Positions 1 to 64,000 of a stretch of 64,000 bases of DNA are shown here, piece after piece; positions within the stretch are counted from its first letter, which is position 1, and the number at the start of each line of letters is the position of its first letter. Source of the stretch: a phage; sequence record OR896157.1. One strand, given 5' to 3'. Below the pieces are notes generated by a model. That model searched no databases and had not been told where the DNA came from. It was given only the letters and a program-made list of their open reading frames with translations. The translations under genes and the position numbers were made by a program.

Positions 1-16
1 GGAATTACAAATTGAA

Positions 17-784
17 TCATTTCCATTTGCCTTTGTAGTCAGATTTCTTAACATCAATCCGGCCGGTTTGACGATAATGGTCAACCAGATAGAAATGACG
101 TTCATACACATGCAGAGACCCAGCGTTCCAAATAATGTCGCCTGGAACATATTTTTCACCAGAGCCTGCATTAACTGTTTCTACTAATGATTCTAACACA
201 TATTTCTGCCAAGCATAATCATTGCGGAAACCAAATACAACATCATTGCTTCGCATATTAACGACAGCGTTTACACGACCATCACGAATAAGATATTGAA
301 CTGTGTTAGTGCACATGAAATCACTCATACCATCACGTTCAAAATCAACTTGCATACTTGGACGAGTGTAAATCATAATTGCGCGGCGAGAGTCTGGTTT
401 TTCAATCAGCTCAGTTGCACAGAATGAGAATTGATTATAGTTTTCAGCAGACCAGATTGCCCAGCCATAGTTTGAGTTAATTTCACCCTTTGAAGATGAA
501 ACTTGTTCCCAAATTGCCGGAGTACCACCCGGAATATCTTTCACGAACAGAGACTTGGATTTGTACCACGCAAGTTCACGTTCAACATATTCTTGGTTAA
601 CTGTTCCGAAAATTGAATCTTCGGTTACTACAAAAGATGGACCAATTAACTCAATGGTCTTTGCGCCAGTTTTGTCAATTACAAACATCTCGTTGAACAG
701 AGCATGGCACAGTTCATCACGAATATCTTCGTTAGTCAGTGGAGTTACAATCATTTTGCCTCTTCGTAGTTTTTCTTCATACAA
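17..784 (-). CDS. 42: dCMP hydroxymethylase (T4 gp42)
   Basis: 255-aa ORF closely matching remembered T4 gp42 over full length (e.g. SDFMCTNTVQYLIRD, NMRSNDVVFGFRNDYAWQKYV). Confidence 0.93.
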   Translation of the reverse strand: MYEEKLRRGKMIVTPLTNEDIRDELCHALFNEMFVIDKTGAKTIELIGPSFVVTEDSIFGTVNQEYVERELAWYKSKSLFVKDIPGGTPAIWEQVSSSKGEINSNYGWAIWSAENYNQFSFCATELIEKPDSRRAIMIYTRPSMQVDFERDGMSDFMCTNTVQYLIRDGRVNAVVNMRSNDVVFGFRNDYAWQKYVLESLVETVNAGSGEKYVPGDIIWNAGSLHVYERHFYLVDHYRQTGRIDVKKSDYKGKWK

Positions 785-1191
785 CGTTTAAATGCTTCAT
801 ATTGGCCAGAAGACCTGAAGTTTTCAAATGCGTTGATATTTTTGCGGGTAGGATTATTATACATTGTTTGATATAAAGCAGCACCATGGAATTCAACGAT
901 AGCTTGGCACTTACGAGCAGCTACTCGCTTTTCATAAGTAGCGTCAAGTTCTCGCTGCTTTTTCATAACGCGTGCTTGGTCACGAGCGATAGGGTCATTA
1001 GCCTGCTGCTGAGCAAGATATTCTTCGCCTTCACGAATAGAAGACTGCTTGACCTGCGGAGTTGAACGAGCATACACCAGACCAGTGCCGCCTACATACT
1101 TAACTTGCCCTACAGTACTAGCATGAACAGTGTCTCCTTGATAAGCACAACCTGCCAGTAACATAGCAGCAGCTACTGCTAAAAATTTCAT
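751..1191 (-). CDS. predicted lipoprotein (signal peptide + lipobox LLAGC) at the imm locus position
   Basis: 146-aa ORF between 43 and 42; N-terminal hydrophobic signal with LAGC lipobox; not similar to T4 Imm by eye. Confidence 0.55.
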   Translation of the reverse strand: MKFLAVAAAMLLAGCAYQGDTVHASTVGQVKYVGGTGLVYARSTPQVKQSSIREGEEYLAQQQANDPIARDQARVMKKQRELDATYEKRVAARKCQAIVEFHGAALYQTMYNNPTRKNINAFENFRSSGQYEAFKRCMKKNYEEAK

Positions 1192-1201
1192 TTCAATATC
1201 C

Positions 1202-1426
1202 TCATCTGTGAGTTACAAGTTTATAAGTCCAATCACTTTCATCTTCACGATAGATGTTAACGATAGAAGTCTCTTTGAGTTTAGCTCGTAGATTCTTTTC
1301 AGTGATTTCAATACCATCATCAAAGAAAATCTTATCAGCACCGCCAGCACTCAGGAAGTAAAAAGTGCTTTTGAGATTGAACTTCAGTACTGGAATGTAG
1401 CTATCGTCGGTGATTGAGTAAATCAT
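1202..1426 (-). CDS. hypothetical protein
   Basis: 74-aa ORF, co-oriented, preceded by sigma70-like promoter at 1453-1481. Confidence 0.45.
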   Translation of the reverse strand: MIYSITDDSYIPVLKFNLKSTFYFLSAGGADKIFFDDGIEITEKNLRAKLKETSIVNIYREDESDWTYKLVTHR

Positions 1427-1452
1427 TTTATTCTCCTTTTGTGTATAGAAGA

Positions 1453-1481
1453 ATTATACCACATCCGTGTGGTAATGTACA
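1453..1481 (-). promoter_or_regulatory. candidate sigma70-type early promoter (-10 TATAAT, -35 TGTACA)
   Basis: minus-strand TATAAT at 1453-1458 with 17-nt spacer to TGTACA; upstream of ORF 1202-1426. Confidence 0.4.
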
Positions 1482-1486
1482 ATGCT

Positions 1487-4195
1487 TTAGAAATCAAACA
1501 TATTGTCTAAAGACGCTTTTTCTTCATAGTCTAATCCAGAAGCTTCTGACATACCAGCAAGTGGCTTAACGAAAGACTTTTGGAACAGAGTCGTATAGTC
1601 CAACCAAGCCAGAACATCTTGACGAATTTCCTGCGGAAGTTCAGTACCTGATGGCCAGGCGATACACTTGTCACCGAATGGGTTACCCTGACGAAGTGGA
1701 AGAACCATCACCTTGTTACCCTCGAGAATCGGAGTGACAGAGAATCCTGCCGTTGCACGATTATAAGTCAGTGCACCACGAACGTGATATGGACATTTCA
1801 GACCAGGGAAACCATTATCGTCATATTTACCAATGTCATTACAAGTTTTAACTTCTGCAATAACTTTGTAGTCCAGCTGACGATATTCCTTCTCAAACTG
1901 TTTGTAGTATTCTTGCAGTGATTCTTCGCCTTCTTGAACCATACGACGAATACTTTCTTCCAGTGCTTTCTGAACTGCTTTTGGCGTAGAAGACTGCTGA
2001 GTTTCCATGCCCATAATCTTCAAGTGTGGTTCAGCATAACGCTTATCTTCCATGTCGTAAACGTTCAGTGCATAACGTTTCTTAGCTTTCCAGAATCCAC
2101 CACAACCTTTTGAACCAAGCGGCGGACATGAAATAGCTTCTCGGTCCATGTGCATAAGATGTTCACGGTTATTGAAATATTCGCACAGTTCACGATAAGC
2201 AGTATCAATCATCGGTTCCATTTTCTTCTTACCGAATTGGTTCATAAATTCAACCACTTCGTCAGTCGTTTTGAAACGTTCAAGACCTACTTTTTCAATA
2301 ACTTTGTCAACAGAAACGTAGATTGAGTCAGTATCACCTGCTGCGATGAAATCAAATCCTTCAGTTCCACACACTTTATTCAGATACTCGTTAACTTTAC
2401 GAGCAATCCAACGAATACCTACTTGACCAAACAGTGTAATAGCAGATGCGTTACGAAGGTCATAATAACGGAAGTAGATGTTACCCAAAGCACCATAAAG
2501 ACTGTTGATAAGAATCTTACGGTTCAACTGGTTTGTGTTTGCTAGAATAGCAGCAGCTTCACATCGAGCCAGCATAGTTTCCAACACCAACTTCGTGTAC
2601 TTATTCAGTGATGCTTTCTGTTCGTCAGTGTACTGAGTGTAACGAGTTTCATCTGGAGTATCAATGTCACCGAATACGCCAGCTGCCAGAACTTTCTTAA
2701 TTTCTTCTGCGTTACGTTCTTCTGCGAACATCTTTTTCTTCCAATCTTTACGCTGGAAGAATACCTTAGCGATTTCTACTGGGATGACACCTTCAATATC
2801 TTTACGATACATCCAACCGTTCGGTGAGCAAGAATACTCGTCACTTGGACGTGGTGCAGTCTTATTGATATAAGCTTCAATATCATAAAGTTTGAATTGA
2901 CCAACAATAGTTTCCGGAGAAATATTCACCTGACGAATGATACTCGGATACAGAGATGTTAAGTCAAAACTCATGATGTACTTACGAGCGCATGCTAATG
3001 GTTCAAATACATATGCACCTGGATAACTTTGCTTGATATGACGCTTACCTTGAGGAACAACTTTGTTCTGTTCTTTCAGGGAGTTAAAGATAATTGCGTC
3101 CCAAGTTTTAATCGGAGACATTACACCACCAAACGGCATCTTGGCATAATAAGACATACTAAGTGCCAGGTCAATGAATCCACGAACTCGGTCAATACCA
3201 CCTACGGACTCAACGTCCATAATGTTATAGCTAATGTATCGTTGGTGATTTGTTTCACGAAGTTTGTTAATTGGACCATCGTATGGCAACTTACCACGTT
3301 TAGTCTCGTATAGAGCGATGTAGTCCAAGTTATAAGTTGGTTGGTTCGTGAATGAATACTTCTTGTACAAATCCATGTAATCCAGAATTGTTACACCATC
3401 AATACTGAATACTTCTTTTTCACCGTACATGTTCTGAATGAGTTTTGAATTCACTCGATTGATTGGAGAGAATCGTTTCATTGAACGTTCACCCAATACA
3501 TGCTTAACACGGTTCATGATGTATGGAATATCGAAGCCTTCAATGTTCCAACCCGTGAAGATTGCTGGACGCTTTTGTTCCCAGAGATTGATATATTCCA
3601 GAAGAAGTTCTTTCTCTGAATGGAAAGGCATGTACACTACACGGTCGAGAATATGTTGTGGAACTTCGTCTCCACCTTCTTTATCACTTCGTGCAGCTAA
3701 CTTCGCGTCCCATTCTGAAACTGAGCCATACAGAGAATCTAACAAATCGAAAACGTAGAACTTATCATCGATTGAATCATAATGAGTGATTGCATCGATT
3801 TCGTACATAGCTTTCATTGGGTCTGGGAATTTATCACCTGTAACTTCGATGTCACAGTTCGCAACACGAATGAATTTCTTGTCATAAACAATTTCAGAAC
3901 CATAAGTGTCGGAGATATAAGCGAGTTTGAAGTCATCCATACCCATGGCTTCAAGACCGATATCTTCCATACGACGAATCCAATCACGAGCATCTTTCAT
4001 GGTTGGGAATGTGTTTTTGATACATGGTTTCCCATAGATATCAAAGAACTTTGTCTTCACACCTTGTTGAGCATGAGAAAACATAGTTGGAGAATATTCA
4101 ACTCGTCGTTGACGTTCTACACCATTGGAGTCAATATAACGTTCAATGATGTCATTACCTGCGGTTTCAATAGAGATATAAAATTCTTGTGCCAT
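1487..4195 (-). CDS. 43: DNA polymerase (T4 gp43, family B)
   Basis: 902-aa ORF collinear with remembered T4 gp43; exonuclease and polymerase motifs (DIE, YGDTDS, KILINSLYGALG). Confidence 0.97.
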   Translation of the reverse strand: MAQEFYISIETAGNDIIERYIDSNGVERQRRVEYSPTMFSHAQQGVKTKFFDIYGKPCIKNTFPTMKDARDWIRRMEDIGLEAMGMDDFKLAYISDTYGSEIVYDKKFIRVANCDIEVTGDKFPDPMKAMYEIDAITHYDSIDDKFYVFDLLDSLYGSVSEWDAKLAARSDKEGGDEVPQHILDRVVYMPFHSEKELLLEYINLWEQKRPAIFTGWNIEGFDIPYIMNRVKHVLGERSMKRFSPINRVNSKLIQNMYGEKEVFSIDGVTILDYMDLYKKYSFTNQPTYNLDYIALYETKRGKLPYDGPINKLRETNHQRYISYNIMDVESVGGIDRVRGFIDLALSMSYYAKMPFGGVMSPIKTWDAIIFNSLKEQNKVVPQGKRHIKQSYPGAYVFEPLACARKYIMSFDLTSLYPSIIRQVNISPETIVGQFKLYDIEAYINKTAPRPSDEYSCSPNGWMYRKDIEGVIPVEIAKVFFQRKDWKKKMFAEERNAEEIKKVLAAGVFGDIDTPDETRYTQYTDEQKASLNKYTKLVLETMLARCEAAAILANTNQLNRKILINSLYGALGNIYFRYYDLRNASAITLFGQVGIRWIARKVNEYLNKVCGTEGFDFIAAGDTDSIYVSVDKVIEKVGLERFKTTDEVVEFMNQFGKKKMEPMIDTAYRELCEYFNNREHLMHMDREAISCPPLGSKGCGGFWKAKKRYALNVYDMEDKRYAEPHLKIMGMETQQSSTPKAVQKALEESIRRMVQEGEESLQEYYKQFEKEYRQLDYKVIAEVKTCNDIGKYDDNGFPGLKCPYHVRGALTYNRATAGFSVTPILEGNKVMVLPLRQGNPFGDKCIAWPSGTELPQEIRQDVLAWLDYTTLFQKSFVKPLAGMSEASGLDYEEKASLDNMFDF

Positions 4196-4217
4196 GAGTT
4201 TCCTTAGTTTTTCCTAT

Positions 4218-4235
4218 AGACCGAGTGATTGGTCT
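4218..4235 (-). promoter_or_regulatory. gp43 translational operator-like hairpin (5-bp stem, 8-nt loop) just upstream of the gene 43 Shine-Dalgarno
   Basis: minus-strand AGACC-AAUCACUC-GGUCU followed by AUAGGAAAAACUAAGGAAACUC-AUG; same architecture as the T4 gene 43 operator. Confidence 0.5.
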
Positions 4236-4246
4236 TTGGTATGTCT

Positions 4247-4271
4247 ATTATACTCCGCTCTGCTGATAGCA
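4247..4271 (-). promoter_or_regulatory. candidate MotA-type middle promoter for gene 43
   Basis: minus-strand TGCTA (MotA-box-like) then 14 nt then TATAAT. Confidence 0.35.
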
Positions 4272-4272
4272 G

Positions 4273-4292
4273 AAAGGGCCCGAAGGCCCTTT
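4273..4292 (-). terminator. GC hairpin AAAGGGCC-UUCG-GGCCCUUU (UUCG tetraloop); copy 1 of 4
   Basis: perfect palindrome GGGCCCGAAGGCCC flanked by A3/T3; lies between regA-distal small ORF and gene 43 leader. Confidence 0.5.
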
Positions 4293-4294
4293 AA

Positions 4295-4456
4295 TTAAAG
4301 CGTAATTTCTTCATACTGAATTACATCATTTTCGTCTTTGTATGGCAGAGTAATCACTGTTCCTTCTGGATAAAGAGGAGTGCCATCTGACGAGAACTGA
4401 CTTTTAAGTGAAGCAATTTGACGAGCTAGTTGTTCTTGTGGAGTACCTTCAAACAT
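4295..4456 (-). CDS. hypothetical small protein (53 aa), start overlaps regA stop (TAATG)
   Basis: ORF in track trimmed to ATG sharing A with regA TAA stop; no T4 counterpart recalled. Confidence 0.35.
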   Translation of the reverse strand: MFEGTPQEQLARQIASLKSQFSSDGTPLYPEGTVITLPYKDENDVIQYEEITL

Positions 4457-4821
4457 TATGCACCTATCGTGTATTTTGATTTGAGAGTCCATTCAGATTT
4501 CTGCTGGAATGTGATAACACGGAAGTTATTCTGCATTTCAGCAAGATGAACATCCGGAGTCACGATATCAAGTAAGCCCCATCCTTGTAACAGTTGGGCA
4601 ATTGAATCTCGACGGATGTAGTCTTCAGAATCAATAGTAACAGGACGACCATCAAGCTTCAACATTTCTTTGAAGTGAACGATGTAGTACTTGCCCTGTT
4701 TCTGAAGAATGTGGCAACTTTGATATAGTACCTTATCTTTGTTATTAGCAATACCCATACGAGTTAGGGTTTCTTTCACTTTCAGAAAATCTTCAGGTTG
4801 TTTCAGAGTAATTTCAATCAT
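4456..4821 (-). CDS. regA: translational repressor RegA
   Basis: 121-aa ORF nearly identical at N-terminus to remembered T4 RegA (MIEITLKxPEDFLKVKETLTRMGIANNKDKVLYQSCHILQK). Confidence 0.92.
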   Translation of the reverse strand: MIEITLKQPEDFLKVKETLTRMGIANNKDKVLYQSCHILQKQGKYYIVHFKEMLKLDGRPVTIDSEDYIRRDSIAQLLQGWGLLDIVTPDVHLAEMQNNFRVITFQQKSEWTLKSKYTIGA

Positions 4822-4822
4822 T

Positions 4823-5386
4823 TTACCATTCCAATGCTAATTTTTTAAGTTGCTTTTGTTCTTTCACGTTTTTAGTAATGCTTTTGACCAGCTCATCAGT
4901 CACTGTACCTTTAAGACGTTTTAATGTCTCAGACAGTTTATTTTTGTTGGCTAGAGTCACTCTATAACGCTCAGCGTCATTGATATTGATTGTATAATGA
5001 TTCATCAATACTTTCAGAATGAGTGTCTCCTGGGCGCTCTCGTTTAACTTAGCCCACTTACCAAAACGGCGTCCTCGAGGAACAGCCGCTTTCAGATAAT
5101 TGAAATGAGCTTCATCTGACAATCCAGAACCAACTAAATTCATCACATAAACTGATGGCATGCATTCTGGAAATTGAGATAGAGCATTTTCTACCATGAA
5201 CTTCGAATAATCACGAGTTCCGATTGATATATCTTTCTTCTCGTTAATTGCACCGATTATTGCGAAGAATTCATTTTCTGCTGTTTCTTTGAAAGTATCA
5301 GAGAGACGTTTAATCTCCGCCTCATCTTTACTATACCAAGCAATCTGGTGTTCGTTCAGCTGAACGTCATCTTCGAATAAACTCAT
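4823..5386 (-). CDS. 62: clamp loader small subunit (gp62)
   Basis: 187-aa ORF matching remembered T4 gp62 (same length, C-terminal [16 protein letters not shown]). Confidence 0.9.
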
Positions 5387-6342
5387 TTGAATTGCATCTC
5401 TACAACAAGTTGCATGAACATATAAGTTATGTGCAGTTCTGTCGAAGCTGCTACACCATGATATTGATTGTTCTCACCGACAATCTCATACATCCTGATG
5501 ATACTTGCTTTATCAACTTTCGTGTAAAGCTCGTTAGCAAGTTTCTCGATAAACCAAGAATAATTAGTCGCATACTTAGGAGCTAATGCACGAAGTTGTT
5601 TAACATCTTTTGATTTCAGTGCATCAATAACATCACTGATATCACCAGAAGTTTTCGTCACCAAATCCAAAATTCCAGAGTCAATAACGCCTTTGGAAGA
5701 ATAATGGTCCAAATCACCAATCGTCTTACGAAAATCTGGGAAGTTCTTGTTAACCAAAGCCGCGATGACTTTAAGGTCTTCAATTTTGATATTCTCGTTT
5801 TTACAGATTTCTACGCAACGGCGAATCATTTCTTTCATCATGCTGCGTTTATCGTCATCAGTCGCTTGACCGAATTTGATAACACGACAACGAGATTGAA
5901 GTGGTTCAATGATACCGTCAATGTTGTTAGCAGTGATGATGATTGTACAGTTGCTTGAATAAGCTTCCATGAAAGAACGTAAGTGACGTTGAGATTCAGC
6001 AAGACCTGAACGGTCAAATTCGTCAATCACAATAACTTTCTGCTTACCGGATAATGAGGCAGCTGTTGCAAAGTTTGTCAGTGGCCCACGTACGAAATCA
6101 ATCTTACAATCTGAACCGTTAACGAACATCATTTCAACACCGACGTCGTTACAAAGTGCTTTTGCTAAAGTAGTTTTGCCTGTACCCGGAGATGCAGATA
6201 CCAGAATCATATGAGGGATGGTGCCTTTCTTGATGATAGCATCGAATACTTGGCGGTCAAATTCCGGAAGAATACATTCCGAAATTGATTGTGGACGATA
6301 TTTCTGTTCGAAGATGTGTTCTTTTTCGTTAATGCTTAACAT
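5383..6342 (-). CDS. 44: clamp loader large subunit (gp44, AAA+ ATPase)
   Basis: 319-aa ORF, Walker A SPGTGKTT, Walker B VIVIDEFD; position between 62 and 45. Confidence 0.93.
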
Positions 6343-6401
6343 AATTTCCTCATATTGAATTAATCAAATCAGTGGATGGTCCGAAGACCATCCTATCACA
6401 A

Positions 6402-7088
6402 TTAGAAATCGTGAGTACTATCTGCTTCCATTGCTACTACATAACTTGCATGTTCACCTTCGAACTTAGCAGCAGTTTTCTTACCTTGTGCCCAGAGCAG
6501 CAGTTTATAATCGGCAGGCTGCATCTTCATGTTACCCATGTTGATAACGAAGTTGAAGTTATTCGTGCCATCATAATCACCGAGAGTCAGAGAATATTTG
6601 GTACGAACAAGTGCAGAATCTTCTACCTTATTGAAGCCGTTCAGAACAATCTTACCATCTTTATTAGTGATGGTGATTGTGTCAATCTGCAGACCGCGAG
6701 ATACTCGCATCAGCTGTTGCAAGTCTTCAGATTTGAAGTCAACGATAACAGAAGCAACCGGGAATGGAATTGGCTTGCTTGGGAATACGATAGTGCTTGG
6801 GTCAGCTGCTGGCCAGAAAATGGTTGAACGAGCATCAGCAATTTTGATGTTACCGTCATCAGCCAGAGAAATTTCTGCATCTTCATTGACCAGAGACAGA
6901 ATACCAAGGAAGCCGTTCAGTTCATAAATCGCAACTTCAAAATCAATTTCATCTGCAATTTTAGCTTCAGCATAAGTTGTACCATTAACTGCTCGAGTCA
7001 TGATGAACTTACCAGGTTTCAGCATAATACCAGAGTTGATGGTAGAGAAGTTTTTCAGAATATTCAGAGTTTCTTTAGACAGTTTCAT
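6402..7088 (-). CDS. 45: sliding clamp (gp45)
   Basis: 228-aa ORF, same length and position as T4 gp45. Confidence 0.88.
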   Translation of the reverse strand: MKLSKETLNILKNFSTINSGIMLKPGKFIMTRAVNGTTYAEAKIADEIDFEVAIYELNGFLGILSLVNEDAEISLADDGNIKIADARSTIFWPAADPSTIVFPSKPIPFPVASVIVDFKSEDLQQLMRVSRGLQIDTITITNKDGKIVLNGFNKVEDSALVRTKYSLTLGDYDGTNNFNFVINMGNMKMQPADYKLLLWAQGKKTAAKFEGEHASYVVAMEADSTHDF

Positions 7089-7096
7089 GTTTTTCC

Positions 7097-7522
7097 TTAG
7101 TTCAATTCAATTTCAGTTTCAGATGATTCAGATTTTACAACAAATGGAGCGAAGCTATCATAAACTTCTTGAGCAACGATTTCAGCAGCTACCAACAGCT
7201 GTTCATCAGCGTTAGTACAGAATTCGTCTTCCAGACGTTCACCACCGACCTTATCGAGAATAACTTTAGCGCCGGCTTTAATTGAACGGTCATAGTGCTT
7301 ACGCATTACTTCAATCCACTTTTCAGAGACTGAATTATCAACAGAAGAGTAATAAGCGAAACGAACTTCTGCATCAGGCAGTTTACGTTTGATAGCTTCT
7401 TTAATTTCTTCAGGCAGCATCAGAACCCATGCTCGACGGATTTTATTCTGATTGTTAGGGTTGGAGTCAGTACGTACGTTTTTAGGTTGGATTTCTTTAA
7501 CATCAGTAACGATATTCAGCAT
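7097..7522 (-). CDS. rpbA: RNA polymerase-binding protein RpbA-like
   Basis: 141-aa ORF in the 45/46 interval where T4 has rpbA; assignment by synteny. Confidence 0.5.
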   Translation of the reverse strand: MLNIVTDVKEIQPKNVRTDSNPNNQNKIRRAWVLMLPEEIKEAIKRKLPDAEVRFAYYSSVDNSVSEKWIEVMRKHYDRSIKAGAKVILDKVGGERLEDEFCTNADEQLLVAAEIVAQEVYDSFAPFVVKSESSETEIELN

Positions 7523-7531
7523 ATTATTTTC

Positions 7532-7723
7532 TCATTCAAAAAATTCAGAAACTGTCCAAGCAGGATGCCTGTTGGAAGATATTTTATCATAGTCTTTACC
7601 GAAAGCATCTTTTAAATGCTGGTCGGTAACTACGTGTTCTTCACCAGAAAAATTATTGATGAGAACGTACTTCTTTATTTCAGGGAACGTTAGTAACTCG
7701 TTCCCGGTTGCGTATTGTTTCAT
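7532..7723 (-). CDS. hypothetical protein (45.2 position)
   Basis: 63-aa ORF between rpbA-like and 46. Confidence 0.45.
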   Translation of the reverse strand: MKQYATGNELLTFPEIKKYVLINNFSGEEHVVTDQHLKDAFGKDYDKISSNRHPAWTVSEFFE

Positions 7724-9408
7724 TCCAGTACCGTAAAGCGTCCAACTTTCTTCATTTGAAGATGTTGTCCGTATGCTTGAGGGTCATGGTCTCGGTGAGA
7801 AATTATAAAAATATTTGAATTTGGCATTTTACTAAGAATGTTATTAATTGCTTTAACACCCTCAGCATCGGTGGCGGAGTCAAAAATTTCATCTAAGAAC
7901 AGACAACTTATTTTAACACCAGATACCAATTCAGCAATATCACGCCAAGTAAATAACAGCGCAATATCAATACGAGCTTTCTCGCCTTGACTGAAAGAGT
8001 TATAACTAAACTCTTCGCGTCCTCGGGATTTAATCGTTTCGTTGAACTCTTCATTCAACGTAAAGACGTAATCCGCATCCATTATCTTCAAGTATGTATT
8101 AATCTGCTTATTGAACAGAGGAATGTACTTCTTAATGATTGCGCCTTTAATACCAGAATCCTTGAACATTTCTGTAAGAATACCACGTTGATATTTTTCC
8201 ATAACAATGTTGGATTTGGTATCAACTATTTTATTCAATTCTTCTGTAAGCGTTTTGATTTCATCTGAATAATCAATGAACTCTTCAGCTGCTTTATCAA
8301 TAGCTGCTTTAATCTTACGAATACGCTCTATAGCTGCTTTTAACTCTTCGGTTTTGGCTGCGACTTGTCCTCGGATGTCTCTGGCTCGGCGTTTAACCGC
8401 TTCATATTCAATTTGGGAAGCCTGAAGATTCTCTAGATGCGTTTTTAACTCAGCATGTTTGATATTACATTCATCAACTTTCGAGTTAATCTGGCCGATT
8501 AGAGCATCACTAGAGTGCAAATCCTGCAAACATGTTGGACAATGACCGCCTTTATCATACAACGACAGAACTTTTGTGTATGACTCGATGCGGTTCAGAA
8601 TAGTCATCCCAGCCATCTGAGTTTTCTGAATTCCTTCAGACACATCATCTTCTTCGCCAATTACGATGTTAGCCAAGTTCTTGTTCAGCTCGTCGATAGT
8701 TGAACGAATGTTACGAGCATCAGCCATAGACTCTTCGTACATACTCTGCCAACGAGCAACGTTTTCGCCAGAAAGTTTCTTTTGCTTCTCTATGTTTTCT
8801 TCATAGATTTTGATTTGTTGCTGAATTCCGTCTTTCTTTGCATCAAGAACTTGAACTTGAGAATTCAGTTCTCGAACCAAAGACTTATTCAGTTTATCCA
8901 TTTCAGCAATGATTGAAACTTCAAGCAGGTCTTCTACTAACTTTCTCCGAGCGGGTGTACTAAGACCCATAAACGGAGTGTAGCCTGCTGTTCCGAGTAC
9001 CACGACCTGCTTGAAACTCGTGTATGACATTCCAATGAGTTCTTCGAAATAACTTTGGAAGTCTTTAACTGAAGCTGCTTCATCAAGTTTAGCACCGTCG
9101 CGTTCAATTTCAAAGACATTTGGTTTCTGTCCACGTTTGATGTAATACGAATGACCGTCATATTCCATCCACAATTCGCAGAGCAATCCTTTCTTATTGG
9201 TGGAATTAATTAATTGGCCTTTCTTGAAATCACGGAATGGCTTACCAAACAATGCGAACGTAATCGCTTCAAGCATTGTACTTTTACCGGCACCATTCTT
9301 ACCAGTGATTAATGTTTTGTGAACCTTATCAAGTTGAATATCAATGGGCTGTCCGCCCACTGACATAATATTTTGATACTTGACTCGGTTCAATTTGAAA
9401 ATCTTCAT
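7720..9408 (-). CDS. 46: recombination endonuclease subunit gp46 (SbcC/Rad50-like ATPase)
   Basis: 562-aa ORF; Walker A GKNGAGKST, coiled-coil middle, signature and D-loop at C-terminus; synteny with 47. Confidence 0.9.
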   Translation of the reverse strand: MKIFKLNRVKYQNIMSVGGQPIDIQLDKVHKTLITGKNGAGKSTMLEAITFALFGKPFRDFKKGQLINSTNKKGLLCELWMEYDGHSYYIKRGQKPNVFEIERDGAKLDEAASVKDFQSYFEELIGMSYTSFKQVVVLGTAGYTPFMGLSTPARRKLVEDLLEVSIIAEMDKLNKSLVRELNSQVQVLDAKKDGIQQQIKIYEENIEKQKKLSGENVARWQSMYEESMADARNIRSTIDELNKNLANIVIGEEDDVSEGIQKTQMAGMTILNRIESYTKVLSLYDKGGHCPTCLQDLHSSDALIGQINSKVDECNIKHAELKTHLENLQASQIEYEAVKRRARDIRGQVAAKTEELKAAIERIRKIKAAIDKAAEEFIDYSDEIKTLTEELNKIVDTKSNIVMEKYQRGILTEMFKDSGIKGAIIKKYIPLFNKQINTYLKIMDADYVFTLNEEFNETIKSRGREEFSYNSFSQGEKARIDIALLFTWRDIAELVSGVKISCLFLDEIFDSATDAEGVKAINNILSKMPNSNIFIISHRDHDPQAYGQHLQMKKVGRFTVLE

Positions 9409-10427
9409 TGATTCTGAGCCTCAACATAAAGAGCTTGTGCAAATTTTTTCAATGCAGCATTATCAGTTGGAGATAAGTCTTCCAATGCATCAATATATTC
9501 TGACATCAAATCTAATAAGCTTTTAACTTCGATATCTTCTTCGTCATCAGATTCAACTGAGTTGTCAATCTTAGAAACCATACGAAGCTCGTGAACTACT
9601 TTTTCGAGTTCAGTTTCAAACTTCGTGATGTCTTTATCAACATCAGTGACAATTACTCGGACTGAAAGATTTTTGTAGTCGTTGTAATCAATCTTACCTG
9701 TAAATGGATATTGAAGTCTTACATGCCAAGTGGTTTCGTTTGGCACAAAATCCATACTTTCCGTTGCGGTATCGAAAATCCAGAATCCGCGAGGGTCGTT
9801 CTCGTCACCTGCTGTAAGGGTCCAGGGAGTGCCGATATACTTAACATTGGCAGCAGAGGATATAGTATGGAAATGCCCTGACCACACTTGCTTATATGAC
9901 TTAAGGAAATCTGGCTCGAGACCATGAGATTTTAAACCCTTGTAGTAATAGAAGCCATTAAGCTCCCAGTGTCCAATACAATACTCTGCAGATGATTCTT
10001 TAACATGCTTCATAATAGAAGCTACGTTTTCATCACAAAGCCATGGAATTAGGTCGATTAAGCATCCATCAAAATCAACAGTAGTAGGCACATCATAAAT
10101 TTTGATGTGGTCATGTTTGCCCAATACTTCTGTGATAGCGTTAGGATGAATTTTATTCTTATAATGCATATCGTGGTTTCCGATGATTGTATGCATCGTA
10201 ATCCCAGCTTCTGCTAGCATATCAACTATTTCACGAGCGAATTCCATCGTCTTGTGAGTAATAGCTTTACGTACGTCAAAAATATCTCCATACTGAATCC
10301 ACACGGTAATTCCATGCTTCTTCGAGTACTCAATTTTTTGACGAATACCATCACGTTGAATTTCTTGAAGCCAAGGGTCATCACCCTTTACGCCCAGATG
10401 CCAGTCACCTGTGTGAAGAATTTTCAT
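9405..10427 (-). CDS. 47: recombination endonuclease subunit gp47 (SbcD/Mre11-like phosphoesterase)
   Basis: 340-aa ORF; calcineurin-like motifs (GDWH, GDIFD, GNHD). Confidence 0.9.
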   Translation of the reverse strand: MKILHTGDWHLGVKGDDPWLQEIQRDGIRQKIEYSKKHGITVWIQYGDIFDVRKAITHKTMEFAREIVDMLAEAGITMHTIIGNHDMHYKNKIHPNAITEVLGKHDHIKIYDVPTTVDFDGCLIDLIPWLCDENVASIMKHVKESSAEYCIGHWELNGFYYYKGLKSHGLEPDFLKSYKQVWSGHFHTISSAANVKYIGTPWTLTAGDENDPRGFWIFDTATESMDFVPNETTWHVRLQYPFTGKIDYNDYKNLSVRVIVTDVDKDITKFETELEKVVHELRMVSKIDNSVESDDEEDIEVKSLLDLMSEYIDALEDLSPTDNAALKKFAQALYVEAQNQ

Positions 10428-10542
10428 TTCTTTTTCCTCAATTTAAGACGGCGATGTGGAAGTTTTATTTTAATCGCAGATGTATGTTCTCTTTTACCTG
10501 ATATTTGAATCCAGTTAATTTTCATATTTCACCTCAAAGAGA

Positions 10543-10566
10543 TTATATTCTATACTCCAGAAAGCA
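10543..10566 (-). promoter_or_regulatory. candidate MotA-type middle promoter upstream of 47/46
   Basis: minus-strand TGCTTT box, 12-nt spacer, TATAAT. Confidence 0.4.
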
Positions 10567-10567
10567 G

Positions 10568-10587
10568 AAAGGGCCCGAAGGCCCTTT
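10568..10587 (-). terminator. GC hairpin AAAGGGCC-UUCG-GGCCCUUU; copy 2 of 4
   Basis: identical palindrome GGGCCCGAAGGCCC; downstream of ORF 10586-10774. Confidence 0.5.
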
Positions 10588-10774
10588 AAATTTTACTGTA
10601 TGTGATAGTTACTTCGGCTTTTGCTTTATCATATGACATCTTGAACCGCCTCATCATTTCAGTCTTGCCGTTATGAATCTTTGCATAATCAATAGCTCTT
10701 TCTAAAGCTTCAGCCGAATAAACAGTTCCGTTGCGGGATACTACAGCAGCTTTTAATATTACAGCTTCCACCAT
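10586..10774 (-). CDS. hypothetical protein
   Basis: 62-aa ORF in 47-55 interval. Confidence 0.4.
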   Translation of the reverse strand: MVEAVILKAAVVSRNGTVYSAEALERAIDYAKIHNGKTEMMRRFKMSYDKAKAEVTITYSKI

Positions 10775-10968
10775 GGCTTCACCATAATTGTATCAGCCCA
10801 GACTAATTCCTTTTTAGTAGCTTTAACTACTGGATTGATAGGACCGGTTTCACCCAAGACTTTGTAATGGGTTTCAGATACTTTAATAGCCATTACACCA
10901 TCAGCAACAGACAAAGTGAAACCTGCGTTTACTTTCAGACGTTTGAATTTAACCTGCTTTATAGCCAT
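10759..10968 (-). CDS. hypothetical protein
   Basis: 69-aa ORF in 47-55 interval. Confidence 0.4.
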   Translation of the reverse strand: MAIKQVKFKRLKVNAGFTLSVADGVMAIKVSETHYKVLGETGPINPVVKATKKELVWADTIMVKPWWKL

Positions 10969-11317
10969 TTAAAATTTCCCAGATCTGACGACGAGTGGTT
11001 TCCCATTGGACTTTGATAAGCTCGTCATTGAATGGTTGACGTAAGATTTTACGAGATTTTTCAATCGCATACTTATACGCCGCGAAGTTGTTATCGAGAA
11101 CTGATTGCTGAGCATGTTTGTTCAAACGTTCAAGTTCGCGACTATTTTTCTTGATAATTTTATCAGCTTTAGATTTAGCATTTGCTGCAATTCGAGCTTG
11201 TGCTTCTTCAATAGCTGCAAGACGATCTTCTTCCATTAATTTCTGATGGTCTGGATCTTCAATCAACTGGTCTTGATATTCAAGTTCTGCTTTGAATGCT
11301 TCGCCTGGTTGTAGCAT
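10949..11317 (-). CDS. hypothetical coiled-coil protein
   Basis: 122-aa ORF, charged helical sequence. Confidence 0.45.
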   Translation of the reverse strand: MLQPGEAFKAELEYQDQLIEDPDHQKLMEEDRLAAIEEAQARIAANAKSKADKIIKKNSRELERLNKHAQQSVLDNNFAAYKYAIEKSRKILRQPFNDELIKVQWETTRRQIWEILNGYKAG

Positions 11318-11323
11318 AATTCC

Positions 11324-11578
11324 TCATTCTGGAAAGTATTCTAATGTGATATAAAAATCATCATCAGATATATGGTAATTGTAGTTCAAGTCTTTGCCAT
11401 CGCACTTGAACTCTGTATCATGTGGGTTCTTGGGGTCGATGTGAATGTCCAAATCCAATACCTCCCTCATATACATTTTAAGCAAATAAGGGATAGCATC
11501 GTAATCGGGCACTTCTTCTAAAAATCCTGCGAGGTTAATCGTCAGCCTCATATAAAAAATCCAAACTTGGACCTTCAT
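11324..11578 (-). CDS. hypothetical protein
   Basis: 84-aa ORF downstream of gene 55; listed start overlaps 55, true start probably internal. Confidence 0.4.
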
Positions 11579-12068
11579 CTACAACATCGCTCTTTTTGTC
11601 AGACCCTGGCTGTTTGTAGGTGGAGGTTTCGTAATGCGTCATTTTATCATAGATGTCTTGAATAAAAGTTTCATCTACTAACGCAACCATATCATCGTCA
11701 CGAGCATCATAGACGTTGTGAACGAAATAGCTATACTTCTTAGCAACTTCCTTACGCTCTTTCTTGATACGTTGGACGAATGCGTTAAAGCAAGCACGGG
11801 TTATATACGCATGCGGGTTGTCATACTTTGTTTCATCGAAGTTGTGTAGACCTTTAATCGAAGCTTCTACACCGTCTGAAATCATTTCATCTTTCCAAGA
11901 GCGGGTGTACCCTGAAAAGTTAAAACGCTTACTCAGACCCTCAGATATCAACATAATTGCTCTGCCGATAGTATCATTCTGACGAACGGGTTTACCAGCT
12001 TCGCGGCATTGCTGTTTCCACTCAGTGATGGCTTTCAGCAACTCCTTATTATTTACATAGTTAGCCAT
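11535..12068 (-). CDS. 55: late-transcription sigma factor gp55
   Basis: 177-aa ORF nearly identical in core to remembered T4 gp55 ([28 protein letters not shown], [12 protein letters not shown]). Confidence 0.93.
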
Positions 12069-12134
12069 ATTACCTCTTCCGCTTCATTTAATAAGAATAT
12101 TATAACACGTTTGGAGGAAGAGTATTTTAAGCAT

Positions 12135-12431
12135 CTATTTAAGGAGTTCGTAAAGCGAAAAGCACTTAATCATGAGTTTGCGGAAAGTAACAAAATCGAG
12201 TTCAGGCTCAAAAGCATTTTCATTACAGAATCTGAGCCATGATTTCCATAATTCGATGTAGCCATTTTCATTCAGCTTAGATACATGGCCTCGCCAGACA
12301 TATTCAAGACTAGGACCAGGTTCATTTGAGTCTGAGAATGTAATTCCCATCCACTTATCAACGAAAAATTCACCCAGCCCAGTAACACGGAATGAGGCGA
12401 TTTCAATATTATCTAAAGTAATTCGGCTCAT
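12135..12431 (-). CDS. hypothetical protein
   Basis: 98-aa ORF. Confidence 0.45.
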   Translation of the reverse strand: MSRITLDNIEIASFRVTGLGEFFVDKWMGITFSDSNEPGPSLEYVWRGHVSKLNENGYIELWKSWLRFCNENAFEPELDFVTFRKLMIKCFSLYELLK

Positions 12432-12679
12432 AAGTCAAATACCTTAAAAGTATCTTCGATTAAAGTCTTAAACGTATTGTAGTGCATAGGTTCAAGGTCT
12501 TCGCAAGTTTCTTCACAGAATTCGCGATAAAGAATATCTGGAGTGTAATCGCGGAAAATAGCAATATCAGATTCCCAGTAAGCACCAGTCTCTTCATCAG
12601 AGAAATAAACGGTACCATCACGACGAATAACCCAATCGCCATAATTCAATACGGTGATAGTGAATTGATTGTATTTCAT
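12428..12679 (-). CDS. hypothetical protein
   Basis: 83-aa ORF, 4-nt overlap coupling. Confidence 0.45.
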   Translation of the reverse strand: MKYNQFTITVLNYGDWVIRRDGTVYFSDEETGAYWESDIAIFRDYTPDILYREFCEETCEDLEPMHYNTFKTLIEDTFKVFDL

Positions 12680-12903
12680 AGAATAAGCTCCTTAGCGCAT
12701 TCAATAGCTTCATCCATACTTCCGAATGCATCTACTGAGTGATAATCTTTCCCAGTGTATTCATAAACCCACCAGGCGTCAAAATCTTCTTCAATAACAA
12801 AATCAACATCGTTCTTTGAAGTACCTTCAATCATCAAGCGACCGTCTTCAGTTCGCTTTGTTTGAAATCCGGCTAGATGCAGATCATTTTCAATTTCATT
12901 CAT
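12676..12903 (-). CDS. hypothetical acidic protein
   Basis: 75-aa ORF. Confidence 0.45.
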   Translation of the reverse strand: MNEIENDLHLAGFQTKRTEDGRLMIEGTSKNDVDFVIEEDFDAWWVYEYTGKDYHSVDAFGSMDEAIECAKELIL

Positions 12904-13238
12904 TTGGCAGCCTTAACAATTTTGAGGTCGACGAAGCCTTTCTTGCGCTGGTTCTTCATCTTACGGATAGTGCTGTCAGAGATTTCTTTGCGCTTGGTAG
13001 TTGGAATACCGAAAGCATCAAGGCTAAATTCGGACAGAATGTAAGCAACGACCAGTTCACGGATACGAGCTTTACCAATTTTCTGGTCGTTCTCTTTCAT
13101 CGTACCATGCAACTCAACTTCCCACTTATCCAGCAACTTAGGAGTCACGATAACGTCTTTGAACTCACCATCAACTTTCATTGCTTCTACCTTCGGGAAT
13201 ACGAAAGCGTTCAGTACGTTTTTGATAGCCTGTGACAT
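12900..13238 (-). CDS. hypothetical protein
   Basis: 112-aa ORF. Confidence 0.45.
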   Translation of the reverse strand: MSQAIKNVLNAFVFPKVEAMKVDGEFKDVIVTPKLLDKWEVELHGTMKENDQKIGKARIRELVVAYILSEFSLDAFGIPTTKRKEISDSTIRKMKNQRKKGFVDLKIVKAAK

Positions 13239-13303
13239 ATTGATTTCCTCATTTTAACTAAGTTTGACATAAGAGATTCTATTCTGAATCCCTTATAGCA
13301 AAA

Positions 13304-13570
13304 TTAGCAGTTTTTAATATGCTCGTAGATAGCACGAGTCAGTTCAGATGCTTCTTCTTTGTTGATGTCTGAAATCAAAGCGTAGATAGCATTAGTGATT
13401 GAACTTGGGCGATGGCGCGCAGTGCTGATTGCAACTTCTGTCATACAAGAACGTCCGCGGAAGATGATTTCAACATTGTTGATTTCAATATTCATGCGTT
13501 CTTGGTCACGGGATTCAGAACGTACCAGAACTTCCAGTTCAACAGAAACTTTCTTTTTCAGTAAAATCAT
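13304..13570 (-). CDS. hypothetical protein (88 aa)
   Basis: track ORF trimmed to ATG at 13570 preceded by AAGGAG; the longer listed start would run through the terminator and promoter. Confidence 0.5.
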   Translation of the reverse strand: MILLKKKVSVELEVLVRSESRDQERMNIEINNVEIIFRGRSCMTEVAISTARHRPSSITNAIYALISDINKEEASELTRAIYEHIKNC

Positions 13571-13597
13571 GTTACTCTCCTTGGTTGATATAAGAGT

Positions 13598-13627
13598 ATA
13601 GTAACACCTTCTGCAACAGATGTAAAC
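13598..13627 (-). promoter_or_regulatory. T4-type early promoter (GTTTAC-N18-TACTAT)
   Basis: minus-strand -35 GTTTAC and -10 TACTAT with 18-nt spacer. Confidence 0.6.
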
Positions 13628-13630
13628 GGT

Positions 13631-13664
13631 CATAGAAATAAAAATGGGGACCACCAGGGTCCCC
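13631..13664 (-). terminator. intrinsic terminator (7-bp GC stem + U-run)
   Basis: minus-strand GGGGACC-CUGGU-GGUCCCC followed by AUUUUUAUUU. Confidence 0.6.
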
Positions 13665-13715
13665 GAAGATGTGAGCCATATGTTTATATGGACTTCAAAA
13701 GAAAGTGTCTTAGAG

Positions 13716-14025
13716 TTAATCCAGTGAATCGAGGTCGTAACCTAGTTCACCAAGTCTCTCTTTTATTGTTCTTAGATTTGGGTAATATACACCACCGAGG
13801 ATGACGACCGGGTAATTGACTCGCTTGCTTGGGAAAACTCCTGAGGCTTTAGCGGCTTCTTCAATCGCTTTGTAGTTGTATTGGACCGGCCATGTAGATA
13901 ACGTCGATGAACTCATACGGAATTTTGAATTCGTCAAAAATTTCTTTGACCGTTGCGCAACCAGCGCAGCGGTAGACGTCTTCCGGAATTCCATAAATTT
14001 TAGCTCTTAGTTGTGAGTTTTCCAT
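13716..14025 (-). pseudogene. nrdH: NrdH/NrdC-like glutaredoxin split across two reading frames (frameshift)
   Basis: frame A: KIYGIPEDVYRCAGCATVKEIFDEFKIPYEFIDV (CxxC half); frame B: AIEEAAKASGVFPSKRVNYPVVILGGVYYPNL (cis-Pro/GG half); at nrdH position. Confidence 0.5.
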
Positions 14026-14275
14026 TGACTGTAACCTCAAGCTTATCATCTAAACCAATATCCTTAAGCGCATCAGTCATTCGACGAATACGAGCAGTAA
14101 CTTCTTCGGGAGAAAGTTTAGGTTTATCATCGGTCTTAGGAGCGATAATCACTGCCAGTCCGAATACCAAAAGTGCAGGTACAGCAACAATGATTCCGTA
14201 AGCAATAACAAGATAAGCCAGAAGCTTAGATAAAGCAGTACGAGTCCCGTTGAAGAAAGATTTGATGTATTTCAT
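14000..14275 (-). CDS. hypothetical membrane protein
   Basis: 91-aa ORF with one strong hydrophobic helix. Confidence 0.45.
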   Translation of the reverse strand: MKYIKSFFNGTRTALSKLLAYLVIAYGIIVAVPALLVFGLAVIIAPKTDDKPKLSPEEVTARIRRMTDALKDIGLDDKLEVTVNGKLTTKS

Positions 14276-14374
14276 GTTTTTCCTTAGGAGAAAGTTACGA
14301 TACCAGCGAAAACGTACAGAGCAGGGAATTCTTCGCCCCAGCTTTGAATGATGAAGTTTGCGTTTAGTGCGAGT

Positions 14375-14860
14375 TTATTCAGGATGTTCATTGTGTTCCT
14401 CATTCCAAGTTCCGCTGTTAATCCACAGCCTTTGATTGTCACTGCCTCTCCAAAGCTTTTTAGTTGGTAGAGACTGTTCATATTTACCATCGATAATAAC
14501 ATCAACATAATTTAGCAGTTCCAAGTCCTTGATATCTTCGAACTTGTAGCCCGTCCACATCCAAACATCTTTATGAGGATGACTAGTGTGTAAGCACTTA
14601 AGTAGTGCTTCTATAGTTTCTCTGTTGTCTGGATAAAGAGGGTCTCCACCTGTAAGAGTGATTCCTTGAATGTAATCTTTGCTTAAAAGCTCTCTGATTT
14701 CTCCAATGGTTTCACCGGTGAATTCTGTTCCATTACGCGGATTCCATGTAGATTTATTGTAACATCCTTCACATTTATGCAAACACCCGGTGACAAAAAG
14801 AACGACCCTGCAACCAGGGCCATTCACAAAATCACAAGGATAGATTCTGTCATACTTCAC
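14375..14860 (-). CDS. nrdG: anaerobic ribonucleotide reductase activating protein NrdG (radical SAM)
   Basis: 161-aa ORF; cysteine cluster CLHKCEGC; directly downstream of nrdD. Confidence 0.9.
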   Translation of the reverse strand: MKYDRIYPCDFVNGPGCRVVLFVTGCLHKCEGCYNKSTWNPRNGTEFTGETIGEIRELLSKDYIQGITLTGGDPLYPDNRETIEALLKCLHTSHPHKDVWMWTGYKFEDIKDLELLNYVDVIIDGKYEQSLPTKKLWRGSDNQRLWINSGTWNEEHNEHPE

Positions 14861-16679
14861 AGTGCTTTGTCCTATGCATTATTTCTTTGTTTTTACCAAG
14901 ATTAAATCCACGTTCAGATGGATTGCCAAGATATCCACAAGTGCGTCGTATTGTGTTCATCTTTTTAGGGTCTGATTCACCACATTCATGACAGACAAAT
15001 CCATCTTCCGTTGGAGTCATTTCATGAGTTGAACCGCATGTAAAGCACTTATCAACTGGCATGTTTACACCGAAGTAATCAAGATGCTCAACAGCATAAT
15101 CCCACACTGCTTCAAGACCTTTAAGGTTGTTCTTCATATCAGGAAGTTCTACATAACTGATATGACCACCCTTAGCGATGAAGTGGAAAATAGCTTCACG
15201 GTCAATTTTACCAAATGGAGAAATCTTTTCTTCTACTGAAACATGGAAACTGTTGGTGTACCACCCTTTATCGGTGACGCCTTTGATATCACCATGGACT
15301 TCAGCGTCAATCTTACAGAAGCGATAGCACAAATTCTCTGCTGGAGTTGAATAAAGACTAAAAGCAAAGCCAGTCTCTTTAGTCCATTCAGCAAGATAAT
15401 CATTCAGGCATTTCAGAAGAAGCTTACCGATATCAGCACCCAATAGAGTTTGAACTTCATGGATTCCGATGTACCCTAACGAAATTGAAGAACGACCATT
15501 TCGGAAGATGTCGAGAATCTCATCGTTTGGCTTAAGACGAACACCAAAAGCACCTTCTTGATAAAGAATAGGAGCTACAGAAGCTGTTACACCACGAAGT
15601 GATTCAATACGAGCTAAAAGAGCTTCTTTACAAATCTTCAAACGGTCATCAAGAATGTGGAAGAACTTGGTCAAGTCTGGACGGCCATCAACCATACAAT
15701 CGAGTGCTACTCGTGGTAGGTTAATTGTCACTACACCAAGATTATTACGACCATCGAGAATTTCTTCGCCGTCTTTGTTCTTCCATACGCCCAGGAATGA
15801 GCGACATCCCATTGGAGAAACTGGAACAGAAGAGCCAGTGATTAGACGGTTATTCTTTGAACTAATGATGTCAGGATACATTCGCTTACTTGCACATTCC
15901 AATGCAAGTTGTTTGATGTCATAGTTCACATCAGTAGGATGAAGGTTAATTCCTTCTTCAACAAACATAACGAGCTTAGGAAAAATCGGAGTGATTCCGT
16001 CTCGTCCAAGACCTTTGATTCTATTTTTGAGAATAGCTTTTTGAATCATTCGTTCATAATCGCTTGTACCAGTACCAAAGGTAATTGTCACGAATGGAGT
16101 TTGTCCATTTGAACTGAACAAAGTATTGACTTCATATTCATAAGCTTGGAATGCGTCGTATACGTCTTTTTCTGTTTTCTCAATCGCGTATACATAGTCA
16201 TTGACATGCTCAATGCCGTATCTTTCTGCATCGTGTAAATGCTTAAAGAAAGTCTTCTCTACAAAAGGAGCAAGTACAACATCAACATTAGCAAATGTCG
16301 TTCCACCATATTGATGTGAAGCTACTTGAGCAGTGATTTGAGCCATAATAGCAGTTGCTACACCAATTGACTTTGGAGTCTCAATTTGAGCATTACCAAG
16401 TTTAAATCCATTGCTGAGCATACCCTTCAAATCGACTAAGCAACAGTTAGTGAATGGAAGAGCTGGAGAATAGTCTAAGTCATGAAAATGAATAAGACCT
16501 TTATCATGAGCATTTAGAACAGTAGGAGAGATAACCTGACGAGCAATGTGTTTTGAAACAATTCCTGCCATCAGGTCTCGTTGAGTTGGAAAAACACGAG
16601 AATCTTTATTAGCATTCTCGTTTAGTAAGTCTTTGTTGGTGCGGTTGATTAAACCCTGGATTTCTGATTCAATTGTCAT
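14850..16679 (-). CDS. nrdD: anaerobic ribonucleoside-triphosphate reductase NrdD (uninterrupted, no intron)
   Basis: 609-aa ORF; C-terminal zinc ribbon CxxC...CxxC and glycyl-radical motif RTCGYLG. Confidence 0.95.
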   Translation of the reverse strand: MTIESEIQGLINRTNKDLLNENANKDSRVFPTQRDLMAGIVSKHIARQVISPTVLNAHDKGLIHFHDLDYSPALPFTNCCLVDLKGMLSNGFKLGNAQIETPKSIGVATAIMAQITAQVASHQYGGTTFANVDVVLAPFVEKTFFKHLHDAERYGIEHVNDYVYAIEKTEKDVYDAFQAYEYEVNTLFSSNGQTPFVTITFGTGTSDYERMIQKAILKNRIKGLGRDGITPIFPKLVMFVEEGINLHPTDVNYDIKQLALECASKRMYPDIISSKNNRLITGSSVPVSPMGCRSFLGVWKNKDGEEILDGRNNLGVVTINLPRVALDCMVDGRPDLTKFFHILDDRLKICKEALLARIESLRGVTASVAPILYQEGAFGVRLKPNDEILDIFRNGRSSISLGYIGIHEVQTLLGADIGKLLLKCLNDYLAEWTKETGFAFSLYSTPAENLCYRFCKIDAEVHGDIKGVTDKGWYTNSFHVSVEEKISPFGKIDREAIFHFIAKGGHISYVELPDMKNNLKGLEAVWDYAVEHLDYFGVNMPVDKCFTCGSTHEMTPTEDGFVCHECGESDPKKMNTIRRTCGYLGNPSERGFNLGKNKEIMHRTKHCEV

Positions 16680-17149
16680 TTTAAACTCTTACGAAGTTGC
16701 TTTTTGAATGAAGCAACAAGCTTTGGTTTGGAATCATCTTCAGAATAGGTAAACCCGTAAGCATTCATTTCAGCTATCATCTCGGGTTTACCAAGTCGAC
16801 TGAATTCTTTTGACTTATCGCCAATGAAATTAGGATGAATGTTGTTTTTAGTATAGTCATTCTTCAGATAGGTCAGCAAACTCTCAAGCCACTCGAGGTA
16901 GTCGACTTCACGACCTTTCAAACCAGAGCGGTTGAACTTATGCTTCATTTGACCTTCTGCTGCGTTACACAAATTACACAGTAAACCACGAACTTTACCG
17001 GCTTTTGGTCCGTTCAATTCATGGTCGTGGTCAAGGTGGTTACTTTGAACATCGCTGTCTAATTCACGTTTACAAATCGGACAGATACCATGCTGTGCAT
17101 CAAATAGTCTTTGTTTTTCTTCTTTGTAGAGTTTGCTGGTCAATAACAT
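16676..17149 (-). CDS. 49: endonuclease VII (gp49, Holliday junction resolvase)
   Basis: 157-aa ORF nearly identical to remembered T4 gp49 (HLDHDHELNGPKAGKVRGLLCNLCNAAEGQMKHKFNRSGLKG). Confidence 0.95.
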   Translation of the reverse strand: MLLTSKLYKEEKQRLFDAQHGICPICKRELDSDVQSNHLDHDHELNGPKAGKVRGLLCNLCNAAEGQMKHKFNRSGLKGREVDYLEWLESLLTYLKNDYTKNNIHPNFIGDKSKEFSRLGKPEMIAEMNAYGFTYSEDDSKPKLVASFKKQLRKSLK

Positions 17150-17183
17150 AGTTCACCTCAATATTAGATGAACTATTTATAGT

Positions 17184-17648
17184 TTAGAACTTCCTGGAGT
17201 TAAACTCCAATTGAGATTCAAGCCAACGAATATAATCTGCAGCAGCTTGCATCAAATCGTATTCTTCGGAATCACAATTTTCTTGACCAGCCATTTTATA
17301 GAGCTGCGCAGTAATATCTTTTCCGTTAAAAAGATTACGAGGGATATCTTCAGAAGAGCCGTATTGGTCAGAAGAAAGTTCTTCAAGTTCTTCTAAATGA
17401 TCAATCTCATCAGAGTAGAAGCACCAGAACCATGAATCTTGACCACTAATTTCTGGATGAGTAGCAGTTTTAACATGAACATAAGGGCCGTTCTTAAATT
17501 GAACAGAAGTCATGCCAGTTGATTCGCCTACTTTACTGATGCTCAGAACTTTAAATTCTGCACCCTTTACAAATTCAGGGAATTGAGAAAGCAGCTCTTC
17601 ATCTTCTTCAATAACACGAAAAACTTTATTCAGGAAACTCATATCCAA
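17184..17648 (-). CDS. pin: Pin-like protein (protease inhibitor locus)
   Basis: 154-aa ORF immediately downstream of 49, as pin is in T4; similarity not verified. Confidence 0.45.
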   Translation of the reverse strand: MDMSFLNKVFRVIEEDEELLSQFPEFVKGAEFKVLSISKVGESTGMTSVQFKNGPYVHVKTATHPEISGQDSWFWCFYSDEIDHLEELEELSSDQYGSSEDIPRNLFNGKDITAQLYKMAGQENCDSEEYDLMQAAADYIRWLESQLEFNSRKF

Positions 17649-17756
17649 ACTCCATATCGATTAATTCATTGTTGGTAGGTTCATTATAATCATCTTCAGG
17701 AAAGCGTTCTTCTTCCTCTGGCTCGAGAGTTTCCCATCGAGCCGCATACCAAGGTT

Positions 17757-18068
17757 TTAGAGCGTAACCCATTCTGTGATAGTCTTAGTTACTTTACGCT
17801 CGCGTTTCTCAACTAACGAGACATCAGGCTCCATATAGTACCAATCAGTATGATACGAACCAGAACGAGTTTCATTTACAGCGACGTGAACGTCATGTTT
17901 CTTGCTGTAGTAAACTACTTGACGATATTGATACTTGTGGTTCTGAGTCCATTCATCATGGTCTACTTCTTCAAGATAATCAGAGTCTTCAAAGTCGTAA
18001 TACTCTGAATGTCCATCATGGTCTTCCATGATTTCTTTCAGAATTTTTTCTTTCATTTCAGAAATCAT
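17757..18068 (-). CDS. hypothetical acidic protein
   Basis: 103-aa ORF. Confidence 0.45.
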   Translation of the reverse strand: MISEMKEKILKEIMEDHDGHSEYYDFEDSDYLEEVDHDEWTQNHKYQYRQVVYYSKKHDVHVAVNETRSGSYHTDWYYMEPDVSLVEKRERKVTKTITEWVTL

Positions 18069-18069
18069 T

Positions 18070-18243
18070 ATTCACCTCGTAAAGTTTCAAGAACTTCATC
18101 ATCAACCCAAGATTCTAAACCACTTGGAAGAGAACGTTCGACTTCCCAAAGTAAAGCTTCGCATTCGCGAAGACGAGCAAGCTCAGCAGAGCAAATTACT
18201 TCTTCTGTCTTTGGGTCAATCAATACAGAGTTCAGACTCATTT
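18070..18243 (-). CDS. hypothetical small protein (57 aa, not in track)
   Basis: manual translation: MSLNSVLIDPKTEEVICSAELARLRECEALLWEVERSLPSGLESWVDDEVLETLRGE; fills an otherwise empty 170-nt gap. Confidence 0.3.
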
Positions 18244-18534
18244 CAAATATTCCTTCAATTCAGTAAATCCACCGATAGGCGAACCTTTTTCATCAAAAAT
18301 CTGGGGCATTGTCAAACCAACACGAGATGGTCTATTCAGACGCGTCAGAAGCTCAGAGATAACTTCTTCATTAAAGATTGGTGTACCATCTTCATTATTA
18401 CCTGAAGTCACAGAGATGAACTCGTAATCTTTACGTTTAGCATCTAACAGACGCTTAGAGTTAATGCATGGAACACATTTAAAATGCTTGCTGTCGTAAC
18501 CGAAAACCTTGAATGTCACTAGAGATGTCCTCAA
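18238..18534 (-). CDS. nrdC: thioredoxin/glutaredoxin NrdC
   Basis: 98-aa ORF resembling remembered T4 NrdC (FKVFGYDS..KCVPC, GLTMPQIF, GGFTELKEY). Confidence 0.85.
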   Translation of the reverse strand: MRTSLVTFKVFGYDSKHFKCVPCINSKRLLDAKRKDYEFISVTSGNNEDGTPIFNEEVISELLTRLNRPSRVGLTMPQIFDEKGSPIGGFTELKEYLK

Positions 18535-18772
18535 TAACTGATGAGACTACTTTATCGTAGTCGGGATGATTTTGCGTGCGATGGTCCCATTTAACACCAA
18601 GACGTTTTGCAACTTCACGGTTAATTGAGCCAAACGCAAATGAATGAGCACGGGTTAAAGCACTCTTCAAAACTGAATAAGAATCCGGCATTTTACCGTG
18701 GTCTTTATGATAAGCTACCATCATTCGGAGGAGGCTGTCTTCAGCCTCAATCATATATTCTTTACGGCTCAT
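18479..18772 (-). CDS. hypothetical protein
   Basis: 97-aa ORF; 3' end overlaps nrdC start. Confidence 0.4.
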   Translation of the reverse strand: MSRKEYMIEAEDSLLRMMVAYHKDHGKMPDSYSVLKSALTRAHSFAFGSINREVAKRLGVKWDHRTQNHPDYDKVVSSVIEDISSDIQGFRLRQQAF

Positions 18773-19062
18773 AATTCTGTAACTCGTTTATAAGCTTCAT
18801 GAGCTGCGATTGCAATCTTCTCATTAATATCAAGAGAAGTTTCAGGTTGATTATTTAACTGATGGCAAGCGTATGTTTTAAACATTATAACATCGAAATC
18901 AACCATTGCACTAATGCTTCGGTGAACGTGGTCCATATTCAGTTCTACACCTTTTTCTTCAGCGTACTGAAGACAGATTCTAGCGTTAATTTCACGAAGC
19001 TCCTTGAATAAGGATTTCAATTCAGGAGAATCAGCAATTGCTTCACCTTTAAATGGATTCAT
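18769..19062 (-). CDS. hypothetical protein
   Basis: 97-aa ORF. Confidence 0.45.
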   Translation of the reverse strand: MNPFKGEAIADSPELKSLFKELREINARICLQYAEEKGVELNMDHVHRSISAMVDFDVIMFKTYACHQLNNQPETSLDINEKIAIAAHEAYKRVTEL

Positions 19063-19394
19063 TTGACCGCCTTAACGCCAGAAATGTTACGGATAGCTTC
19101 GTGTACTTCATCGAAGTCTTCTTTATTGACTGTAACTACCAGAGTTCGAGTAGTTTGTTTCTTTTTCCAGCGTTTGAAGAAAGTTTCTAAACGAAGGTCA
19201 TGAGCAGCAAAACTATCTTCGTCATTTTTGTAAACATAACCAGATTCGATTTCAACTACTGTGTATGGAGATGGGTTTTCATATTCTTCTACTTCTACAC
19301 CATCAAATAAGATTAGTGTATCATCGTGGTAATAACCTTCCCAGAAGGCTTCATCGTTATAGAATTCTTTCCAAAGTGCACCAGTAGTTTTCAT
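19059..19394 (-). CDS. hypothetical protein
   Basis: 111-aa ORF. Confidence 0.45.
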   Translation of the reverse strand: MKTTGALWKEFYNDEAFWEGYYHDDTLILFDGVEVEEYENPSPYTVVEIESGYVYKNDEDSFAAHDLRLETFFKRWKKKQTTRTLVVTVNKEDFDEVHEAIRNISGVKAVK

Positions 19395-19906
19395 TTCTTC
19401 ACCTCAGGAAATGCAGCTTCAATACGTTTAGCAATTGCTTTATCAAGACATTCACCGAAATTAGCATTTAAACGAGCAACTACTAGTTCTTCCCAGCGGT
19501 GTTCAGTCATTCGCATAGTGTCTTCAATGCGGTTTTCTAACTTTTTGACTGCTTCATCAATAATTTTAACAATTCGGTCTTGAATTGCATTAGCAGCTAC
19601 TCGTTCAGCTTCTTTATGCATGCGAGAATCAAGTTCCATCGTTGATTCAACATCGTTCCAACCTTTCTTTGTAAAGAAATCCTGGAGTTGATTCTTAATA
19701 GCCGCGTTTACATTAGGAATTCGAGCTCCAAGTAATTCAATTTCCTGCGAAACTGCTTTACGAATTTTGTTATCAGAGTCTTTAAGCACCATCTCTTTGA
19801 CGATGTTCTGAATAACTGACTGTTGCAAGGCGGCACGAATTTCAGTGCCTTCTGGGAACAGTTGACGAATTGTGTTGGTATCTAATTTTAAATCAATGAG
19901 TGACAT
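19391..19906 (-). CDS. hypothetical protein
   Basis: 171-aa ORF. Confidence 0.45.
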   Translation of the reverse strand: MSLIDLKLDTNTIRQLFPEGTEIRAALQQSVIQNIVKEMVLKDSDNKIRKAVSQEIELLGARIPNVNAAIKNQLQDFFTKKGWNDVESTMELDSRMHKEAERVAANAIQDRIVKIIDEAVKKLENRIEDTMRMTEHRWEELVVARLNANFGECLDKAIAKRIEAAFPEVKK

Positions 19907-19918
19907 AACAATTTCCTC

Positions 19919-20344
19919 TTAAATATCTGAATTCATCCAATCAATTGCTGATTGAGGTAAACATACTATCACAGAAAAGAATAAAGCAAGTACATAAGTG
20001 ATAACATAAAGGAATGCTGAACCAAATGACCAAGCAGCATTCCAGCCTTGACGATACTCTGAATAGATTAACTCAGGTCGTATTTCCAAATCGTACATTG
20101 AACCAACTTGTGCCATGCTATAAAATGCAGGTGAAATTTCTCTGTCAAATCTTCGACCATTTTGGTCTTCATAAACAGCAATGAATTCCAGATGAGAATA
20201 TTTTCCAGTTGAAGTTCCGGAATAAAGTTGAACTAATTCTGCTTTAACGAGCTGTTCCTTTGAAAAGTCAGGACGCACATCAGTAAAAATAGAGAAACAC
20301 CAAAAGCAAATTGCCGCTACAAGAAATTTCATGCGAGTTGTCAT
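19919..20344 (-). CDS. hypothetical membrane protein
   Basis: 141-aa ORF with N- and C-terminal hydrophobic helices. Confidence 0.45.
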   Translation of the reverse strand: MTTRMKFLVAAICFWCFSIFTDVRPDFSKEQLVKAELVQLYSGTSTGKYSHLEFIAVYEDQNGRRFDREISPAFYSMAQVGSMYDLEIRPELIYSEYRQGWNAAWSFGSAFLYVITYVLALFFSVIVCLPQSAIDWMNSDI

Positions 20345-20598
20345 TTTAATTCCTTCACAAATTTATGGAAACAGATTCGGCATTTCATCTGAAGTTGAGG
20401 AGTTTGCCAGTTAACTAATTGTACTTGAATACTATCACATTTTGGGCAAGGCGTAACTTGTTTAGCTGCTGCTTCACGTCGTTCAACCATTTCAATCATA
20501 GCATTCCAACGGGTAGCGGCCATAAGCCGCTCCATTCCTTCAGGGTCGTCTAAAATTTCTTGACTTAAGTCAATATCTTCTGCTAATTGCTTTTTCAT
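20341..20598 (-). CDS. hypothetical zinc-ribbon protein
   Basis: 85-aa ORF with CPKC...CRIC. Confidence 0.45.
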   Translation of the reverse strand: MKKQLAEDIDLSQEILDDPEGMERLMAATRWNAMIEMVERREAAAKQVTPCPKCDSIQVQLVNWQTPQLQMKCRICFHKFVKELK

Positions 20599-21593
20599 AC
20601 ACCAGCCTTAGGTTCAGAGATAACTTCTAACGAAATTCGCAATGTTTCCATCTGCCGTTTTAACTGAATGGTACGTGAACTGATTCGCGAAACTTCGTCG
20701 TTAAGATTACGCTTTTTCATTTCAAGTTCATTGAACTCTTCTTCAAGCTCGTTGATTTTTGCTTTAATAACTTTGCTTGCGTCTGCAGGAGTTTCAACAA
20801 TTTCTTTAACCGTGTTAGGAGTCATAATCGGCTCTTCTGGAGCAACGAAATCTTCCTTTTTCTTAATATTCAAGTTAACCATAATTTGATGCTGACGTGG
20901 CGTTTCAACAACAAGATTATAGAAACGGACAATATTCATTCGTTTAAGAGCTGAAATAATCTGCTTAGAGATTCGTTCCATATCACCATTTTCACGGCCA
21001 GCACGAATGGTGATAGTCATTACATCATCACTTTCTTCAATAAATGAAATTGTCGGAATGGTCCATTTACTAGTTGAAAGCATGAAGTTAGTTTTAGCTT
21101 TGTCGTTTTCAGTCAGAAAAGCTGCACCCAAACGTAACAGACGAGGAAACTCAAAAGAAAACTGATTAATGATGAAATTAACAGCGCTTTGATTATGCAT
21201 TTTATTTGTGTGCACATTAGTTTTATCACCATCAGCGTTATAATAAAGAGCATTGTATTCGTCAGGAGCTTGCATTAAGTAATGACGAAGACGGTTATTT
21301 GCTTTAACACGACGGAGAATTCCACTGGTGCGCAGTACATCAATCCAGGCGTCGGGTTTGTTCGCATCTCCAGCAGCTATTCGCGTAGAGTTGATGCGAG
21401 CGTCAATTCCCATTTTACCAAATTCAGTGTTTAAAATGGTTGAAATCCACTGACGAATACATCCAAGTTTTTCAATTCGGTCAGCTCGTAATCCTTCGCC
21501 TGGGACGAAGTTGAAAGATGCTTCAGCATTAGCAATAAGTTCTTTGATGTAAGTATTGAAATTGTTGTTGGTCAACACATTTACTAATTTCAT
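20595..21593 (-). CDS. hypothetical protein (332 aa, C-terminal coiled coil)
   Basis: long ORF, nrdC.x region. Confidence 0.55.
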   Translation of the reverse strand: MKLVNVLTNNNFNTYIKELIANAEASFNFVPGEGLRADRIEKLGCIRQWISTILNTEFGKMGIDARINSTRIAAGDANKPDAWIDVLRTSGILRRVKANNRLRHYLMQAPDEYNALYYNADGDKTNVHTNKMHNQSAVNFIINQFSFEFPRLLRLGAAFLTENDKAKTNFMLSTSKWTIPTISFIEESDDVMTITIRAGRENGDMERISKQIISALKRMNIVRFYNLVVETPRQHQIMVNLNIKKKEDFVAPEEPIMTPNTVKEIVETPADASKVIKAKINELEEEFNELEMKKRNLNDEVSRISSRTIQLKRQMETLRISLEVISEPKAGV

Positions 21594-21633
21594 TTCTATT
21601 CCTTCATTGTCAGGCGTAAATTTGATTGAGAAT

Positions 21634-21665
21634 CCGTGAAACCATTATACATCACGGATTCCTAA
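21634..21665 (-). promoter_or_regulatory. 10-bp perfect inverted repeat hairpin (GAATCCGTGA...TCACGGATTC)
   Basis: intergenic between ORFs 21673-22446 and 20595-21593; no clear U-run. Confidence 0.4.
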
Positions 21666-21672
21666 AGCATTT

Positions 21673-22446
21673 TTAAATTTTTACTTTTGTTGGACGCTTA
21701 AAGAACGAATGAGTGCTATCGTCTTTAGCATGCTCAAAAGTTGCAGAGAATTCAATAATTCCACGATAATCCATCGGAACTGCTTTTGGTAATGAGCCAT
21801 AAACAGTAGCACCGTTTTCAAGACGGACAGTCATTTTGACTTGCATTCCATAATAGTCTTCCCAGCACTTAACTGAAACGACTTTACCTTTCACTGTTTG
21901 CTTACCAGTGGGTGCTTCACCTTTATTCTTTTTGAATGATTCATATAGTTCATCAAAGAATTTCTTAGAAGCTTCTTGAATAGCCATAAGAATGTTCTTA
22001 TGAGCTCTGACTTCAACCATCATAACAGTGGTGAAATCTTCAAGTTCCCAGCGTTTGTAAGGCTCACGGACCTCGATAGGGCAACCGTAAAGCTTAAGTT
22101 CAACATACATTGCTGCAGTTAAACGAAGTTTCCACCATCCATGGTCTCTTGTGTACTCTGGTTTGTCAAAGTAATCAAGTTCCGTAACGTATGGAAGATA
22201 ACTACCAGCGTGATATGCTTCCACTTCGCCATGTTCATTTTCCCAGAGATAACCATCGAACGGAGCATGTGGACGATCATCAATTCCCCAGGTTGGAGCA
22301 ACCACCTTATCAAATCCTTCACGACCGTAGTGGGTCTTCGCCCATCCAGCATTCAATTCCAAAGCGCGTTCTTCAACTTTCGCCCGGCGTGCAGCATGTG
22401 CTTTACGATTTTCATCTAAGATTGAGTCGATGATTTCAGTTAGCAT
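21673..22446 (-). CDS. hypothetical protein (257 aa)
   Basis: track ORF trimmed to ATG at 22446 with GGAGA SD, 23 nt downstream of predicted TSS. Confidence 0.55.
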   Translation of the reverse strand: MLTEIIDSILDENRKAHAARRAKVEERALELNAGWAKTHYGREGFDKVVAPTWGIDDRPHAPFDGYLWENEHGEVEAYHAGSYLPYVTELDYFDKPEYTRDHGWWKLRLTAAMYVELKLYGCPIEVREPYKRWELEDFTTVMMVEVRAHKNILMAIQEASKKFFDELYESFKKNKGEAPTGKQTVKGKVVSVKCWEDYYGMQVKMTVRLENGATVYGSLPKAVPMDYRGIIEFSATFEHAKDDSTHSFFKRPTKVKI

Positions 22447-22476
22447 TTTGTTTCTCCGTTGGTTGATTACGAGACT

Positions 22477-22506
22477 ATCATATACTAACTTTTTGTTGTT
22501 GTAAAC
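22477..22506 (-). promoter_or_regulatory. T4-type early promoter (GTTTAC-N18-TATGAT)
   Basis: minus-strand -35/-10 with 18-nt spacer; drives ORF 21673-22446. Confidence 0.6.
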
Positions 22507-22516
22507 GGTTGAATGC

Positions 22517-22548
22517 GGATTCACCAGAACGGTTGAGAGGAACTTTCT
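22517..22548. repeat. 32-bp element GGATTCACCAGAACGGTTGAGAGGAACTTTCT, copy A (identical copy at 45549-45580)
   Basis: exact 32/32 repeat 23 kb apart, both immediately upstream of the -35 of an early promoter and downstream of a terminator. Confidence 0.7.
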
Positions 22549-22580
22549 TAGGAAGGATGATAAATCATATTACGAGGATA

Positions 22581-22605
22581 CAAAAATGCCCCAGCGAAGC
22601 CGGGG
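22581..22605 (-). terminator. intrinsic terminator
   Basis: minus-strand CCCCGGC-UUC-GCUGGGG followed by AUUUUUGUAU. Confidence 0.55.
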
Positions 22606-22611
22606 CGAACT

Positions 22612-23040
22612 TTAGTGATAAGCTGGAGTATTAGGGTCGCCAGAGAACCACACAGACTTTTCTATAACAGCTGTTTGCATTTGATTGTTATAAAGAGTCT
22701 CATTGATAATTTTTTCCATCTCAAATAAATGCGCAGCTTGCAGTTGCTCACGGTCCATTGCGATTAAAGCTTTACATTTTTCTTTCATATAAGTTCGTTT
22801 GCCAATCTGTCTTCCTACCAATGGCACTTCACTTCCCAATTTAAGCCAGTTATTAAAAGCAGCATCCGTAGAGTTTTTGTATTCTGCTATAGAATCAGTC
22901 ATACGATTATAAAAGTCTAATTTTGCTTCTTTGTTGTTCTTTCGAAGCATTTCTAAGGCTGTAGATTTCAAACTCACCGCTTCCACTCCTCTGTTCGACC
23001 TATTCGGTCCGGGTGACAATTCCAGAAATAGTCCTTGCAC
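22612..23040 (-). CDS. hypothetical protein
   Basis: 142-aa ORF; start uncertain (overlaps upstream ORF). Confidence 0.4.
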   Translation of the reverse strand: MQGLFLELSPGPNRSNRGVEAVSLKSTALEMLRKNNKEAKLDFYNRMTDSIAEYKNSTDAAFNNWLKLGSEVPLVGRQIGKRTYMKEKCKALIAMDREQLQAAHLFEMEKIINETLYNNQMQTAVIEKSVWFSGDPNTPAYH

Positions 23041-23408
23041 TTATTTCCATTAGTGCGACAAAACTTTTGCTGGTATGATTTCTTTTTAAATGGCTCACCG
23101 CAACTTGGACATACTAATGTAGTGCCAACTTTCATTAATGCATTATTTCGGTAGATGGGTTCCATGATATCATACCTGGTTGTTGTGGCCTTCTTTTGAG
23201 GACTTTGACTATTATGCTCTTTGACTTCTGTAAGCTTTCTTTCTCGAGTTGTGCTAGTCCTTTGACTACTGTTGAGAAGTCTGAGGACTTCAATTCGGTC
23301 ACCATGCAAGTTGATGGGCCGAGGCTCGTGACCATATTCTTCATTTTCATAGTCTTCGTCTTCATAATCATCATACCAATCGTTTAGTTCATCTAATCCG
23401 TAGCCCAT
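22974..23408 (-). CDS. hypothetical zinc-finger protein
   Basis: 144-aa ORF; acidic N-terminus, CPSCGEP...CRTNGNKCKDYFWNCH. Confidence 0.5.
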   Translation of the reverse strand: MGYGLDELNDWYDDYEDEDYENEEYGHEPRPINLHGDRIEVLRLLNSSQRTSTTRERKLTEVKEHNSQSPQKKATTTRYDIMEPIYRNNALMKVGTTLVCPSCGEPFKKKSYQQKFCRTNGNKCKDYFWNCHPDRIGRTEEWKR

Positions 23409-23624
23409 TCATTTACCTACAATTAAAACACCAACCATGAAAATAATCCAGAATGGATAGAATAAAATCATAGACCATTCTGCTAACCATTTAACTACTT
23501 TTTGTTTAGTAGTGTGACAGCTTGATGCCGGCATTCCAAGACACCAAGCGAAAGTTTTAAGAAAAGCAACTCCACCTAGTAAATAAACCACTATTGCTAA
23601 AGCAATAAGAACTGGAATTACCAC
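23409..23624 (-). CDS. hypothetical small membrane protein
   Basis: 71-aa ORF, two hydrophobic helices. Confidence 0.45.
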   Translation of the reverse strand: MVIPVLIALAIVVYLLGGVAFLKTFAWCLGMPASSCHTTKQKVVKWLAEWSMILFYPFWIIFMVGVLIVGK

Positions 23625-23800
23625 GGGCTTGAATCCTTAGGAATATCAGAAGCCCACACCGCTGCCGTGGCTATTTCTTCACCTTCTAATGTTAACGTTA
23701 CGCGCATAGTTGAGTCTTTGTAAGATGGAGCATAGACATCAAATTGCGCATTCTCTTTTAAATAAGTTTTGATGAACTCTTTGAGTTGTTCACTTGTCAT
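23618..23800 (-). CDS. hypothetical protein
   Basis: 60-aa ORF. Confidence 0.35.
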   Translation of the reverse strand: MTSEQLKEFIKTYLKENAQFDVYAPSYKDSTMRVTLTLEGEEIATAAVWASDIPKDSSPW

Positions 23801-24257
23801 GAGTTTTCACCATTTCGTCATACACTTCAATGCATTTAATCCACAATTGAGGAGTTACTGTATCATACATTGCTGAATTGATTTCTTTTGCTTTAAGCTT
23901 CCATTCGTTGTAATAAGCATTTACTGCTTGATGTCCTTTATAAACTTCATCCATTTTACGGACAGCTTCTTTGGCCCAGTACAAGAACTCGCCAATTACC
24001 TTAGCCCAATAAGAATCTAGAACAAAGATATTTTCTGAATCACTTTCGGCCATTTTCATTGTAACTTCGAGTTCTCGCCAGGATGCTCTAAGTTCACCTA
24101 AGACATTTGGCTGGTTACCATGATTAAACCTATATAACTCTTCACAAAGTTTAATAGCGAGCTTCTCTTGTTTACCTTGAACCATTCCTTGGTAAATATG
24201 CGCCGGAGGGTAAACAGAAGTTTGTGCAACCCAGTCTTTTACTTTTTGAATGCTCAC
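23790..24257 (-). CDS. hypothetical protein
   Basis: 155-aa ORF. Confidence 0.5.
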   Translation of the reverse strand: MSIQKVKDWVAQTSVYPPAHIYQGMVQGKQEKLAIKLCEELYRFNHGNQPNVLGELRASWRELEVTMKMAESDSENIFVLDSYWAKVIGEFLYWAKEAVRKMDEVYKGHQAVNAYYNEWKLKAKEINSAMYDTVTPQLWIKCIEVYDEMVKTHDK

Positions 24258-24757
24258 AGTTTCACCTCAACTCGTTCTTTACTTTTAACGCCCTTCCCAT
24301 TATCAGAATATTTGCGTTCCATAACAAAATCATATGGGTCATCAATATCCATACACATCCAGAAAACACCGAGCTGAATATTTTTAGGGTTACAATTTTC
24401 TGAACCTGTGCAACGCCCTTGGTCACGACGAGTATAACGATGACAACCATTTTCGTCCATAATAGTTTCGTAACCTGTACGACGGTCTGGGCCAAGGTCT
24501 TTGAATTTCGTCATCAAGACTTTATCACCAGATAGAGTTTCGTAAGTCCAACCTTCTTCGAAATAAGATGGATTTCCGTCTTTTGATTGAACCATAACAA
24601 TAACGTCTTCAATGTTCTGGTCATCATTATAAGTGCCAAGATGCCATACAGCTTGATATTGATTCTCGGCTTTTACAGTTGCTACACGGAACTTTTCGTC
24701 CCAAATACCGTTGACAAAACGCTTAAATTTAATTTCATAAGTGATTAATTTACTCAT
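24254..24757 (-). CDS. hypothetical protein
   Basis: 167-aa ORF. Confidence 0.5.
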   Translation of the reverse strand: MSKLITYEIKFKRFVNGIWDEKFRVATVKAENQYQAVWHLGTYNDDQNIEDVIVMVQSKDGNPSYFEEGWTYETLSGDKVLMTKFKDLGPDRRTGYETIMDENGCHRYTRRDQGRCTGSENCNPKNIQLGVFWMCMDIDDPYDFVMERKYSDNGKGVKSKERVEVKL

Positions 24758-24767
24758 TATAATTTCC

Positions 24768-25118
24768 TCAGATTAAGCCTAATGCACGTTTTTCTTCAGG
24801 GTTCAATTTAGATAAAGCATATTGTTTTACTTTTTCTAAACGAGCAACTCGTTCTGCTTCTGTTTCAGTGCGAATTTCAAAACCATCTTTCTTTAAGAAA
24901 GAAAGTTTGCTTCCGTCTTCAAAGGTAAGTGTCAAAGCTTTGACAGGATGCCGGTCAACTGTACCGTTTGAACCATACCAGGATTTACCAGCGACACTCT
25001 CTTCAGCTTTAAAATAAGAGTCATAGTAACCATAAACTTCTGAGCGGCGGTCGTCTGGTGAAACTCTGGCGACATAGACGTCTGATTCTTTTACACTGAT
25101 TACTTTCATTGTACCCAT
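24768..25118 (-). CDS. hypothetical protein
   Basis: 116-aa ORF. Confidence 0.5.
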   Translation of the reverse strand: MGTMKVISVKESDVYVARVSPDDRRSEVYGYYDSYFKAEESVAGKSWYGSNGTVDRHPVKALTLTFEDGSKLSFLKKDGFEIRTETEAERVARLEKVKQYALSKLNPEEKRALGLI

Positions 25119-25252
25119 TCTCCATTTTCGTCGATATAATTAATCCAGTTTGAAATAGTCCAAGAAGAAGTATTTCCTTTAGGAACATCAACAATATACA
25201 TTCCGCTTTTAAATAAAATTCGCTTTACATCATTGGAAATTAAAGAAGCCAT
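25116..25252 (-). CDS. hypothetical small protein (45 aa, not in track)
   Basis: manual translation MASLISNDVKRILFKSGMYIVDVPKGNTSSWTISNWINYIDENGEWVQ; ATGA overlap with next gene. Confidence 0.3.
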
Positions 25253-25268
25253 AATATTTTCCTCAATT

Positions 25269-25282
25269 GGGGCTTTCGCCCC
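25269..25282 (-). promoter_or_regulatory. GC hairpin GGGGC-GAAA-GCCCC between ATPase gene and small ORF
   Basis: perfect 5-bp stem with GAAA/UUUC loop; no U-run. Confidence 0.4.
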
Positions 25283-25290
25283 GTGGTTGA

Positions 25291-26268
25291 TTATTTCAGC
25301 ATAGTTACTTCAGCAATTTCAGTCCAGTTTTTCTCGTCAGTAGCGACGAAATCTGCCAGGTAAAGAGCTGTGCGGAGAGATACATTACGAAGACGATTAA
25401 CGTTGTTTTGCATAAATGCCAGAACGTCAAGTACTTGGTAGTGTTTTAATCCGCGATTTTGCAACATGTCGGTTGTCATAATAACATCTTCAACGCGAGA
25501 CATGATTTCTTCGTTTGTGTGAACTCCGAGGTCCAAATAAACAGAACGAGATACTAAAGCAGAAAGATGTGGAGCTAATTTGCTGCCGCGTTCTAATTCT
25601 TTATCAATATCAACGTTAGTGATGAATACGACAGTACCTTCAAATTCAAATTCGTTTGGAATATCTTTTTCTTCCAGGAAAGCAGAAGCAGTTGACCAGC
25701 AAACTTTACGTTTTTCGCCAGAATCAAGAGCAGCTTTCAGAAGGTTCAGAATGTCCATATCAGAAAATACATCCACATCGTCAATAAGCAGAACAGAATT
25801 TGAATGACGAGATTCCCAGAGACGGCAGTAAAGACCGATACCAGAAATTTTACCGTTAACCATTTTGTATTCAATATCACCGCGAGCATCTGCTTTAGTT
25901 AATGCTTTATCTAAGGAGAAAGTTTTACCGATACCAGCAGCACCTGAGATAATCAGTGAACGAATGTTCCCGTTAACCAGACCAGCAGTCATTAACCCCA
26001 TAACGTTGAAGCGTTTAGCGATACGTGCTTTCATTTCTTCAACAGATTCGGTCAAAACTTCTTTGACTTCTTGACCTTCAATTTTGTAATCACCGTGGAA
26101 AACCCATACTCCGCGTTTCTTACCATCGATGTTTACGAATACTTTACCATCACCCTGAGCAGCATCAGATTCTGATAAATCTTTTGGGAACCACTCGCCC
26201 AGAAGTTCGAAGGTACCAGAGATTTCTTTACCGAAGTTAGTACCTTTAGCGATAGTGATGGTTTTCAT
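25291..26268 (-). CDS. P-loop NTPase (AAA-like)
   Basis: 325-aa ORF; Walker A GAAGIGKT, Walker B-like LLIDDVD. Confidence 0.6.
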   Translation of the reverse strand: MKTITIAKGTNFGKEISGTFELLGEWFPKDLSESDAAQGDGKVFVNIDGKKRGVWVFHGDYKIEGQEVKEVLTESVEEMKARIAKRFNVMGLMTAGLVNGNIRSLIISGAAGIGKTFSLDKALTKADARGDIEYKMVNGKISGIGLYCRLWESRHSNSVLLIDDVDVFSDMDILNLLKAALDSGEKRKVCWSTASAFLEEKDIPNEFEFEGTVVFITNVDIDKELERGSKLAPHLSALVSRSVYLDLGVHTNEEIMSRVEDVIMTTDMLQNRGLKHYQVLDVLAFMQNNVNRLRNVSLRTALYLADFVATDEKNWTEIAEVTMLK

Positions 26269-26305
26269 TTTATTCTCCGAGTTTCTATTTGTTTGGTATG
26301 AGGTA

Positions 26306-26335
26306 ATAGTATCATCATCTCATACCGTTGTAAAC
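26306..26335 (-). promoter_or_regulatory. T4-type early promoter (GTTTAC-N18-TACTAT) embedded in 8-bp dyad
   Basis: minus-strand motifs; GGTATGAG...CTCATACC flank the -10. Confidence 0.6.
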
Positions 26336-26342
26336 AATATTT

Positions 26343-26560
26343 TTAAACTAATTCTAAAATTTCGTTGATGTAGTAAGGACGAACTTTAGAGTCCAAGAAG
26401 AACTCATCAACGAAGTCAATCAGTTCGTCAGTAGTACCAAAGATGTTTGCTAATTTAGAAAAAACTTCCCCGACCATCAAAGCTTCAAATTTAACATTGT
26501 ACTGACGAGCTACTTCTTCGGCTTTTGCAACGTTGTTTACTACGATTTGTAAAGTTTTCA
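26343..26560 (-). CDS. hypothetical protein (72 aa)
   Basis: track ORF trimmed to ATG at 26560 with GGAGA SD. Confidence 0.5.
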
Positions 26561-26589
26561 TTTTGTTCTCCTTTGGTTTTGATAGTGCT

Positions 26590-26619
26590 ATAATACCATA
26601 TGCTATAGCACTTGTAAAC
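26590..26619 (-). promoter_or_regulatory. T4-type early promoter (GTTTAC-N18-TATTAT)
   Basis: minus-strand motifs; AGTGCTATA...TATAGCACT dyad around -10. Confidence 0.6.
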
Positions 26620-26626
26620 AATATTT

Positions 26627-26911
26627 TTAAGCAATGTATGGAGTTGCTGAACCGTCTGAATAACGCGCCCATACTTCGTTGCCGACGTTGAAAAGTTTTG
26701 CTTTACGACCGTTAGGCATCTGAACCATTTTGCTTTTAACCGGAGTTACAGCTTCAATCAAAGTTCCAGCAGCTTTTGCATTTTCTTTAGTTTTAAGAAT
26801 TTTTTCCATGTATTCAACGTATTCGATGATAGCAGGTGCCATATGCTGTTTGTGGCCCATACCGCCAAAATCGAATTCAGTTACTGCGTAGAAAGTTTTT
26901 GAAGTAGCCAT
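26627..26911 (-). CDS. hypothetical protein
   Basis: 94-aa ORF. Confidence 0.5.
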   Translation of the reverse strand: MATSKTFYAVTEFDFGGMGHKQHMAPAIIEYVEYMEKILKTKENAKAAGTLIEAVTPVKSKMVQMPNGRKAKLFNVGNEVWARYSDGSATPYIA

Positions 26912-26952
26912 TTTATTATCCTTGATTTTTGTTACCGTTTAGTTGATAGAGA

Positions 26953-26982
26953 TATAGTATCAAAACTTAAAGCATCTGTAAA
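26953..26982 (-). promoter_or_regulatory. T4-type early promoter (GTTTAC-N18-TACTAT)
   Basis: minus-strand motifs. Confidence 0.6.
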
Positions 26983-27030
26983 CACTTTTTGAAAACTTTC
27001 TTCAAAAACAACAAAACCTCCCGAAGGAGG

Positions 27031-27291
27031 TTATTTTGAGTGTTTTTCTAGCTGACGTTCAGCAAACAGCTTTGGCTGCATTAACAACCAACTTAAGATA
27101 CGCCAGATGACTTGTATGACACCGACAGGTAGCCATAATATAATACTAAACAAGTAATTAAAAGGTGTCTCTATGAACCCTCGTTTAACGAGAGCGTTTG
27201 TGATGAGCCACCCGACGGCTAGATAAACCAATACAATAAAGACGGGCATAATCCACCATAGTTGAGCCAAAAGTAAAGTAACCATAATCAC
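27031..27291 (-). CDS. hypothetical membrane protein
   Basis: 86-aa ORF, two hydrophobic helices. Confidence 0.5.
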   Translation of the reverse strand: MIMVTLLLAQLWWIMPVFIVLVYLAVGWLITNALVKRGFIETPFNYLFSIILWLPVGVIQVIWRILSWLLMQPKLFAERQLEKHSK

Positions 27292-28298
27292 CTGTAGTAA
27301 GAGTTGTGGTTCGCCAGATAAACTTCTTCAAGGAACTTGTCCCAGAATGTCATGTCAACTTTATCAGGCATACCGTTTTTAGAAGCGATGATGCTTTGAC
27401 GTTCAACTTCATCTACACAGTTTTCTAACCACTCTTGAACTTCTTTGAATGGAATAGTGCCGGCTTTAACTTTCTTGATGAACTCAGCATCTTTAAGCGG
27501 ATAAACCAAATCACCGGTTGTGTAGATTTCCTGGAGCTGAAGACCACCACGAAGAGCATGAGACAGAGCTTTCCAGTCTACACCTTCGTTAGCTTCTGCT
27601 TTACGAGCACGTTCACCGTATTCGTTCCAGAGCTTAGTAAGACTGTATTTCATTTCGGCAACAGTGATTGTTGTCTGGAATTTACGACCAAGCACGTTGT
27701 AGAACTTCTGAACGCCAGATTTGTGGTCAACAAAATCAGTCCACTCAAGGAACTCTGAAGTTGGAAGCAGATGAGCAATATCAGCAACTTTCCAACGAAC
27801 ATTGTGAGCTTTATCTTTTGGACGGTCTTCGTATTTCCATTCTGGATAAGGCTCTAATACTTCAAGAACTTTACGAAGTTCAGCTAAACGAGAACCTTTG
27901 ACACCATACTTAGCTGCTTGCTTACGAACATAACCAAGATAAGCTTTCATATCGGTGGTGTAGAAACGCCAGCGGTTGTCTTGGATAAATTTCCAGACAT
28001 CAGGCAGGTCAGATTTAACAATCAGATTAGCAGGAGTATGAAGCATATCAAGAGCAACAGTTTCTCCTGACTGAGCGAGTTCCAACCAATACTTGAGAGA
28101 ATAGAGTTCATGGTCAACGTCATCGTGAGAATTCTTTGTTGAAGTGTTGTTAGTATTCATATTAGTATGGTTCATTGCACGACCCATAAGAATATCTTTT
28201 GGGTGTGGAACGAAGATTTCTTTGAAGTCCGTGTCACTTTCTGGTGTTGACGTACCGTAAAGATGGCTACCGAAGTAGCCTTTCATAACTGTTTTCAT
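27288..28298 (-). CDS. nucleotidyltransferase-fold protein (Pol-beta superfamily motif GS-x9-DxD)
   Basis: 336-aa ORF; N-terminal FGSHLYGTSTPESDTDF; helical C-terminal domain. Confidence 0.5.
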   Translation of the reverse strand: MKTVMKGYFGSHLYGTSTPESDTDFKEIFVPHPKDILMGRAMNHTNMNTNNTSTKNSHDDVDHELYSLKYWLELAQSGETVALDMLHTPANLIVKSDLPDVWKFIQDNRWRFYTTDMKAYLGYVRKQAAKYGVKGSRLAELRKVLEVLEPYPEWKYEDRPKDKAHNVRWKVADIAHLLPTSEFLEWTDFVDHKSGVQKFYNVLGRKFQTTITVAEMKYSLTKLWNEYGERARKAEANEGVDWKALSHALRGGLQLQEIYTTGDLVYPLKDAEFIKKVKAGTIPFKEVQEWLENCVDEVERQSIIASKNGMPDKVDMTFWDKFLEEVYLANHNSYYR

Positions 28299-28849
28299 TT
28301 AGTCGGTTGACCCCATGTGAATTGACCACCGAAAGCCGCAATCAATGAAGTGTCATTCAGATTAACTGGCAGACCGTCGCCGCTTTCGGATTCGAGGAAC
28401 ATTGTACCACCATTTTTAGTGATAGCAATTACAGTGAATTCTTTAGAACCCTTTTGGAAGACATCACCAACAACTACCGGAATATTTTTAAAACCAGAAG
28501 CTTCCGCTTCATATGTTTCTGTATATCGGCCGTCTTTTGGTCTGAAATTAGTGAAATCAACCAGGTACTTATTACGAATTGAAGTTACATACACATTAGT
28601 AACACCATATGATGTAATTTTATCTTCATCATAAATGAAGAGTTCAATCATTACACGAGTTGAATATACTTTTAAAACAGCTCGTTGATTTTTATTGATT
28701 TTAAGGAAAATATGAGTTGCTCCTTGGCAACGGCTAATAAAATCAATTTCACCATCAAATTCTGTTGTTCCGGATTGAACAGTAATTGAGCGTCCAACTT
28801 CAAGTTCTTTCTTTACAATGCCTTTAGCTTTCACTTGACGAATAAACAT
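28295..28849 (-). CDS. hypothetical protein
   Basis: 184-aa ORF translationally coupled upstream of the NTase gene. Confidence 0.5.
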   Translation of the reverse strand: MFIRQVKAKGIVKKELEVGRSITVQSGTTEFDGEIDFISRCQGATHIFLKINKNQRAVLKVYSTRVMIELFIYDEDKITSYGVTNVYVTSIRNKYLVDFTNFRPKDGRYTETYEAEASGFKNIPVVVGDVFQKGSKEFTVIAITKNGGTMFLESESGDGLPVNLNDTSLIAAFGGQFTWGQPTK

Positions 28850-28858
28850 AATATTTTC

Positions 28859-29080
28859 CTATAAGAAGCGCCATGAGCCATTACGATATGCAACTGAACG
28901 GTCCATCATTTCGGAAGAGGTAGAACTTCCGCTGAGTTTGTCATGAACTACTGTAATTTTGCGTCCGTCAGCAAAAATAAATTCGGCTACTGGACGCAGG
29001 CCAGTAAAGCCTTTGTCCACAGTTGCATTAAATTTAGCAGATTCACCGTTGATAATATAGTTCTGGTCTTGTTTAAGCAT
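28859..29080 (-). CDS. hypothetical protein
   Basis: 73-aa ORF. Confidence 0.4.
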   Translation of the reverse strand: MLKQDQNYIINGESAKFNATVDKGFTGLRPVAEFIFADGRKITVVHDKLSGSSTSSEMMDRSVAYRNGSWRFL

Positions 29081-29532
29081 TATTTAAATTCCAAAGTTGG
29101 GCAGAACTTCTCTTTGCGAGCTTTAATGAAAGCAATAATGATATTAGGTTGTGGTTCAACGTAAGTACCATTTCTGATAGCTTCCCATTTTTTATCTTCT
29201 TTCTTTTCTTTTCGTCTTTGAACGACTCGATAAATTCCGTAACCAATACAGAAAATTGTACCAAAAATAGCCGCCAACAAAATCCAACCAATAATCATTC
29301 CAGGGACAAATGCTACAGCAGACGAAAGAATCACACCACATTGAGCGAATAACCAAGTAGCTAAATCTACACCACTAGCCCATCCAACAAAAACTACAGC
29401 ACAAACAGCGAATAGCAGGAGGAAAGCATGCCAAACACCTTTCCAAAAATATGGACACAGAGAACGTGGAGCGCTTTCAGCGCCATTCATAGTAACGAGT
29501 TTGTAGTGCCAAGAGTTAGTATTGATTTGCAT
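29080..29532 (-). CDS. hypothetical membrane protein
   Basis: 150-aa ORF with 3-4 predicted TM helices. Confidence 0.5.
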   Translation of the reverse strand: MQINTNSWHYKLVTMNGAESAPRSLCPYFWKGVWHAFLLLFAVCAVVFVGWASGVDLATWLFAQCGVILSSAVAFVPGMIIGWILLAAIFGTIFCIGYGIYRVVQRRKEKKEDKKWEAIRNGTYVEPQPNIIIAFIKARKEKFCPTLEFK

Positions 29533-29553
29533 TATAATTTCCTTTCAATTCAG

Positions 29554-29799
29554 TTATTTAAAGTTTTTAGAAGTGGTCATATGAGGTATTGTAACCTGCA
29601 ACCATGAAAGCAATTTCTCAGCTTCTTCTTTAAGAAGCTCAACTTCTTCGCCTTGGGAAATAATTGTGAGAATATCTTTATCGGCATTAACGAAGAGCAT
29701 TGTTTTAATATCAGCATGACCACCATAAACTGATTCAGCTTTATAGTTGATAGTAGCATCTAACCCTGGGACGTTCCAATCTAAAGTGCACTTAGTCAT
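29554..29799 (-). CDS. hypothetical protein
   Basis: 81-aa ORF. Confidence 0.45.
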   Translation of the reverse strand: MTKCTLDWNVPGLDATINYKAESVYGGHADIKTMLFVNADKDILTIISQGEEVELLKEEAEKLLSWLQVTIPHMTTSKNFK

Positions 29800-30085
29800 T
29801 TACTTGTTCCTTACGAGCTCGTTCTTTAAGTTGCTCTTGAATTTTGAGCATTGTTTCTGTATATTCTTCTGAATTAGCTCTTACTATACTAGAAGAATAT
29901 GGAAGCGATTCATGATATTTCAAAAATCTCTCAAGATGCGGTTTGTATTGAGTAGAGAAATTGTACATCAAAAATCCCGTAGCACTTACGTGAGTACAAA
30001 TTTCATACTGAAATGTTCCGTCATATTGACGAGTAACAATAATATCTTTTAACTCAAGACTTAGGCTCATTGACTTCTCCTGCAT
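29792..30085 (-). CDS. hypothetical protein
   Basis: 97-aa ORF. Confidence 0.45.
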   Translation of the reverse strand: MQEKSMSLSLELKDIIVTRQYDGTFQYEICTHVSATGFLMYNFSTQYKPHLERFLKYHESLPYSSSIVRANSEEYTETMLKIQEQLKERARKEQVND

Positions 30086-30260
30086 AAAGTTTAAGAATGA
30101 AAAACGCTACCTTTAAAGCCTCTTCTTTACTTAAATGAAGAGGAGAGCCGGCATAACATGCTCCTTCAGGGACAGCATGCTCCAAAACAATTTCATCTTC
30201 TTTAGTGCGAATGTCTAAACTTCCTAGATGAAATTGTTCATATCCCCAAGGGTCTTTCAT
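30054..30260 (-). CDS. hypothetical protein
   Basis: 68-aa ORF. Confidence 0.4.
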   Translation of the reverse strand: MKDPWGYEQFHLGSLDIRTKEDEIVLEHAVPEGACYAGSPLHLSKEEALKVAFFILKLYAGEVNEPKS

Positions 30261-30550
30261 TGCATCTCCTGAATAGCTTTTAAGAAGTTATCAAGATTCT
30301 CTTTACTGCAAAAAGATACGCATCCGTAGCTTCCATCTTTTGCTTCAAAAGTAAATGAATCATCACCATAATCAGTGTAATCAATATTAGGGCATTGATT
30401 GCATTCAATCAGATGTGCTTTGTCCAGACGAAAATGGATTTTGAACAAATCTTCATCGCCTTCATGACCAAGTTTGCAAAAGTTTCCACGTACTTCAAGA
30501 ACCAGAGGACCATGTACTGAACCGCTTTCAAATGTATATTTCATAATCAC
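30257..30550 (-). CDS. hypothetical protein
   Basis: 97-aa ORF. Confidence 0.45.
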   Translation of the reverse strand: MIMKYTFESGSVHGPLVLEVRGNFCKLGHEGDEDLFKIHFRLDKAHLIECNQCPNIDYTDYGDDSFTFEAKDGSYGCVSFCSKENLDNFLKAIQEMQ

Positions 30551-30816
30551 CTCAATTGCGAATCTTTTGAACCGCGTCTGTTATAAGACGCTTTAATGAT
30601 AGTATCATGTGAGCTTTGGCAAGCTACACAACGAGTGCATCCTTTTTGAGCTTTGCGTCTAGCTTCCGGAATTTCTCCGTCACAATCTTCACAGTATTTT
30701 TCACTCTCACGATTTTGAGATTTGATGAGCTCTAAACGAGCCCATTCAATTCCATCACTTACTGTAGCCTCAATAGCTGCAAATCCGTCGTCACTTGGAC
30801 CCCATCCACTTGCCAT
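30547..30816 (-). CDS. hypothetical zinc-ribbon protein
   Basis: 89-aa ORF with CEDCDG...CTRCVAC. Confidence 0.5.
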   Translation of the reverse strand: MASGWGPSDDGFAAIEATVSDGIEWARLELIKSQNRESEKYCEDCDGEIPEARRKAQKGCTRCVACQSSHDTIIKASYNRRGSKDSQLR

Positions 30817-30840
30817 TACAAACTCCTTTGAACGAGGTCT

Positions 30841-30870
30841 ATTATACCATTAACTAAGTTGTATGTAAAC
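30841..30870 (-). promoter_or_regulatory. T4-type early promoter (GTTTAC-N18-TATAAT)
   Basis: minus-strand motifs. Confidence 0.6.
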
Positions 30871-30922
30871 AACGGATTGTGGTATTGAACAAACAGATAA
30901 AGCAGTACAAATACTGTTCTCA

Positions 30923-31459
30923 TTACCAGCCTGCCGTGTCAAATTCACCATCATCGTAGATGTCCCAAGCCATTCTTTCTTCAAGAACTCGGACTGGTGT
31001 CCAATAGTCCGCATATTCCTGGTCTTCTGGAGAAGAGAATTTATTTGCTTTAAGTTCAGCCATAAATTCCAAAGCGGATTCAACATCACCGAACAGACGG
31101 TTCAAGTTGTGAGGTTTACGTTCAGGGTCTTCAAATACTGCGTTATCACCAGGGCAAATTTGAGTACGATAAGAACGCTTTGTTTCGCCGTTGATGTCAG
31201 TATACTCGCAGATGATATCAACCATCAAGATATCTGATGTTGGGCTACGATATGGTTTACTGAGGATAATGTACTTGCTAACTTCATCCAGCGACACAGT
31301 AGTTTCAGTACGAGATACACCGTACACATGATACATGATGCGGCCTGGAACGAAATCAGATAATTTAGTAATGCGATTCATGATGTTCTCCTCTTGTTTG
31401 TGTAAGGTCATAGTATCACCTTTTGAAGAGGATGTAAACGGTTCCTTTAAAAACAACAA
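30923..31459 (-). CDS. hypothetical protein
   Basis: 178-aa ORF. Confidence 0.5.
   Translation of the reverse strand: MLFLKEPFTSSSKGDTMTLHKQEENIMNRITKLSDFVPGRIMYHVYGVSRTETTVSLDEVSKYIILSKPYRSPTSDILMVDIICEYTDINGETKRSYRTQICPGDNAVFEDPERKPHNLNRLFGDVESALEFMAELKANKFSSPEDQEYADYWTPVRVLEERMAWDIYDDGEFDTAGW
31409..31438 (-). promoter_or_regulatory. T4-type early promoter (GTTTAC-N18-TACTAT)
   Basis: minus-strand motifs. Confidence 0.55.
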
Positions 31460-31484
31460 AAGCCCTGACCAAAAAAGTCAGGGC
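31450..31484 (-). terminator. intrinsic terminator (8-bp stem + U-run)
   Basis: minus-strand GCCCUGAC-UUUUUUG-GUCAGGGC followed by UUUUGUUGUUUU. Confidence 0.65.
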
Positions 31485-31489
31485 TCAAA

Positions 31490-31882
31490 TTATTCCAAAG
31501 ACAGCAAGTATTTGGTTTGAAACACTATACCATTGATTTCGTCAATTGTGTTTCTGATTGCTCCAGGCATCTTGTCGTAGATGCTTTCAGCTTTTGCTGT
31601 GATGCTATCGAGCATCTCAATCGTGTCAGTAGGCAAATCCTGTTGCGATGGTATAGATGGGGTGTACTTTTTACCGGACCATCCAAGCCATTGCTCTCCG
31701 AACTTGTCGGTTAACTCAGGGATTGCATCAAAGAAGAAATTGTATGCTTTGTGACGAGCATAGCTTTTAGTTTCAAAATGAGCTGAGTGGAAGTATGATG
31801 CAGAAGCCATCAAAAGACCAATGAACTCATCCTCTGGAAGTTTCTTTCCGGTTGTTATGAAATCTTCAAATTTCGTTTTCAA
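31490..31882 (-). CDS. hypothetical protein
   Basis: 130-aa ORF. Confidence 0.5.
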   Translation of the reverse strand: MKTKFEDFITTGKKLPEDEFIGLLMASASYFHSAHFETKSYARHKAYNFFFDAIPELTDKFGEQWLGWSGKKYTPSIPSQQDLPTDTIEMLDSITAKAESIYDKMPGAIRNTIDEINGIVFQTKYLLSLE

Positions 31883-32141
31883 GTTTAACCTTCGTTAGAG
31901 AAACATATTGCTTACCAGCATGAACTCCTTCTTCAGTGCACTGGGTAGTACAACTTGAAGCTGCCCATTTCTGCTTAATGAAAGAAAAGAAACGTTCAGA
32001 TTCTTCTTTAGAAGGTTCTTTGAACTTGCTATATACTACCATAGCGCCATCAGCGTATTGTTCAAAGTTTGCTTCTTCTGCCGATACGGGCGAGATTAAA
32101 GTGGCTGCAAATAAAATCGCAGCCAATGCACGTAGAGTCAT
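31866..32141 (-). CDS. rI: lysis-inhibition regulator RI-like periplasmic protein
   Basis: trimmed to MTLRALAAILFAATLISPVSA signal/SAR-like N-terminus; C-terminal FFSFIKQKWAASSCTTQCTEEG resembles remembered T4 RI; lies before tk as in T4. Confidence 0.55.
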   Translation of the reverse strand: MTLRALAAILFAATLISPVSAEEANFEQYADGAMVVYSKFKEPSKEESERFFSFIKQKWAASSCTTQCTEEGVHAGKQYVSLTKVKLENEI

Positions 32142-32148
32142 AAAAGCC

Positions 32149-32361
32149 TCAGCGTTGTCCTGTATTAAGTTTGTGCTGAAGAACAGCCTTAACTTTATCG
32201 AGGTATTTTTGCAGCTGGCGTTTACGCAAATAGTCTGGGCGTGCACCATGCTGGCGAAACTCTTCGTTTAGACTTGAGATAGCGTGGCCAATCTCGCACT
32301 TAATTTCTTCCAGTTGAGATACACCAAGATTACGAAGTTGCTTATCGTTCAAATGCTTCAT
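32149..32361 (-). CDS. hypothetical protein
   Basis: 70-aa ORF preceded by late-promoter motif. Confidence 0.5.
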   Translation of the reverse strand: MKHLNDKQLRNLGVSQLEEIKCEIGHAISSLNEEFRQHGARPDYLRKRQLQKYLDKVKAVLQHKLNTGQR

Positions 32362-32385
32362 ACATACCTCATTAGTTAGTAATAG

Positions 32386-32393
32386 TATTTATA
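32386..32393 (-). promoter_or_regulatory. T4 late promoter motif TATAAATA
   Basis: minus-strand TATAAATA about 25 nt upstream of ORF 32149-32361, immediately after palindrome GGGGAGCATGCTCCCC (32396-32411). Confidence 0.5.
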
Positions 32394-32420
32394 AAGGGGA
32401 GCATGCTCCCCAATTTAACT

Positions 32421-32792
32421 TTAGTCCCACAAAATTTGGCACAGACCTTTCTCATACTTACGAGCAGCCTTTTCGTCCCAATTATAGTCCGTATCGTTTC
32501 TCAACGAGCGTTTGATTTCCATCTTGTGAAATACACGAGGAATCGGTGAAGCATAGCGCATCCAGCGCAGAGTCTTCCAGAATGAATCACGATGGCGCTT
32601 TTTCATCATAGAAGCAAGCTCTAACGGTCTTTCCATGTTTTCTTTAATTTGCTTATCGATATATTCATTACGCCAAAGAGAAGTTCTCTCGTAGTCATAA
32701 TCTTTGATATAAGCAAATGGGTTGTTCTTCTGGTCGTGCCATTTAGAAGAAGTGGTTACGTGCCAGCCTTTACGACGAATAGTTCTTGACAT
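32421..32792 (-). CDS. hypothetical basic protein
   Basis: 123-aa ORF. Confidence 0.5.
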   Translation of the reverse strand: MSRTIRRKGWHVTTSSKWHDQKNNPFAYIKDYDYERTSLWRNEYIDKQIKENMERPLELASMMKKRHRDSFWKTLRWMRYASPIPRVFHKMEIKRSLRNDTDYNWDEKAARKYEKGLCQILWD

Positions 32793-32955
32793 ATCTACCT
32801 CTTGAGTTAAAGTACCTCAATGGTAGTAAAATCCTGCTTTAAAATATTTCATGGTGATACTTTCCCTTCAATTAAAATCTTTAAGAATCCAAGTAAAGCT
32901 GCTATGATAAACCCAGCAGCTGGAAAAGCGAATAACCAAAATAATACATCAATAA

Positions 32956-33087
32956 TCATCCTAATGTTACCTTGCATTTGCATTTTGGACATTCAACTTC
33001 TTTTACGCGAAGACGCTTTGTCTTCGAGCGCGGCGCTGTATCATGGTCATAAACATGAAGACATCGATAGCAAATGACTAATTTCAT
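32956..33087 (-). CDS. hypothetical small zinc-ribbon protein (43 aa, not in track)
   Basis: manual translation MKLVICYRCLHVYDHDTAPRSKTKRLRVKEVECPKCKCKVTLG. Confidence 0.3.
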   Translation of the reverse strand: MKLVICYRCLHVYDHDTAPRSKTKRLRVKEVECPKCKCKVTLG

Positions 33088-33114
33088 CAGTAGATAGCCT
33101 CGAAGATTTTTACA

Positions 33115-33714
33115 CTATTCATAAATACCAGTCATTTCACACCAATGTTTTCGACAGAGTGAGACGTATTTGTCTTCACCACCTAATTCAATAGTATCAC
33201 CTTCTACGATAGCATTTCCTTCTTGGTCAACACGAGCAACCATTGTTGCTTTACGACCACAATGGCAAACACCCTTCAGTTCGCAGAGTTTATCTGCAGT
33301 TGCCAGAAGAGCGGCAGAGCCCTTAAATAGGTTACCACGGAAATCTGTACGAAGTCCATAGGCCATCACTGGAGTATTATAGAGGTCAACAATTTGACAT
33401 AATTGAAGAACGTGAGACTGGGTCAAGAATTGAGCTTCGTCAACAAACACACAGTGAATATCTTTTTGAGTCTGCGCCCATTTGAAAAACTCAAGAATGT
33501 CCATGTCTTCAGTGATGGTATTTGCTTCAGCATGTAGACCAACACGAGATACAACTTCATTTGCTGAATCTCGCGTGTCAATAGCTGGCTTAAGAATGAG
33601 CGTTCCCATTCCACGCTCTTTATAGTTATGAGCTGCTGTAAGCAGAGATGCTGATTTACCAGCATTCATTGAAGCATAGTTAAAATAAAGCTGAGCCATT
33701 ATTCGCCGTCCCAA
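33115..33714 (-). CDS. tk: thymidine kinase
   Basis: 199-aa ORF; AAMNAGKSASLL P-loop, zinc ribbon CHCG...C; strong match to remembered T4 Tk. Confidence 0.93.
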   Translation of the reverse strand: MGRRIMAQLYFNYASMNAGKSASLLTAAHNYKERGMGTLILKPAIDTRDSANEVVSRVGLHAEANTITEDMDILEFFKWAQTQKDIHCVFVDEAQFLTQSHVLQLCQIVDLYNTPVMAYGLRTDFRGNLFKGSAALLATADKLCELKGVCHCGRKATMVARVDQEGNAIVEGDTIELGGEDKYVSLCRKHWCEMTGIYE

Positions 33715-34154
33715 TCAACTACAATAATATCAACATTTGGAGTGAACATATTAATTAATGCTTCAATCTTTTCCCAATCGCCACCAGCAATGCCGGCGCC
33801 AATGCGAGGAATATAAACATCCATTTTGAACAAAGAACCAGATAAGAATTTGTCCATTTTCTGAAAAGCATTAATTAATGCGCCATAATCAAGATTAGGA
33901 CCTGGTTCGTATTGAGTGTAAAGATTAAAGCAAGCACCACCATTTAATGCTAACGCTAAGCTAAAAGTTCCAAGCTTTTTATGGTCAGCATAATCTGTAG
34001 CTGCTTTGTCAGTTGACAAAATAACCGGAAATTTTGAAGCAAGTTGTCCTGCTACGCCAGCACCCATAGTATGGAAACAGTTACAACCATGAGCAATAAC
34101 TTTGCCTTCAGAATATAGCTTAACAATATCGCCTTTAATGTAATTTACAATCAT
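33699..34154 (-). CDS. macro-domain protein (ADP-ribose binding/processing)
   Basis: 151-aa ORF; macro signatures HGCNCFHTMGAGVAGQL and IGAGIAGGDWEKIEALI. Confidence 0.6.
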   Translation of the reverse strand: MIVNYIKGDIVKLYSEGKVIAHGCNCFHTMGAGVAGQLASKFPVILSTDKAATDYADHKKLGTFSLALALNGGACFNLYTQYEPGPNLDYGALINAFQKMDKFLSGSLFKMDVYIPRIGAGIAGGDWEKIEALINMFTPNVDIIVVDWDGE

Positions 34155-34570
34155 CTTTTCCTCAACTCAGGTATGCTTTTAAATTGATAAGTAGCGTAGT
34201 TTTCAAATTCATCGTAAACTCGTGCATAAATTTCTTCGCCACATGTTAACTTTTTGAAAGACTTCAAATCTCTTTCAGAAAAATCTATCGATACTCCGTT
34301 GATGATTCCGGAGGATTTGGCTCCGCAACCTCGAAAATGAATTGAACCACCCGGAATAATAGCTTGGTCTTCTTTGTTAGAGTAATTGTAAAATGATACA
34401 CCAAAAGCTTTCTTTTTAGGATAGTAAGAAACTTCAATATTCTTTTTAAACGAACCAGTTGTTTCAACTAGCTTACCATCAATAGCGTAGATATTATCAG
34501 GATAGCCTGGGAGTTTTTCCCAGGCATTTACCGATAATGGTAGAGCTAGCAGAAATGCTGCTATTTTCAC
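34151..34570 (-). CDS. hypothetical secreted protein (signal peptide)
   Basis: 139-aa ORF, N-terminal MKIAAFLLALPLSVNA. Confidence 0.5.
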   Translation of the reverse strand: MKIAAFLLALPLSVNAWEKLPGYPDNIYAIDGKLVETTGSFKKNIEVSYYPKKKAFGVSFYNYSNKEDQAIIPGGSIHFRGCGAKSSGIINGVSIDFSERDLKSFKKLTCGEEIYARVYDEFENYATYQFKSIPELRKR

Positions 34571-34893
34571 TTAGATAATCCCGCTATATACACCCTCAAT
34601 AACGTATCACGATATTCTTCGCATACGTTTACATCAGGTGCATTATCACACAACGACTCAAGGTCTTTAGCCTTACGAGCCACCAAGGTAGACCATTTAA
34701 AGCGGCTACCAGAATCAGTTTGTCCTTCAGCATAAGTTTTGTCAAAGTCAAATGACAAAATGTTCAAACACTCTGTATTAGTCTTAGTGCAGAATTGCTT
34801 TGCTAATACTAAAGAATCATCTTGTTCAGTAGCAAAATCAACTTTACACCCAGATAGAGCAAAAACTATTAGAAGTACAAACAACTTTTTCAT
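34567..34893 (-). CDS. hypothetical lipoprotein (lipobox LSGC)
   Basis: 108-aa ORF, signal peptide + Cys; several further Cys. Confidence 0.5.
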   Translation of the reverse strand: MKKLFVLLIVFALSGCKVDFATEQDDSLVLAKQFCTKTNTECLNILSFDFDKTYAEGQTDSGSRFKWSTLVARKAKDLESLCDNAPDVNVCEEYRDTLLRVYIAGLSK

Positions 34894-35441
34894 TATTCCA
34901 CCGTATAATGAAGTATTTTACGAGATTTCAAGTAATTCGCCTTTGCTAATACTTCAGAGGCGTACTTGTTGCCGGCTTTCCACTTGTTTCCTGCGTTGTA
35001 TGATGCTATGGCTTTTCTCATATCACCGTTATGACGGTCTAACCAATAACTTAACTCAATATACGCCCAAGCGGCGGAGTGCTTCCGGCTCTTTGCCATG
35101 CGGATGATTTCAGCGTCTGTCATTGACCATCCGGCTTGTTTAACTCTTTCCCTAAGTGTAGGAAGATAATTTTGAAATATCCCGTAAGCTTGATGCCCAT
35201 GTTTACCAGTTGTACGTAAGCCTGCAGAACTTTCCTGCCAGACTAGTGCAGCCATAATGTAACCAAGTCCATCATTGTCATAGCGCTTACTATGGTCTTT
35301 ATACTTCCCATTCTTCTGAAATTGTTCACCAAACGAATATGCGTATTGCAAATTGTCGAGTTGGACATTACTGAAGGTGTGTTCGGACGCGAATCCTAGA
35401 GACGAAACTAGGAGTAACGCCGCGCATAGAGCTTTTTTCAT
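34893..35441 (-). CDS. secreted lytic transglycosylase-like protein (SLT domain)
   Basis: 182-aa ORF; signal peptide; SLT-type motif LVWQESS...AYGIFQ. Confidence 0.55.
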   Translation of the reverse strand: MKKALCAALLLVSSLGFASEHTFSNVQLDNLQYAYSFGEQFQKNGKYKDHSKRYDNDGLGYIMAALVWQESSAGLRTTGKHGHQAYGIFQNYLPTLRERVKQAGWSMTDAEIIRMAKSRKHSAAWAYIELSYWLDRHNGDMRKAIASYNAGNKWKAGNKYASEVLAKANYLKSRKILHYTVE

Positions 35442-35459
35442 GTTTACCTCAAATTAAAG

Positions 35460-35930
35460 CTATAACTTGATAATCTTTGTGCTGATTTTACCTTTCAAGC
35501 GTTTATCATTTACGAATGCCATGCGACATTGCATGGAGTGACCGCGGAACGGATGTTCTGGGTTTGGTAGAGAGACAGTCATTCCAAGCCATAGAGTACC
35601 ATCTGTGATTTCCAGACGTTGAGGTCTGTACTCTACTTCTGGGTCAATTTCCGATGGGTCAATTGGAAGCATCGGCATTTCTAAGAACTCGTGAATTTCT
35701 GTTACATGGTTGTGTACTTTGTGGAACAGAGCGAACACATACTCTTCATCAATTTCTCGCTGGATAGCACGGTCCAGGAGGTGATTAGAATATTTAATAA
35801 AGAAAGCTGGAATACCAGCAGATGCGCAAGCACTACGTATAGAATCGTTTACACTCTTGAATTCAGTCTCAAAGCGGCGACGTAGCTTGTTTCGGCGGAT
35901 GAATACTTCTGGGTTAGTTGTCATTTTCAA
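35460..35930 (-). CDS. regB: endoribonuclease RegB
   Basis: 156-aa ORF closely matching remembered T4 RegB (EVFIRRNKLRRxFExEF, HLLDRAIQREIDE, QCRMA). Confidence 0.92.
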   Translation of the reverse strand: MKMTTNPEVFIRRNKLRRRFETEFKSVNDSIRSACASAGIPAFFIKYSNHLLDRAIQREIDEEYVFALFHKVHNHVTEIHEFLEMPMLPIDPSEIDPEVEYRPQRLEITDGTLWLGMTVSLPNPEHPFRGHSMQCRMAFVNDKRLKGKISTKIIKL

Positions 35931-35950
35931 TCTCCTTTGTTGATAGGGCT

Positions 35951-35980
35951 ATAGTATCATAGCCCTTGGAGAAAGTAAAT
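35951..35980 (-). promoter_or_regulatory. T4-type early promoter (ATTTAC-N18-TACTAT) within palindrome GGGCTATAGTATCATAGCCC
   Basis: minus-strand motifs upstream of regB; 27-nt block identical to 53138-53164. Confidence 0.55.
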
Positions 35981-35982
35981 AG

Positions 35983-36255
35983 TCAGTAGTTATGGTCATC
36001 GTAGAACACTTGAAGCAGAACATTGCTACGCAGCTTCTTGGTGTCCGCGATGCGTTGACGGAGCTTTGAGATTTTGTCCTGAACAGCATTGAAAGCATCA
36101 GAAGTCTTAGGGTCATGAAGACCCATAGACTCATCCACAAGCTGCTCCATCTTTTCTTCCATAGCATTGATAGCTTCGGAGAAAGACTCGGAGACTTTGT
36201 TGCGGATAGACATTAATACTTTTCTTCTGGTTGAAATACTGAACGGCATGCCCAC
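35983..36255 (-). CDS. hypothetical protein
   Basis: 90-aa ORF. Confidence 0.45.
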   Translation of the reverse strand: MGMPFSISTRRKVLMSIRNKVSESFSEAINAMEEKMEQLVDESMGLHDPKTSDAFNAVQDKISKLRQRIADTKKLRSNVLLQVFYDDHNY

Positions 36256-36494
36256 ATAGAAGCTTCTTTCAAACGATCAATTGCATTACGAATCTGAGTG
36301 ATTCTAGAATGAGCTAGATCGAATTCTTCGTCGCTTATAGTGTCAACATCCAAGTCCATGTAAACTTTGACATGCTCTTCTTCTAAGGCTTTGAAAATCA
36401 AGCCAAGACGTAATTCAGCATCTTTGATAGCGTTCACTTTACCAATTTTGTCATCAGTGTGTGGTTTATAGCCTTTGATATCTTCAATTGACAT
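36213..36494 (-). CDS. hypothetical protein
   Basis: 93-aa ORF. Confidence 0.45.
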   Translation of the reverse strand: MSIEDIKGYKPHTDDKIGKVNAIKDAELRLGLIFKALEEEHVKVYMDLDVDTISDEEFDLAHSRITQIRNAIDRLKEASMWACRSVFQPEEKY

Positions 36495-36856
36495 TACATT
36501 TCCTTAGTGAAAGTGCGTGAAATAACGTCGCGCTGTTGCTCTGGAGTTAGAGCATTAAAACGAACGGCATAGCCAGAAACACGAATAGTCAGCTGAGGAT
36601 ATTTTTCTGGATGTTGAACTGCATCTTCTAAAGTTTCTTTAGACAGCACGTTCACGTTCAAATGCTGTCCACCTTCAACTTTAACTGTAGGCTTGGTTTC
36701 AATTCCAATTTCACGAGATTCAAAACCAAAGAAAGTTTCTACATCAACTATAGAATCTTCTGGCAAAGTTTTAGATACAATCACACGGGCTTTATCACCA
36801 TCTTCAAGATAAATTGTGCCTTTATGAGTGCCGTTCAAAATTTGATATGCGTTCAT
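36494..36856 (-). CDS. grcA: autonomous glycyl radical cofactor GrcA (YfiD-like)
   Basis: 120-aa ORF; C-terminal ~80 aa near-identical to remembered E. coli GrcA ([41 protein letters not shown]). Confidence 0.85.
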
Positions 36857-36865
36857 AGTAGTTCC

Positions 36866-37102
36866 TTATGGGTATTGAATTTCTTCGTCAGTCTCTTTAT
36901 CATACTCACGAATTTTGATTGGTTCATTAATTCCGTAGCCACTTACAGTAAGACCAGTTTTAGCGTCTTCCCACTGTTTGGTTTCTTCATTCCACACACC
37001 GTTAGCATGCGCTTCCATTAAATCCTGTTCGCCTTGGTTTGAAAACCAGCCGCAGAAAGATTCAACCAGGTGGTCGGGGATGTCGATAATAATTTGCGCC
37101 AT
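36866..37102 (-). CDS. hypothetical acidic protein
   Basis: 78-aa ORF. Confidence 0.45.
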   Translation of the reverse strand: MAQIIIDIPDHLVESFCGWFSNQGEQDLMEAHANGVWNEETKQWEDAKTGLTVSGYGINEPIKIREYDKETDEEIQYP

Positions 37103-37437
37103 GTTGGCTCCAAAGAAATGACCTTGCGGTCGTAAGTAATTAAGCTTGAAGTTTTAATGCCTTTGCATGGGCCAGAGATAAACTCTACTTCAAACCATGG
37201 ATGCTCATTCATCAGACCCACATCTGGCGAAGTGCAGAGGAACAACGAGCCTTTAAAAGGCCCATCTAAAAATCGATACAGCTTTGGCTCAAGAACTGCC
37301 CCATCTGAAAATTTGATATGCAGAATATTAATCAAAGATTCTACATTACATTTTCCAGTAGAACGCAAAAAGCGGATATATTCACCTGTAGTCATTCTAA
37401 GGGCCCGAAGGCCCTTATTAAAATTTTCTTTCATCAT
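37018..37437 (-). CDS. hypothetical protein (start ambiguous)
   Basis: 139-aa ORF; ATGATGA coupling start at 37437 has SD, but a GGGCCCGAAGGCCC hairpin lies in codons 8-12; alternative ATG at 37395. Confidence 0.4.
   Translation of the reverse strand: MMKENFNKGLRALRMTTGEYIRFLRSTGKCNVESLINILHIKFSDGAVLEPKLYRFLDGPFKGSLFLCTSPDVGLMNEHPWFEVEFISGPCKGIKTSSLITYDRKVISLEPTWRKLLSTSPTTWLNLSAAGFQTKANRI
37398..37417 (-). terminator. GC hairpin GGGCC-UUCG-GGCCC; copy 3 of 4
   Basis: identical palindrome; inside or just upstream of ORF 37018-37437 start. Confidence 0.45.
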
Positions 37438-37988
37438 TGCATTCCTATCACAAAGAATAATGGAATCATCTCTTCACCAGTAACGTGTGATTGATGAACA
37501 CATGCATAAAATGGACCTTTGAAATGGGCTTCATAGAACTTTTCCATTTCAGGGAGTTTCATTGGTTCTTCTATAATATACAAGATTCTGTTAAGCTTTC
37601 GACCGCGGGCCTTTGAACCACCATCGCTCAGAAAACTTCGCACAGTGTCCATGATAATCATGCGTTTGGCTTCATCTGGATTTGCTTGATGAATGAGTTC
37701 TTTCTCATAACAAGCTCTTATTAGTTTTGCGGTTTCTTCTGAATTTCGTTGATGAGTGCTAATAATCCATACAGTTCCGCCATCATGTAACCAATCTGCT
37801 GCAAATTCGGCAACAGCTTTAGTCTTGCCTGATTGACGTCCGCCATCGATTTTTAGCGTAGCATATTCGCGTAGAATATCTATAGGAGTGTAATGACTTT
37901 CTTTGAGGATTTCTATACAATCATCAGCACGGATTTTGAAGGCGTGCATCAGGGATAGATATGGGGCAAATAGAGATTTTATTTTCAT
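37434..37988 (-). CDS. P-loop NTPase-like protein
   Basis: track ORF (TTG at 38024) trimmed to ATG 37988; Walker A-like GGRQSGKT, Walker B-like LYIIEEP. Confidence 0.45.
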   Translation of the reverse strand: MKIKSLFAPYLSLMHAFKIRADDCIEILKESHYTPIDILREYATLKIDGGRQSGKTKAVAEFAADWLHDGGTVWIISTHQRNSEETAKLIRACYEKELIHQANPDEAKRMIIMDTVRSFLSDGGSKARGRKLNRILYIIEEPMKLPEMEKFYEAHFKGPFYACVHQSHVTGEEMIPLFFVIGMQ

Positions 37989-38029
37989 TTTGTTTACCGT
38001 TAGTGAGGGCCTTCCATGGCTCAAGAATT

Positions 38030-38170
38030 TCCATCAGCTAGCGGGATTGCTAGGACCCTGATTGTAACTGGCTTTACCGCACTTGGGCTCGACCTTTTCA
38101 CAGGTACCAGAAGCTACTTCACTCAGAGGACACGACGTTCATGAGGAGAGGTCCAGGTTGGCTTTTTGAT
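38030..38170 (-). ncRNA. GC-rich non-coding island (candidate structured RNA)
   Basis: ~140 nt markedly more GC-rich than flanks, no credible ORF on either strand. Confidence 0.25.
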
Positions 38171-38176
38171 TGAAGA

Positions 38177-38473
38177 TTAACTAAACGGGTCGTGAAGCTT
38201 ATTACCAATACGACGGAACACTTTAGCTGCAAATTTATTGGAAGGGTTATCAACCATAATTTTGCGCATGTGACCGGTCGCGACTGTTCGAGCAGCCTTA
38301 TAACCAGCAATGTTATCTTTCAAAGTAATTCGACCTTTTCCTTTAGGGTCGTCAATGGTCACTTTGTAAGTTCCCATATCTTCGCCAGGCTTAATTTCTT
38401 CAATCCAGATATAACCACCTGGAACTCGCTTTTGTTCAGCTGCTTCATTTAAAAATTCATTATAGGTTTTCAT
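38177..38473 (-). CDS. internal head protein (capsid-targeting sequence [11 protein letters not shown])
   Basis: 98-aa ORF from internal ATG; N-terminus matches T4 IP capsid-targeting consensus MKTYxEFIxE; adjacent to e as ipII/ipIII in T4. Confidence 0.6.
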
Positions 38474-38954
38474 ATGCTTTCCATGTTCCAACTCGGAATG
38501 TTTCAATTACTCGTTTAGCACGATTTGGTGTCTGACGATACCACTTGGAATTAGCAAGCTCTTTTGCAGCCGCTTCCCATTGTTTTGATTTAAGCAGACG
38601 CATTGATGCTGGGAAACCAGCTACACCTGTTACGCCCATCTGAAACACCATATTAATAAGTGCAGCACGACGAACTCCATCAAGTACATCATATACTGGT
38701 TTTAATACAGCATTTCCGAGAATCCCTCGAGTTGCTTTATCGACGTCTTTCGCAAAAATAGCTTCTGCTTCAGCTTTTGTGATTTGACCATTACATGGAC
38801 GCCCCACAAGCTTATCAAGTTCTCGTTTAGCAGCATCAAGAGAAGGGTCACGTGTCAAAAGGTGACCGATACCGATTGTCCAAAAACCTTCAGTATCTTT
38901 ATAGATTTTAGAATCGTATCCTTCATCGATACGAAGCATGCCAAAAATGTCCAT
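38460..38954 (-). CDS. e: lysozyme (T4 e, endolysin)
   Basis: 164-aa ORF, near-identical core to remembered T4 lysozyme ([32 protein letters not shown]). Confidence 0.96.
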
Positions 38955-38987
38955 GAGGACCTCCTATCAGTTGATAGGAGTATTTAT

Positions 38988-39467
38988 TTAGCATTCCCAA
39001 AGAGCGTCTTGAATGACCTTTGGATAAAGTTTCTGCATAACAGAGAAAAGACTTGGGCCCATTACTACATTCCACATACGCGGCTGAATCAAAGCAAACG
39101 CATCGATTTCCGGAAATTCGTTTCCATCTTCGTCCGTATGATATGCCGTGCAAATACAATCTCTGAATTGAGAGTGTTCCACTGGGAACGGATATTCAAA
39201 GATATGTATATCTTTATTGCTAGCATAATCATGTCGGCCTAGGTCCACTAGATGTCCTGGATTATAATCAACGAATCCACTTTCTTCTCTGCATTCACGA
39301 ACTGCAGCTTCAAGAGGAGATTCACCTGGCTCGATATGACCCTTTGGAATGTCCCAGCGAGATGGTCCACCACCTAGTCCAGAATTAGTTACTCGACCCA
39401 TGAACAGTTCTTTGTCTTTTGTAAAGAACAGAATACCAGCAGAGACTTCTTTAATTTTCTTACTCAA
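38988..39467 (-). CDS. nudE: Nudix hydrolase NudE
   Basis: 159-aa ORF; Nudix box GHIEPGESPLEAAVRECREESG; adjacent to e. Confidence 0.85.
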   Translation of the reverse strand: MSKKIKEVSAGILFFTKDKELFMGRVTNSGLGGGPSRWDIPKGHIEPGESPLEAAVRECREESGFVDYNPGHLVDLGRHDYASNKDIHIFEYPFPVEHSQFRDCICTAYHTDEDGNEFPEIDAFALIQPRMWNVVMGPSLFSVMQKLYPKVIQDALWEC

Positions 39468-39694
39468 ATTTCACCCCAACTAATTTCACGAAGTCTTTGC
39501 ATGATTGACTCAACTTCTTCAATCATATCTTCATCGCAGTCAAATGAACCTTCTACCATCCAATCACTAATTGGAGTGAACATTTCAAGGTCCGTAGATA
39601 GACGATTACGAATATCATCTACTGATTCATTGTCGTTGAAGGAGTACAGGTAAGAATCAGCCGATTCAGATTTAACAAATACCGCAATACTCAT
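39464..39694 (-). CDS. hypothetical acidic protein
   Basis: 76-aa ORF. Confidence 0.45.
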   Translation of the reverse strand: MSIAVFVKSESADSYLYSFNDNESVDDIRNRLSTDLEMFTPISDWMVEGSFDCDEDMIEEVESIMQRLREISWGEI

Positions 39695-40002
39695 ACCTTT
39701 TCCTCTAAGAAGTCAGACAGTTTAAAATCTTTACGGTCCATCAGACCATAGTGAATGTTCTTCAGCGTATCGTACATGTCCCAGTACTTTTCTTTTAGCA
39801 TATTACCAAATGGTGGAATATAAAGCTTATCCCATTTAGCAGCTAACTCACCATTGCGCAGTTCTCCTGGAACATTTTCAACGATACGTAAAACTTTAGT
39901 TGCAACCTCATAATCGGATGGCGGAATCCATCCCCAATTATGATGTACTGAACCGTTAATTTCGCCATTCAGCGAAGTAAAAATCGTAGCTGGACAACTC
40001 AT
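39691..40002 (-). CDS. hypothetical protein
   Basis: 103-aa ORF. Confidence 0.5.
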   Translation of the reverse strand: MSCPATIFTSLNGEINGSVHHNWGWIPPSDYEVATKVLRIVENVPGELRNGELAAKWDKLYIPPFGNMLKEKYWDMYDTLKNIHYGLMDRKDFKLSDFLEEKV

Positions 40003-40361
40003 CGTGTACCTCTAATACCTTGAATAAAGTTTAAAGCATCTTCACCTGGTGGAACTTCTTTAGACTTAGATTTTCGTTTAAAGAGTTTCCACTCTTTCTT
40101 TTGGTCGAAGGTTCCACGTTGAACCTGCCCAAGATAAAATAACCACTTTCCAATCCAGTAGAATGGAGTTAAAATGCCAGCCATCCAGCCAACAAAAAGT
40201 AATTGTTCACCATACAAAGGACTAAAGAAGTACAATCCCCAATATGTTCCAAACCCATAAAGCATTGTGAACATAAAGCAAATAATTATTGTACAAACAG
40301 CCCATCCAAAATTATCATATGAACCAGCATCTTTGAATCCGCGAAATAATGTTTTAATCAT
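39999..40361 (-). CDS. small 2-TM membrane protein, paralog 1 (C-terminal NFIQGIRG)
   Basis: 120-aa ORF; two hydrophobic helices; C-terminal motif shared with next four genes. Confidence 0.5.
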   Translation of the reverse strand: MIKTLFRGFKDAGSYDNFGWAVCTIIICFMFTMLYGFGTYWGLYFFSPLYGEQLLFVGWMAGILTPFYWIGKWLFYLGQVQRGTFDQKKEWKLFKRKSKSKEVPPGEDALNFIQGIRGTR

Positions 40362-40717
40362 CGTTTAATCCTGCATCTGGAGATAAAGTTCTCTAAATTT
40401 TGTTTGTCGTCGTAAATGGCCTTGGCTTTAGTAAACAATTTAACATGAATTTTACAATAACACCACTTAATAAAAGAAGCAACAACAATGACAACGAATA
40501 GTGAACATAATGCGCTTAGTGGTACAGAGATAATCATTTCAGCTACAAATCCATTGAACCACCAAACTACGAAATTTGATATGAAGACAGTAAGTATAAT
40601 AATTGCCCAACAAACGTCGTCTTCGTATTTCGACTTGAATCTATCTTCAATTTCTCGTTCAAAATGTCTGATATTCATTTTAGGATTGTATTTCATTTTT
40701 ACCTCGACATTCCGCAA
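40358..40717 (-). CDS. small 2-TM membrane protein, paralog 2 (C-terminal NFISRCR)
   Basis: 119-aa ORF; two TM helices; FIxxCR tail. Confidence 0.5.
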   Translation of the reverse strand: MRNVEVKMKYNPKMNIRHFEREIEDRFKSKYEDDVCWAIIILTVFISNFVVWWFNGFVAEMIISVPLSALCSLFVVIVVASFIKWCYCKIHVKLFTKAKAIYDDKQNLENFISRCRIKR

Positions 40718-41036
40718 TGAATTCTTCTGATTCTCGGATTATTCTATTACGAAGAACTTTAGCATTCTGTTCAGCTAAACGTTTATTTTCTGGTCGCATT
40801 ACCCACCAGATTGCAATATCATGAGTTTTAGGATGAGCCCAAATCATAAATGGAAGCGAAAGAAAAGTTGTAGTTGCAAACCAAATTGGAGCATATGGGT
40901 CTTCTAACAACAGTGACGGAATAAAAACGAAAAGTGACACAAATGTGCATAAAATTAAAACTGCCATTAAGTGCCAAAAGTCTACTTTAGCTTCAAATTC
41001 TCTTAATTTTAATTCAATCTTTGGCTGATATCCCAC
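40680..41036 (-). CDS. small 2-TM membrane protein, paralog 3 (C-terminal EFIAECRGK)
   Basis: 118-aa ORF; two TM helices; FIxxCR tail. Confidence 0.5.
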   Translation of the reverse strand: MGYQPKIELKLREFEAKVDFWHLMAVLILCTFVSLFVFIPSLLLEDPYAPIWFATTTFLSLPFMIWAHPKTHDIAIWWVMRPENKRLAEQNAKVLRNRIIRESEEFIAECRGKNEIQS

Positions 41037-41038
41037 GG

Positions 41039-41413
41039 TTATTTCCTCGCTTTCCGGCAGTTGTCAATGAAACCTTCAAATCGTTCAGCTTTACCAAGCT
41101 TTGACACTATACTGTTTCTTCGTAAGCCAATTAAAGTTTGGGCAATCACATTGACAAACTCACCTATCAACATAATGATTATTGGTAACATTCCCCAACC
41201 AAAGCATATGAATACAGCAATCGCTCCAGCAGAATTAGCTCTTTCTTCTTTTGGAAGCTCTGTAATACCATACCAACCCCAACACGCAATAATTGCATAC
41301 AGTGACAATCCTATGACCCAACAAAACTTTTCATTCCTGGTCAAAATGTATCTGACCTTGGTTGAGAATGAATCTGTTTTAGCAATTTTAGCTTTAAGTT
41401 CATTTGAATTCAT
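41039..41413 (-). CDS. small 2-TM membrane protein, paralog 4 (C-terminal GFIDNCRK)
   Basis: 124-aa ORF; two TM helices; FIxxCR tail. Confidence 0.5.
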   Translation of the reverse strand: MNSNELKAKIAKTDSFSTKVRYILTRNEKFCWVIGLSLYAIIACWGWYGITELPKEERANSAGAIAVFICFGWGMLPIIIMLIGEFVNVIAQTLIGLRRNSIVSKLGKAERFEGFIDNCRKARK

Positions 41414-41425
41414 TTTATTTTCCTC

Positions 41426-41445
41426 ATAGGGCCCGAAGGCCCTTT
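41426..41445 (-). terminator. GC hairpin GGGCC-UUCG-GGCCC; copy 4 of 4
   Basis: identical palindrome directly upstream of the SD of ORF 41039-41413. Confidence 0.5.
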
Positions 41446-41446
41446 A

Positions 41447-42364
41447 TCATTTGAACGGACGAATCATATCAAAGTTTTCTTTAAAGCGTTTGACATAATC
41501 AGTCTTTCCAAGTTTCTTATGCATTGCAACTATCTTGTGGTAGTTTTCCCATGCATATTCGCGGAACCAACCAGATGTAATAGAAGTACAAACTTTTTCC
41601 AAAGCGTACATAAATGAACCAGTAGGGTCCGGGTTAAAGTTATTTGGAATTTGATGACGTTCCAAAGCAAGTACGCAAGTTTCTTCATATACACCCGCAA
41701 GTTTAATTTCTTCAGGCAGAGAATCAAATTTCTCTTTTGAAGTCATTACTTCAGAACCGTCTTTCATATAGAAAGTGTAAGCAGGACGGCCTGCTAAGGC
41801 TACTGCTTCATGAATTGAGTCATGGTCGTAGATGTAAAAATCATCTTTGAAGAAAGAATCTTTATCTACATCCAGATTAGGATGAGAATATGCTAATGTC
41901 TCTTTCTGACGCAGTTCGGAAATCTTTTTAAGACTTTCGTCCAAAACAATTCCTTTATTACGCAAGAAACGAATATGATGCATAGTCTTTTGGAAGAAAC
42001 GAGTGTTCTTCTTGAAGCGATGAGACAGTTTAATTGCTAAACACATCTCAGGAGTTGCCCAGTACATCTGAGACAGCGCATCGTAGCAGTCACGGAACAG
42101 CGCATAATTTGCAAGCATTTCAGATGAAGTGTTTTCATCATATTCAAAAATGTATGCTTCAAAATAAGTCTCACGACCGTTGTGCATGCATTTGAAAGCT
42201 TGTACATTAGGAGATTGAACTTCAACCTCTGTGCCGTTCATACGGTTTTTGAAATGAAGCCATTCGCCTGGAGACGCAATGAAGTCCCAATCAGAGTTCT
42301 TAACATCACTATAATCAATGAGACCATGGTGATGTAGTGCTCGAGAACCAATAACCAGCAACAT
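41447..42364 (-). CDS. hypothetical protein (305 aa)
   Basis: long ORF preceded by early promoter at 42393-42422. Confidence 0.55.
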   Translation of the reverse strand: MLLVIGSRALHHHGLIDYSDVKNSDWDFIASPGEWLHFKNRMNGTEVEVQSPNVQAFKCMHNGRETYFEAYIFEYDENTSSEMLANYALFRDCYDALSQMYWATPEMCLAIKLSHRFKKNTRFFQKTMHHIRFLRNKGIVLDESLKKISELRQKETLAYSHPNLDVDKDSFFKDDFYIYDHDSIHEAVALAGRPAYTFYMKDGSEVMTSKEKFDSLPEEIKLAGVYEETCVLALERHQIPNNFNPDPTGSFMYALEKVCTSITSGWFREYAWENYHKIVAMHKKLGKTDYVKRFKENFDMIRPFK

Positions 42365-42392
42365 AATATTTTCCTCTTTAGACTGTAGAACT

Positions 42393-42422
42393 ACTATAAC
42401 ACACTTGACTTCTGTTGTAAAC
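42393..42422 (-). promoter_or_regulatory. T4-type early promoter (GTTTAC-N18-TATAGT)
   Basis: minus-strand motifs. Confidence 0.55.
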
Positions 42423-42801
42423 GGTTCTTTCTCTGGTTCTTTCTACAAATTCTTATGAAATTTTCAATAGGTTCTTCTGGGGTCTTAATTGGATAACATT
42501 CTTTCCAATTCCAACCACCTAGCAAGTCAAAGATTTGGTCAGGAAGAGAATCCCATGGATGTTCTCTTTCACTGAGTTGAATTATGATGTCGCCAGCAGC
42601 TTCTCTGATTCCGGTATTAAGTTTTCCGTTACAAATCACAACATTCATGAGTGCAGAAAGACAACAACTATCATGGCTTCCATATTTGTTCGGATAGTAA
42701 AAATAATGGTCAATGATATAGCAGTAATTAGGATTTAAGCCTTTCATAGTGTTCCTCCAGTGATTCTGGGGAAACTTTTCAGTCTCCCCATATATTACCA
42801 T
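42394..42801 (-). CDS. hypothetical soluble protein with the same C-terminal motif (ENFIRICRK)
   Basis: 135-aa ORF, no TM helix, shares FIxxCR tail with the four membrane paralogs; 3' end overlaps the promoter (see 42393-42422). Confidence 0.45.
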   Translation of the reverse strand: MVIYGETEKFPQNHWRNTMKGLNPNYCYIIDHYFYYPNKYGSHDSCCLSALMNVVICNGKLNTGIREAAGDIIIQLSEREHPWDSLPDQIFDLLGGWNWKECYPIKTPEEPIENFIRICRKNQRKNRLQQKSSVL

Positions 42802-43034
42802 TAACAGCTGCTAGTATACCACACAGAGCCGTCCTCGTTAACCCCAAAGGTCTCAGAGTTACCTTCGCCATAGCAATCAGAAGACTGCCAATCGTTAAAG
42901 GTCAGATATCCGCCAGAAACTTCCATGCCAAAAGAAGCTTCATTCGCCATAGTTTCAAGTTTACCAAGAAGTTTAGCTACTTCAACTGCAACTTCTTCGA
43001 TTTCTTTACGTTTTTCTTCACGAGTTTTAGTCAT
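42801..43034 (-). CDS. hypothetical protein
   Basis: 77-aa ORF. Confidence 0.45.
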   Translation of the reverse strand: MTKTREEKRKEIEEVAVEVAKLLGKLETMANEASFGMEVSGGYLTFNDWQSSDCYGEGNSETFGVNEDGSVWYTSSC

Positions 43035-43042
43035 AATTTACC

Positions 43043-43354
43043 TTAGCACATATCAGAGGAAGAAAGCCAAACGCCTTCTACAAGTTTTTCATTTTCATCA
43101 ACTTCTACACCATGATGACCTACAAGCCAATGAGCGTCATAGCCTACTGGATAATAAGTACGGCCGTTTCCATAATCACCTACATCAAAAGTCAAACAAT
43201 GCTCATCAGCGATAACTTCAGCAGCTTGTTCAATTTCTTCTGACTGCTCCAGAAGTTTTGCAATAGCTGCTGCAGCAGATTTACGGTCGTTATATTCAGG
43301 AATTTCAATCTGAATTACTTTGTTCATTTCTTGTTCTCTTTGCAATCTGCCCAC
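43043..43354 (-). CDS. hypothetical acidic protein
   Basis: 103-aa ORF. Confidence 0.45.
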   Translation of the reverse strand: MGRLQREQEMNKVIQIEIPEYNDRKSAAAAIAKLLEQSEEIEQAAEVIADEHCLTFDVGDYGNGRTYYPVGYDAHWLVGHHGVEVDENEKLVEGVWLSSSDMC

Positions 43355-43970
43355 GGCAGTAGTTAATGAAATCGGAAACGTCCGCTCCGATATGGCTTCC
43401 AGGAACCTGTAGTTTTTCTACAAGATTATTCATTTCAGCTGAAAAATGCTTAACAAGATATTCTCGTGATGGGCCACGGAATGATTGAGCTTCTTCAAGA
43501 TTATTATCAGCAATAAATGAGAAAATAAACTTTCCACCACGAGTATTATAGTGAACTTCAATAGCTCCACAGAACCAATGACCCATTGAATAACGGTGTC
43601 CTTCGCCTTCTTTTCTAACTTCAGAAGTCAAATTATTCAATGAAATTGATGAATAATGATATGAATGCGCACCCTTATAAGCAATACTGCATCCGTCAGC
43701 AATTAAAGCAGAAAGCATACGACGAGCATCTTTCAAGCTGTTGATGTAAACGTGGCCTGGAACTTTTCGTTCTTTAAGCTGATGATCGTCCATACGCAAA
43801 GAACAATCATCGTATGCCGGAGCCAAAGGTTCAATGATATTGATTAAACGTTTTGGCATACCAGAATATTCTAATTGGCTACGAACATATTTCCCAAACT
43901 TATTTCCAGTACCCTTTGTGATAACTTTAGACTCTTTCTTAGGTTCATTAAAATCATCATAAAAAGCCAT
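43305..43970 (-). CDS. hypothetical protein
   Basis: 221-aa ORF. Confidence 0.5.
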   Translation of the reverse strand: MAFYDDFNEPKKESKVITKGTGNKFGKYVRSQLEYSGMPKRLINIIEPLAPAYDDCSLRMDDHQLKERKVPGHVYINSLKDARRMLSALIADGCSIAYKGAHSYHYSSISLNNLTSEVRKEGEGHRYSMGHWFCGAIEVHYNTRGGKFIFSFIADNNLEEAQSFRGPSREYLVKHFSAEMNNLVEKLQVPGSHIGADVSDFINYCRGQIAKRTRNEQSNSD

Positions 43971-43988
43971 AATCTTCTCCTCTATTAT

Positions 43989-44014
43989 CCCGAAAACCGG
44001 GGATTTCTCCCCGG
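43989..44014 (-). terminator. intrinsic terminator
   Basis: minus-strand CCGGGGA-GAAA-UCCCCGG followed by UUUUCGGG. Confidence 0.6.
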
Positions 44015-44022
44015 TGTATTTC

Positions 44023-44625
44023 TTAGCCTTTCAGACTTTCCAGATATTCCTGGAGATCAGCGGTGGTGGTTTCAATACCAGCAGGAGTGGTGTTGAAGGT
44101 ATCAATACGAGACAGAGTAGTCTGTACATCAACTTTCATCAGAGATGCAGATTCGATGATATCTGCTACATTGTCCAGACCCATGGAGTTAGCAGCACGA
44201 GTTTCACGGATGTACTCGAGTTTCACTTTAAGGTCTTCGCGCTGATCGTCCAGAGCTACAACAGTATTTTCAATTTCAGTGAGCATCTGTGTCAGTTCAG
44301 TTGCTTTGTTACGCAGAGCTTCTGCGGTACGACGATACAGAAGACCGAGTTTAGCATGGGTCTGTACGTCAGCGTTAGGATTTTCAGCCAGAATTCGGCG
44401 AATTTCTTTTTCTTTACTTTCAGCTTGTGCATCTTTTTCTGCAGCAGCTTTAAGTTTATCGTTAATTTCACGTGTTGCCGTCACATGACGAGTTTTCAGT
44501 TTATGAACTTCAGAGATAATATGCTCAGCAGCATGTGTCATCTGGTCTTCTACCGAAGTGTTCTTGGTCATGAAGGTGCCCAGTTTAATGCGGATGAATT
44601 CAACAATTTTCTTCAGAATAGCCAT
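44023..44625 (-). CDS. coiled-coil protein, possibly PspA/IM30-like
   Basis: 200-aa ORF, all-helical charged heptad sequence with amphipathic N-terminus; weak by-eye resemblance to E. coli PspA. Confidence 0.4.
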   Translation of the reverse strand: MAILKKIVEFIRIKLGTFMTKNTSVEDQMTHAAEHIISEVHKLKTRHVTATREINDKLKAAAEKDAQAESKEKEIRRILAENPNADVQTHAKLGLLYRRTAEALRNKATELTQMLTEIENTVVALDDQREDLKVKLEYIRETRAANSMGLDNVADIIESASLMKVDVQTTLSRIDTFNTTPAGIETTTADLQEYLESLKG

Positions 44626-44679
44626 GTTTATTTCCTTTCAGTTTAAAGTAGAGTTATTTTAAATCAAATTTTTAAAGCA

Positions 44680-44916
44680 TTACTCATATGAATTGATGAG
44701 TTCTTCCATTTTATCTAGCACATCGCAATCAATGATGCGCATTACTGCTGGGTCACTGCCGTACTTTTGCATACCATCTGCAATGATACGAGTTATTGTA
44801 TCAAGAGCAGCTTGCCGTTCTTCACCTGACGGGAAGTTTGGAGTTTTACCAAACAGACGATAAAACGAACTAAAATACGTCTGGGCAGCAGCTCTTGCTT
44901 TATCAGGATAATGCAT
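44680..44916 (-). CDS. hypothetical protein
   Basis: 78-aa ORF with GAGGA SD. Confidence 0.5.
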   Translation of the reverse strand: MHYPDKARAAAQTYFSSFYRLFGKTPNFPSGEERQAALDTITRIIADGMQKYGSDPAVMRIIDCDVLDKMEELINSYE

Positions 44917-44919
44917 ATT

Positions 44920-45118
44920 GTGTTCCTCACATACGATGACCGATTACCAGCTTAGCAGTAGGCCAGTTAGTAACAGAATACTCGATTACGTCTTTGACAT
45001 CTTTAGCTTCAACAATGTCAGTCACATGATATTCATGGGTCACCTGTATTCAGGATTGCACGATAATGAGTAACTTCACCGAAATTGTTAGTAATTTCGT
45101 GGATTGTAGAAGTGTTAA
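44920..45118 (-). pseudogene. small gene split across two frames (30 codons then 38 codons)
   Basis: ATG at 45118 with GGAGA SD and own promoter; frame 0 stops after MKFNTSTIHEITNNFGEVTHYRAILNTGDP, frame +1 continues QVTHEYHVTDIV...GHRM to a stop abutting the next SD. Confidence 0.35.
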
Positions 45119-45160
45119 ATTTCATTTTATTCTCCGATTCAATTTTGTTTTGATGAGGTA

Positions 45161-45190
45161 ATAATACCACACTACCTCATCATTGTAAAC
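45161..45190 (-). promoter_or_regulatory. T4-type early promoter (GTTTAC-N18-TATTAT)
   Basis: minus-strand motifs, 9-bp dyad GATGAGGTA...TACCTCATC around -10. Confidence 0.6.
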
Positions 45191-45194
45191 AATT

Positions 45195-45455
45195 TTATTT
45201 CATTCTGTTGAAATATTTTTCAGCTGCTTCGTCATCTTTATGGTAGGTCTTAGTCAAAGCTACCGGGCGAACGTTGAAAGTGTTAAGAGAATCGCGAGCA
45301 ATCACGATAGTAAACCAACGGCCATCATCATTACCTAAAGCAGCATAACGATAAGTATCCCATACGAATTGCTTAATGCTTTTGATATCGTTCAAAGAAT
45401 TTGCTAAATCTGAATGACCGTTCTTAGCGAGTTTTTCTGTGATGATGTTGAACAT
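45195..45455 (-). CDS. hypothetical protein
   Basis: 86-aa ORF. Confidence 0.5.
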   Translation of the reverse strand: MFNIITEKLAKNGHSDLANSLNDIKSIKQFVWDTYRYAALGNDDGRWFTIVIARDSLNTFNVRPVALTKTYHKDDEAAEKYFNRMK

Positions 45456-45487
45456 TTTCTTTTACTCCGTTTGTTTTTGATGGAGCT

Positions 45488-45516
45488 ATAATAACACATC
45501 TAGAACCAATGTAAAC
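45488..45516 (-). promoter_or_regulatory. T4-type early promoter (GTTTAC-N17-TATTAT)
   Basis: minus-strand motifs. Confidence 0.55.
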
Positions 45517-45548
45517 GGCTGAAGTGAAAGATTTTAAAGAAGAGATTT

Positions 45549-45580
45549 GGATTCACCAGAACGGTTGAGAGGAACTTTCT
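45549..45580. repeat. 32-bp element GGATTCACCAGAACGGTTGAGAGGAACTTTCT, copy B
   Basis: identical to 22517-22548; same position relative to promoter and terminator. Confidence 0.7.
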
Positions 45581-45610
45581 AGAAGGGAATGATTAAACCA
45601 TTGGCTATAC

Positions 45611-45649
45611 ATACAAAAATGCCCTGAGTGTCATAGAGATACCCAGGGC
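45611..45649 (-). terminator. intrinsic terminator
   Basis: minus-strand GC stem (GCCCUG...CAGGGC) followed by AUUUUUGUAUG. Confidence 0.5.
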
Positions 45650-45656
45650 ATTAAAA

Positions 45657-46310
45657 TTACTTAGTTTCTACCTTTTTGAGTGCTTTGGCACGAACGTCCA
45701 CACGGTGCGCCGACTCTATATATTTGCGAACTTCTTTAGCTATGCCAGTAGTGTAAGCTACAGTTTCGACTGTCGTATACAAGTCCATCAGCTCAGGAGT
45801 GTCGATGTTGCTGATGTTACGACCTCTGCGGATTTTAGCAAACTGAGTTTTAAGTGCAGCACCATCTTTAGAAATTTCGTTGAGAAGAGCGAGAATCTTC
45901 TCATACTTGTTTACGATGCCTTTAACGTCAAACTTGTAAAGGTCTGCGCTAACTTTAGGAGCCGGCGTCGCTTTAGGTGTCTGAACTGGAGCTGCAGGTT
46001 TAACTGCTGGTGCCGCTTTAGGAGCAGGAGCTTTCACTGCAGCAGCTTTAGGTTCTTTTGGTGCTTTTGCCGGAGATTTAATGCCTCTCAGAGTTTTAAA
46101 AGCATTTTGTACTTTGTAATAATCTTGTGGATTAGAAGTTCCAATACCATAAAGTTTTTGGACTGATGCAGCAAATTTCATGAAGTCGTTACGTTCGCCA
46201 GGAGGAACTAAATCCATAGCACTCTGCCACTTCATTTTAGTCATGCGTTCGCCAGCTTCAGTAATCATGTTGAAGCTAGATTCTGTAATAAATTCTTTAA
46301 AGTTAAGCAT
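45657..46310 (-). CDS. internal head protein-like (capsid-targeting sequence MLNFKEFITE) with Ala/Pro/Lys-rich linker
   Basis: track ORF trimmed to internal ATG 46310; N-terminus resembles T4 IP targeting peptide; low-complexity KAPKEPKAAAVKAPAPKAAPAVKPAAP segment. Confidence 0.5.
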   Translation of the reverse strand: MLNFKEFITESSFNMITEAGERMTKMKWQSAMDLVPPGERNDFMKFAASVQKLYGIGTSNPQDYYKVQNAFKTLRGIKSPAKAPKEPKAAAVKAPAPKAAPAVKPAAPVQTPKATPAPKVSADLYKFDVKGIVNKYEKILALLNEISKDGAALKTQFAKIRRGRNISNIDTPELMDLYTTVETVAYTTGIAKEVRKYIESAHRVDVRAKALKKVETK

Positions 46311-46329
46311 AATAGGGTTCCGTGTTAGT

Positions 46330-46585
46330 TTATTGTTGTATTTATATGCAACAACACCCCGTCCGAAGACAGGGCGTAAGAATCGACAGCACCACCTACT
46401 GGCAGATGGCCTGCAGAAGTTCATTCCCAGCGACTCGGAGGCATCAGTCTCGCCCCTGGGAATATAGCGTCGTGGAGGTGTCACTTTGCAGGTGATTAAC
46501 AACCGGTGGCTCCGTAGAACCGTTGCGGCAAGGGCTAACCTTCTCTTCTAACACGACGTCTTCATACGAGAGCTGCAACTCTCTG
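46330..46585 (-). ncRNA. GC-rich structured non-coding island (candidate ncRNA)
   Basis: ~250 nt far more GC-rich than flanks; minus-strand CCCUGUC-UUCG-GACGGGG hairpin at 46353-46370; reading frames through it give R/P/C/G-rich junk. Confidence 0.3.
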
Positions 46586-46587
46586 TA

Positions 46588-46788
46588 TTAGCTTAGATGC
46601 TTAACCGCATCGCAATCGTAAACAAAATAACTCGTTCCATATGGGTCAGAGATATTATTGAAATAATCATAAACTTTCTGTTCAGCTTCTCCATCAGAGT
46701 CAGCATCTACTGTGAACAGTTCTTCTTTAATTCTTCCGCCGTCTTCCATGTATTCTGCGATTTTATAACGTACTTGAACTAAACGCAT
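46588..46788 (-). CDS. hypothetical acidic protein
   Basis: 66-aa ORF. Confidence 0.4.
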   Translation of the reverse strand: MRLVQVRYKIAEYMEDGGRIKEELFTVDADSDGEAEQKVYDYFNNISDPYGTSYFVYDCDAVKHLS

Positions 46789-46803
46789 TGTGTTTTCCTC
46801 ATT

Positions 46804-46879
46804 TGGTGCCGGTTAACGGATTCGAACCGCTGACCCTCTCATTACAAATGAGCTGCTCTACCAACTGAGCTAAACCGGC
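46804..46879 (-). tRNA. tRNA-Thr (anticodon UGU)
   Basis: manual fold: acceptor GCCGGUU/AACCGGC, D GCUC..GAGC, anticodon loop UUUGUAA, T-loop GGUUCGAAUCC, CCA encoded. Confidence 0.8.
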
Positions 46880-46880
46880 T

Positions 46881-46965
46881 TGGTGCATCAAGAGGGATTC
46901 GAACCCTCAATCCTTTCGGCGGGGCATTTTAAGTGCCCTGTGTATACCAGTTCCACCATTGATGC
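46881..46965 (-). tRNA. tRNA-Leu (anticodon UAA), class II
   Basis: acceptor GCAUCAA/UUGAUGC, anticodon loop CUUAAAA, 13-nt variable arm, T-arm GAGGG-UUCGAAU-CCCUC. Confidence 0.8.
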
Positions 46966-46971
46966 GAAATT

Positions 46972-47056
46972 TGGAGCTAGGAGTGAGATTCGAACTCACG
47001 AAGGGATACCCGGCGGATTTGCAATCCGCTGCCTTTGGCCACTCAGCAACCCTAGC
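46972..47056 (-). tRNA. tRNA with class-II architecture and anticodon GCA (Cys-type)
   Basis: acceptor GCUAGGG/UCCUAGC, anticodon stem-loop GCGGA-UUGCAAA-UCCGC, 13-nt variable arm CGGGUAUCCCUUC; assignment tentative. Confidence 0.5.
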
Positions 47057-47060
47057 AAAT

Positions 47061-47138
47061 TGGTCGAGGTAGAGGGATTCGAACCCGTCGACCTGTGGAT
47101 TAGAAGTCCACTGCTCTATCCAGCTGAGCTATACCCCG
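47061..47138 (-). tRNA. tRNA-Arg (anticodon UCU)
   Basis: acceptor CGGGGUA/UACCUCG, D GCUC..GAGC, anticodon loop CUUCUAA; T-stem has only 3 clean pairs. Confidence 0.7.
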
Positions 47139-47142
47139 AGTG

Positions 47143-47268
47143 TGTTCAGACAGGACTCGAACCTGTAAGCATGTTCTTGCGGCGTTTTACCACCGTCGTC
47201 AGCATATGATTCAATATGCGAACTCAAAAGGTGTTGGACCCCTTGTCTACCAATTCCAGCACTGAACA
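47143..47268 (-). ncRNA. 126-nt tRNA-like stable RNA candidate (possibly rnaC/rnaD-type)
   Basis: 7-bp acceptor-like helix UGUUCAG/CUGAACA and canonical T-arm ACAGG-UUCGAGU-CCUGU enclose ~93 nt with D-loop-like AAUUGGUAGA but no canonical anticodon arm. Confidence 0.4.
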
Positions 47269-47278
47269 ACTTTATTTA

Positions 47279-47503
47279 TTACATATCAACTTGAGTAAAC
47301 CAGTTGATTTTGAAATACTCATCAAAATGAAGAGCAGGTTCAACTTGAGTATCTTCCTCAAGAAGAATTAAATTCTTTCTTACAATCGGGTCAAGATGAG
47401 TTGTGTTTAAGCAGCTATCATGCCAATATGTAAGAACTCGATTTGATTCAGTATCAACGAGATAACGAACATTCATATCAGGATGTCGGTACAGATTAAT
47501 CAT
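47279..47503 (-). CDS. hypothetical protein
   Basis: 74-aa ORF. Confidence 0.45.
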   Translation of the reverse strand: MINLYRHPDMNVRYLVDTESNRVLTYWHDSCLNTTHLDPIVRKNLILLEEDTQVEPALHFDEYFKINWFTQVDM

Positions 47504-47506
47504 AAT

Positions 47507-47956
47507 CTATTTCTCTTGAAGCATTTTGCGTAAACGATAGAGCTGATTACAAAATTCCTTTTCAGTCAAAACTGTTTCAGAGATTTTGTTCTTGCCCATA
47601 CTGTGGGTTAATGTTGCGTTACGAGTAGCAATCAATGCTTTTTGGAATCCAGTGTTTTGAGCAAGTGCGTCATAAGCTCCAGTTAAAAGATTCTGGTATG
47701 CTTCAGATGCTCGATGAATAGGAACACCCTTCCAATAAAGTGTTTGAGTAGGCCACCAACGCTTCTTCTTACCTTTGAACTTTGCTGCCTTTCCAACCAA
47801 TGTGCAAACATGAGCTTGCATTTCAGGGTTAGAAAATTTGAGGGATTGTAAAAATCCCTCCATTGAAGCACATTCTACACCATCATAAACGAAAGCATGT
47901 GGTGCAAAGTTACTTAAAGCACAAGAAGGATATGAACTTCCAGAGCCAATGTCCAT
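47507..47956 (-). CDS. NADAR/YbiA-like protein (DUF1768), candidate ADP-ribose glycohydrolase
   Basis: 149-aa ORF; SNFAPHAFVYDGVECASMEGFLQSLKF resembles remembered E. coli YbiA core (SNFA..DG..SEHYFQAQKF); downstream W...ALxAT pattern also shared. Confidence 0.5.
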   Translation of the reverse strand: MDIGSGSSYPSCALSNFAPHAFVYDGVECASMEGFLQSLKFSNPEMQAHVCTLVGKAAKFKGKKKRWWPTQTLYWKGVPIHRASEAYQNLLTGAYDALAQNTGFQKALIATRNATLTHSMGKNKISETVLTEKEFCNQLYRLRKMLQEK

Positions 47957-48187
47957 TTAATTACCGTGAGATATTCTAGAAGGTTTCTTACCAAAATAAT
48001 ATTCATATGAGCCATCTAAACGACCTGCTTTAGTGCGGCAATATGAATCCCATTTCTTATAATGCCGCCATTCATCATTGTATCTTGGATGACGGTCAGC
48101 GATTAAAATCTCTAATGGCCAACCAGGCGCAAAGGAACGGAGCCGTTCGACCTTTCTAATGTATCTTTTCTTTAAGATTTTCTTCAT
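47957..48187 (-). CDS. hypothetical basic protein
   Basis: 76-aa ORF. Confidence 0.45.
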   Translation of the reverse strand: MKKILKKRYIRKVERLRSFAPGWPLEILIADRHPRYNDEWRHYKKWDSYCRTKAGRLDGSYEYYFGKKPSRISHGN

Positions 48188-48405
48188 ATAGATTCCGACA
48201 TTACGTGAGTAGTTCTCTTTCTGATTGTAAATTGAGTTAATTCATCAACTTCACCACAACGCCAAGCGTCATCTTCAGTTTCAAAACCAAGAGCCTCGAA
48301 TAAGTTGCCTAAACGCCAACCTTCGTCAAACTCGGGGTCTCCTGAAAAATAGTAATAGTAATCGCCAGTTACTAAATCTTGAATTACAAAATCAAACTTT
48401 TCCAT
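48184..48405 (-). CDS. hypothetical acidic protein
   Basis: 73-aa ORF. Confidence 0.45.
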   Translation of the reverse strand: MEKFDFVIQDLVTGDYYYYFSGDPEFDEGWRLGNLFEALGFETEDDAWRCGEVDELTQFTIRKRTTHVMSESI

Positions 48406-48902
48406 CAGATACTTACCACAGTAATAGCTTCAGGAGCTTTAGGAATAACGATATCTTCTTCAATGTAGAAGAGCTTAAATGTTTCAGCTACACGCATAAA
48501 GTCAATATCATAACCGACTGGAGTTCCAATCAATTCTTGAATCTTATCCATCACTTTATACTGAACTTGATAGAAATCTTCAAGACGAGCATCGAATTCA
48601 TCTTCAGTATAATCACCTTCTGGGATTACAAAGCCAAGCACTTCTGAACAGAACTCTGGAGTGATTTCTTCATTTTCAACACAGTATTCAAAGAAAGCAT
48701 CACCGGAATAATCTTCATTACCCATTCCATTAGGGTCTGAATTATCAGATGCAAAACATTTAGCAACGGCACACCAACCTGAAACGTGTCTAGCATTTAC
48801 AGCATAAATCACATTCTCTTGATAATCATCGCCATCGTTTTCCCATGATACACATGATACTGCATAACCTTTAGGGATAGTTTGACCAAAGCGGAGTTCC
48901 AT
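48405..48902 (-). CDS. hypothetical acidic protein
   Basis: 165-aa ORF. Confidence 0.5.
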   Translation of the reverse strand: MELRFGQTIPKGYAVSCVSWENDGDDYQENVIYAVNARHVSGWCAVAKCFASDNSDPNGMGNEDYSGDAFFEYCVENEEITPEFCSEVLGFVIPEGDYTEDEFDARLEDFYQVQYKVMDKIQELIGTPVGYDIDFMRVAETFKLFYIEEDIVIPKAPEAITVVSI

Positions 48903-48912
48903 AATATTTCCT

Positions 48913-49287
48913 TCAATTAAATGGTGGAAGAGATTTCTTATATAAATCTATCATCATTCGCCATTTAGCAATTACTTTAGAATACGGAGATTTATGAGAG
49001 AATTGCGAAATGTCAGAATAATCAAGTTCAGGCAGTGGAGTTAAATGACCCATCAGCTCACGAGGAAATTGATGAAAACAATTCATCAAATCTTTGTAAA
49101 CATAATCAAGTAAGTCTTTAACATCAAAGAATTGGGTATTTAGTCCTTCTTTGGAATAACGATATTTCAAAAATTTCCAATGACCGGACTTAGAATCTTG
49201 AGTAAACGCGTAATCACTATGAAGCATGATATCGCGAACAAAATCTTCAGAAAAGAAGATGGAGTGAGTGCAACCATAATAAATCAT
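48913..49287 (-). CDS. hypothetical protein (124 aa)
   Basis: track ORF trimmed to ATG 49287 (GAGGA SD) so it no longer overlaps tRNA-Met. Confidence 0.5.
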   Translation of the reverse strand: MIYYGCTHSIFFSEDFVRDIMLHSDYAFTQDSKSGHWKFLKYRYSKEGLNTQFFDVKDLLDYVYKDLMNCFHQFPRELMGHLTPLPELDYSDISQFSHKSPYSKVIAKWRMMIDLYKKSLPPFN

Positions 49288-49305
49288 AATATTTTCCTCA
49301 GAATT

Positions 49306-49382
49306 TGGTGACCCCAGCAGGACTCGAACCTGCAACCTAGCGATTATGAGTCGCGTGCTCTAACCAATTGAGCTATAGGGCC
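49306..49382 (-). tRNA. tRNA-Met (anticodon CAU), elongator-type
   Basis: acceptor GGCCCUA/UGGGGUC, D GCUC..GAGC, anticodon loop CUCAUAA, T-arm GCAGG-UUCGAGU-CCUGC, CCA encoded. Confidence 0.8.
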
Positions 49383-49409
49383 AAAGTCCTCCTAAGAGGA
49401 CCGAGGGTA

Positions 49410-49634
49410 TTATTCAACCATGAAATCTGCTACTTCATCAAAGTCGTTATTGATGACAACAGTAAATGGCAGAGCTTCATCACTTGTTTTGATAGTCAGC
49501 TTAACAAAACCATCAACAGTTTCAACCAAACCAACGATTTTATCTGAACGCACTACAGCACGAGCTACGTCAACAATTTTACCAGTCATTGCAAATGTAG
49601 CGATTTGGTTAACTTCAACAACGATACGTTTCAT
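49410..49634 (-). CDS. hypothetical protein
   Basis: 74-aa ORF. Confidence 0.45.
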   Translation of the reverse strand: MKRIVVEVNQIATFAMTGKIVDVARAVVRSDKIVGLVETVDGFVKLTIKTSDEALPFTVVINNDFDEVADFMVE

Positions 49635-49695
49635 TCTTTTTCCTTAGTGGTTTTGATAAGGTAATTATATACTGAATTTTTAAAGCGTTTTCACT

Positions 49696-49729
49696 AAAAA
49701 GCCCCGTAACAGATTTCTCTGCTCGGGGC
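49696..49729 (-). terminator. intrinsic terminator at the distal end of the tRNA array
   Basis: minus-strand GCCCCG...CGGGGC stem followed by UUUUUAGUG. Confidence 0.55.
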
Positions 49730-49735
49730 GTCATT

Positions 49736-49810
49736 TGGTGGGAAGTGTTGGAATCGAACCAACCTCTCATGCTCTTCAGGCACGCGCTAATCCATCTCAG
49801 CTAACTTCCC
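49736..49810 (-). tRNA. tRNA-Phe (anticodon GAA)
   Basis: acceptor GGGAAGU/ACUUCCC, anticodon stem-loop CGUGC-CUGAAGA-GCAUG, T-arm GUUGG-UUCGAUU-CCAAC. Confidence 0.65.
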
Positions 49811-49813
49811 GAT

Positions 49814-49890
49814 TGGTCGGTGCGGCAGGATTTGAACCTGCGACCCCTTGGTCCCAAACCAAGTGCTCTACCAAACTGAGCTACACACCG
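49814..49890 (-). tRNA. tRNA-Pro (anticodon UGG)
   Basis: acceptor CGGUGUG/CGCACCG, D GCUC..GAGC, anticodon loop UUUGGGA, T-arm GCAGG-UUCAAAU-CCUGC. Confidence 0.85.
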
Positions 49891-49896
49891 TTAATT

Positions 49897-49971
49897 TGGA
49901 GCATCCAGAGAGAATCGAACTCTCATCTACTGGGTGGAAGCCAGTCATAATAGCCGCTATACGATGGATGC
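49897..49971 (-). tRNA. tRNA-Gly (anticodon UCC)
   Basis: acceptor GCAUCCA/UGGAUGC, anticodon stem-loop ACUGG-CUUCCAC-CCAGU, T-arm GAGAG-UUCGAUU-CUCUC. Confidence 0.8.
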
Positions 49972-49978
49972 AATTTGT

Positions 49979-50070
49979 ACGGAACGCCTGGATTCGAACC
50001 AGGTTAAATTGCGATTGACGTCACAATTTATCTTATGAAGGCCATGCCTCTACCATATCCGAACGTTCCG
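49979..50070 (-). tRNA. atypical tRNA-like gene / possible pseudo-tRNA with CAU-type anticodon loop (UUCAUAA) and a 9-bp hairpin insertion
   Basis: perfect 7-bp acceptor CGGAACG/CGUUCCG and T-arm CCUGG-UUCGAAU-CCAGG, but weak D and anticodon stems and a 26-nt perfect hairpin before the T-arm. Confidence 0.35.
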
Positions 50071-50121
50071 TCAAAAACGCTACTCGGCTTACGGCTTAGG
50101 CAATTCCTCGAACCGATAATT

Positions 50122-50195
50122 TGGCAGGCCCCGTAGGAATCGAACCCACGTCACTGAGGTTGGAGCTCAGGATAATACCACTATACGAGAGACCT
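50122..50195 (-). tRNA. tRNA-Trp (anticodon CCA)
   Basis: acceptor AGGUCUC/GGGGCCU (two G-U), anticodon stem-loop CUGAG-CUCCAAC-CUCAG, T-loop UUCGAUU. Confidence 0.7.
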
Positions 50196-50199
50196 AAAA

Positions 50200-50293
50200 T
50201 GGAGGAAGCGGTGGGATTCGAACCCACGGACCGTATCACTACGGCCTCCGCATTTCAAGTGCGGTGCAATTAACCAGACTCTGCCACGCTTCC
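50200..50293 (-). tRNA. tRNA-Ser (anticodon UGA), class II
   Basis: acceptor GGAAGCG/CGCUUCC, anticodon stem-loop CCGCA-CUUGAAA-UGCGG, long variable arm, T-arm GUGGG-UUCGAAU-CCCAC. Confidence 0.85.
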
Positions 50294-50297
50294 GAAT

Positions 50298-50373
50298 TGG
50301 GGTGACCGATGGGAGTTGAACCCATGACTACGAGAATCACAATCTCGAGTTCTACCAACTGAACTACGGCCAC
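50298..50373 (-). tRNA. tRNA-His (anticodon GUG)
   Basis: acceptor GUGGCCG/CGGUCAC, D GUUC..GAAC, anticodon stem-loop CGAGA-UUGUGAU-UCUCG. Confidence 0.85.
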
Positions 50374-50587
50374 ATCAATATTCACTCCAGCAATCATGAT
50401 GCCTTCACACGAAATTGAGAGAAGAGTGATCAGTTCAACCCTTGTAGACGCGTCAAGTAAATATTGATGTGACAGCTTATTTAAGAAGAGTGAGAGTCCC
50501 AGTCTTGTACGGAGTAACCATTTATGCATTGGCAGCTATCGCGCGGTTCGCACTTCCGATAAATGGACTTACCGTTACACTCTAATT

Positions 50588-50662
50588 TGGCTGGACTATC
50601 TGGATTCGAACCAGAGATACCGGAGTCAAAGGCCGGTGACTTAACCGCTTGTCTATAGTCCA
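50588..50662 (-). tRNA. tRNA-Gln (anticodon UUG)
   Basis: acceptor UGGACUA/UAGUCCA, anticodon loop CUUUGAC, T-arm UCUGG-UUCGAAU-CCAGA. Confidence 0.8.
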
Positions 50663-50668
50663 ATTGTT

Positions 50669-50745
50669 TGGAGGCGGGTGATGGACTCGAACCATCGCGT
50701 AACGGGATATGAACCCGTCATTCTACCAACTGAAGTTAACCCGCA
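50669..50745 (-). tRNA. tRNA-Met (anticodon CAU), initiator-like features
   Basis: anticodon stem ACGGG/CCCGU with three consecutive G-C pairs next to loop UUCAUAU; position 1:72 mismatched; T-arm GAUGG-UUCGAGU-CCAUC. Confidence 0.65.
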
Positions 50746-50898
50746 TCTATCCGGATTCTTGAAGTACTAACAAGTAGCTTGATGTAGAACACGCTAAAGA
50801 TATAATCTTACGAATATAGAGCTTATTCCGTGGGAACAAACAGCTTCGTCCTCGGCATTATCTTACAGGACTCTGACTTATCTTCAAGAACTGCCTCG

Positions 50899-51363
50899 TT
50901 ATTTTATGAACTTATTTATGAATCGTCTAGCTTGAGTATGACTGACTCCAAGTTCATTTGCAAATTTTACTAATGCACCACGTTTTGTGAAATCAATAGA
51001 ATTATATAAATCTATTCTTAAAGCAATTTCATCTGCAGTGAATTTATGAGCATGATTTTCTGATATTTTTATTTTTGTTTCATCAGAATGATTATGTCCA
51101 GTAAAACCAGTAGATACGATTCTTCCATTTGCGCCAGCGTCTTTAGCATTTTGCGCATTAGTTGCGCAATAAATGTTATCCAAAGAATATGGTCCAACAT
51201 CTCCTTTACGACACATACAATAATTATCTGAGGCTCTACCGCGCAAATGATATTTGCCAGTAGCTTTCCACCATGATAGCCATTCATCAAATGTCAGTTT
51301 AAATTCAATACCTCTTGATTTAGCATGCACTTTTTGCATGCGATACTTTTCATAATCTTTCAT
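50899..51363 (-). CDS. putative freestanding homing endonuclease-like protein (nuclease-like N-half, HTH-like C-half) inside the tRNA array
   Basis: 154-aa ORF; N-terminal GIEFKLTFDEW...NYCMCRKGDVGPYSLDNIYCATNAQNAKD, C-terminal helix-turn-helix-like; T4 carries segB at the analogous place. Confidence 0.4.
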   Translation of the reverse strand: MKDYEKYRMQKVHAKSRGIEFKLTFDEWLSWWKATGKYHLRGRASDNYCMCRKGDVGPYSLDNIYCATNAQNAKDAGANGRIVSTGFTGHNHSDETKIKISENHAHKFTADEIALRIDLYNSIDFTKRGALVKFANELGVSHTQARRFINKFIK

Positions 51364-51377
51364 ATTACTCTCATATT

Positions 51378-51454
51378 TGGCAGTGCTGACGGGTTTCGAA
51401 CCCGCGATCTCTCCCGTGACAGGGGAGTGTCTTGACCATCTCGACTACAGCACT
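51378..51454 (-). tRNA. tRNA-Asp (anticodon GUC)
   Basis: acceptor AGUGCUG/CAGCACU, anticodon stem-loop CUCCC-CUGUCAC-GGGAG, T-loop UUCGAAA. Confidence 0.85.
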
Positions 51455-51699
51455 ATAAATTTACTTTCGTGAGTATGGGATTACCCTCAAGCCTTCCGGA
51501 AAGCTGAATAGGCGTTATTGGCTCTCATATACCCGTGCACAGATATAATCTTCATTAACGCAATAACTTCATCAATATACTCCGAAAGTAAACTTTCGGC
51601 GCCGTATTTAATTTTGACTGTGTAGTTATCGTTGAGGGAACTCACAGACAGGGATTAAAGTGCCGACGACTTATCAGAACGTCTTCTGACTTCTACATT

Positions 51700-51785
51700 T
51701 GGCGGGCCGTGCAGGTATCGAACCTGCCTAGTCATTTCTGACACGGATTAACAGTCCGTCGCTTACCCTCTCAGCCAACGACCCA
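51700..51785 (-). tRNA. tRNA with anticodon GUU (Asn-type) and a 15-nt variable arm
   Basis: acceptor GGGUCGU/ACGGCCC, anticodon stem-loop ACGGA-CUGUUAA-UCCGU, extra hairpin GUCA-GAAA-UGAC, T-arm GCAGG-UUCGAUA-CCUGC. Confidence 0.55.
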
Positions 51786-51789
51786 AATT

Positions 51790-51864
51790 TGGTTCTCCGT
51801 AAGAGAATTGAACTCTTCTTTCCGACGTGAAAGGCCGGCGTCCTAACCGATAGACGAACGGAGA
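51790..51864 (-). tRNA. tRNA-Glu (anticodon UUC)
   Basis: acceptor UCUCCGU/ACGGAGA, anticodon stem-loop CCGGC-CUUUCAC-GUCGG, T-arm AAGAG-UUCAAUU-CUCUU. Confidence 0.85.
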
Positions 51865-51865
51865 T

Positions 51866-51943
51866 TGGTAGGACGTGAGGGAGTTGAACCCATCGACATT
51901 CCGATTAAAAGTCGGATGCTCTAACCAACTGAGCTAACGTCCT
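51866..51943 (-). tRNA. tRNA-Lys (anticodon UUU)
   Basis: acceptor AGGACGU/ACGUCCU, D GCUC..GAGC, anticodon stem-loop UCCGA-CUUUUAA-UCGGA; T-stem only 3 clean pairs. Confidence 0.75.
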
Positions 51944-51981
51944 GTAGATATTTATAATAACAAAAATATCTTTAAGCAAAT

Positions 51982-52057
51982 TGGTGGGAATAACTGGGCT
52001 CGAACCAGTGACCTAACGATTATCGGTCGTTTGCTCTACCAACTGAGCTATATTCCC
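51982..52057 (-). tRNA. tRNA-Ile (anticodon GAU)
   Basis: acceptor GGGAAUA/UAUUCCC, D GCUC..GAGC, anticodon stem-loop AACGA-CCGAUAA-UCGUU (C at position 33). Confidence 0.7.
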
Positions 52058-52063
52058 TGAATT

Positions 52064-52151
52064 TGGTGGGGAGTGATGGAGTCGAACCACCCGAGTCGCA
52101 ATGACAACAGATTTACAGTCTGCACCGCTACCTCTACGGAATTAACTCCCC
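52064..52151 (-). tRNA. tRNA-Tyr (anticodon GUA), class II
   Basis: acceptor GGGGAGU/ACUCCCC, anticodon stem-loop GCAGA-CUGUAAA-UCUGU, long variable arm; 5 nt between acceptor and D-stem. Confidence 0.75.
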
Positions 52152-52156
52152 GAAAT

Positions 52157-52516
52157 TTATTTAAGAACTGTTGAGTTCATCGATTTAACCAAGAAAACTT
52201 GGTGCGGTGAACGAAGTGAACCTTCAATAGTGCGATGTTCTGGAAAATTGGTTGAAGTCTGAAAACCAGCTACACGGTAACCTTGCTCAGTCCATCCTAA
52301 AAGGATACCAACCATACAGCCAGAATATTTTCCGCTTTTATCCAAAGCTACAATATCACCAGGAGCAATTTCATTACCCATTGAATCAGGCTTAATCCAT
52401 TGTGGAGTAACCAGTTCTATAGGTATATTTATACCGCTTGAAAAGCTGTAATATTCGTCTGAACGTAAGCCCTGAATGCTTTTAAAGACTTTATGCCAAG
52501 TTTTGCTGATGCTCAT
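52157..52516 (-). CDS. hypothetical protein
   Basis: 119-aa ORF directly upstream of the tRNA array. Confidence 0.5.
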   Translation of the reverse strand: MSISKTWHKVFKSIQGLRSDEYYSFSSGINIPIELVTPQWIKPDSMGNEIAPGDIVALDKSGKYSGCMVGILLGWTEQGYRVAGFQTSTNFPEHRTIEGSLRSPHQVFLVKSMNSTVLK

Positions 52517-52742
52517 AATGTTCTCTCGCAGTGTTTTGGTGAATCAACGATAATTCATCGAAGATTGACTTCATTGCATTTTTCACAAAAATTTTTTCAG
52601 AAGGCTCCATCGACGTATTGTTGATGATTCTCGCCATTCGTTCTTTAAGCTTCTTTTTCCGATTCCGGACCGTCTCCTTGGAAGCGGTCCTCATGTGAGC
52701 AAGATTAGTCATCATGTTCCGTCGATAGATTAATAATATCAA
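52491..52742 (-). CDS. hypothetical basic protein
   Basis: 83-aa ORF. Confidence 0.45.
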   Translation of the reverse strand: MILLIYRRNMMTNLAHMRTASKETVRNRKKKLKERMARIINNTSMEPSEKIFVKNAMKSIFDELSLIHQNTAREHYEHQQNLA

Positions 52743-52758
52743 GTAACTCTTTAAGCAT

Positions 52759-52995
52759 TTAACCGCGTTTATACGCGTGATGAATCAAAATACCAAGTAC
52801 ACCACAAGAAACTATAACGCTTTTAATAACAGTTAAAACAACGCCAGTAGCAACGCCGATAAGAATCCAGTCAAACTTATTCATCGGAGAATCGACATCA
52901 TAAGTTTTCTTAACCCATGCTTTAGCTTTGGTGTACAGTTCTTTAATTTGGTTCATTTGCAATTTTATCCATAACGAATGAAATGATACCAGCAA
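52759..52995 (-). CDS. hypothetical membrane protein
   Basis: 78-aa ORF with C-terminal TM helix. Confidence 0.45.
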   Translation of the reverse strand: MLVSFHSLWIKLQMNQIKELYTKAKAWVKKTYDVDSPMNKFDWILIGVATGVVLTVIKSVIVSCGVLGILIHHAYKRG

Positions 52996-53149
52996 CGAGT
53001 GTAAGTACTACGCTACTGATGAGTTCAGAATTTGAAAGGAACGGCCATCCGAAGATTGAAGTTCCAAGTGCTCCCAGGGTTACTACAGTAAAGATGTTTC
53101 CGATGATTTCGCAACGTTTCATTTTTAATCTCCTTGTGTTGATAGGGCT

Positions 53150-53179
53150 ATAGTATCATAGCCCTCAAGGAAAGTAAAC
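53150..53179 (-). promoter_or_regulatory. T4-type early promoter (GTTTAC-N18-TACTAT) within palindrome GGGCTATAGTATCATAGCCC
   Basis: minus-strand motifs; 27-nt block identical to 35939-35965; positioned to transcribe the small ORFs and tRNA array. Confidence 0.55.
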
Positions 53180-53187
53180 GGCTAAAA

Positions 53188-54198
<1,011 letters not shown>

Positions 54199-54202
<4 letters not shown>

Positions 54203-54927
54203 TTAATTACCTTTTCAATTTTAGAATAGAGGTCCTCTAAAGAACCATCGTTTGTTATTACAATATCACCGTCTCTGATTGGTAAACCAGCTTCAGTGAT
54301 GTGAGTATCTTGTGAACTTTCACTATCTGGACGAACTACATGAATTACTGTAGCACCCATCGCCCGAGCAGCATCGAGTTCATGGTCCTGACGAGTATCT
54401 GGAACAATGTAAAAATCCAGGTCGTCGTGGAAGCTATCGACATAATCAATAGCGAATAACTTCAACCAATACATGCGGTCAACCATGTTGCAGAAAATAT
54501 CAGTCCCAAGGGTCTGCATGAGACGACGTACTGTCCATGGTTTGGTATTTTTATTTATTAGGGCTTCAATCTTGGTATTTCCACTGAATGAAAAATCACC
54601 ATTGTCATGAATGAAGAACCCGTTTTCTCTTTTTCCAGCTTTTAATTTTCTGTCCAAAAGACGATAAACACACCGTTTCATGTAATCGATGACGTCTTTG
54701 TTATTCAGCAACAGAATCTGTTCGCGGTCATAACCTTTACCTTCAAAATCAAGGCGGTTCAAAGATACACCAGTTTTTTGGGTCAAATCTGGATTCCAGC
54801 AATCAGCTAATGTATCTTTAATTGGACCAGCAAGCTGGAACTTTTTAGTTTTGTAGTTATTCGCAAGATAGTCAGCGGTGGTATCTTTACCTGACCGTTT
54901 CTTACCTATGATGAAAATAAGTTTCAT
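54199..54927 (-). CDS. 1: deoxynucleoside monophosphate kinase (gp1)
   Basis: 242-aa ORF; P-loop GKKRSGKDT; C-terminal block near-identical to remembered T4 gp1 (YIVPDTRQDHELDAARAMGATVIHVVRP, HITEAGLPIRDGD). Confidence 0.93.
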
Positions 54928-54928
54928 A

Positions 54929-55519
54929 TTACCTCATAGAAGGATGCATTCCAACAGATGAACGAGACTGAGCAGCCTGTTCGATATTTTGTTTACCTAC
55001 TATGATTTTACCATCTTTTTCTATTTGCAAATACTTGAATGGGAACATTGCAGTGCAAATAACAGCTGGGTCAGTATCTTCAGTATAGCTGAATTCTACT
55101 TCGCCTAAATCAGAACACCAAGCTCCATAATAATGAAAACTCATTACAATTTTCTTCTTGGAGTTATCAAGCATATGCACAGAAACATGAGGTGGAACGA
55201 ATCCGGGTTTCCACGCTTGAGAGTTAAAATCTACGTAGTTGTTAATCGAAAGCATCCATTGATACATCTGAAGCCAAGAGTTTAGGTCTTCATCGACTAA
55301 AAAGCGTATGACCAGTGGGTCATGCTCAAAAGTTGAGCCTGGCAGTTGAGAACGTGCTAGACCACCTTGTCCAGATGGAGTTTCAGTGATAGGGATGCGT
55401 ATACCTGGTATATTAGCTGATTGCACGTTAAGCGTAAAAGCTTTTGTCAATCCAGCATCAGGAATATCTACTATAAAGTTAGTAATATTCGTTTGGTTAA
55501 AAAGTTGATTGGCGTCCAA
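54929..55519 (-). CDS. 3: tail completion / sheath stabiliser protein gp3 (TTG start)
   Basis: 196-aa ORF between genes 1 and 2; first in-frame start is TTG with AGGAAA SD; no in-frame ATG near 5' end. Confidence 0.65.
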   Translation of the reverse strand: MDANQLFNQTNITNFIVDIPDAGLTKAFTLNVQSANIPGIRIPITETPSGQGGLARSQLPGSTFEHDPLVIRFLVDEDLNSWLQMYQWMLSINNYVDFNSQAWKPGFVPPHVSVHMLDNSKKKIVMSFHYYGAWCSDLGEVEFSYTEDTDPAVICTAMFPFKYLQIEKDGKIIVGKQNIEQAAQSRSSVGMHPSMR

Positions 55520-55544
55520 TTCGCTTTCCTTCTGAAGTAGTTAT

Positions 55545-55582
55545 AATGGTTTTGAGTTCTTCCGGAGCAATCAATATCAATC
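55545..55582 (-). promoter_or_regulatory. 10-bp inverted repeat hairpin between genes 2 and 3
   Basis: CTTCCGGAGCAATCAATATCAATCAATCCGGAAG; followed on the minus strand by late-promoter-like TATAACTA. Confidence 0.35.
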
Positions 55583-55600
55583 AATCCGGAAGAAGATGGA

Positions 55601-56443
55601 TTAAGATTTCCAAACAGCAGTAGCAGAATAACGTTTGCCTTTTGACATGAACTGTTGAGTTGGTAACATAACAACGTTAGCCCAGTCTGCTGGCTTAATT
55701 TCTACTAAACTTCCTTTGATATGACCAGGAAGATAAGCTTTAATCATCTTATCCGCGCCAGCGAAACCCTTAACTTGACTCCAATTAATCTTCAACTTAG
55801 TTTTGTTAGTAATAGTCGGAGTGTTAGCATATTGCTTTAGCAACTCTTCGAGAAACTGTTGTCGTGCTTTTGGTGGAATATAGTGCAAGTTCAAGCCATA
55901 CATCAACGTAGTTGAGCCTTGTTTACCCAATCCCAAATAAATAATCAATGGAAATCTATCCCAGAATGGAAGTGTGTCTTTATGTTTAGCATCATACATA
56001 TAAGCATAAAGTTTTCCTGGAGTAGGTTTTGATACCTGATGACCACGAATATTTTTCTTCATTGTCTCGTTGAACCAACGAGCTGACTTATTGTTAACAG
56101 CTGCGCCTTCGTTAGCAATCTTTTGACGAATGCTCTGACGGAAACTGTTAATCATCACAAGTTGTCTTTCTTGACGAGTAAGTTTCTTTGGATTCTTTCC
56201 TTCGAGTTTAGCAACTTGAACAGCTGTCTTAATTCTCGAAGAATATCTGCTCATAGCTTTTGTGAATGTAGCATATTTTATGCCTTTTTCTTCGGCAAAA
56301 GATTTGGCGGTGGCACCTTTCTTTTTCGCTTCAGCATATTCTACACCTATCTCTACCCATTTTCTTTCGTCTTTAGGGACTGTTCGAGCTATCGGTTGAG
56401 CACCTTCATTAAGCAATTCAAATATAGCCATTAGCCTTTCCAC
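55601..56443 (-). CDS. 2: DNA end-protector / head completion protein gp2
   Basis: 280-aa ORF in gp2 position and size. Confidence 0.7.
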
Positions 56444-56880
56444 CCTAATCTCTTCAGACCATCTTCTGTAAGCAATCTGAATTTGATGTTATTCTTTTCA
56501 GCAACCTTTTGAGCAGCTGTCCATTTATCCTGATTCACGCTCCACGTGTATATCTCATCGATATATCTTTTCTTTGCTGCTGTTGTAAGTTTAGCAGGCT
56601 TTGGAGGCGGTTGAGTCTCTTTCTTTGGTTTAACTTCAACAAAGAATTCTTGGCCATTTACATCTCTGAACCAAAAATCCATAAAGTATCTACGTTTTTT
56701 ACCATCCGCATTACAGAAATAAGGAATAACAACTTCTTCACTATTCCATTTAACTATTTCTGGATTTGCATCGAGCCATTTCATGAACCACGACTCCCAG
56801 GATGAGCGATATGTAATTTTACGAATATCACCCCTGTACTTTTCATGGTTCTTAGGCATGAATTTGCCGGAGTACGCCAT
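56431..56880 (-). CDS. 4: head completion protein gp4
   Basis: 149-aa ORF in gp4 position and size. Confidence 0.75.
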
Positions 56881-56902
56881 TTCATTTTCCTCTAATAAAT
56901 AA

Positions 56903-56910
56903 TATTACTA
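56903..56910 (-). promoter_or_regulatory. T4 late promoter TATAAATA for gene 4
   Basis: minus-strand TATAAATA ~25 nt upstream of gene 4 start, in the divergent 4/53 intergenic region. Confidence 0.6.
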
Positions 56911-56929
56911 TTTATAAAGTGGAGGCTTT

Positions 56930-57505
56930 ATGTTATTCAGCTTTTTTGACCCTATTACATACACCGCTAAAACGGTTGATGAAAACGCTAAGCCTATTTC
57001 CATGACAGACATTTTCAGAAACTATAAAGCATACTTCAAAAGAGTTGCTGCTAACTATCGTCTGCGCACATATTATATCCAAGGTTCTCCACGACCTGAA
57101 GAGTTGTCTAACATCATTTATGGCAACCCTCAATTGTATTGGGTACTTCTGATGTGTAATGATAACTATGACCCTTACTACGGTTGGATTACAAGCCAAG
57201 AAGCGGCTTATAGAGCTTCTGAACAGAGATATGAAAATGCTGGTGGAAATCAGGTGTTGTACCATGTTGATGCTAAAGGAGAAAGATACTATAACTTAGT
57301 AGAATCTGAAACTAATCCAGGCACATGGTATGACAAAGGAGATACTCTTCAAGAACATCCTCAATATCAAGGTGCTTTAGCAGCTGTAGATGTTTATGAA
57401 GCAGCTATTCTTGAAAATGAAAAGAAACGTCAAATCAAAATTATTTCTCCTGCTGATATTGACACTTTTATTGCAGACTTAATCCGTGAGATGGAGATTG
57501 CATAA
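56930..57505 (+). CDS. 53: baseplate wedge protein gp53
   Basis: 191-aa ORF, first gene of the plus-strand late block, T4 order 53-5-6-7. Confidence 0.8.
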   Translation: MLFSFFDPITYTAKTVDENAKPISMTDIFRNYKAYFKRVAANYRLRTYYIQGSPRPEELSNIIYGNPQLYWVLLMCNDNYDPYYGWITSQEAAYRASEQRYENAGGNQVLYHVDAKGERYYNLVESETNPGTWYDKGDTLQEHPQYQGALAAVDVYEAAILENEKKRQIKIISPADIDTFIADLIREMEIA

Positions 57506-59241
57506 TGGAAATGATTAGTAACTCTCTTCAATGGTTCACAGGGGTTGTTGAAGATAGAATGGACCCGCTTAAGCGTGGTCGCGTACGCGTAAGAGTGCAT
57601 GGGCTTCATCCATTCCAGAAGACTCAAGGCCCTGTGATGGGTGTTCCAACTGAAGACCTTCCATGGATGAGTCCAATATTTCCAGTGACATCTGCAGCTA
57701 TTTCTGGCGTTGGCGGTTCAGTTACTGGCCCTGTTGAAGGAACTCACGTGTATGGTCATTTTTTAGACAAATACAGACAAAACGGAATTATTCTTGGAAC
57801 GTATGCAGCAAACGCAACTGCTCGTCCAAATAGAACTGAAGGATTCTCTGACCCGACTGGACAGTATCCTCGATATCTTGGTAATGACACTAACGCATTG
57901 AACCAAGGCGGAACCGAAGGCGACGATTATACAGCAAACATAGTTCAAGATAACAATCTTGACACCGGTATTAATCCAGATGATACCGACCTTGCTAATA
58001 TCCCAGAAGATAATAATCCTAACTATACGATTGAAGACATGATTCGCCGTGATGAAGGTCTTCGTTTGAAAGTTTACCGTGATTTAAACGGGCGCGGGTG
58101 GACAGTAGGGTTCGGTCACTATATTAGTGATAACCCAAATTTAACTAACGACCAAATAAATTCCGAATTATCTAAACAGGTTGGGAGAGAAGTAACTGGA
58201 AATCCAGGCTCTATTTCAATGGATGAAGCTTCAAAACTGTTTAAAGAAGATTTAGAAAAAGTTCAAAGAGACATGAGAAATAATGCAGCTGTTTCTCCAG
58301 TCTATATGAAAGTGAACAGATCTCGTCAAATGGCTCTTGAAAATATGAGTTTCCAGATGGGCATAGGCGGATTAGCCAAATTCACAAAAATGCTAGACGC
58401 CATGTTAATAGGCGATTGGAAAACTGCCTATAATGAAGCAAGAAATTCTCGTTGGTTCCAACAGACCAAAGGACGAGCATCTCGTGTTTCAATGATTATA
58501 TTGACCGGTAACTTGGAGTCATATGGTATTCCAGTATCTCCTCCAAGCCCAAAAAGTTTATCAGCGGCTGCTGTAGCTATGGCAACTGGGTCATCTGACC
58601 CGTGGGGACCACCAGTTCCTCAAACCGGAAGAATACTTTTTAAAGAACCGCCATCGTCATATAACGGTCAATATCCATATGTCCATACAATGGAAACTGA
58701 GTCTGGACATATTCAAGAATTTGATGATACTCCAGGATATGAACGTTATCGTATTGTTCATCCAACCGGAACATACGAAGAAGTTGCTCCTGACGGACGA
58801 AGAACAAGAAAAACTGTAGGCGACCTTTATGATATGACCGGTGGTGACGGAAATATTTTAATTTCAGGCGATAAGAAAGTCAACGTCGGTGGTGATGAAA
58901 CTTATTACAATATGGCTAATAAGATTAATCAAATCGATGGAAACAATACTCTCTTTATTCGTGGTGATGAAACTAAAACTATTGAAGGCGACGGAACCCT
59001 TTATGTGAAGGGTAATATCAAAATTGTTGTTGATGGAAATGCTGATATTCTTGTGAAGGGCGATGCAAAAACACAAGTTGAAGGCAACCACGACTACACT
59101 GTCAATGGTAATGTCACTTGGTCTGTTAAAGGTAACGTGTCAATGAATGTCACCGGAAACTGGGCTGAAACTATGCAGACAATGAGTTCTAAAGCATCTG
59201 GTCAGTACACTGTCGACGGTTCACGTATCGATATCGGTTGA
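57505..59241 (+). CDS. 5: baseplate hub / cell-puncturing protein gp5 with lysozyme domain
   Basis: 578-aa ORF; internal lysozyme domain (YTIEDMIRRDEGLRLKVYRD, GWTVGFGHYIS); C-terminal beta-helix repeats (VxGxxxxx). Confidence 0.93.
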   Translation: MEMISNSLQWFTGVVEDRMDPLKRGRVRVRVHGLHPFQKTQGPVMGVPTEDLPWMSPIFPVTSAAISGVGGSVTGPVEGTHVYGHFLDKYRQNGIILGTYAANATARPNRTEGFSDPTGQYPRYLGNDTNALNQGGTEGDDYTANIVQDNNLDTGINPDDTDLANIPEDNNPNYTIEDMIRRDEGLRLKVYRDLNGRGWTVGFGHYISDNPNLTNDQINSELSKQVGREVTGNPGSISMDEASKLFKEDLEKVQRDMRNNAAVSPVYMKVNRSRQMALENMSFQMGIGGLAKFTKMLDAMLIGDWKTAYNEARNSRWFQQTKGRASRVSMIILTGNLESYGIPVSPPSPKSLSAAAVAMATGSSDPWGPPVPQTGRILFKEPPSSYNGQYPYVHTMETESGHIQEFDDTPGYERYRIVHPTGTYEEVAPDGRRTRKTVGDLYDMTGGDGNILISGDKKVNVGGDETYYNMANKINQIDGNNTLFIRGDETKTIEGDGTLYVKGNIKIVVDGNADILVKGDAKTQVEGNHDYTVNGNVTWSVKGNVSMNVTGNWAETMQTMSSKASGQYTVDGSRIDIG

Positions 59242-59248
59242 GGTAATA

Positions 59249-59752
59249 ATGGTTGACATACTTCCAGTAAACACTGAGCTGCCTGATATTCAAGAAGGCG
59301 GTTCAGTTAATCAAACATTCACGGCTCAATTAGAAGCAACAGACACATTAGAGTCTATAAATATAATTGATTTTCAACCTACTCCTGGGATTACGGTTTC
59401 AGGAGCCAATTACAGCGGCGTATATGAAAGCGTCTTTTCCTTTGGAGGAGATGCTCTTAAATATCGAGAAGGTGATGAATTTAAAGTAGCCCAATCGTGG
59501 GAATCTTTACCACCTTCTGGTACAGCCGATTTATACCTCTGGAAAGCCCCCTCTAAACTTGAGAGGACCTTTACATACACAGTTAAGGTTATATATTGGA
59601 GACAAGGTGAAGACACTACAGGACCATCTGGTGAACCTGTCACACCTCCTCCAGTTAAAATGGAAATGACCAAAACTTATTCTCAGTTAGTGTATGGTAA
59701 TTGGAGCAAATGGGCTGAACAACTTCGTTCATACGTATATGCGAGACCATAA
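59249..59752 (+). CDS. gp5.1-like hypothetical protein
   Basis: 167-aa ORF between 5 and 5.4. Confidence 0.55.
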
Positions 59753-60048
59753 TGGCCGGATTAAGTTATGACAAAGCTTTAACTGCAGGCCACTCTGCTT
59801 ATCCTCCAACGCAAGTAAATGCGACACAGGGAAAAGTATTTGTTGGTGGAATTGCAGTTCTAGTAGATGGAGACCAAATAACTCCTCATACTAAAACAGT
59901 TAAACCCTACGACACTCACGGGGGTTCTGTTCAACCTCGTACAAGTAAAGTGTTCGTTACAGGAAAGAAAGCCGTTCAAATGGCTGACCCTATTTCTTGC
60001 GGTGACACTGTAGCCGAATCGAGTAACAAAGTATTCATTCACGGATAA
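59752..60048 (+). CDS. 5.4: PAAR-repeat spike tip protein gp5.4
   Basis: 98-aa ORF between 5 and 6; size and position of T4 gp5.4. Confidence 0.75.
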
Positions 60049-60052
60049 AACA

Positions 60053-61999
60053 ATGGCAACTACTGAACCCTTTAACTATCAATTAAAAAGAACCGCGAAT
60101 GCGATTCCTGAAGTTTTCATCGGCGGCACGTTCCAAGAAATTAAAAAGAACTTCGTTGACTGGCTGCGCGGCCAAAATGAGTTTTTAGATTATGATTTCG
60201 AAGGTTCACGCATGAACGTACTGCTGGACCTCTTAGCATACAACACTCTTTACATTCAGCAATTCGGTAATAGCGCAGTGTATGAATCATTCATGCGTAC
60301 TGCCAACCTCAGAAGCTCAGTTGTTCAAGCAGCTCAAGATAATGGATATCTTCCATCTTCTCGTTCGGCAGCTAAAACACAAATCATGCTGGAATGTACT
60401 CATGCATTGAATGAAAACAGTTTAAGAATTCCTCGCGGAACAAGATTCCTTGCATACGCTCGAGACACAAGCGCTGACCCGTATCCATTCGTAACTACTG
60501 AAGACGTAATTGCGTTAAAAGACCAAAACAACCTGTATTTCCCTCGTGTTAAATTAGCACAAGGTCGTATTGTTCGCACTGAATTAAAATACAATAAGTT
60601 GAAACCAATTATCATCAGGGACGAAAATATCGACCGGTCAGAGGTTCGTTTGTTCGTTGATGGTGCAGAATGGACTAACTGGACTTACAAGTCAATGGTA
60701 CATGCTGGTTCTACATCAACAATTTATTACATGCGCGAAACTGTAGATGGTCACACCGAATTCTTCTTTGGAGAAGGTGAGCAATCTGTTTCCGTCGCTG
60801 GCGCAGCTTTAGAAGCTAACTACATCGGCGGGTTAAAACCTATTCAAGACCAAACTATCGTTATTGAATATATTCGTACTGATGGTGAACGAGCAAACGG
60901 TGCTACTGAATTTTCTTATGCTGATACACTCCCGTATATAAGTGTACAGAAAATCTACGAAAACCCAGATGATTCTCCAGATTACGTTGGTGCTGATGGT
61001 GGTGGTGACCCTGAAGATATTGAACGTATTCGCGAACTCGGAACTATTAAAAGAGAAGCTCAAGCTCGTTGCGTAACCGCAACTGACTATGATACTTTCG
61101 TTTCAGAGCGTTTCGGTTCAATAGTTCAAGCTGTACAGACATTTACTGACCAATATAAACCTGGCTATGCATTTATTGCAATTAAACCAAAATCTGGACT
61201 GTACTTAACTTCTGTTCAAAGAGAAGACATTCAGAACTATCTGAAGCCATTTAACTTGGCTACGATTACTCCATCTGTTATTTCTCCGAACTATTTGTTC
61301 TTGAAGCATAAAATTAAAGTTACTTATGCTTTAAACAAACTTCAAGAATCAGAGCAGTGGTTACATGGACAAATCATCGATAAAATTGATGAGTATTACA
61401 CCAATGAAGTTGAAATTTTCAATGCTCAATTTGCTAAGTCAAGAATGTTGACTTATGTTGACAGAGCAGACCATTCAATTATCGGTTCATCTGCCGAAAT
61501 TGAAATGATTCGTGAAGTTCAAAACTTCTTTGAAACTCCATCTTCAGGTATTAAATACTATAACCAGATTACTCCACGCAGTTTAAAATCAAGCGAATTC
61601 AAATTCATTAAAGGCTCTTCATCTTACATGGTACGTTTAGCTGGTACTGTCGGTGATGGCAAAAAAGGTAAAATTGTTCTTGGGCCATTTAAAGCCGGGG
61701 ATTTAGCAGCTACTCCAGCCGCTCCAATTTATACCGGTAGTGATTTTGAAAAGCTTCCAGTAACTGATGGAAGAAATACATATTTCGTTGTTGGTGAAGT
61801 AGATTATCCATCTGATTATATCTATTGGAATATCGCAGCTCTTAATATTAACTCAAGTTTATTTGACGTTCAATCAATTGAGCTTTATTCTTCACCAAAA
61901 GAAAACAACATTTTCACTAAAGATGGTTCATTGATTGTATTTGAGAATGATCTTCGTCCTCAATACACGACCATCACATTGGAGCCTATTGCACAATGA
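60053..61999 (+). CDS. 6: baseplate wedge protein gp6
   Basis: 648-aa ORF in gp6 position and size. Confidence 0.88.
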   Translation: MATTEPFNYQLKRTANAIPEVFIGGTFQEIKKNFVDWLRGQNEFLDYDFEGSRMNVLLDLLAYNTLYIQQFGNSAVYESFMRTANLRSSVVQAAQDNGYLPSSRSAAKTQIMLECTHALNENSLRIPRGTRFLAYARDTSADPYPFVTTEDVIALKDQNNLYFPRVKLAQGRIVRTELKYNKLKPIIIRDENIDRSEVRLFVDGAEWTNWTYKSMVHAGSTSTIYYMRETVDGHTEFFFGEGEQSVSVAGAALEANYIGGLKPIQDQTIVIEYIRTDGERANGATEFSYADTLPYISVQKIYENPDDSPDYVGADGGGDPEDIERIRELGTIKREAQARCVTATDYDTFVSERFGSIVQAVQTFTDQYKPGYAFIAIKPKSGLYLTSVQREDIQNYLKPFNLATITPSVISPNYLFLKHKIKVTYALNKLQESEQWLHGQIIDKIDEYYTNEVEIFNAQFAKSRMLTYVDRADHSIIGSSAEIEMIREVQNFFETPSSGIKYYNQITPRSLKSSEFKFIKGSSSYMVRLAGTVGDGKKGKIVLGPFKAGDLAATPAAPIYTGSDFEKLPVTDGRNTYFVVGEVDYPSDYIYWNIAALNINSSLFDVQSIELYSSPKENNIFTKDGSLIVFENDLRPQYTTITLEPIAQ

Positions 62000-64000
62000 C
62001 TGTAAAAGCACCTTCTGTTACAAGTCTCAGAATAACAAAACTATCTGCAAACCAAGTTCAAATTAAGTGGGATGACGTTGGTGCTAACTTCTTCTATTTT
62101 GTTGAACTTGCAGAGACTCGTAACCAAAACGGGGAGATTATACTCCCCGAAAATTATCAATGGAGAAATTTAGGCTATACTGCCGAAAATGAATTTTTCG
62201 AAGACAACTACATTCGTCCATTAAGTTATTATGTTATGCGTGTAGCTGTGGCTGCTGAAGGGTTTGAGCAATCAAATTGGAAAATGACTGAAGAATTTCA
62301 GACGTTTGAAACGAACGTTTATACGTTTGAAATGATGCGTCAGATGACTTTATCTAAGCAGTTCATTGAAGAAAAATTCACTAAAGATAACCAAGATTTT
62401 GTGAATTTTAACCGTGATACTATCATGGCATCTTTGATGGATGAAACATTCCAATTTTCTCCTGAATATCGCACGGCTTCTTCTGTTAACAATTTTATTC
62501 TTAAAGAAGATGAATACCATGAAATTCAAGGCGACATAGCTAAAATCTGTAAAGATAAAGAGCGTGTAATGCTTATGGAATCTGAGGGAGTTCTTTATCT
62601 CTTTGAAAGATTCCAGAATATCGTTAAAGTATCAAACGATAAAGGACAGACTTGGAAGGCCGTACGATTACTCAATGATCGCGTAGGGAACCCAGTATCA
62701 AAAAATGTATATTACCAAACGCGGAACACTACGTATCTCCTGGGATACGACAGGGTCTTCTACGGACGTAAGAGTAATGACATTCGTTGGTCGGCAGATG
62801 ACGTAAAATTTAGTTCACAGGATGTTACGTTTGCTAAAATTGGTGACCAACTTAAACTCGGATTTGATGTAGAAATTTTTGGTACTTATGCTCGGCTTCC
62901 ATTAGCAGTTCAGAAATATGCTGAAGCTATCACAGCAACAGATAGTATGATTTATGTTGCTGGTCGTGATGTTGTTTACAGAGCTAAGACTAGAAATGCT
63001 CCTATCGACCAAGACCCATTATCACCTACGTTTGGTGAAAAACTGTTCGATAATTGGACTTCAAGAATCACTGGTAATTCAAAAGCAGTTTGTCATAACT
63101 TAGTTTCCGTAGATGGTGTAACTTTAGCATTAATCACTGGTGAAGTTAGAAACGAATTAGACGATCGTACTATTCCAGATAATGTTATCGATTCAGAATC
63201 TAAAGGTGTTTATCTTTTAGAAGGGGATAACTGGGTAAGAGTCTTTGGAAACACTGCAGAAGAACGTAGACGTATAGAACATGGTTATACTTCAATGTCT
63301 ACTAATGGAACTGATATTTTCTTCAGTTCAAGTAACTTTAAGTTTCTGGACTCTAATGTGGTACCAGACCCAGAAACAACTGCAAAATATGGTCTTTTAG
63401 GCGCTGTTAAGTATGAATTCACAAGAGAATGGTTGTCTGACAAACATTATCATATGATGAGTTTCAGAACCAATTCTAAGAGCGGATTTAAAACTTTTGT
63501 TCCAGGCGCGATGAATTACTACGCTGAACCATTCTTTAACTGGTCTCGTAAATCAAAAACTCGTTGCTGGATTGACACATCATACAGAATTGCGGTTGTT
63601 TATTCTGATATCACTCACTCTAAAGTCATTGATATTAATGGCTCGGGTTCTCCTGACCGAGTGTTGCATGAATACTGGGATAAAGGCACTTGTACAGTAA
63701 CAAGTCCTAACATTCAGTTTGACAATTTCACAAAATATGCTTCTGGTATTTTATTCCACAAAATGTCAGGTGAAATCATTTCATACTTCGAATTTGATTA
63801 TCGAGTTCGTGATGAAGTGTCTATCATATGGAAACCATCTGAAATTTTCTTAAAAGCATATCTTCAGAACCAAGAAAGAGTTGTTCCTTGGACTCCAGAC
63901 AATCGTGACGGACTTAAAGACCCTGATTTGCGTCCATTACTGAATACAATGATGCCAGATAGCTATTTGTTAGAAGAAAGCAACTTTGAGGCTTTCTGCG
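61996..64000 (+). CDS. 7: baseplate wedge protein gp7 (5' partial, continues beyond window)
   Basis: ATG overlapping gp6 stop (ATGA); open frame to the window end, not in the ORF track because it lacks a stop. Confidence 0.85.
   Translation, partial: MTVKAPSVTSLRITKLSANQVQIKWDDVGANFFYFVELAETRNQNGEIILPENYQWRNLGYTAENEFFEDNYIRPLSYYVMRVAVAAEGFEQSNWKMTEEFQTFETNVYTFEMMRQMTLSKQFIEEKFTKDNQDFVNFNRDTIMASLMDETFQFSPEYRTASSVNNFILKEDEYHEIQGDIAKICKDKERVMLMESEGVLYLFERFQNIVKVSNDKGQTWKAVRLLNDRVGNPVSKNVYYQTRNTTYLLGYDRVFYGRKSNDIRWSADDVKFSSQDVTFAKIGDQLKLGFDVEIFGTYARLPLAVQKYAEAITATDSMIYVAGRDVVYRAKTRNAPIDQDPLSPTFGEKLFDNWTSRITGNSKAVCHNLVSVDGVTLALITGEVRNELDDRTIPDNVIDSESKGVYLLEGDNWVRVFGNTAEERRRIEHGYTSMSTNGTDIFFSSSNFKFLDSNVVPDPETTAKYGLLGAVKYEFTREWLSDKHYHMMSFRTNSKSGFKTFVPGAMNYYAEPFFNWSRKSKTRCWIDTSYRIAVVYSDITHSKVIDINGSGSPDRVLHEYWDKGTCTVTSPNIQFDNFTKYASGILFHKMSGEIISYFEFDYRVRDEVSIIWKPSEIFLKAYLQNQERVVPWTPDNRDGLKDPDLRPLLNTMMPDSYLLEESNFEAFC

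Follow-up and report, generated by a model that had tools for sequence, protein, structure and literature searches.

The lipoprotein gene between genes 43 and 42 of a Karamvirus is the counterpart of the little-known imm.1 of T4, in a lineage that has lost imm

The conserved, presumably early lipoprotein that T4-like phages encode next to gene 43 is the counterpart of T4's little-known imm.1 product. In the 64,000-nucleotide stretch of phage DNA analysed here (the window), which belongs to a CC31/PG7-type Karamvirus, the coding sequence at 751-1191 on the minus strand very likely encodes, in its Karamvirus form, the Imm.1 lipoprotein of T-even phages. The gene imm has been lost in this lineage, and its last codons now form the end of the lipoprotein ORF. 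An Imm.1-type lipoprotein whose neighbour imm was deleted, and which has a role in the envelope or in exclusion, is the best explanation for the locus as a whole, although we give this complete reading slightly less than an even chance.

The lipoprotein gene lies on the same strand and in the same operon as the early genes 43 and 42. The features of the locus, all on the minus strand, are the following.

17-754, minus strand: gene 42, dCMP hydroxymethylase, downstream flank (thymidylate-synthase fold, Pfam E 1e-14)
751-762, minus strand: deletion scar GAG GCA AAA TGA (E-A-K-stop), overlapping the gene 42 ATG (752-754)
751-1191, minus strand: Imm.1-type prolipoprotein CDS (PHROG 1754), 146 aa, ATG start, from the ORF list and its translation
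1147-1191, minus strand: signal peptide and lipobox, residues 1-15, MKFLAVAAAMLLAG/C, read from the sequence
1199-1203, minus strand: Shine-Dalgarno GAGGA of the lipoprotein gene, 8 nt upstream of the ATG, overlapping the stop codon of a 74-aa ORF
1202-1426, minus strand: 74-aa ORF in a variable slot between gene 43 and the lipoprotein gene, same operon
1453-1481, minus strand: sigma-70-type promoter-like site, TGTACA, 17 nt, TG-n-TATAAT (consensus scan, 10/12 plus extended -10)
1487-4195, minus strand: gene 43, DNA polymerase, 902 aa, upstream flank

Both flanks could be identified, in agreement with the original prediction that placed the gene between genes 43 and 42. The lipoprotein ORF is a real gene under selection and not a chance ORF, because it is annotated in 58 phage records (tblastn), carries invariant residues and shows dN/dS values of 0.07-0.36 against close relatives. 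The gene is under purifying selection, and a decaying gene was ruled out by dN/dS together with conservation. Sequence change in the lipoprotein gene is 6-30 times faster than in the genes next to it, and its alleles are mosaic. Its stop codon overlaps the start of gene 42 (ATGA), and gene 42 is predicted to be translationally coupled to it. The 74-aa ORF, which the original prediction had overlooked, lies outside the lipoprotein family and is absent from CC31. It has a dN/dS of 0.04-0.10, and searches of Pfam, PHROG, PADLOC and NCBIfam gave no match for it.

The promoter-like site overlaps a hairpin and follows directly after the gene 43 stop codon. Hexamers resembling -35 and -10 elements are present at the same place in CC31-type phages and in CkP1, and weaker ones in S16 and a metagenomic relative. 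The site may act as an early or middle promoter for the 74-aa ORF, the lipoprotein gene and gene 42. The late-promoter sequence TATAAATA was not found within 17 kb, and a late-gene reading was rejected because no late promoter is nearby. In T4, imm.1 is classed as early at both the RNA and the protein level, like sp (PMC9697503 supplement). The lipoprotein would likewise be made early in this phage.

The N-terminus, MKFLAVAAAMLLAG/C, consists of a basic n-region, an 11-residue hydrophobic core and a canonical L-A-G-C lipobox (LLAG/C), with Ala at +2. The lipobox Cys (Cys15) is invariant, together with Y40, C95 and C137, across 23 family representatives of the subgroup of the window protein. 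The earlier description of a 146-aa lipoprotein with a textbook lipobox was confirmed. Lipidation is predicted at Cys15, with which the mature protein would begin. The Lol sorting rule is established for Enterobacteriaceae; the residue at +2 is Ala and not Asp, therefore Lol sorting to the outer membrane is predicted. After export, Cys15 would receive the lipid anchor and the protein would be delivered to the inner leaflet of the outer membrane. Maturation would leave 131 residues in three predicted parts, of which the first is a flexible tether of ~30 residues. The second contains KYVGGTGLVYAR, the best-conserved motif of the family, modelled as short strands, and the third is a predicted long helical hairpin carrying the invariant C95 and C137, which probably form a periplasmic disulfide. 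The cleavable signal peptide is the only hydrophobic stretch in the 146-aa protein; the remainder is charged and predicted to be helical and soluble.

The predicted fold (AF2) corresponds to a generic helical hairpin, and searches of PDB folds with the model gave no informative structural neighbour. Sequence searches of Pfam, PADLOC, NCBIfam and PDB returned only sub-threshold matches driven by the signal peptide, and none of these searches revealed similarity to a housekeeping lipoprotein family, the finding that would have spoken against the original prediction. No characterised protein was matched by the lipoprotein in the fold and profile searches.

The original prediction described the T4 locus between genes 43 and 42 as encoding Imm. 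The gene imm is indeed present there, but in T4 it shares the locus with a second gene, imm.1. T4 Imm.1 (UniProt P18057; DUF5481/PF17578; PHROG 1754), encoded between gene 43 and imm, is itself a lipoprotein with the signal MKIAILVIALGLAG/C (LAG/C). Similar to T4 Imm.1, the window protein has a lipoprotein signal, a length within 125-150 aa, a QG.VV....VG motif right after the lipid-anchor Cys, and two cysteines within the C-terminal helical region. Both genes lie directly 3' of gene 43, a position that adjoins imm in most genera. Models of the two proteins (AF2) have a similar order of secondary structure elements.

In profile searches, residues 1-142 of the window protein matched positions 2-147 of the 148 positions of PHROG 1754 (E 2.4e-41), and T4 Imm.1 matched the same profile over its full length (E 6.1e-43). 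This shared membership is not independent evidence of homology, because both subgroups helped to build the profile. Alignment of the two groups with hhalign, signal peptide included, reached 95% probability over the first 31 columns only, which take in ~16 mature residues (QG.VV....VGQ/K). With several alignments and modes of hhalign, significance was limited to the N-terminal 27-31 columns. Profile-profile comparison of the mature parts alone was not significant (E 0.04-0.7, with a very shallow T4-side (DUF5481) profile of Neff about 2); the alignment is colinear and the C-terminal cysteines match up.

The window protein differs from T4 Imm.1 in several respects. It is only 23% identical to it and fails the DUF5481 model, with no match to PF17578 at E <= 1 (gathering threshold 27 bits), whereas T4 Imm.1 scores 239 bits. 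The S16, Merlin and P0012 relatives gave no PF17578 match at E <= 10. A Foldseek search of viral models yielded a close family member only, and T4 Imm.1 was not among the 50 best matches. The GTGLVY motif of the window family is not recognisable in T4 Imm.1, and imm.1 adjoins imm in T4, whereas the lipoprotein gene of this phage no longer does. Two metagenomic DUF5481 members possess an ordinary signal peptide in place of the lipobox. The window lipoprotein is thus the counterpart of Imm.1 by position and probably also its remote homologue.

The family gene was found directly after gene 43 in seven sampled Tevenvirinae genera. In S16, Merlin, CkP1, JS98 and SP18 the homologue follows gene 43 and stands beside a genuine imm, and in PEi20 and CHI14 it follows gene 43 with no adjacent imm. 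Mosigvirus ST0 keeps imm.1, imm and spackle in this order, but at a different locus. The position of imm.1 in T4, the shared PHROG 1754 and the coexistence with imm in sister phages thus make the lipoprotein an old neighbour of imm. An exhaustive HMMER search found only 21 clusters among 1.84 billion representatives. All clusters that could be traced to a source belong to T4-like phages, and one further match is a repeat protein that shares the GTGLVY motif only. Among 185,579 species-representative genomes no real bacterial homologue was found, the one weak match being probably spurious. As far as these searches reach, the family is restricted to T4-like phages of enterobacteria.

The loss of imm left a scar at the junction of the lipoprotein gene and gene 42, GAGGCAAAATGA. 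The sequence GAGGCAAAATGATTGT, which in CkP1, Merlin and S16 forms the 3' end of imm and the start of gene 42, ends the lipoprotein ORF in the window. In the ancestor of the CC31-type phages the adjacent imm was deleted in frame, and the lipoprotein ORF has since ended in the last three codons of imm, overlapping the start of gene 42. Other lineages, with lipoproteins of only 52-77% identity, share this junction. As the lipoprotein has long outlasted imm, it would not depend on Imm. A tblastn search of the window with three Imm proteins gave noise only. An HMM built from 7 Imm sequences, for which S16 (E 6.5e-40) and CkP1 (E 6e-30) served as positive controls, found nothing better than E 0.05 in the six-frame translated window and the rest of fGh-Ecl01 (98%-identical genome). 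Enterobacter phages are absent from the ten most frequent organism names in 1347 Imm-holding records.

As in the case of the lipoprotein, T4 Imm (PHROG 1039) is encoded in the early gene cluster 43-42, and its product is exported to or inserted in the envelope. Imm proteins have 64-83 aa, hydrophobic helices and a conserved FGW..IGW...IW, whereas the window protein has 146 aa and lacks such segments. No Imm family was found among the Pfam or PHROG matches of the window protein, so that the lack of similarity to Imm stated earlier was confirmed by these searches and by the Imm HMM.

In the literature searched, where 'imm.1' mostly matches immunology citations, no experiment or paper assigning a function to Imm.1 was found. 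Gene linkage makes it plausible that the lipoprotein has a part in superinfection exclusion. The T-even exclusion and envelope-protection module would consist of imm.1-imm, plus sp in Mosigvirus, and within it the lipoprotein would act on the periplasmic side of the envelope of the infected cell, where it might hinder tail penetration or DNA transfer of a secondary phage at the periplasmic stage. An early, periplasm-facing role in this module, as gene linkage suggests, is put forward tentatively and is possible rather than likely. The linkage to imm could also reflect inherited gene order and not shared function. Cloned imm alone reportedly confers immunity in T4.

A further-reaching version of the proposal takes the Imm.1-type lipoprotein as a third T-even factor of exclusion or injection blocking, independent of Imm and acting from the inner side of the outer membrane, which we consider rather doubtful. 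Its target would be a conserved step in tail penetration or DNA transfer that takes place in the periplasm, and together with Spackle the lipoprotein would make up the remaining exclusion system of the Imm-less CC31-type Karamviruses. A 595-bp phage fragment with an intact lipoprotein ORF and a truncated gene 42 is present in the chromosome of one Enterobacter kobei strain, assembly GCA_032579055.1. This single case hints at a stand-alone value of the lipoprotein to a host and, for a third factor, would represent a host borrowing the lipoprotein as a defence.

Other explanations were considered for the lipoprotein. The original prediction proposed that a non-orthologous lipoprotein took over both the slot and the job of Imm, that is superinfection immunity. 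This would be consistent with the absence of imm from locus and genome, with the lipoprotein as the sole secreted or membrane-associated product remaining between genes 43 and 42, and with the retention of Spackle elsewhere, by which some exclusion machinery is maintained. Nevertheless, T4 has its own lipoprotein, the imm.1 counterpart, in the same position; the lipoprotein predates the loss of imm and coexists with it in the five phages named above; and the scar corresponds to a simple deletion of imm, neither an insertion nor a replacement. Moreover, Imm is a two-helix inner-membrane protein, to which a predicted helical lipoprotein of the outer membrane cannot be assumed equivalent. A replacement of Imm is highly improbable and is contradicted by these findings. 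A lipoprotein that masks a receptor, like T5 Llp or phi80/N15 Cor, would instead inactivate the phage's own receptor from the periplasmic side, thereby preventing superinfection and the loss of progeny on cell debris. As in the window protein, Llp and Cor are phage-encoded lipoproteins with a predicted outer-membrane destination that are made during infection, and they offer a plausible analogy for phage exclusion by an outer-membrane lipoprotein. The predicted outer-membrane location and early synthesis of the window protein would fit such a role, its fast evolution relative to neighbours and its mosaic alleles are expected of a protein that tracks a variable host surface partner, and the intact copy in the Enterobacter chromosome would suit a receptor blocker. 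However, the window protein is larger than Llp and Cor and has no sequence or profile similarity to them; the match to the Cor family PHROG 1119 (E 0.3) covers residues 1-18 only, that is the signal peptide. No defence family was matched in PADLOC, and the predicted helical hairpin is unlike T5 Llp, a much smaller, non-helical protein. The hosts of the family differ (Escherichia, Salmonella, Citrobacter, Serratia, Edwardsiella) and presumably so do the receptors; GTGLVY is nearly invariant despite these different hosts, which argues for a conserved target. Both the masking of a receptor and the purpose ascribed to it are quite unlikely.

An accessory of the envelope or of lysis timing, and not an exclusion factor, would account for an early-expressed imm.1 in T4 and for a protein modelled as periplasmic, tethered and helical like several envelope-bridging lipoproteins; examples would be stabilisation of outer membrane and peptidoglycan, protection from lysis from without, or an input into lysis inhibition. 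The family gene also shares its Mosigvirus locus with spackle, whose product protects against the lysozyme of incoming tails. Spackle (Sp) of T4 is, like Imm.1, an early accessory protein of T-even phages with the same T4 expression class, and it is periplasmic. It is not known to be a lipoprotein, its gene is a distinct one that this lineage has kept (about 19.1-19.4 kb of fGh-Ecl01), and the lipoprotein gave no fold match and no other similarity to Spackle structures in PDB searches. The lysis genes (holin, spanins, rI, rIII) are located elsewhere in the genome, and an accessory role of this kind is unlikely. A factor of counter-defence or host takeover would act against a periplasmic or envelope component of the host unrelated to secondary phages, for example as an inhibitor of a periplasmic enzyme or of an envelope-associated defence system. 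An accessory gene in a variable region, with dN elevated relative to its neighbours and with only 21 clusters restricted to T4-like enterobacterial phages, would be compatible with such a factor. Nonetheless, positive evidence was lacking, no similarity to any known inhibitor was found, and the persistent linkage to imm in three different arrangements would be left unexplained. Counter-defence is accordingly improbable as the role of the lipoprotein.

T4 is among the best-studied viruses, and textbooks name Imm and Spackle as its defences against secondary infection. The lipoprotein gene stands beside imm in at least seven sampled T4-like lineages, travels with imm, adjoining sp, when the pair sits elsewhere, and outlives a lost imm. 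If the lipoprotein contributes to exclusion or to the protection of the envelope, something is missing from the model of T-even exclusion, and T4-like phages in cocktails against Enterobacter and Klebsiella could interfere with one another in ways that are not currently predicted. The present result is not in itself a discovery; it corrects a misreading at the level of annotation, as the protein is Imm.1 and no stand-in for Imm, records that one clade has cleanly lost imm, and makes a simple genetic experiment worthwhile.

An o-spanin was also considered and rejected, as the neighbours of the lipoprotein gene are gene 42 and the soluble 74-aa ORF, and neither of them is an i-spanin gene that could pair with it. 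For this phage type the two spanin genes are annotated at another place, 140.3-141.0 kb in fGh-Ecl01.

The 146-aa lipoprotein encoded between genes 43 and 42 is an Imm.1-type lipoprotein of a catalogued but uncharacterised family, and imm, the T4 superinfection immunity gene, has been lost in its lineage. The DNA comes from a Karamvirus of the CC31/PG7 type, one of the T4-like phages that infect Enterobacter. Over bases 1-4300, identity is 98% with Enterobacter phage fGh-Ecl01 and 95-98% with about 25 other records. The locus comprises the following features, listed from gene 44 to gene 42:

5383-6342, - strand: gene 44
between gene 44 and gene 43, - strand: gene 62, then regA, then 43.1
1487-4195, - strand: gene 43
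1453-1486, - strand: promoter-like site of the sigma-70 type (TGTACA, 17 nt, TG-n-TATAAT), directly after the gene 43 stop
1202-1426, - strand: 74-aa ORF, between gene 43 and the lipoprotein gene
751-1191, - strand: 146-aa lipoprotein ORF, between the 74-aa ORF and gene 42
17-754, - strand: gene 42

The original prediction described a 146-aa lipoprotein with a textbook lipobox at 751-1191, and this was accurate. The ORF has an ATG start with GAGGA upstream, its stop overlaps the ATG of gene 42 (ATGA), and its N-terminus, MKFLAVAAAMLLAG followed by the lipobox Cys, includes a basic residue, a hydrophobic core of 11 residues and a canonical lipobox. The placement between genes 43 and 42 also stands, but the 74-aa ORF located there had been left unmentioned. 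This ORF is under purifying selection (dN/dS 0.04-0.10), is missing from CC31 and apparently also from myPSH1140, and gave no match in the search for a family; in Merlin, an unrelated 79-aa ORF (PHROG 4535) is found in its place. The space that these ORFs occupy is a variable slot inside an otherwise conserved cluster.

In enterobacteria, Ala at position +2 of a lipoprotein leads to outer-membrane sorting by the Lol pathway. The window protein has Ala at +2, which predicts the same destination. Its AlphaFold2 (AF2) model has a mean pLDDT of 71, with residues 1-45 below 50 and short strands about the GTGLVY motif, followed by helices at 49-64, 67-112 and 116-143; pLDDT exceeds 90 for approximately residues 90-140. 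C95 and C137 are placed on the two long helices, and we infer from the model a putative disulfide between them.

The gene order was compared across T4-like genera, where LP denotes the lipoprotein gene.

Gene order around LP in T4-like phages
T4: 43 - imm.1 - imm - 42
S16 (Gelderlandvirus): 43 - LP - imm - 42
Merlin (Moonvirus): 43 - orf - LP - imm - 42
CkP1: 43 - LP - imm - 42
JS98 (Dhakavirus): 43 - imm - small orf - LP
SP18 (Gaprivervirus): 43 - imm - small orf - LP
PEi20 (Kanagawavirus; locus L012, 1804-2929): 43 - LP - arabinose-5-phosphate isomerase; imm not annotated at the site
CHI14 (Winklervirus; locus L013, 1807-2846): 43 - LP - arabinose-5-phosphate isomerase; imm not annotated at the site
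Escherichia phage ST0 (Mosigvirus; locus L007, 1495-2530): DUF5481-type LP - imm - spackle, contiguous, beside dmd, away from gene 43

LP neighbours imm in seven sampled lineages, T4 counted, in three different arrangements. The lipoprotein is therefore an old resident of the region and not a replacement of imm, and the proposal that a non-orthologous lipoprotein had taken the place of imm is contradicted. In PEi20 and CHI14, LP overlaps the arabinose-5-phosphate isomerase gene, where the window has gene 42. In ST0, one block holds the lipoprotein gene together with the known exclusion genes.

The loss of imm can be read at the junction with gene 42. In CkP1, Merlin and S16, GAGGCAAAATGATTGT carries the last codons of imm (…(K/N)EAK, stop), which overlap the gene 42 start, whereas in the window it closes the lipoprotein ORF instead (…NYEEAK, stop). 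Hence, an in-frame deletion took away the original stop of LP and nearly the whole of imm, sparing only its final few codons. This junction recurs in a KMB17-like metagenomic phage, in the lineage of homologue P0010 (52% identical; …NEAK end, gene 42 overlapping), and in that of homologue P0009 (65% identical); in the P0009 lineage a stop arises two codons earlier through a C-to-T change. These sequences point to a single old deletion of imm, after which the lipoprotein would have been long retained. The search with tblastn of three Imm proteins against the window revealed noise only. An Imm HMM built from seven sequences recovered its controls (S16, E 6.5e-40; CkP1, E 6e-30) and found nothing better than E 0.05 in the window and the remaining 108 kb of the fGh-Ecl01 genome. 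Spackle is kept in the lineage.

The positional equivalence of the window lipoprotein and T4 Imm.1 is certain. T4 Imm.1 is also a lipoprotein, of 125 aa, with the N-terminus MKIAILVIALGLAG followed by Cys. Each of the two proteins matches PHROG 1754 along its entire length (E 6.1e-43 for T4 Imm.1, E 2.4e-41 for the window protein), whereas only T4 Imm.1 belongs to Pfam DUF5481, the window protein falling below that model. Profile-profile comparison of the two groups gave 95% probability, covering only the first 31 columns (signal peptide and about 16 mature residues, QG.VV....VGQ/K); without signal peptides it was not significant (E 0.04-0.7), with a colinear alignment that superposes both C-terminal cysteines. 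The order of elements in the AF2 models is alike, a disordered N-terminus and short strands followed by helices, the T4-type model being of low confidence. Homology to T4 Imm.1 is probable, though not proven by these comparisons.

Two metagenomic DUF5481 proteins, P0023 and P0024, lack the lipobox Cys and possess an ordinary signal-peptidase-I-type signal (…AHA), so the lipid anchor is not universal in the T4-type subgroup. The T4 RefSeq record (NC_000866; locus L006, 4637-5014) names imm.1 'iduronate sulfatase', and many Tequatrovirus and Mosigvirus records name its homologue 'immunity' or 'immunity protein'. The analysis turned up no evidence that imm.1 homologues act in immunity, and both labels are probably annotation errors.

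Of the 58 phage records in which tblastn revealed the window protein, 31 match at 80-97% identity and 25 at 31-40%; the other two show about 80% over a shorter stretch. Exhaustive HMMER searching of 1.84 billion representative proteins yielded only 21 clusters. The lipobox Cys, Y40 (inside GTGLVY), C95 and C137 are invariant in 23 of 23 representatives. In the representative search, the 1065-aa protein P0032 showed 17 repeats (KVKY.PG.GFVYK) matching the GTGLVY motif (E 8e-9); this is probably a short strand-turn motif with no relation to the family.

Against three close relatives, dN/dS of the lipoprotein gene was 0.07-0.36, which indicates purifying selection; its dN of 0.02-0.03 exceeded that of flanking genes 42 and 43 (0.000-0.006) about 6- to 30-fold. 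Alleles are mosaic among near-identical phages: the window allele has residues ~47-57 (TPQVKQSSIREGEE) in common with VPA32 and residues ~96-103 (CQAIVEFHGA) in common with CC31, and fGh-Ecl01 carries the other combination. This suggests recombination inside the small gene among 96-98%-identical phages.

The lipoprotein gene lies between early genes 43 and 42 on the same strand, its stop coupled to the start of gene 42. The spacer of the promoter-like site forms a hairpin with a 7-bp stem (TACCACACGGATGTGGTA), and this arrangement recurs at that position in CC31, CkP1 and S16. The -35 region of a metagenomic relative is TTTGCTTA, which we take to resemble a T4 MotA box. No T4-type late promoter box (TATAAATA) lies closer than 17 kb. 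T4 imm.1, still labelled hypothetical, is classed as early by RNA as well as by protein, in the class of sp (spackle) (PMC9697503, supplementary files 4 and 6).

No function assignment for Imm.1 was found in the searchable literature. The best-supported inference, by guilt by association and still doubtful, is a periplasm-facing role in a T-even exclusion or envelope module. It draws on early expression, predicted export to the envelope, the gene's lasting linkage to imm (in Mosigvirus to sp as well) and evolution faster than the neighbours. Since the lipoprotein was kept after the loss of imm, it is not an obligate Imm partner. The rival readings are that it acts as an Llp/Cor-like receptor blocker, as an envelope or lysis-timing accessory, or as a counter-defence factor; no positive evidence was found for any of them. 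The lipoprotein is ordinary as a gene, and the periplasm-facing role offers a modest lead to a possible third exclusion factor of T-even phages.

A search of representative genomes from 185,579 species found no true homologue. A captured copy, a single occurrence, was found in Enterobacter kobei GCA_032579055.1, where a 595-bp phage-derived fragment (locus L010, 5967-6561) lies at ~242.3-242.9 kb of the 346-kb contig ABNQQD010000001.1. Its sequence shares 88% identity with a metagenomic Karamvirus. It contains an intact lipoprotein ORF (P0005, 74% identical to that of the window), 34 nt upstream of that ORF and no more than the first ~115 nt of gene 42. This copy would fit a benefit to a host from the lipoprotein on its own but proves nothing. 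The surroundings include serine recombinase, HTH, N6/N4 methyltransferase and DDE transposase genes.

Follow-up and report, generated by a model that had tools for sequence, protein, structure and literature searches.

The window, by which we mean the whole 64,000-nt stretch of phage DNA that was analysed, belongs to a T4-like Karamvirus and is 95-97% identical to the Enterobacter phages EnC15, PG7 and myPSH1140, and to others. Its gene order is that of T4, running 43, regA, 62, 44, 45, 46 and 47, followed by regB, vs.4 to vs.8, denV, e, nudE and a cluster of tRNA genes; all of these, from gene 43 to nudE and including the tRNA cluster, lie on the minus strand, and the annotation of the relative EnC15 includes a MotA gene. 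The tRNA cluster (46800-52160) comprises 19 genes according to ARAGORN and 19 according to Rfam, the two lists not being the same: a 95-nt 'tRNA-Met' at 49977-50071 is called by ARAGORN only, and a tRNA at 52067-52151, where the annotation of EnC15 places tRNA-Tyr, by Rfam only.

Four exact copies of one palindromic 14-mer, GGGCCCGAAGGCCC on the plus strand, are found in the window at 4276-4289, 10571-10584, 37401-37414 and 41429-41442 (sites 1 to 4 below). The initial annotation had listed identical palindromes starting at 4276, 10571, 37401 and 41429, and all four are exact matches; 100 dinucleotide-preserving shuffles gave a mean count of 0.00 against the four observed, an expectation that rules out a chance origin, and the window contained no extra copy when up to two mismatches were allowed. 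With every local gene on the minus strand, the mRNA carries GGGCC-UUCG-GGCCC, with a UUCG loop closed by a C-G pair in each of the four copies, and the tetraloop that had been read into the minus-strand RNA is borne out. In RNA folding the expected hairpin was the minimum-free-energy structure in all four site contexts; the bare 14-mer folds at -9.6 kcal/mol, while flanking A/U pairs extend the stems to between 6 and 8 bp, giving hairpins of about -12 to -14 kcal/mol. An Rfam scan returned tRNA matches only, and the hairpins are covered by no family. The hairpins and the elements beside them are these:

4273..4292 (core 4276-4289), minus strand: site 1 hairpin, AAAGGGCC-UUCG-GGCCCUUU, an A/U-extended 8-bp stem
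4247..4271, minus strand: middle-promoter-like element of gene 43, TGCTATC (4265-4271), a 12-nt spacer and TATAAT (4247-4252)
4218-4235, minus strand: hairpin AGACC-AAUCACUC-GGUCU, between the -10 element of gene 43 and its Shine-Dalgarno
10568..10587 (core 10571-10584), minus strand: site 2 hairpin, AAAGGGCC-UUCG-GGCCCUUU, with the tail UUUCUGCUUUCU
10542..10566, minus strand: middle-promoter-like element of 47.1/47/46, TGCTTTC (10560-10566), a 12-nt spacer and TATAAT (10542-10547)
37398..37417 (core 37401-37414), minus strand: site 3 hairpin, UAAGGGCC-UUCG-GGCCCUUA, in frame within codons 7-13 of vs.7
41428..41443 (core 41429-41442), minus strand: site 4 hairpin, AGGGCC-UUCG-GGCCCU, 2 nt before GAGG

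Sites 1 and 2 are built on the same plan, and together form a 48-nt repeat that is 83% identical. Both hairpins lie within 0-2 nt of a stop codon: that of site 1 begins 2 nt past the TAA (4295-4297) with which a 65-aa ORF ends downstream of regA, and the stem of site 2 includes the AA of the TAA (10586-10588) that ends the upstream 62-aa ORF. Both run into UUUCUGCU, in which the U-tail is interrupted (5 U in 8); a terminator scan flagged site 2 as terminator-like, and the tail of site 1 is the same. The tail also contains the first part of the promoter-like element, TGCTATC within UUUCUGCU at site 1 and TGCTTTC within UUUCUGCUUUCU at site 2. Beyond TATAAT, site 1 continues with a hairpin of 5 bp and an 8-nt loop (4235-4218), AAGGA and the ATG of gene 43 at 4195, and site 2 with GAGG (10532-10535) and the ATG of 47.1 (10523-10525). 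The form and position of the hairpin at 4218-4235 are what we take to be those of the autogenous translational operator of T4 gp43, and an operator-like hairpin upstream of gene 43 is kept in nearly all of the T4-like loci retrieved. The succession of stem-loop, Mot box, 12 nt, -10 element, Shine-Dalgarno and ATG that defines the PmSL layout is present at sites 1 and 2 and absent from sites 3 and 4. A MotA box is located at -30, and the T4 gene 43-47 region shows strong MotA dependence (PMC6024815), a dependence that fits insulation of these genes from upstream transcription.

Two smaller observations concern these junctions. A small hairpin, CUGCU-AUC-AGCAG at 4257-4272 on the minus strand, stands right behind the site 1 hairpin and shares nucleotides with the MotA-box-like TGCTATC. 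Gene 47.1 (10424-10540 in the window) is missing from three other Karamvirus genomes, and the edges of this indel carry a repeated leader, gaggtgaaa-ATGAAA, which suggests deletion or insertion via short repeats.

The hairpins at sites 1 and 2 have counterparts in T4 itself. Between regA and gene 43, T4 has GGGGC-UUCG-GCCCC followed by TATAAT and the gp43 operator, and between a-gt and 47.1 it has AAAGGGC-UUCG-GCCCUUU followed by a MotA-box-like AGCTTTA and GATATAAT. Comparison was extended to T4-like loci on IMG/VR contigs that were retrieved through gp43 and gp47. At the gene-43 junction a hairpin of -9.7 kcal/mol or lower is found in 31 of 35 loci, against 6% of random 120-nt windows, and in many lineages, T4 included, the hairpin and a short T-run lead straight into the -10 element; at the gene-47 junction, the hairpin passes without a gap into a T-run and GCT(T/A)T in about 36 of 51 loci, with a -10 element thereafter. 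The stems themselves are diverse. At least 12 occur across the two junctions (GGGCC, GGGC, GGCC, GGGAC, GGACC, GGAGC(C), GGGAG(C), GGAAGC, GGAACUC and others), and the loops are mostly UUCG, with UCCG, GAAA, UACG and UUAG besides. Changes on both sides of the stem were counted at seven of seven positions, a count of pairs that is partly circular in that the best hairpin was chosen for each locus; the hairpins were anchored by hand, one row was misaligned by MAFFT, and the random-window control was added to this count. The presence of different stems at the same two places across genera means that structure is conserved here and sequence is not. Judged from these alignments, the hairpin and its promoter-adjacent position are ancient at sites 1 and 2, and the stem sequence is lineage-specific.

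Within Karamvirus the picture is one of constancy. All four sites are occupied in every genome that could be read there (three to six other genomes per site, including CC31, PG7 and EnC15), and these genomes keep the GGGCC stem at all sites, save for a G-U wobble at site 3 of CC31. The comparison across related phages that the initial annotation had called for thus divides the four copies into hairpins common to T4-like genera (sites 1 and 2) and hairpins that, on present genomes, are specific to Karamvirus (sites 3 and 4).

A conserved 305-aa ORF, which has an early-type promoter of its own (TTTACA-17-TATAGT, 42421-42393), ends in TGA-TAA (41444-41449), and site 4 comes immediately after. Downstream of the hairpin is GAGG (41422-41425), and after a further 8 nt a 124-aa ORF specific to Karamvirus begins with its ATG (41411-41413). 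A promoter or Shine-Dalgarno had been noted next to some of the copies, and both kinds of neighbour are present, the promoter-like elements after sites 1 and 2 and this GAGG-N8-ATG after site 4. All Karamvirus genomes checked have site 4 in identical form. Five other T4-like lineages were compared (Moonvirus, Mosigvirus, Kanagawavirus, Winklervirus and Shewanella phage Thanatos-1): their homology to the 305-aa ORF goes no further than the point where site 4 stands, the gene downstream is different in each of them, and no comparable G+C-rich stem-loop was found in them at that position. Neither a U-tract nor a promoter was found at site 4 or at site 3; these two have 2-3 U in the next 8 nt and were not called by the terminator scan on the sense strand. 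The lack of a U-tract makes a role in stability or insulation more plausible at both, and for site 4 we tentatively suggest an intercistronic stabiliser or insulator, placed just upstream of a Shine-Dalgarno. A processing site for RegB (GGAG) was considered and set aside, since the Shine-Dalgarno next to sites 2 and 4 is GAGG.

Site 3 is of another kind, being placed inside a gene. It encodes N-K-G-L-R-A-L, codons 7-13 of ORF 37018-37437, the vs.7 homologue, which starts with an ATG overlapping the stop of a vs.8-like gene (ATGA), and the earlier description of one copy among the early codons of an ORF is therefore accurate. The ATGA-coupled start is also present in T4 vs.7 and in a 68%-identical homologue, but both are without the 7-13 hairpin-containing codons of Karamvirus; a profile search for vs.7 homologues covered 11 loci and found no other lineage that bears the hairpin. 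Within Karamvirus the stem is kept, although the loop is UUUU in EnC15 and PG7 (Arg to Leu), and in CC31 a single GCC-to-GCU change is what produces the G-U wobble pair. Site 3 is the same hairpin in the 5' coding region of vs.7, of uncertain role. In PG7 there is one extra A just past the hairpin (GAACC against GACC), which breaks the vs.7 frame from the ATGA start; the PG7 record annotates a downstream TTG start for vs.7, and the extra A may be either a sequencing error or a true shift of the start.

The two Karamvirus-specific sites give some encouragement to the proposal, made in the initial annotation, of a short mobile palindrome, considered here as an element of the REP, MITE or RPE kind that inserts copies of itself even in frame within coding sequence. 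Sites 3 and 4 are additions, the 5' end of vs.7 looks, beside T4 and the 68%-identical homologue, as if 7-13 codons had been inserted in frame at site 3, and there are 11 identical copies across the EnC15 genome. Yet common flanks and target duplications are lacking in these 11 copies, as are terminal repeats other than the variable A/T extensions of the stem around the 14-nt core, and they have nothing in common beyond a stem-loop of 14-20 nt. Nor is there presence/absence polymorphism among the Karamvirus genomes readable at each site (three to six besides our own), the occupation of all four sites throughout the genus giving no sign of recent movement, while sites 1 and 2 are ancient and carry other stems in T4 and other genera. 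The 14-mer also recurs as an ordinary terminator stem in unrelated phages. Together with the strict link to the direction of transcription described below, which would be unexpected of an insertion element acting at the level of DNA, these points make a mobile palindrome very unlikely.

A count of the 14-mer across a whole genome, also proposed at the outset, was made in EnC15, whose complete genome (172,579 bp) was assembled from six annotated stretches. There are 11 copies; nine have UUCG on the minus strand and lie in minus-strand blocks, and two have it on the plus strand and lie in the plus-strand block of late genes. Of the C(UUCG)G hairpins whose stems have 5 bp or more, 24 of 24 are co-oriented with transcription (11 of 11 for the 14-mer), and 23 of the 24 are situated in short gaps between annotated genes. 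The window agrees, since all four 14-mers read UUCG on the transcribed strand and sites 1, 2 and 4 are intergenic. UUCG always being on the transcribed strand points to a role at the RNA level, for a palindrome that mattered only as DNA would show no such bias. Besides site 4, six of the EnC15 copies stand just before a Shine-Dalgarno. We do not claim that the T4 gene-39 hairpin (5381) is orthologous to the EnC15 copy at 5280, the gene order being different.

As a sequence, the 14-mer is generic. A scan of IMG/VR listed at least 120 matches, all on unrelated viral contigs, and among the matches listed the G+C content ranges from 0.28 to 0.71; in the same set, at least five T are found in the next 8 nt, taken in the UUCG orientation, in 52 of 123 cases, as against at least five A upstream in 11 of 123. 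A recurrent family of the form aataattaaTGT-GGGCCTTCGGGCCC-ACAtaaaattttaagga was also seen there in many low-GC viral contigs, in which the 14-mer is followed by a Shine-Dalgarno-like AAGGA instead of a T-run, a layout like that of site 4.

What requires explanation is the repeated use of a single stem within one genome. Four all-GC stems, GGGCC among them, tie at the top of the stability scale at -9.6 kcal/mol, and EnC15 uses GGGCC 11 times, GGGGC once and the other two not at all; the first 50 kb of T4 contain seven hairpins with seven different stems. A thermodynamic optimum is insufficient as the cause of this reuse, given the four-way tie. The 11-fold reuse of one stem in EnC15 and the in-frame copy in vs.7 go beyond textbook T4 biology.

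One way to account for such reuse is to suppose that some phage or host protein recognises the hairpin by its sequence, whether an RNA-binding regulator, a nuclease or an enzyme that binds or cuts DNA. This would predict what is seen in the 11 copies, whose stem and loop are exactly identical although three other stems are equally stable, and the loop at site 3 can become UUUU with the stem unchanged. Against this, stems vary freely between genera at the gene-43 and gene-47 sites while the structure is kept, which argues for recognition of structure over sequence. The contexts of the EnC15 copies are moreover mixed (promoter, Shine-Dalgarno, late promoter and coding), there is no Rfam family, and no candidate protein was identified. 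Of the explanations weighed here we hold this to be the most improbable.

A second way is suggested by the PeSL and PmSL cassettes of T4-like phages, which consist of a stem-loop and a promoter, and where termination by the stem-loop was seen with a lacZ reporter (PMC2839356, PMC4122927). Under the published model, stem-loops with or without a promoter act as recombination linkers, providing short homology for gene conversion and cassette exchange, and PeSL-mediated shuffling and mini-circles have been described (PMC2839356, PMC4122927). Linkers of this type would homogenise the stems within Karamvirus and put hairpins at the borders of variable ORFs, all of which is compatible with a function in RNA. 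Three of the four sites do coincide with borders of mosaicism or synteny. Over the 200 nt upstream of site 1, three Karamvirus contigs are 55-72% identical to the window, against 98-100% on the downstream side; site 2 keeps its cassette beside an unrelated upstream gene and the absence of 47.1 from three genomes; and at site 4 the homology shared with Moonvirus, Mosigvirus, Kanagawavirus, Winklervirus and Thanatos goes no further than the hairpin, and the downstream gene differs. The 11:1:0:0 use of four equally stable stems in EnC15, beside the seven stems of seven hairpins in T4, is of the kind expected. Still, any intergenic gap is a natural mosaic border, which makes the border evidence weak, and outside sites 1 and 2 the sequence shared is only 14-20 nt, which is short for homologous recombination, PeSLs being about 100 bp. 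Crossing-over between sites 1 and 2, moreover, would delete essential genes. That a recombination linker is the main evolutionary role of the conserved stem-loop seems to us rather unlikely overall, while lineage-specific homogenisation by gene conversion between cassettes, by analogy with the PeSL model, offers a plausible explanation of the stem reuse in particular.

A stronger form of the idea, to which we give less credence again, is that GGGCC-UUCG-GGCCC might be a self-propagating regulatory linker, which short-patch gene conversion or cassette exchange would have spread and homogenised over at least 11 Karamvirus junctions, in place of 11 independent convergences. Were this true, a spreading hairpin would have overwritten older stems at the gene-43 and gene-47 junctions and seeded new copies, including the in-frame insertion in vs.7. 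Both the reuse of the stem and the vs.7 copy are relevant to a proposal in the literature, by which the regulatory stem-loops of T4-type phages serve as recombination linkers as well.

Our essential contention is that the four copies are T4-type intercistronic C(UUCG)G hairpins with a Karamvirus stem, serving as terminator and promoter units at sites 1 and 2 and in stability or insulation at sites 3 and 4, a reading of the sequence to which we assign a probability of roughly three in four. The hairpins are real, functional-looking and of a well-known kind. According to Tuerk et al. (1988, PNAS 85:1364), as cited in PMC8948821, CUUCGG hairpins are plentiful in the intergenic regions of T4, and UUCG is frequent among T4 intergenic stem-loops and terminators (PMC1702504). 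The initial annotation had proposed a stereotyped RNA element acting as a terminator or as a determinant of stability or processing. The RNA element is upheld in so far as orientation is tied to transcription and a hairpin is kept with different stems at the gene-43 and gene-47 positions; a terminator would fit sites 1 and 2, which have a stop codon before them, a U-rich tail and a promoter-like element after them, and does not fit sites 3 and 4, which are without a U-tract.

In mechanistic terms, it is the minus-strand transcript that forms the hairpin. The hairpins of sites 1 and 2 would most likely act as intrinsic terminators, probably partial ones, and as a barrier to 3' exonucleases for the upstream transcripts, after which a MotA/AsiA-dependent middle promoter would restart transcription of gene 43 and of 47.1-47-46. 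These two sites could then be described as PmSL-type cassettes of terminator and middle promoter, orthologous to the regA-43 and a-gt-47.1 junctions of T4, and a terminator or attenuator that protects the 3' end and is joined to a MotA-type middle promoter seems to us a probable reading of both. At sites 3 and 4, the hairpin may block 3'-to-5' decay of the upstream cistron, or keep the adjacent Shine-Dalgarno unpaired, or both; ribosomes would be expected to read through that of site 3. The position of site 3 inside a reading frame speaks against a terminator or stabiliser there, being an unusual place for either. We infer termination, stabilisation and promoter activity from what was observed of the sequence, fold, orientation, orthology and conservation of the hairpins, and no Term-seq data or 3'-end map of a T4-like phage came up in a literature search. 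For annotation, the hairpins would have value as marks of transcription-unit and cistron boundaries in the Karamvirus genome, and two likely MotA-dependent promoters are located by them, one for the DNA polymerase gene and one for the 47/46 recombination nuclease genes.

Comparison with known systems places the hairpins closest to those of T4, with which they share a C-G-closed UUCG loop on a short G+C-rich stem, a position between genes, an orientation on the sense strand and abundance in T4-type genomes, sites 1 and 2 being positional orthologues. They differ in that the stem is GGGCC here and GGGGC or GGGC in T4, in the one copy that lies in a reading frame, and in the reuse of one stem 11 times by EnC15, where the T4 hairpins examined are all different. 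The PeSL and PmSL cassettes (Arbiol 2010, PMC2839356; Comeau 2014, PMC4122927) resemble sites 1 and 2 in having the stem-loop directly before promoter, Shine-Dalgarno and ATG, and in being repeated through a genome with a stem typical of the lineage (in nt-1, A3-4G3-loop-C3T3-4); PmSLs also have a TGCTT Mot box with a -10 element, and the cassettes occur next to indels and variable ORFs. Here, by contrast, the promoter part is confined to sites 1 and 2, sites 3 and 4 being bare stem-loops, and sites 1 and 2 flank core replication and recombination genes, not hyperplastic regions.

Rho-independent terminators share with sites 1 and 2 a stable G+C-rich hairpin after a stop codon and a U-rich tail, and the 14-mer with long T-runs is common in unrelated phages; the hairpins here depart from that type in their U-tracts, which sites 1 and 2 have in interrupted form and sites 3 and 4 lack. 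Stabilising hairpins of mRNA, such as the REP-type 3' stabilisers, are matched by the stable hairpin without a U-tract between cistrons at site 4 and in six EnC15 copies, but the longer imperfect palindromes, the clusters and the RAYT transposase of REP elements are all absent here. The CUUCGG leader hairpin 5' of T4 gene 32 is of the stabilising type, as cited in PMC8948821.

Other hairpins and repeats in the window deserve mention. On the minus strand, C(UUCG)G hairpins with other stems are found at 6374-6393, between genes 45 and 44 (stem GGAUGGUC), at 27015-27032 (stem AACCUCC, followed by UUGUUGUUUUU, a canonical terminator) and at 28265-28280 (stem GGCUAC, apparently within an ORF), and an imperfect one is found at about 46355-46375, near the tRNA cluster. 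A separate set of cassettes of about 42-47 nt, also on the minus strand, carries TTTAC-N17-TATAGT/TATACT, the T4 early-promoter type; these lie at 35938-35979 and 53137-53178, at 26577 and 26941, and at 13584, 26292 and 31396. Two of the copies are 90% identical, contain the palindrome AGGGCUAU-gauacu-AUAGCCCU and lie upstream of regB-like and ip7-like genes, and these repeated cassettes look like early promoter/stem-loop cassettes of the PeSL type.

Follow-up and report, generated by a model that had tools for sequence, protein, structure and literature searches.

A five-base gap in the glutaredoxin-like nrdH gene of a CC31-like T4-type Enterobacter phage

The nrdH locus and its reading frames

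We analyzed a stretch of 64,000 nucleotides of the phage sequence record OR896157.1 (hereafter, the window), whose source is a Karamvirus, namely, a CC31-like T4-type Enterobacter phage. Megablast searches with positions 13600-14300 and 1-25000 matched Karamvirus genomes only, at 90-98.6% identity, all of them from CC31-like T4-type Enterobacter, Klebsiella and Cronobacter phages of the Straboviridae; these searches found no record identical to either region. On the minus strand of Karamvirus genomes the genes follow the order nrdD, nrdG, a 35-aa ORF, a 91-aa ORF, nrdH, an intergenic region and an 88-aa ORF. The gene order around nrdH in the window is the same as in CC31, PG7, EnC15 and VIPECLOM01, so that the gene lies downstream of nrdD-nrdG in a Straboviridae genome, as do members of the T4-type phage NrdH group.

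All genes flanking nrdH are intact. These are, on the minus strand, nrdD (14850..16679), encoding the large subunit of the class III anaerobic RNR (100% identity over 609 aa to VIPECLOM01), nrdG (14375..14860), encoding the class III RNR activase (97.5% identity over 161 aa), the 35-aa ORF (97% identity), and the 91-aa gene immediately upstream of nrdH (14000..14275; phrog_1930 in a relative), the protein of which is 100% identical to that of VIPECLOM01 and the final 26 nt of which overlap the start of nrdH. The 88-aa protein on the downstream side is also 100% identical to its VIPECLOM01 counterpart. Farther upstream, a T4-type thioredoxin/glutaredoxin paralogue, nrdC (18238..18519, minus strand), is intact as well, being matched by tblastn at full length and 100% identity to VIPECLOM01 WFG78506, and its orthologue is annotated as nrdC in PG7. 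On the 3' side of nrdH, a terminator-like GC-rich hairpin (GGGGACC-CTGGT-GGTCCCC, then ATTTTTATTT; 13646..13664, minus strand) lies 52 nt past the stop codon, and a promoter-like site (13626-13598) lies beyond it. This hairpin places nrdH last in its transcription unit.

Alignment to EnC15, SonariX, CC31 and VIPECLOM01 places nrdH itself at 13716..14025 on the minus strand. It measures 310 nt in the window versus 315 nt in all relatives, where the orthologues encode 104 aa and are labelled 'glutaredoxin', 'NrdH' or 'thioredoxin domain'. The first-pass annotation had described a glutaredoxin at the NrdH position whose two halves lie in different frames, and the ORF list and three-frame translations do contain all of the elements on which it relied, that is, KIYG, CAGC, EFIDV, VFPSK, PVVILGGVYY and an ATG at 13994. 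Two mechanical ORFs are found at this locus on the minus strand. The first, of 62 aa (13861-14049), reads MISLRLQSMENSQLRAKIYGIPEDVYRCAGCATVKEIFDEFKIPYEFIDVIYMAGPIQLQSD and then a stop. The second, of 92 aa (13716-13994), is in the +1 frame and begins at the ATG at 13994, with a C-terminal part reading WPVQYNYKAIEEAAKASGVFPSKRVNYPVVILGGVYYPNLRTIKERLGELGYDLDSLD and then a stop; the same frame holds VQYNYKAIEEAAKASGVFPSKRVNYPVVILGGVYYPNLRTIKERLGELGYDLDSLD before its stop, ends at 13716, and has the ATG at 13994 as its sole upstream ATG.

The N-terminal half does end at a stop, as had been claimed, namely, the TGA at 13861-13863, but its start has to be moved from 14049 to 14025: the ATG at 14049 falls within the gene upstream of nrdH, and according to the annotation in relatives the true start is the ATG at 14025 (MENSQ...), which has a GAGG 9 nt upstream. 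The resulting truncated frame (13861..14025, minus strand) comprises 54 aa, consisting of 47 native residues, which span beta1, CAGC, alpha1 and beta2, and seven out-of-frame residues (PIQLQSD). Counted from 14025, CAGC occupies residues 20-23 and forms a CxxC active site at the start of helix 1. The C-terminal remnant (13716..13886, minus strand), corresponding to residues 49-104 and the TAA stop, lies in the +1 frame and lacks a separate start codon past the break. The same division was obtained by tblastn when the intact 104-aa orthologue of VIPECLOM01 (vB_VIPECLOM01) was searched against the window: residues 1-50 are matched at 14025-13876 with 94% identity, and residues 49-104 at 13886-13719 in the adjacent frame with 100% identity. 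The pattern as observed is far beyond chance.

Thus, in place of the single uninterrupted ORF of about 100 aa that is found in T4-type NrdH, the window has a 54-aa ORF and an out-of-frame remnant. Judged from its sequence, the locus is a disrupted allele (pseudogene) of the NrdH family rather than a functional member. A complete thioredoxin fold is not encoded in one polypeptide here, as the window product stops after native residue 47; the 54-aa product would contain only the first beta-alpha-beta unit of the fold, with all that follows from Asp48 on missing, including the conserved YPVV/GG segment, the later strands and the C-terminal helix, and should be inactive. By analogy with the T4 glutaredoxin, the lost YPVV/GG segment probably holds the cis-proline loop and the last strands. 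A null allele is the most reasonable reading of the window nrdH.

Family assignment and conservation of nrdH

A match to PHROG 22 'thioredoxin domain' (9.7e-10) is obtained for the CC31 orthologue as well as for the repaired window protein, and the truncated frame matches the same family over residues 6-42. For the Pfam Glutaredoxin family (PF00462), the CC31 orthologue scores 22.7 bits and the repaired window protein 21.4 bits, practically at the cut-off (gathering threshold) of 22.9, the match of the intact protein spanning residues 20-81; the truncated 54-aa ORF matches over residues 19-42 only, with 19.6 bits, which is below the cut-off. The C-terminal remnant alone has no match in Pfam or PHROGs. 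Within NCBIfam, we found only weak matches to the YruB and Uxx-star glutaredoxin-like families (E 0.03-0.04) and none at E <= 0.1 to the bacterial NrdH-redoxin model. Taken together, these profile matches indicate that the gene encodes a T4-type glutaredoxin-like protein and that 'NrdH' is a positional, historical T4 name. The original assignment of a split glutaredoxin at the NrdH position is accordingly borne out by synteny, the annotation of relatives and the PHROG 22 match, with the name to be understood as positional only.

The closest counterparts are the nrdH genes of T4-type phages, such as CC31p065 and PG7_065 ('glutaredoxin NrdH'), with which the window shares the locus order nrdD, nrdG, 35-aa ORF, 91-aa ORF, nrdH and terminator, a DNA identity of 95-98.6%, and, once repaired, a protein identity of 98-99%. 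Unlike them, it is five bases short and codes for no more than native residues 1-47, whereas 33 of 33 database copies are intact. Among solved structures, the best match by sequence is the phage T4 glutaredoxin, also known as 'thioredoxin' (NrdC; PDB 1AAZ, 1ABA, 1DE1/2), with an E-value of about 0.01. Window residues 9-47 align with residues 3-41 of the T4 chain (beta1, CxxC, alpha1 and beta2). However, this similarity is weak and confined to the N-terminal half, and the active site is CAGC in the window nrdH versus CVYC in T4; moreover, the gene that gives this T4 NrdC match is distinct from the window's own intact nrdC. Bacterial NrdH-redoxin, the reductant of the class Ib RNR NrdEF, has in common with the redoxin of the window its small size, a CxxC motif, the thioredoxin fold and a gene located beside RNR genes. 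On the other hand, its family model is unmatched by the window gene, and membership goes with association with nrdI, nrdE and nrdF, whereas the neighbors here are nrdD and nrdG, which belong to a class III rather than a class Ib RNR.

The intact gene is strongly conserved in relatives. Ten Karamvirus orthologues have a mean pS of 0.103 and a mean pN of 0.0043, and the resulting pN/pS of about 0.04 points to strong purifying selection and hence to a functional nrdH in these phages. When the repaired protein was used as a tblastn query, 1138 phage records were matched, and in 1133 of these a match at one location accounts for 80% or more of the protein. We found two window-private substitutions in the 310 nt of nrdH, which is not above the window-wide level of 1.09%: one is synonymous, and the other is A25T beside the CAGC site. 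As this gene shows no further decay in the window, its lesion is either recent or artefactual. The A25T change (window position 13953, codon 25), located right after CAGC, replaces an alanine that is invariant in the ten relatives; it may reflect relaxed selection after inactivation, or may simply be a variant.

The nrdH gene family, its position and its annotation are already known, and it is routine for one isolate to have a frameshift in a non-essential accessory gene. An interrupted nrdH was found in none of 128 RNR-containing phage genomes by Dwivedi et al. (2013; PMC3653736); since their survey concerned intron and intein splits, the frameshift in the window is not made remarkable by it.

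The missing five bases and how they may have been lost

Aligning the locus to related phages, which the first-pass annotation had proposed as a way of locating the indel, resolves the break into a single event. The DNA alignment with EnC15, SonariX, CC31 and VIPECLOM01 contains one clean 5-column gap at 13886/13887 in otherwise near-identical sequences. On the coding strand, relatives read ATGGCCG[GTGAC]GTCCAA, and GTGAC is missing from the window, so that ATGGCCG GTGAC GTCCAATAC in relatives corresponds to ATGGCCG GTCCAATAC in the window. At the deletion junction (13886..13887), relatives have GGAC[GTCAC]CGG on the plus strand and CCG[GTGAC]GTCC on the coding strand; read on the plus strand across the junction, GGAC/CGG is the deleted form and GGACGTCACCGG the form with the five bases. 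A 2-nt repeat (AC..AC on the plus strand, GT..GT on the coding strand) stands on either side of the missing unit, making the exact break ambiguous within 13884-13887, and the unit lies outside any homopolymer.

We then aligned a 71-base query centred on the junction to the matching phage records (n = 33). The query spans 76 bases in all 33 of them and the deletion occurs in none; it is also lacking in VIPECLOM01, EcL8g and PG7, the genomes compared over the whole 64 kb. Two separate small genes in related phages, which would have spoken against a split gene, were not seen, each of the 33 records having a single 315-nt ORF. In addition, neither the junction 25-mer nor k-mers carrying the private A25T change were found in IMG/VR or JGI metagenome contigs, and the protein collection contains no entry for the exact truncated ORF products. 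The window nrdH allele is private to this sequence and unreplicated.

Three origins had been put forward for the break, namely, a sequencing indel, a real pseudogene and a recoding event. The last can be put aside, and between the first two the evidence leans towards a real deletion. We consider it likely that, in this phage lineage, a recent deletion of 5 bp (GTGAC, coding strand) knocked out an otherwise strictly conserved nrdH. A 5-base deletion outside a homopolymer and with microhomology bears the mark of replication or repair and not of a typical platform error; to our knowledge, a deletion of this kind is the typical error of no common platform. Indel counts are consistent with this reading. 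We compared four genomes over the whole 64 kb, scoring as private an indel present relative to all three others. Of the six private indels in the window, two are coding frameshifts and the other four single-base changes, three of them intergenic and the fourth at a gene-content breakpoint; VIPECLOM01, the cleanest relative, has five, EcL8g, the record of which is marked UNVERIFIED, has 11, and PG7 has 20 (19 single-base insertions and one 9-base insertion). With six private indels against five, 11 and 20, the window assembly looks clean rather than error-rich.

An artefact of sequencing, assembly or consensus, in which the phage truly has an intact 315-nt nrdH and the five bases were lost in the deposit, is in our judgement rather unlikely. 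It would account for the preservation of the rest of the gene, whose C-terminal half is 100% identical at the protein level with no excess of substitutions, and for the fact that the allele is found in no independent sequence. The second private frameshift of the window (at about 45037) belongs to the homopolymer class known from sequencing errors. Furthermore, relatives have annotated genes for dCMP hydroxymethylase and glucosyltransferase, so phages of this group probably carry hydroxymethylated and glucosylated DNA, and such modifications could disturb some sequencing chemistries. Against an artefact stand the non-homopolymer nature of the deletion, which is atypical of common platforms, the number of private indels, which is about as low as in the cleanest relative and far below that in PG7, and the location of four of the six private indels outside conserved coding sequence.

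The remaining two readings are both very unlikely. The first is a programmed +1 ribosomal frameshift that yields a full-length glutaredoxin, and its sole point in favor is that the downstream half is in the +1 frame, which is open across the junction. The frame change occurs in none of the 33 relatives, so it is not an evolved feature, and when we inspected 13861-13890 for a slippery sequence and a stimulatory element, neither a known +1 motif nor a homopolymer run was seen. In particular, the 27 nt from the junction to the TGA (GGT CCA ATA CAA CTA CAA AGC GAT TGA) lack slippery motifs of the known +1 types (prfB, Ty) as well as an A/T run suited to transcriptional slippage, and a shifted product would still lack Asp48 and carry substituted residues. 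We therefore give recoding hardly any credence. Least credible of all are two truly separate small genes or a split glutaredoxin with associating halves: mechanical ORFs do exist for both halves, but the 92-aa ORF starts deep inside the first one in another frame, its first roughly 36 residues (the N-terminal third) are out-of-frame sequence, it matches no PHROGs family, and the arrangement is absent from all relatives examined.

If the 5-bp deletion is real, GTGAC would have been lost between the two copies of the 2-nt repeat, through replication slippage or microhomology-mediated repair. Ribosomes starting at the ATG at 14025 would then, as the translation shows, add seven wrong residues to the 47 native ones including CAGC and stop at the TGA at 13861-13863, presumably giving an inactive 54-aa product. 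We infer that such a loss would be tolerated, as nrdH ends its transcription unit and nrdC is intact. With a terminator-like hairpin directly downstream of this last gene, a premature stop would be expected to have no polar effect. The paralogue nrdC might serve as a functional back-up, and the host supplies its own thioredoxins and glutaredoxins. Moreover, the class III RNRs of T4 and E. coli use formate as reductant, so that the T4-type class III enzyme would not depend on a redoxin in this role, and we know of no need for a redoxin in class III RNR turnover. Our search of the literature found no experimentally established function of T4-type NrdH.

In either case, no new mechanism is involved: a gene was recently lost in an ordinary way, or the assembly is in error. 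The finding bears mainly on annotation, where the appropriate label is a disrupted nrdH, marked as a pseudogene or possible sequencing error, in place of two hypothetical proteins. A real deletion would make this isolate a naturally occurring nrdH null among T4-type phages, which could be compared with near-identical intact relatives, offering a modest opportunity to approach the role of a conserved, uncharacterised glutaredoxin-like protein, for example in anaerobic growth. It seems highly improbable that the knock-out is adaptive, having been selected on a particular Enterobacter host or under an NrdH-sensing defence system, or that it and the frameshift at about 45037 both arose from a sequence-directed mutational process, which is conceivable because the coding strand has a GGTGAC hexamer at each of the two lesions.

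Other differences between the window and its relatives

We scanned the window for further two-frame splits by searching the 129 annotated VIPECLOM01 proteins against it with tblastn, and found such a split in two of them, nrdH and a 66-aa hypothetical protein at 44930-45119 (minus strand). The latter reflects a second window-private frameshift (44927-45128, minus strand) with an indel at about 45037, where a C run contains one extra C: the coding strand reads GGTGACCCATG in the window versus GGTGA-CCATG in PG7, fGh-Ecl04, EnA02, KMB19 and VIPECLOM01. The indel splits a 65/66-aa hypothetical gene (phrog_3720, e.6-e.8 region) into a 30-aa ORF and an out-of-frame remainder.

In comparison with VIPECLOM01, the two private frameshift sites (13880-13892 and 45033-45045) appeared to share the motif CCGGTGAC, but PG7, the closest relative at the second site, has CAGGTGAC there, so only the 6-mer GGTGAC is shared (coding strand). 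We estimated the post-hoc chance of such a shared 6-mer at roughly 10%, and the other four private indels are without the motif. The shared hexamer is thus probably a coincidence and not the trace of a systematic process.

A candidate third frameshift at window position 29192 (TT) was rejected, as it is a 2-nt deletion of VIPECLOM01 itself and the window form is common to most relatives. This private deletion lies in an A/T run (window 29080-29532, minus strand; VIPECLOM01 30488-30862) and cuts a 'membrane protein' to 124 aa; the 150-aa form present in the window is common to most Karamvirus genomes. The 20 private indels of the PG7 record (Enterobacter phage, KJ101592.1) fall within about 67 kb, which suggests sequencing errors in this reference and calls for caution in its use as a standard for frameshifts.

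Several differences concern gene content. The denV gene (endonuclease V) is absent from the window at 38167-38177, where VIPECLOM01, PG7 and SonariX have about 470 extra bases; we considered this as a sign of general gene decay and rejected it, since CC31 and many other Karamvirus genomes are also without denV, pointing to a natural presence/absence polymorphism. The alignment with VIPECLOM01 has gaps at window positions 10442-11406, 26347-26926, 36216-36375 and 50905-51369, and some small genes of the relative have no counterpart in the window, for example those at VIPECLOM01 11062-11310, 13389-13652, 27080-27489 and 29070-29495. These alignment gaps are the ordinary accessory-gene flux of T4-type phages. 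Finally, window positions 19001-20000, a region of small ORFs downstream of nrdC, carry 132 private substitutions in 1 kb versus an average of about 11 per kb, and this cluster is probably a mosaic or recombinant segment.

Follow-up and report, generated by a model that had tools for sequence, protein, structure and literature searches.

An exact 32-bp repeat upstream of two early promoters contains the two-part core of a box conserved in terminator–promoter cassettes of Karamvirus and related T4-type phages

Introduction

What is an identical sequence of 32 bases doing upstream of two early promoters of the same phage, when T4-type early promoters are thought to be constitutive on injection and driven by their strength, and when their cassettes are seen mainly as vehicles for gene shuffling? 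We addressed this question in a window of 64,000 nucleotides (the whole stretch of phage DNA analysed, record OR896157.1, to which all positions refer) and in related phages. A full-text literature search with pieces of the sequence returned one unrelated paper on Candida albicans and nothing relevant, and a search for work on Karamvirus promoters gave nothing relevant either.

Results

The 32-mer, GGATTCACCAGAACGGTTGAGAGGAACTTTCT on the + strand, occurs at positions 22517–22548 (copy A) and 45549–45580 (copy B) with 0 mismatches, which confirms the identity claimed in a first-pass annotation, and it was matched 0 times in 100 dinucleotide-preserving shuffles of the window. No third copy was found within the 64-kb window when as many as 3 mismatches were allowed, and with a profile of the longer box described below, constructed from 23 copies, A and B were the only matches there, the next best hit having an E value of 0.66. 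Because the adjoining bases differ at either end, the exact repeat is 32 bases at most. A local self-comparison, of the kind that had been proposed as a check, added a further 14-mer, common to 22578–22591 and 45611–45624, that covers a T-run and the start of a hairpin. Pairwise alignment also paired the two loci at their ATCAT palindrome regions, their CCGTTTACA −35 sequences and their GGAG ribosome sites, in agreement with the earlier remark that the flanks are similar as well.

All genes around both copies lie on the − strand, and the element is therefore to be read on this strand, on which all features of the two loci given below are located. Copy A then reads AGAAAGTTCCTCTCAACCGTTCTGGTGAATCC, with a two-part conserved core at 22519–22548, and the motif carried by the 32-mer is AGAAAGTTCCTCT-nnn-CCGTTCTGGTGAAT. 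Conservation is highest in the 32-mer within a box of about 55 bases (22517–22570 at copy A), which has a terminator on one side and an early promoter on the other and shows no more than a weak dyad (AGAAAG-N11-CGTTCT). The stop codon of the upstream gene comes first, then a hairpin with ATTTTTGTAT behind it and, after some 10 bases that vary, a ATGATnnATCAT-type palindrome. A pyrimidine tract of 9 bases leads into the core AGAAAGTTCCTCTCAACCGTTCTGGTGAAT, which is separated by a spacer of differing length from CCGTTTACA; TATGAT or TATTAT stands 16–17 bases further on, ahead of GGAG and ATG. This order bears out, on the − strand, the placement of the repeat between a terminator hairpin and an early −35 at both places.

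At locus A, a gene for a DUF7203 protein of 108 aa (22612–22938) ends at an intrinsic terminator (22578–22606, GCCCCGGCTTCGCTGGGGC plus ATTTTTGTAT), whose hairpin (22588–22606, −16.3 kcal/mol) has a stem preserved in CkP1 by compensatory changes. The less conserved 5′ part of the box, which comprises the palindrome ATGATTTATCAT and the pyrimidine-rich tract CCTTCCTAA (22549–22568), precedes the 32-mer, and the end of the box (GGT) lies 17 bases from the −35 of early promoter A (TTTACA-17-TATGAT, 22477–22505). At locus B, a gene of PHROG 2280 (about 217 aa, 45657–46310) ends at an intrinsic terminator of another sequence type (45611–45649, GCCCTGGGT...ACTCAGGGC plus ATTTTTGTAT; hairpin 45621–45649, −20.6 kcal/mol), followed by the imperfect palindrome ATGGTTTAATCAT and the pyrimidine-rich tract TCCCTTCTA (45581–45601), the 32-mer and, after 39 bases that include an A/T-rich tract, early promoter B (TTTACA-16-TATTAT, 45488–45515). 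The GGAG stands 7–10 bases ahead of the ATG, at 22446 and 45455, of the first gene behind each promoter; these genes code for proteins of unknown function of 257 aa (PHROG 4750, 21673–22446) and 86 aa (PHROG 2678, 45195–45455), respectively. The start of the tRNA cluster is 500 bases further upstream of the PHROG 2280 gene; the cluster holds 19 tRNA genes at 46807–52151 (−), 1.2 kb transcriptionally upstream of copy B.

No DNA-binding domain is known in the genes adjoining the box, and for the flanking proteins the only matches were to families without an assigned function. The 257-aa protein had no match in Pfam or the PDB; its gene is kept, with about 70% identity at the protein level, in many T4-type genera, the majority of them without the box. 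Its last ~100 residues are similar to Microbacterium phage proteins, one of them bearing the annotation of an ssDNA-binding protein.

The structure at both loci is a terminator–promoter cassette of the PeSL type, a known kind that is composed of a terminator stem-loop, a sigma-70-like early promoter, a Shine–Dalgarno sequence and a start codon (Arbiol et al., 2010, PMC2839356; Comeau et al., 2014, PMC4122927). As in PeSLs, both box loci have a terminating stem-loop upstream of the promoter, a sigma-70-like early promoter with a spacing of about 17 bases (17 and 16) and, at the 3′ end, the Shine–Dalgarno sequence and start codon of the downstream gene. The box cassettes are also like PeSLs in that they lie in hyperplastic early-gene regions, beside small genes inserted, deleted or replaced between close relatives, and in that several similar cassettes are present per genome, between which mosaic sequences suggest recombination. 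In PeSLs, however, the stem-loop is located just upstream of the promoter and the upstream feature is limited to a generally A/T-rich region (PMC2839356, PMC4122927), whereas in the box cassettes the distance from the T-run to the −35 is 57 to 80 bases, filled by a specific conserved box that is not A/T-rich and whose conservation far exceeds that of the promoter or the hairpin type. This additional two-part box is absent from the PeSL descriptions in both papers (PMC2839356, PMC4122927) and is restricted to 1–3 cassettes per genome. Three ordinary units of the window, at 13626, 26982 and 31438, differ from the box cassettes in having the usual close arrangement of hairpin and promoter without the box.

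The early promoters are of the T4 type, CCGTTTACA-N16/17-TAnnAT, and the box is found at just 2 of about 12 of them in the window. Promoters A and B, as predicted by a consensus scan, each match 10 of 12 consensus positions. Another early promoter has a tandem AGAAAGAACC-AG-AGAAAGAACC (42421–42444, −) directly against its −35 (CCGTTTACA); relatives carry one copy of this unit (L009, L015) or two (PG7, as in the window), and it has AGAAAG..CC and AACCGTT in common with the 32-mer.

Both loci match Karamvirus phages (CC31, PG7 and relatives, of Enterobacter, Klebsiella, Cronobacter and Erwinia) with 93–99% identity, and the window is that of a CC31/PG7-like T4-type phage of this genus. With a 46-base query, the box was found at 102 places in 60 phage records, in 1–3 copies each, from the genera Karamvirus, Moonvirus (Moon, Merlin, CF1, KM16 and NM4.3) and Gelderlandvirus (S16, STML-198, CGG4-1 and others), the recorded hosts of which are all enterobacteria. 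Rather than being absent or unconserved in all relatives, the outcome that would have told against the first-pass annotation, the box is near-invariant across these 60 records and three genera. Its copies occupy three loci, all in variable early-gene regions: locus A in the nrdC–tk region, locus B directly after the tRNA cluster, near e.6, and locus C after topoisomerase gene 52. One of the records matched at both loci, PQ898399.1 (Enterobacter phage SonariX, 248,734 bases), showed the same identity as the 172-kb vB_Ecl_id4496 in every search; its length seems too large for the genus and could reflect an assembly running past the genome end.

In Marfavirus, Winklervirus and Kanagawavirus, an ortholog of the 257-aa gene and a similar early promoter follow directly after the previous gene, and neither hairpin nor box was found upstream of it; since these sister genera have the ortholog without them, the module is accessory and not needed for expression of the 257-aa gene. 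A 17-base pattern searched against 185,579 species genomes gave 48 matches, approximately the number expected by chance and none with the flanks of the box; no bacterial genome was found to carry it, and a host origin of the box is not supported by these sequences. In metagenomes, 62 matches to the pattern included 2 true copies of the box, both on contigs. The two copies of PG7 and of Pet-CM3-4 differ from each other by one base, and the identity of A and B in the window reflects clade-wide conservation more than recent duplication.

Compared with S16, the window is 95% identical at 22530–22600, while identity is 57–65% in the promoter spacer, about 40–50% in the upstream gene and 85–90% at the start of the downstream gene. 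Among 23 distinct versions of the box, tallied from 29 contexts, variation in the core falls mostly in three adjacent central positions, TCT[C/T/A][A/G][A/G]CC, and of the pyrimidine tract and the palindrome a small number of alternative types exist. The left half is damaged in three copies (Moon B, AGAAAAACTC; UoN_LG358 C, CCGCGTTCC; CkP1 B, GTTTC), all of which keep the right half. This right half was intact in every copy retrieved by the broader CCGTTCTGG pattern or by coordinates, although its invariance is partly a product of the search, as the patterns by which most of the copies were gathered demanded a portion of the core. Some of the conservation could likewise represent spread and not selection, since exchange between genera is visible in the left flank of Merlin B, which resembles that of Karamvirus A.

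Between GGT, with which the core ends, and TTTACA there are 15, 17, 26, 27, 37, 38 or 39 bases and no other number, that is, three classes of 15–17, 26–27 and 37–39 bases that lie about one helical turn apart. A test for a periodicity of 10.5–11 bases gave p = 0.002 when the seven values were counted and approximately 0.03 when 3–4 independent classes were counted, with few truly independent indel events behind either figure. Assuming transcription starts from the usual promoter geometry, the box would be centred near −62/−64, −73/−74 and −84 to −86, and copies of the middle and long classes have a UP-type A/T-rich tract separating the box from the −35. The hairpin is 39–41 bases from the core at loci A and B and 29 bases at locus C; because the distance of 39–41 bases is even more constant than that to the promoter, the box could be tied to the terminator instead, or this stretch may simply have had no indels.

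Copies of the box within one genome share variants of their own. The CGA centre and the TCCTTCCAA tract occur in CkP1 A and B alone, Moon loci A and C have about 75 bases in common with private variants that include CAG and ATAATCAATCAT, and copy A of a Karamvirus (L019) has a B-type tract; such variants, common to the copies of one genome, indicate gene conversion. Across loci and genera, the hairpin, palindrome and tract types and the promoter are combined differently: Merlin B joins a B-type hairpin to an A-type palindrome and tract, and the first downstream gene codes for the 257-aa protein, small ORFs, the 86-aa protein or a lipoprotein. In L009 (IMG/VR UViG 3300045988_118042, ~1720–1900), the 86-aa gene is missing and the promoter is a hybrid of those of the window at 45515 and 45189, indicating that the gene was deleted by a crossover between two adjacent promoters, a promoter-to-promoter deletion of the kind described for PeSL cassettes (PMC2839356, PMC4122927). 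The mosaic flanks and the private variants within genomes lend support to the recombination hotspot that had been listed among the possible functions of the repeat.

Discussion

Our preferred reading, to which we give about an even chance of being correct, is that the box is a two-part protein-binding site, helically phased upstream of an early promoter, which doubles as a patch for gene conversion and cassette exchange. A sequence-specific protein, the host's or the phage's, would contact two halves, AGAAAGTTCCTCT and CCGTTCTGGTGAAT, between which three bases are free to vary, and the site would be kept on one face of the helix relative to the promoter. From this upstream position, the bound protein would modulate transcription like a class I activator, which is the direction of effect that we infer. 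The shared sequence would also act as a homology patch through which the copies within one genome homogenise each other, and around which terminators, promoters and downstream genes are swapped, with the box itself and not its neighbours as the presumed site of exchange. A narrower version, which we put forward tentatively, is that the box is the operator of an unrecognised phage or host regulator of a few cassettes of early accessory genes, phased on the helix and travelling with the shuffled cassette.

A regulator-binding site was among the functions first suggested for the repeat; the conservation pattern and the helical phasing favour it, and the site is still a putative one, no binder having been found among its neighbours. 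CRP class I sites are centred at −61.5, −72.5 and −82.5, and the box resembles sites of this class in that its predicted centres would be stepped by about one helical turn and in its two conserved halves with a tolerant centre. It differs from them in having no clear dyad, and the promoter starts used here are themselves inferred. The other suggested function, a promoter-upstream (UP) element, is not supported. The box does lie upstream of a very strong promoter, as a UP element would, but whereas such an element is A/T-rich and found from about −40 to −60, the core of the box has 14 G+C in 30 bases and is located too far upstream, beyond −53, and in many copies the place of a UP element, downstream of the box and ahead of the −35, is taken by a separate A/T tract of the AAAAATTTTT type.

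The same data could be read with no regulatory role at all, the box being only a recombination patch or a selfish dispersed repeat in which homogenisation within genomes and exchange during co-infection mimic conservation. Such a reading, which we regard as possible but unlikely, would account for the private variants within one genome and the mosaic flanks, and also for locus A, where hairpin and linker are near-identical between S16 and Karamvirus while the linker is not conserved at other loci; PeSL cassettes are, moreover, documented to recombine, with mini-circles assayed by inverse PCR on infected cells, and recombination in the T4 system is said to need less than 50 bases of homology (PMC2839356). 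Homogenisation alone, however, does not predict uneven constraint, with a free 3-base centre, a decaying left half and a right half intact in the copies examined, nor the phased spacing to the promoter, and the one-base difference between the copies of PG7 and Pet-CM3-4 persists. Degraded PeSLs of which only a −35 is left have been described (PMC4122927), and the box could similarly be half a PeSL, the upstream half left from a former early promoter and now at most a docking site for RNA polymerase. It contains AACCGTT, the same bases that precede TTTACA in real promoters, and AGAAAGWWCC, which occurs four times in the window, each time upstream of an early promoter (twice in the box copies and twice in the tandem at 42421, where it abuts CCGTTTACA). 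Since both motifs are shared with promoters, the box may descend from the upstream half of one, but a fossil would be expected to drift, whereas the box exceeds every other intergenic stretch at the locus in conservation; TTCTGG makes a poor −35, and a −10 at 16–18 bases is absent from every copy. The conservation therefore argues for a function gained or kept since, even if the box is promoter-derived, and we consider its survival as a mere remnant improbable.

Readings in which the box acts as RNA, or from the other strand, fare less well. In T4, ribosome sites are masked in long early transcripts, and the box could be an element of terminator read-through transcripts, such as a pyrimidine-rich anti-Shine–Dalgarno or Rho-loading sequence that controls the downstream gene. 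ATCATCCTTCCTAA and TTCCTCTC are C/U-rich and G-poor, and several downstream genes have a ribosome site, AACGGAG, with which CUC..CGUU could pair; the downstream ribosome sites differ, however, and both terminators are strong. When the element was folded on either strand, and when the two intergenic regions were folded in full, no stable structure specific to the element emerged (−7 kcal/mol for the element by itself), nor did a conserved one. The sole long-range pairing, of the palindrome arm with GGTGAATC, shows one compensatory change in S16 but is broken in Moon, CGG4-1 and the B-type copies. An Rfam scan of the whole window at gathering scores returned tRNAs only, with no match for the box, and we think an RNA element quite improbable. 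On the + strand, a consensus scan gives a promoter-like site at the same place in both copies (TTGAGA-17-GATGAT/AATGAT), which could produce antisense RNA into the end of the upstream gene, and its ATCAT (= ATGAT) part is conserved. The T, T and G of the putative −35, the three bases that sigma-70 needs most, are nevertheless the most variable positions of the core (TTGAGA, CTGAGA, TTAAGA, TCGAGA and TTTAGA), and the + strand has neither a terminator nor a conserved product. Because TTG is the variable triplet, we rejected this promoter, and of all the readings it is the one to which we give least credence.

The left half of the box might instead be bound by RcsB, a host regulator of envelope stress, by itself or together with a partner, in which case both early operons would respond to conditions at the host envelope. 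With the last A as the one exception, TAAGAAAGTTCCTC fits every position of the RcsB box, TN(G/A)GAN4TC(T/C)NA (PMC7913699, PMC3950696), and of the RcsAB box TaAGaatatTCctA; RcsB with its partner BglJ acts phase-dependently from upstream sites (PMC3950696), and the recorded hosts are all enterobacteria. Against this, the match is to a low-information motif, with an estimated ~0.1 chance matches per box, and was picked after many consensus sequences had been compared; the first T varies (CAAGA, CTAGA), a key flank of the site is not conserved, and the better conserved right half is left unexplained. Overall, RcsB seems a very unlikely binder.

Other candidates were set aside at the box. By-eye comparison with the consensus sequences of CRP, FNR, IHF, Fur, DnaA, NusB boxA, sigma-54 and the LacI family turned up no match that was convincing or conserved. 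GGAACTT on the + strand is identical to the sigma-E −35 heptamer, but a TCAAA-type −10 at 16 bases is absent from all copies. A small ORF starting at the + strand ATG in GGATGAT was rejected, its frames ranging from 8 to 25 or more codons with neither length nor sequence conserved, as were − strand ORFs, the frames of which contain stops.

That the box surpasses its own promoter in conservation, and does so in 1–3 cassettes per genome, suggests that certain early operons are selected for an additional layer of control or as targets of exchange. If the operator reading were true, it would add gene-specific control to T4-type early transcription. The genes headed by the box are of unknown function and variable between relatives, as is typical of genes for host adaptation or anti-defence, and the box therefore marks a small set of candidates. 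Were it a recombination patch only, it would still illustrate cleanly how dispersed intergenic repeats of a lytic phage undergo gene conversion.

Two further features of the window concern its other promoters and terminators. At other early promoters (26577–26618, 35938–35979, 53137–53178, 26292–26338 and ~45150–45189, all −), an inverted repeat of 8–9 bases brackets the −10, with arms that differ by promoter, for example AGTGCTATA...TATAGCACT, AGGGCTAT...ATAGCCCT, GGTATGAG...CTCATACC and ATGAGGTA...TACCTCAT; the two promoters with the 32-mer are without a clear repeat of this kind. The hairpin AGGGCCCGAAGGCCCTTTA occurs four times, at 4275–4293, 10570–10588, 37400–37418 and 41428–41446, three of the copies being identical and two having 29 more similar bases upstream, and it is probably a reused terminator.
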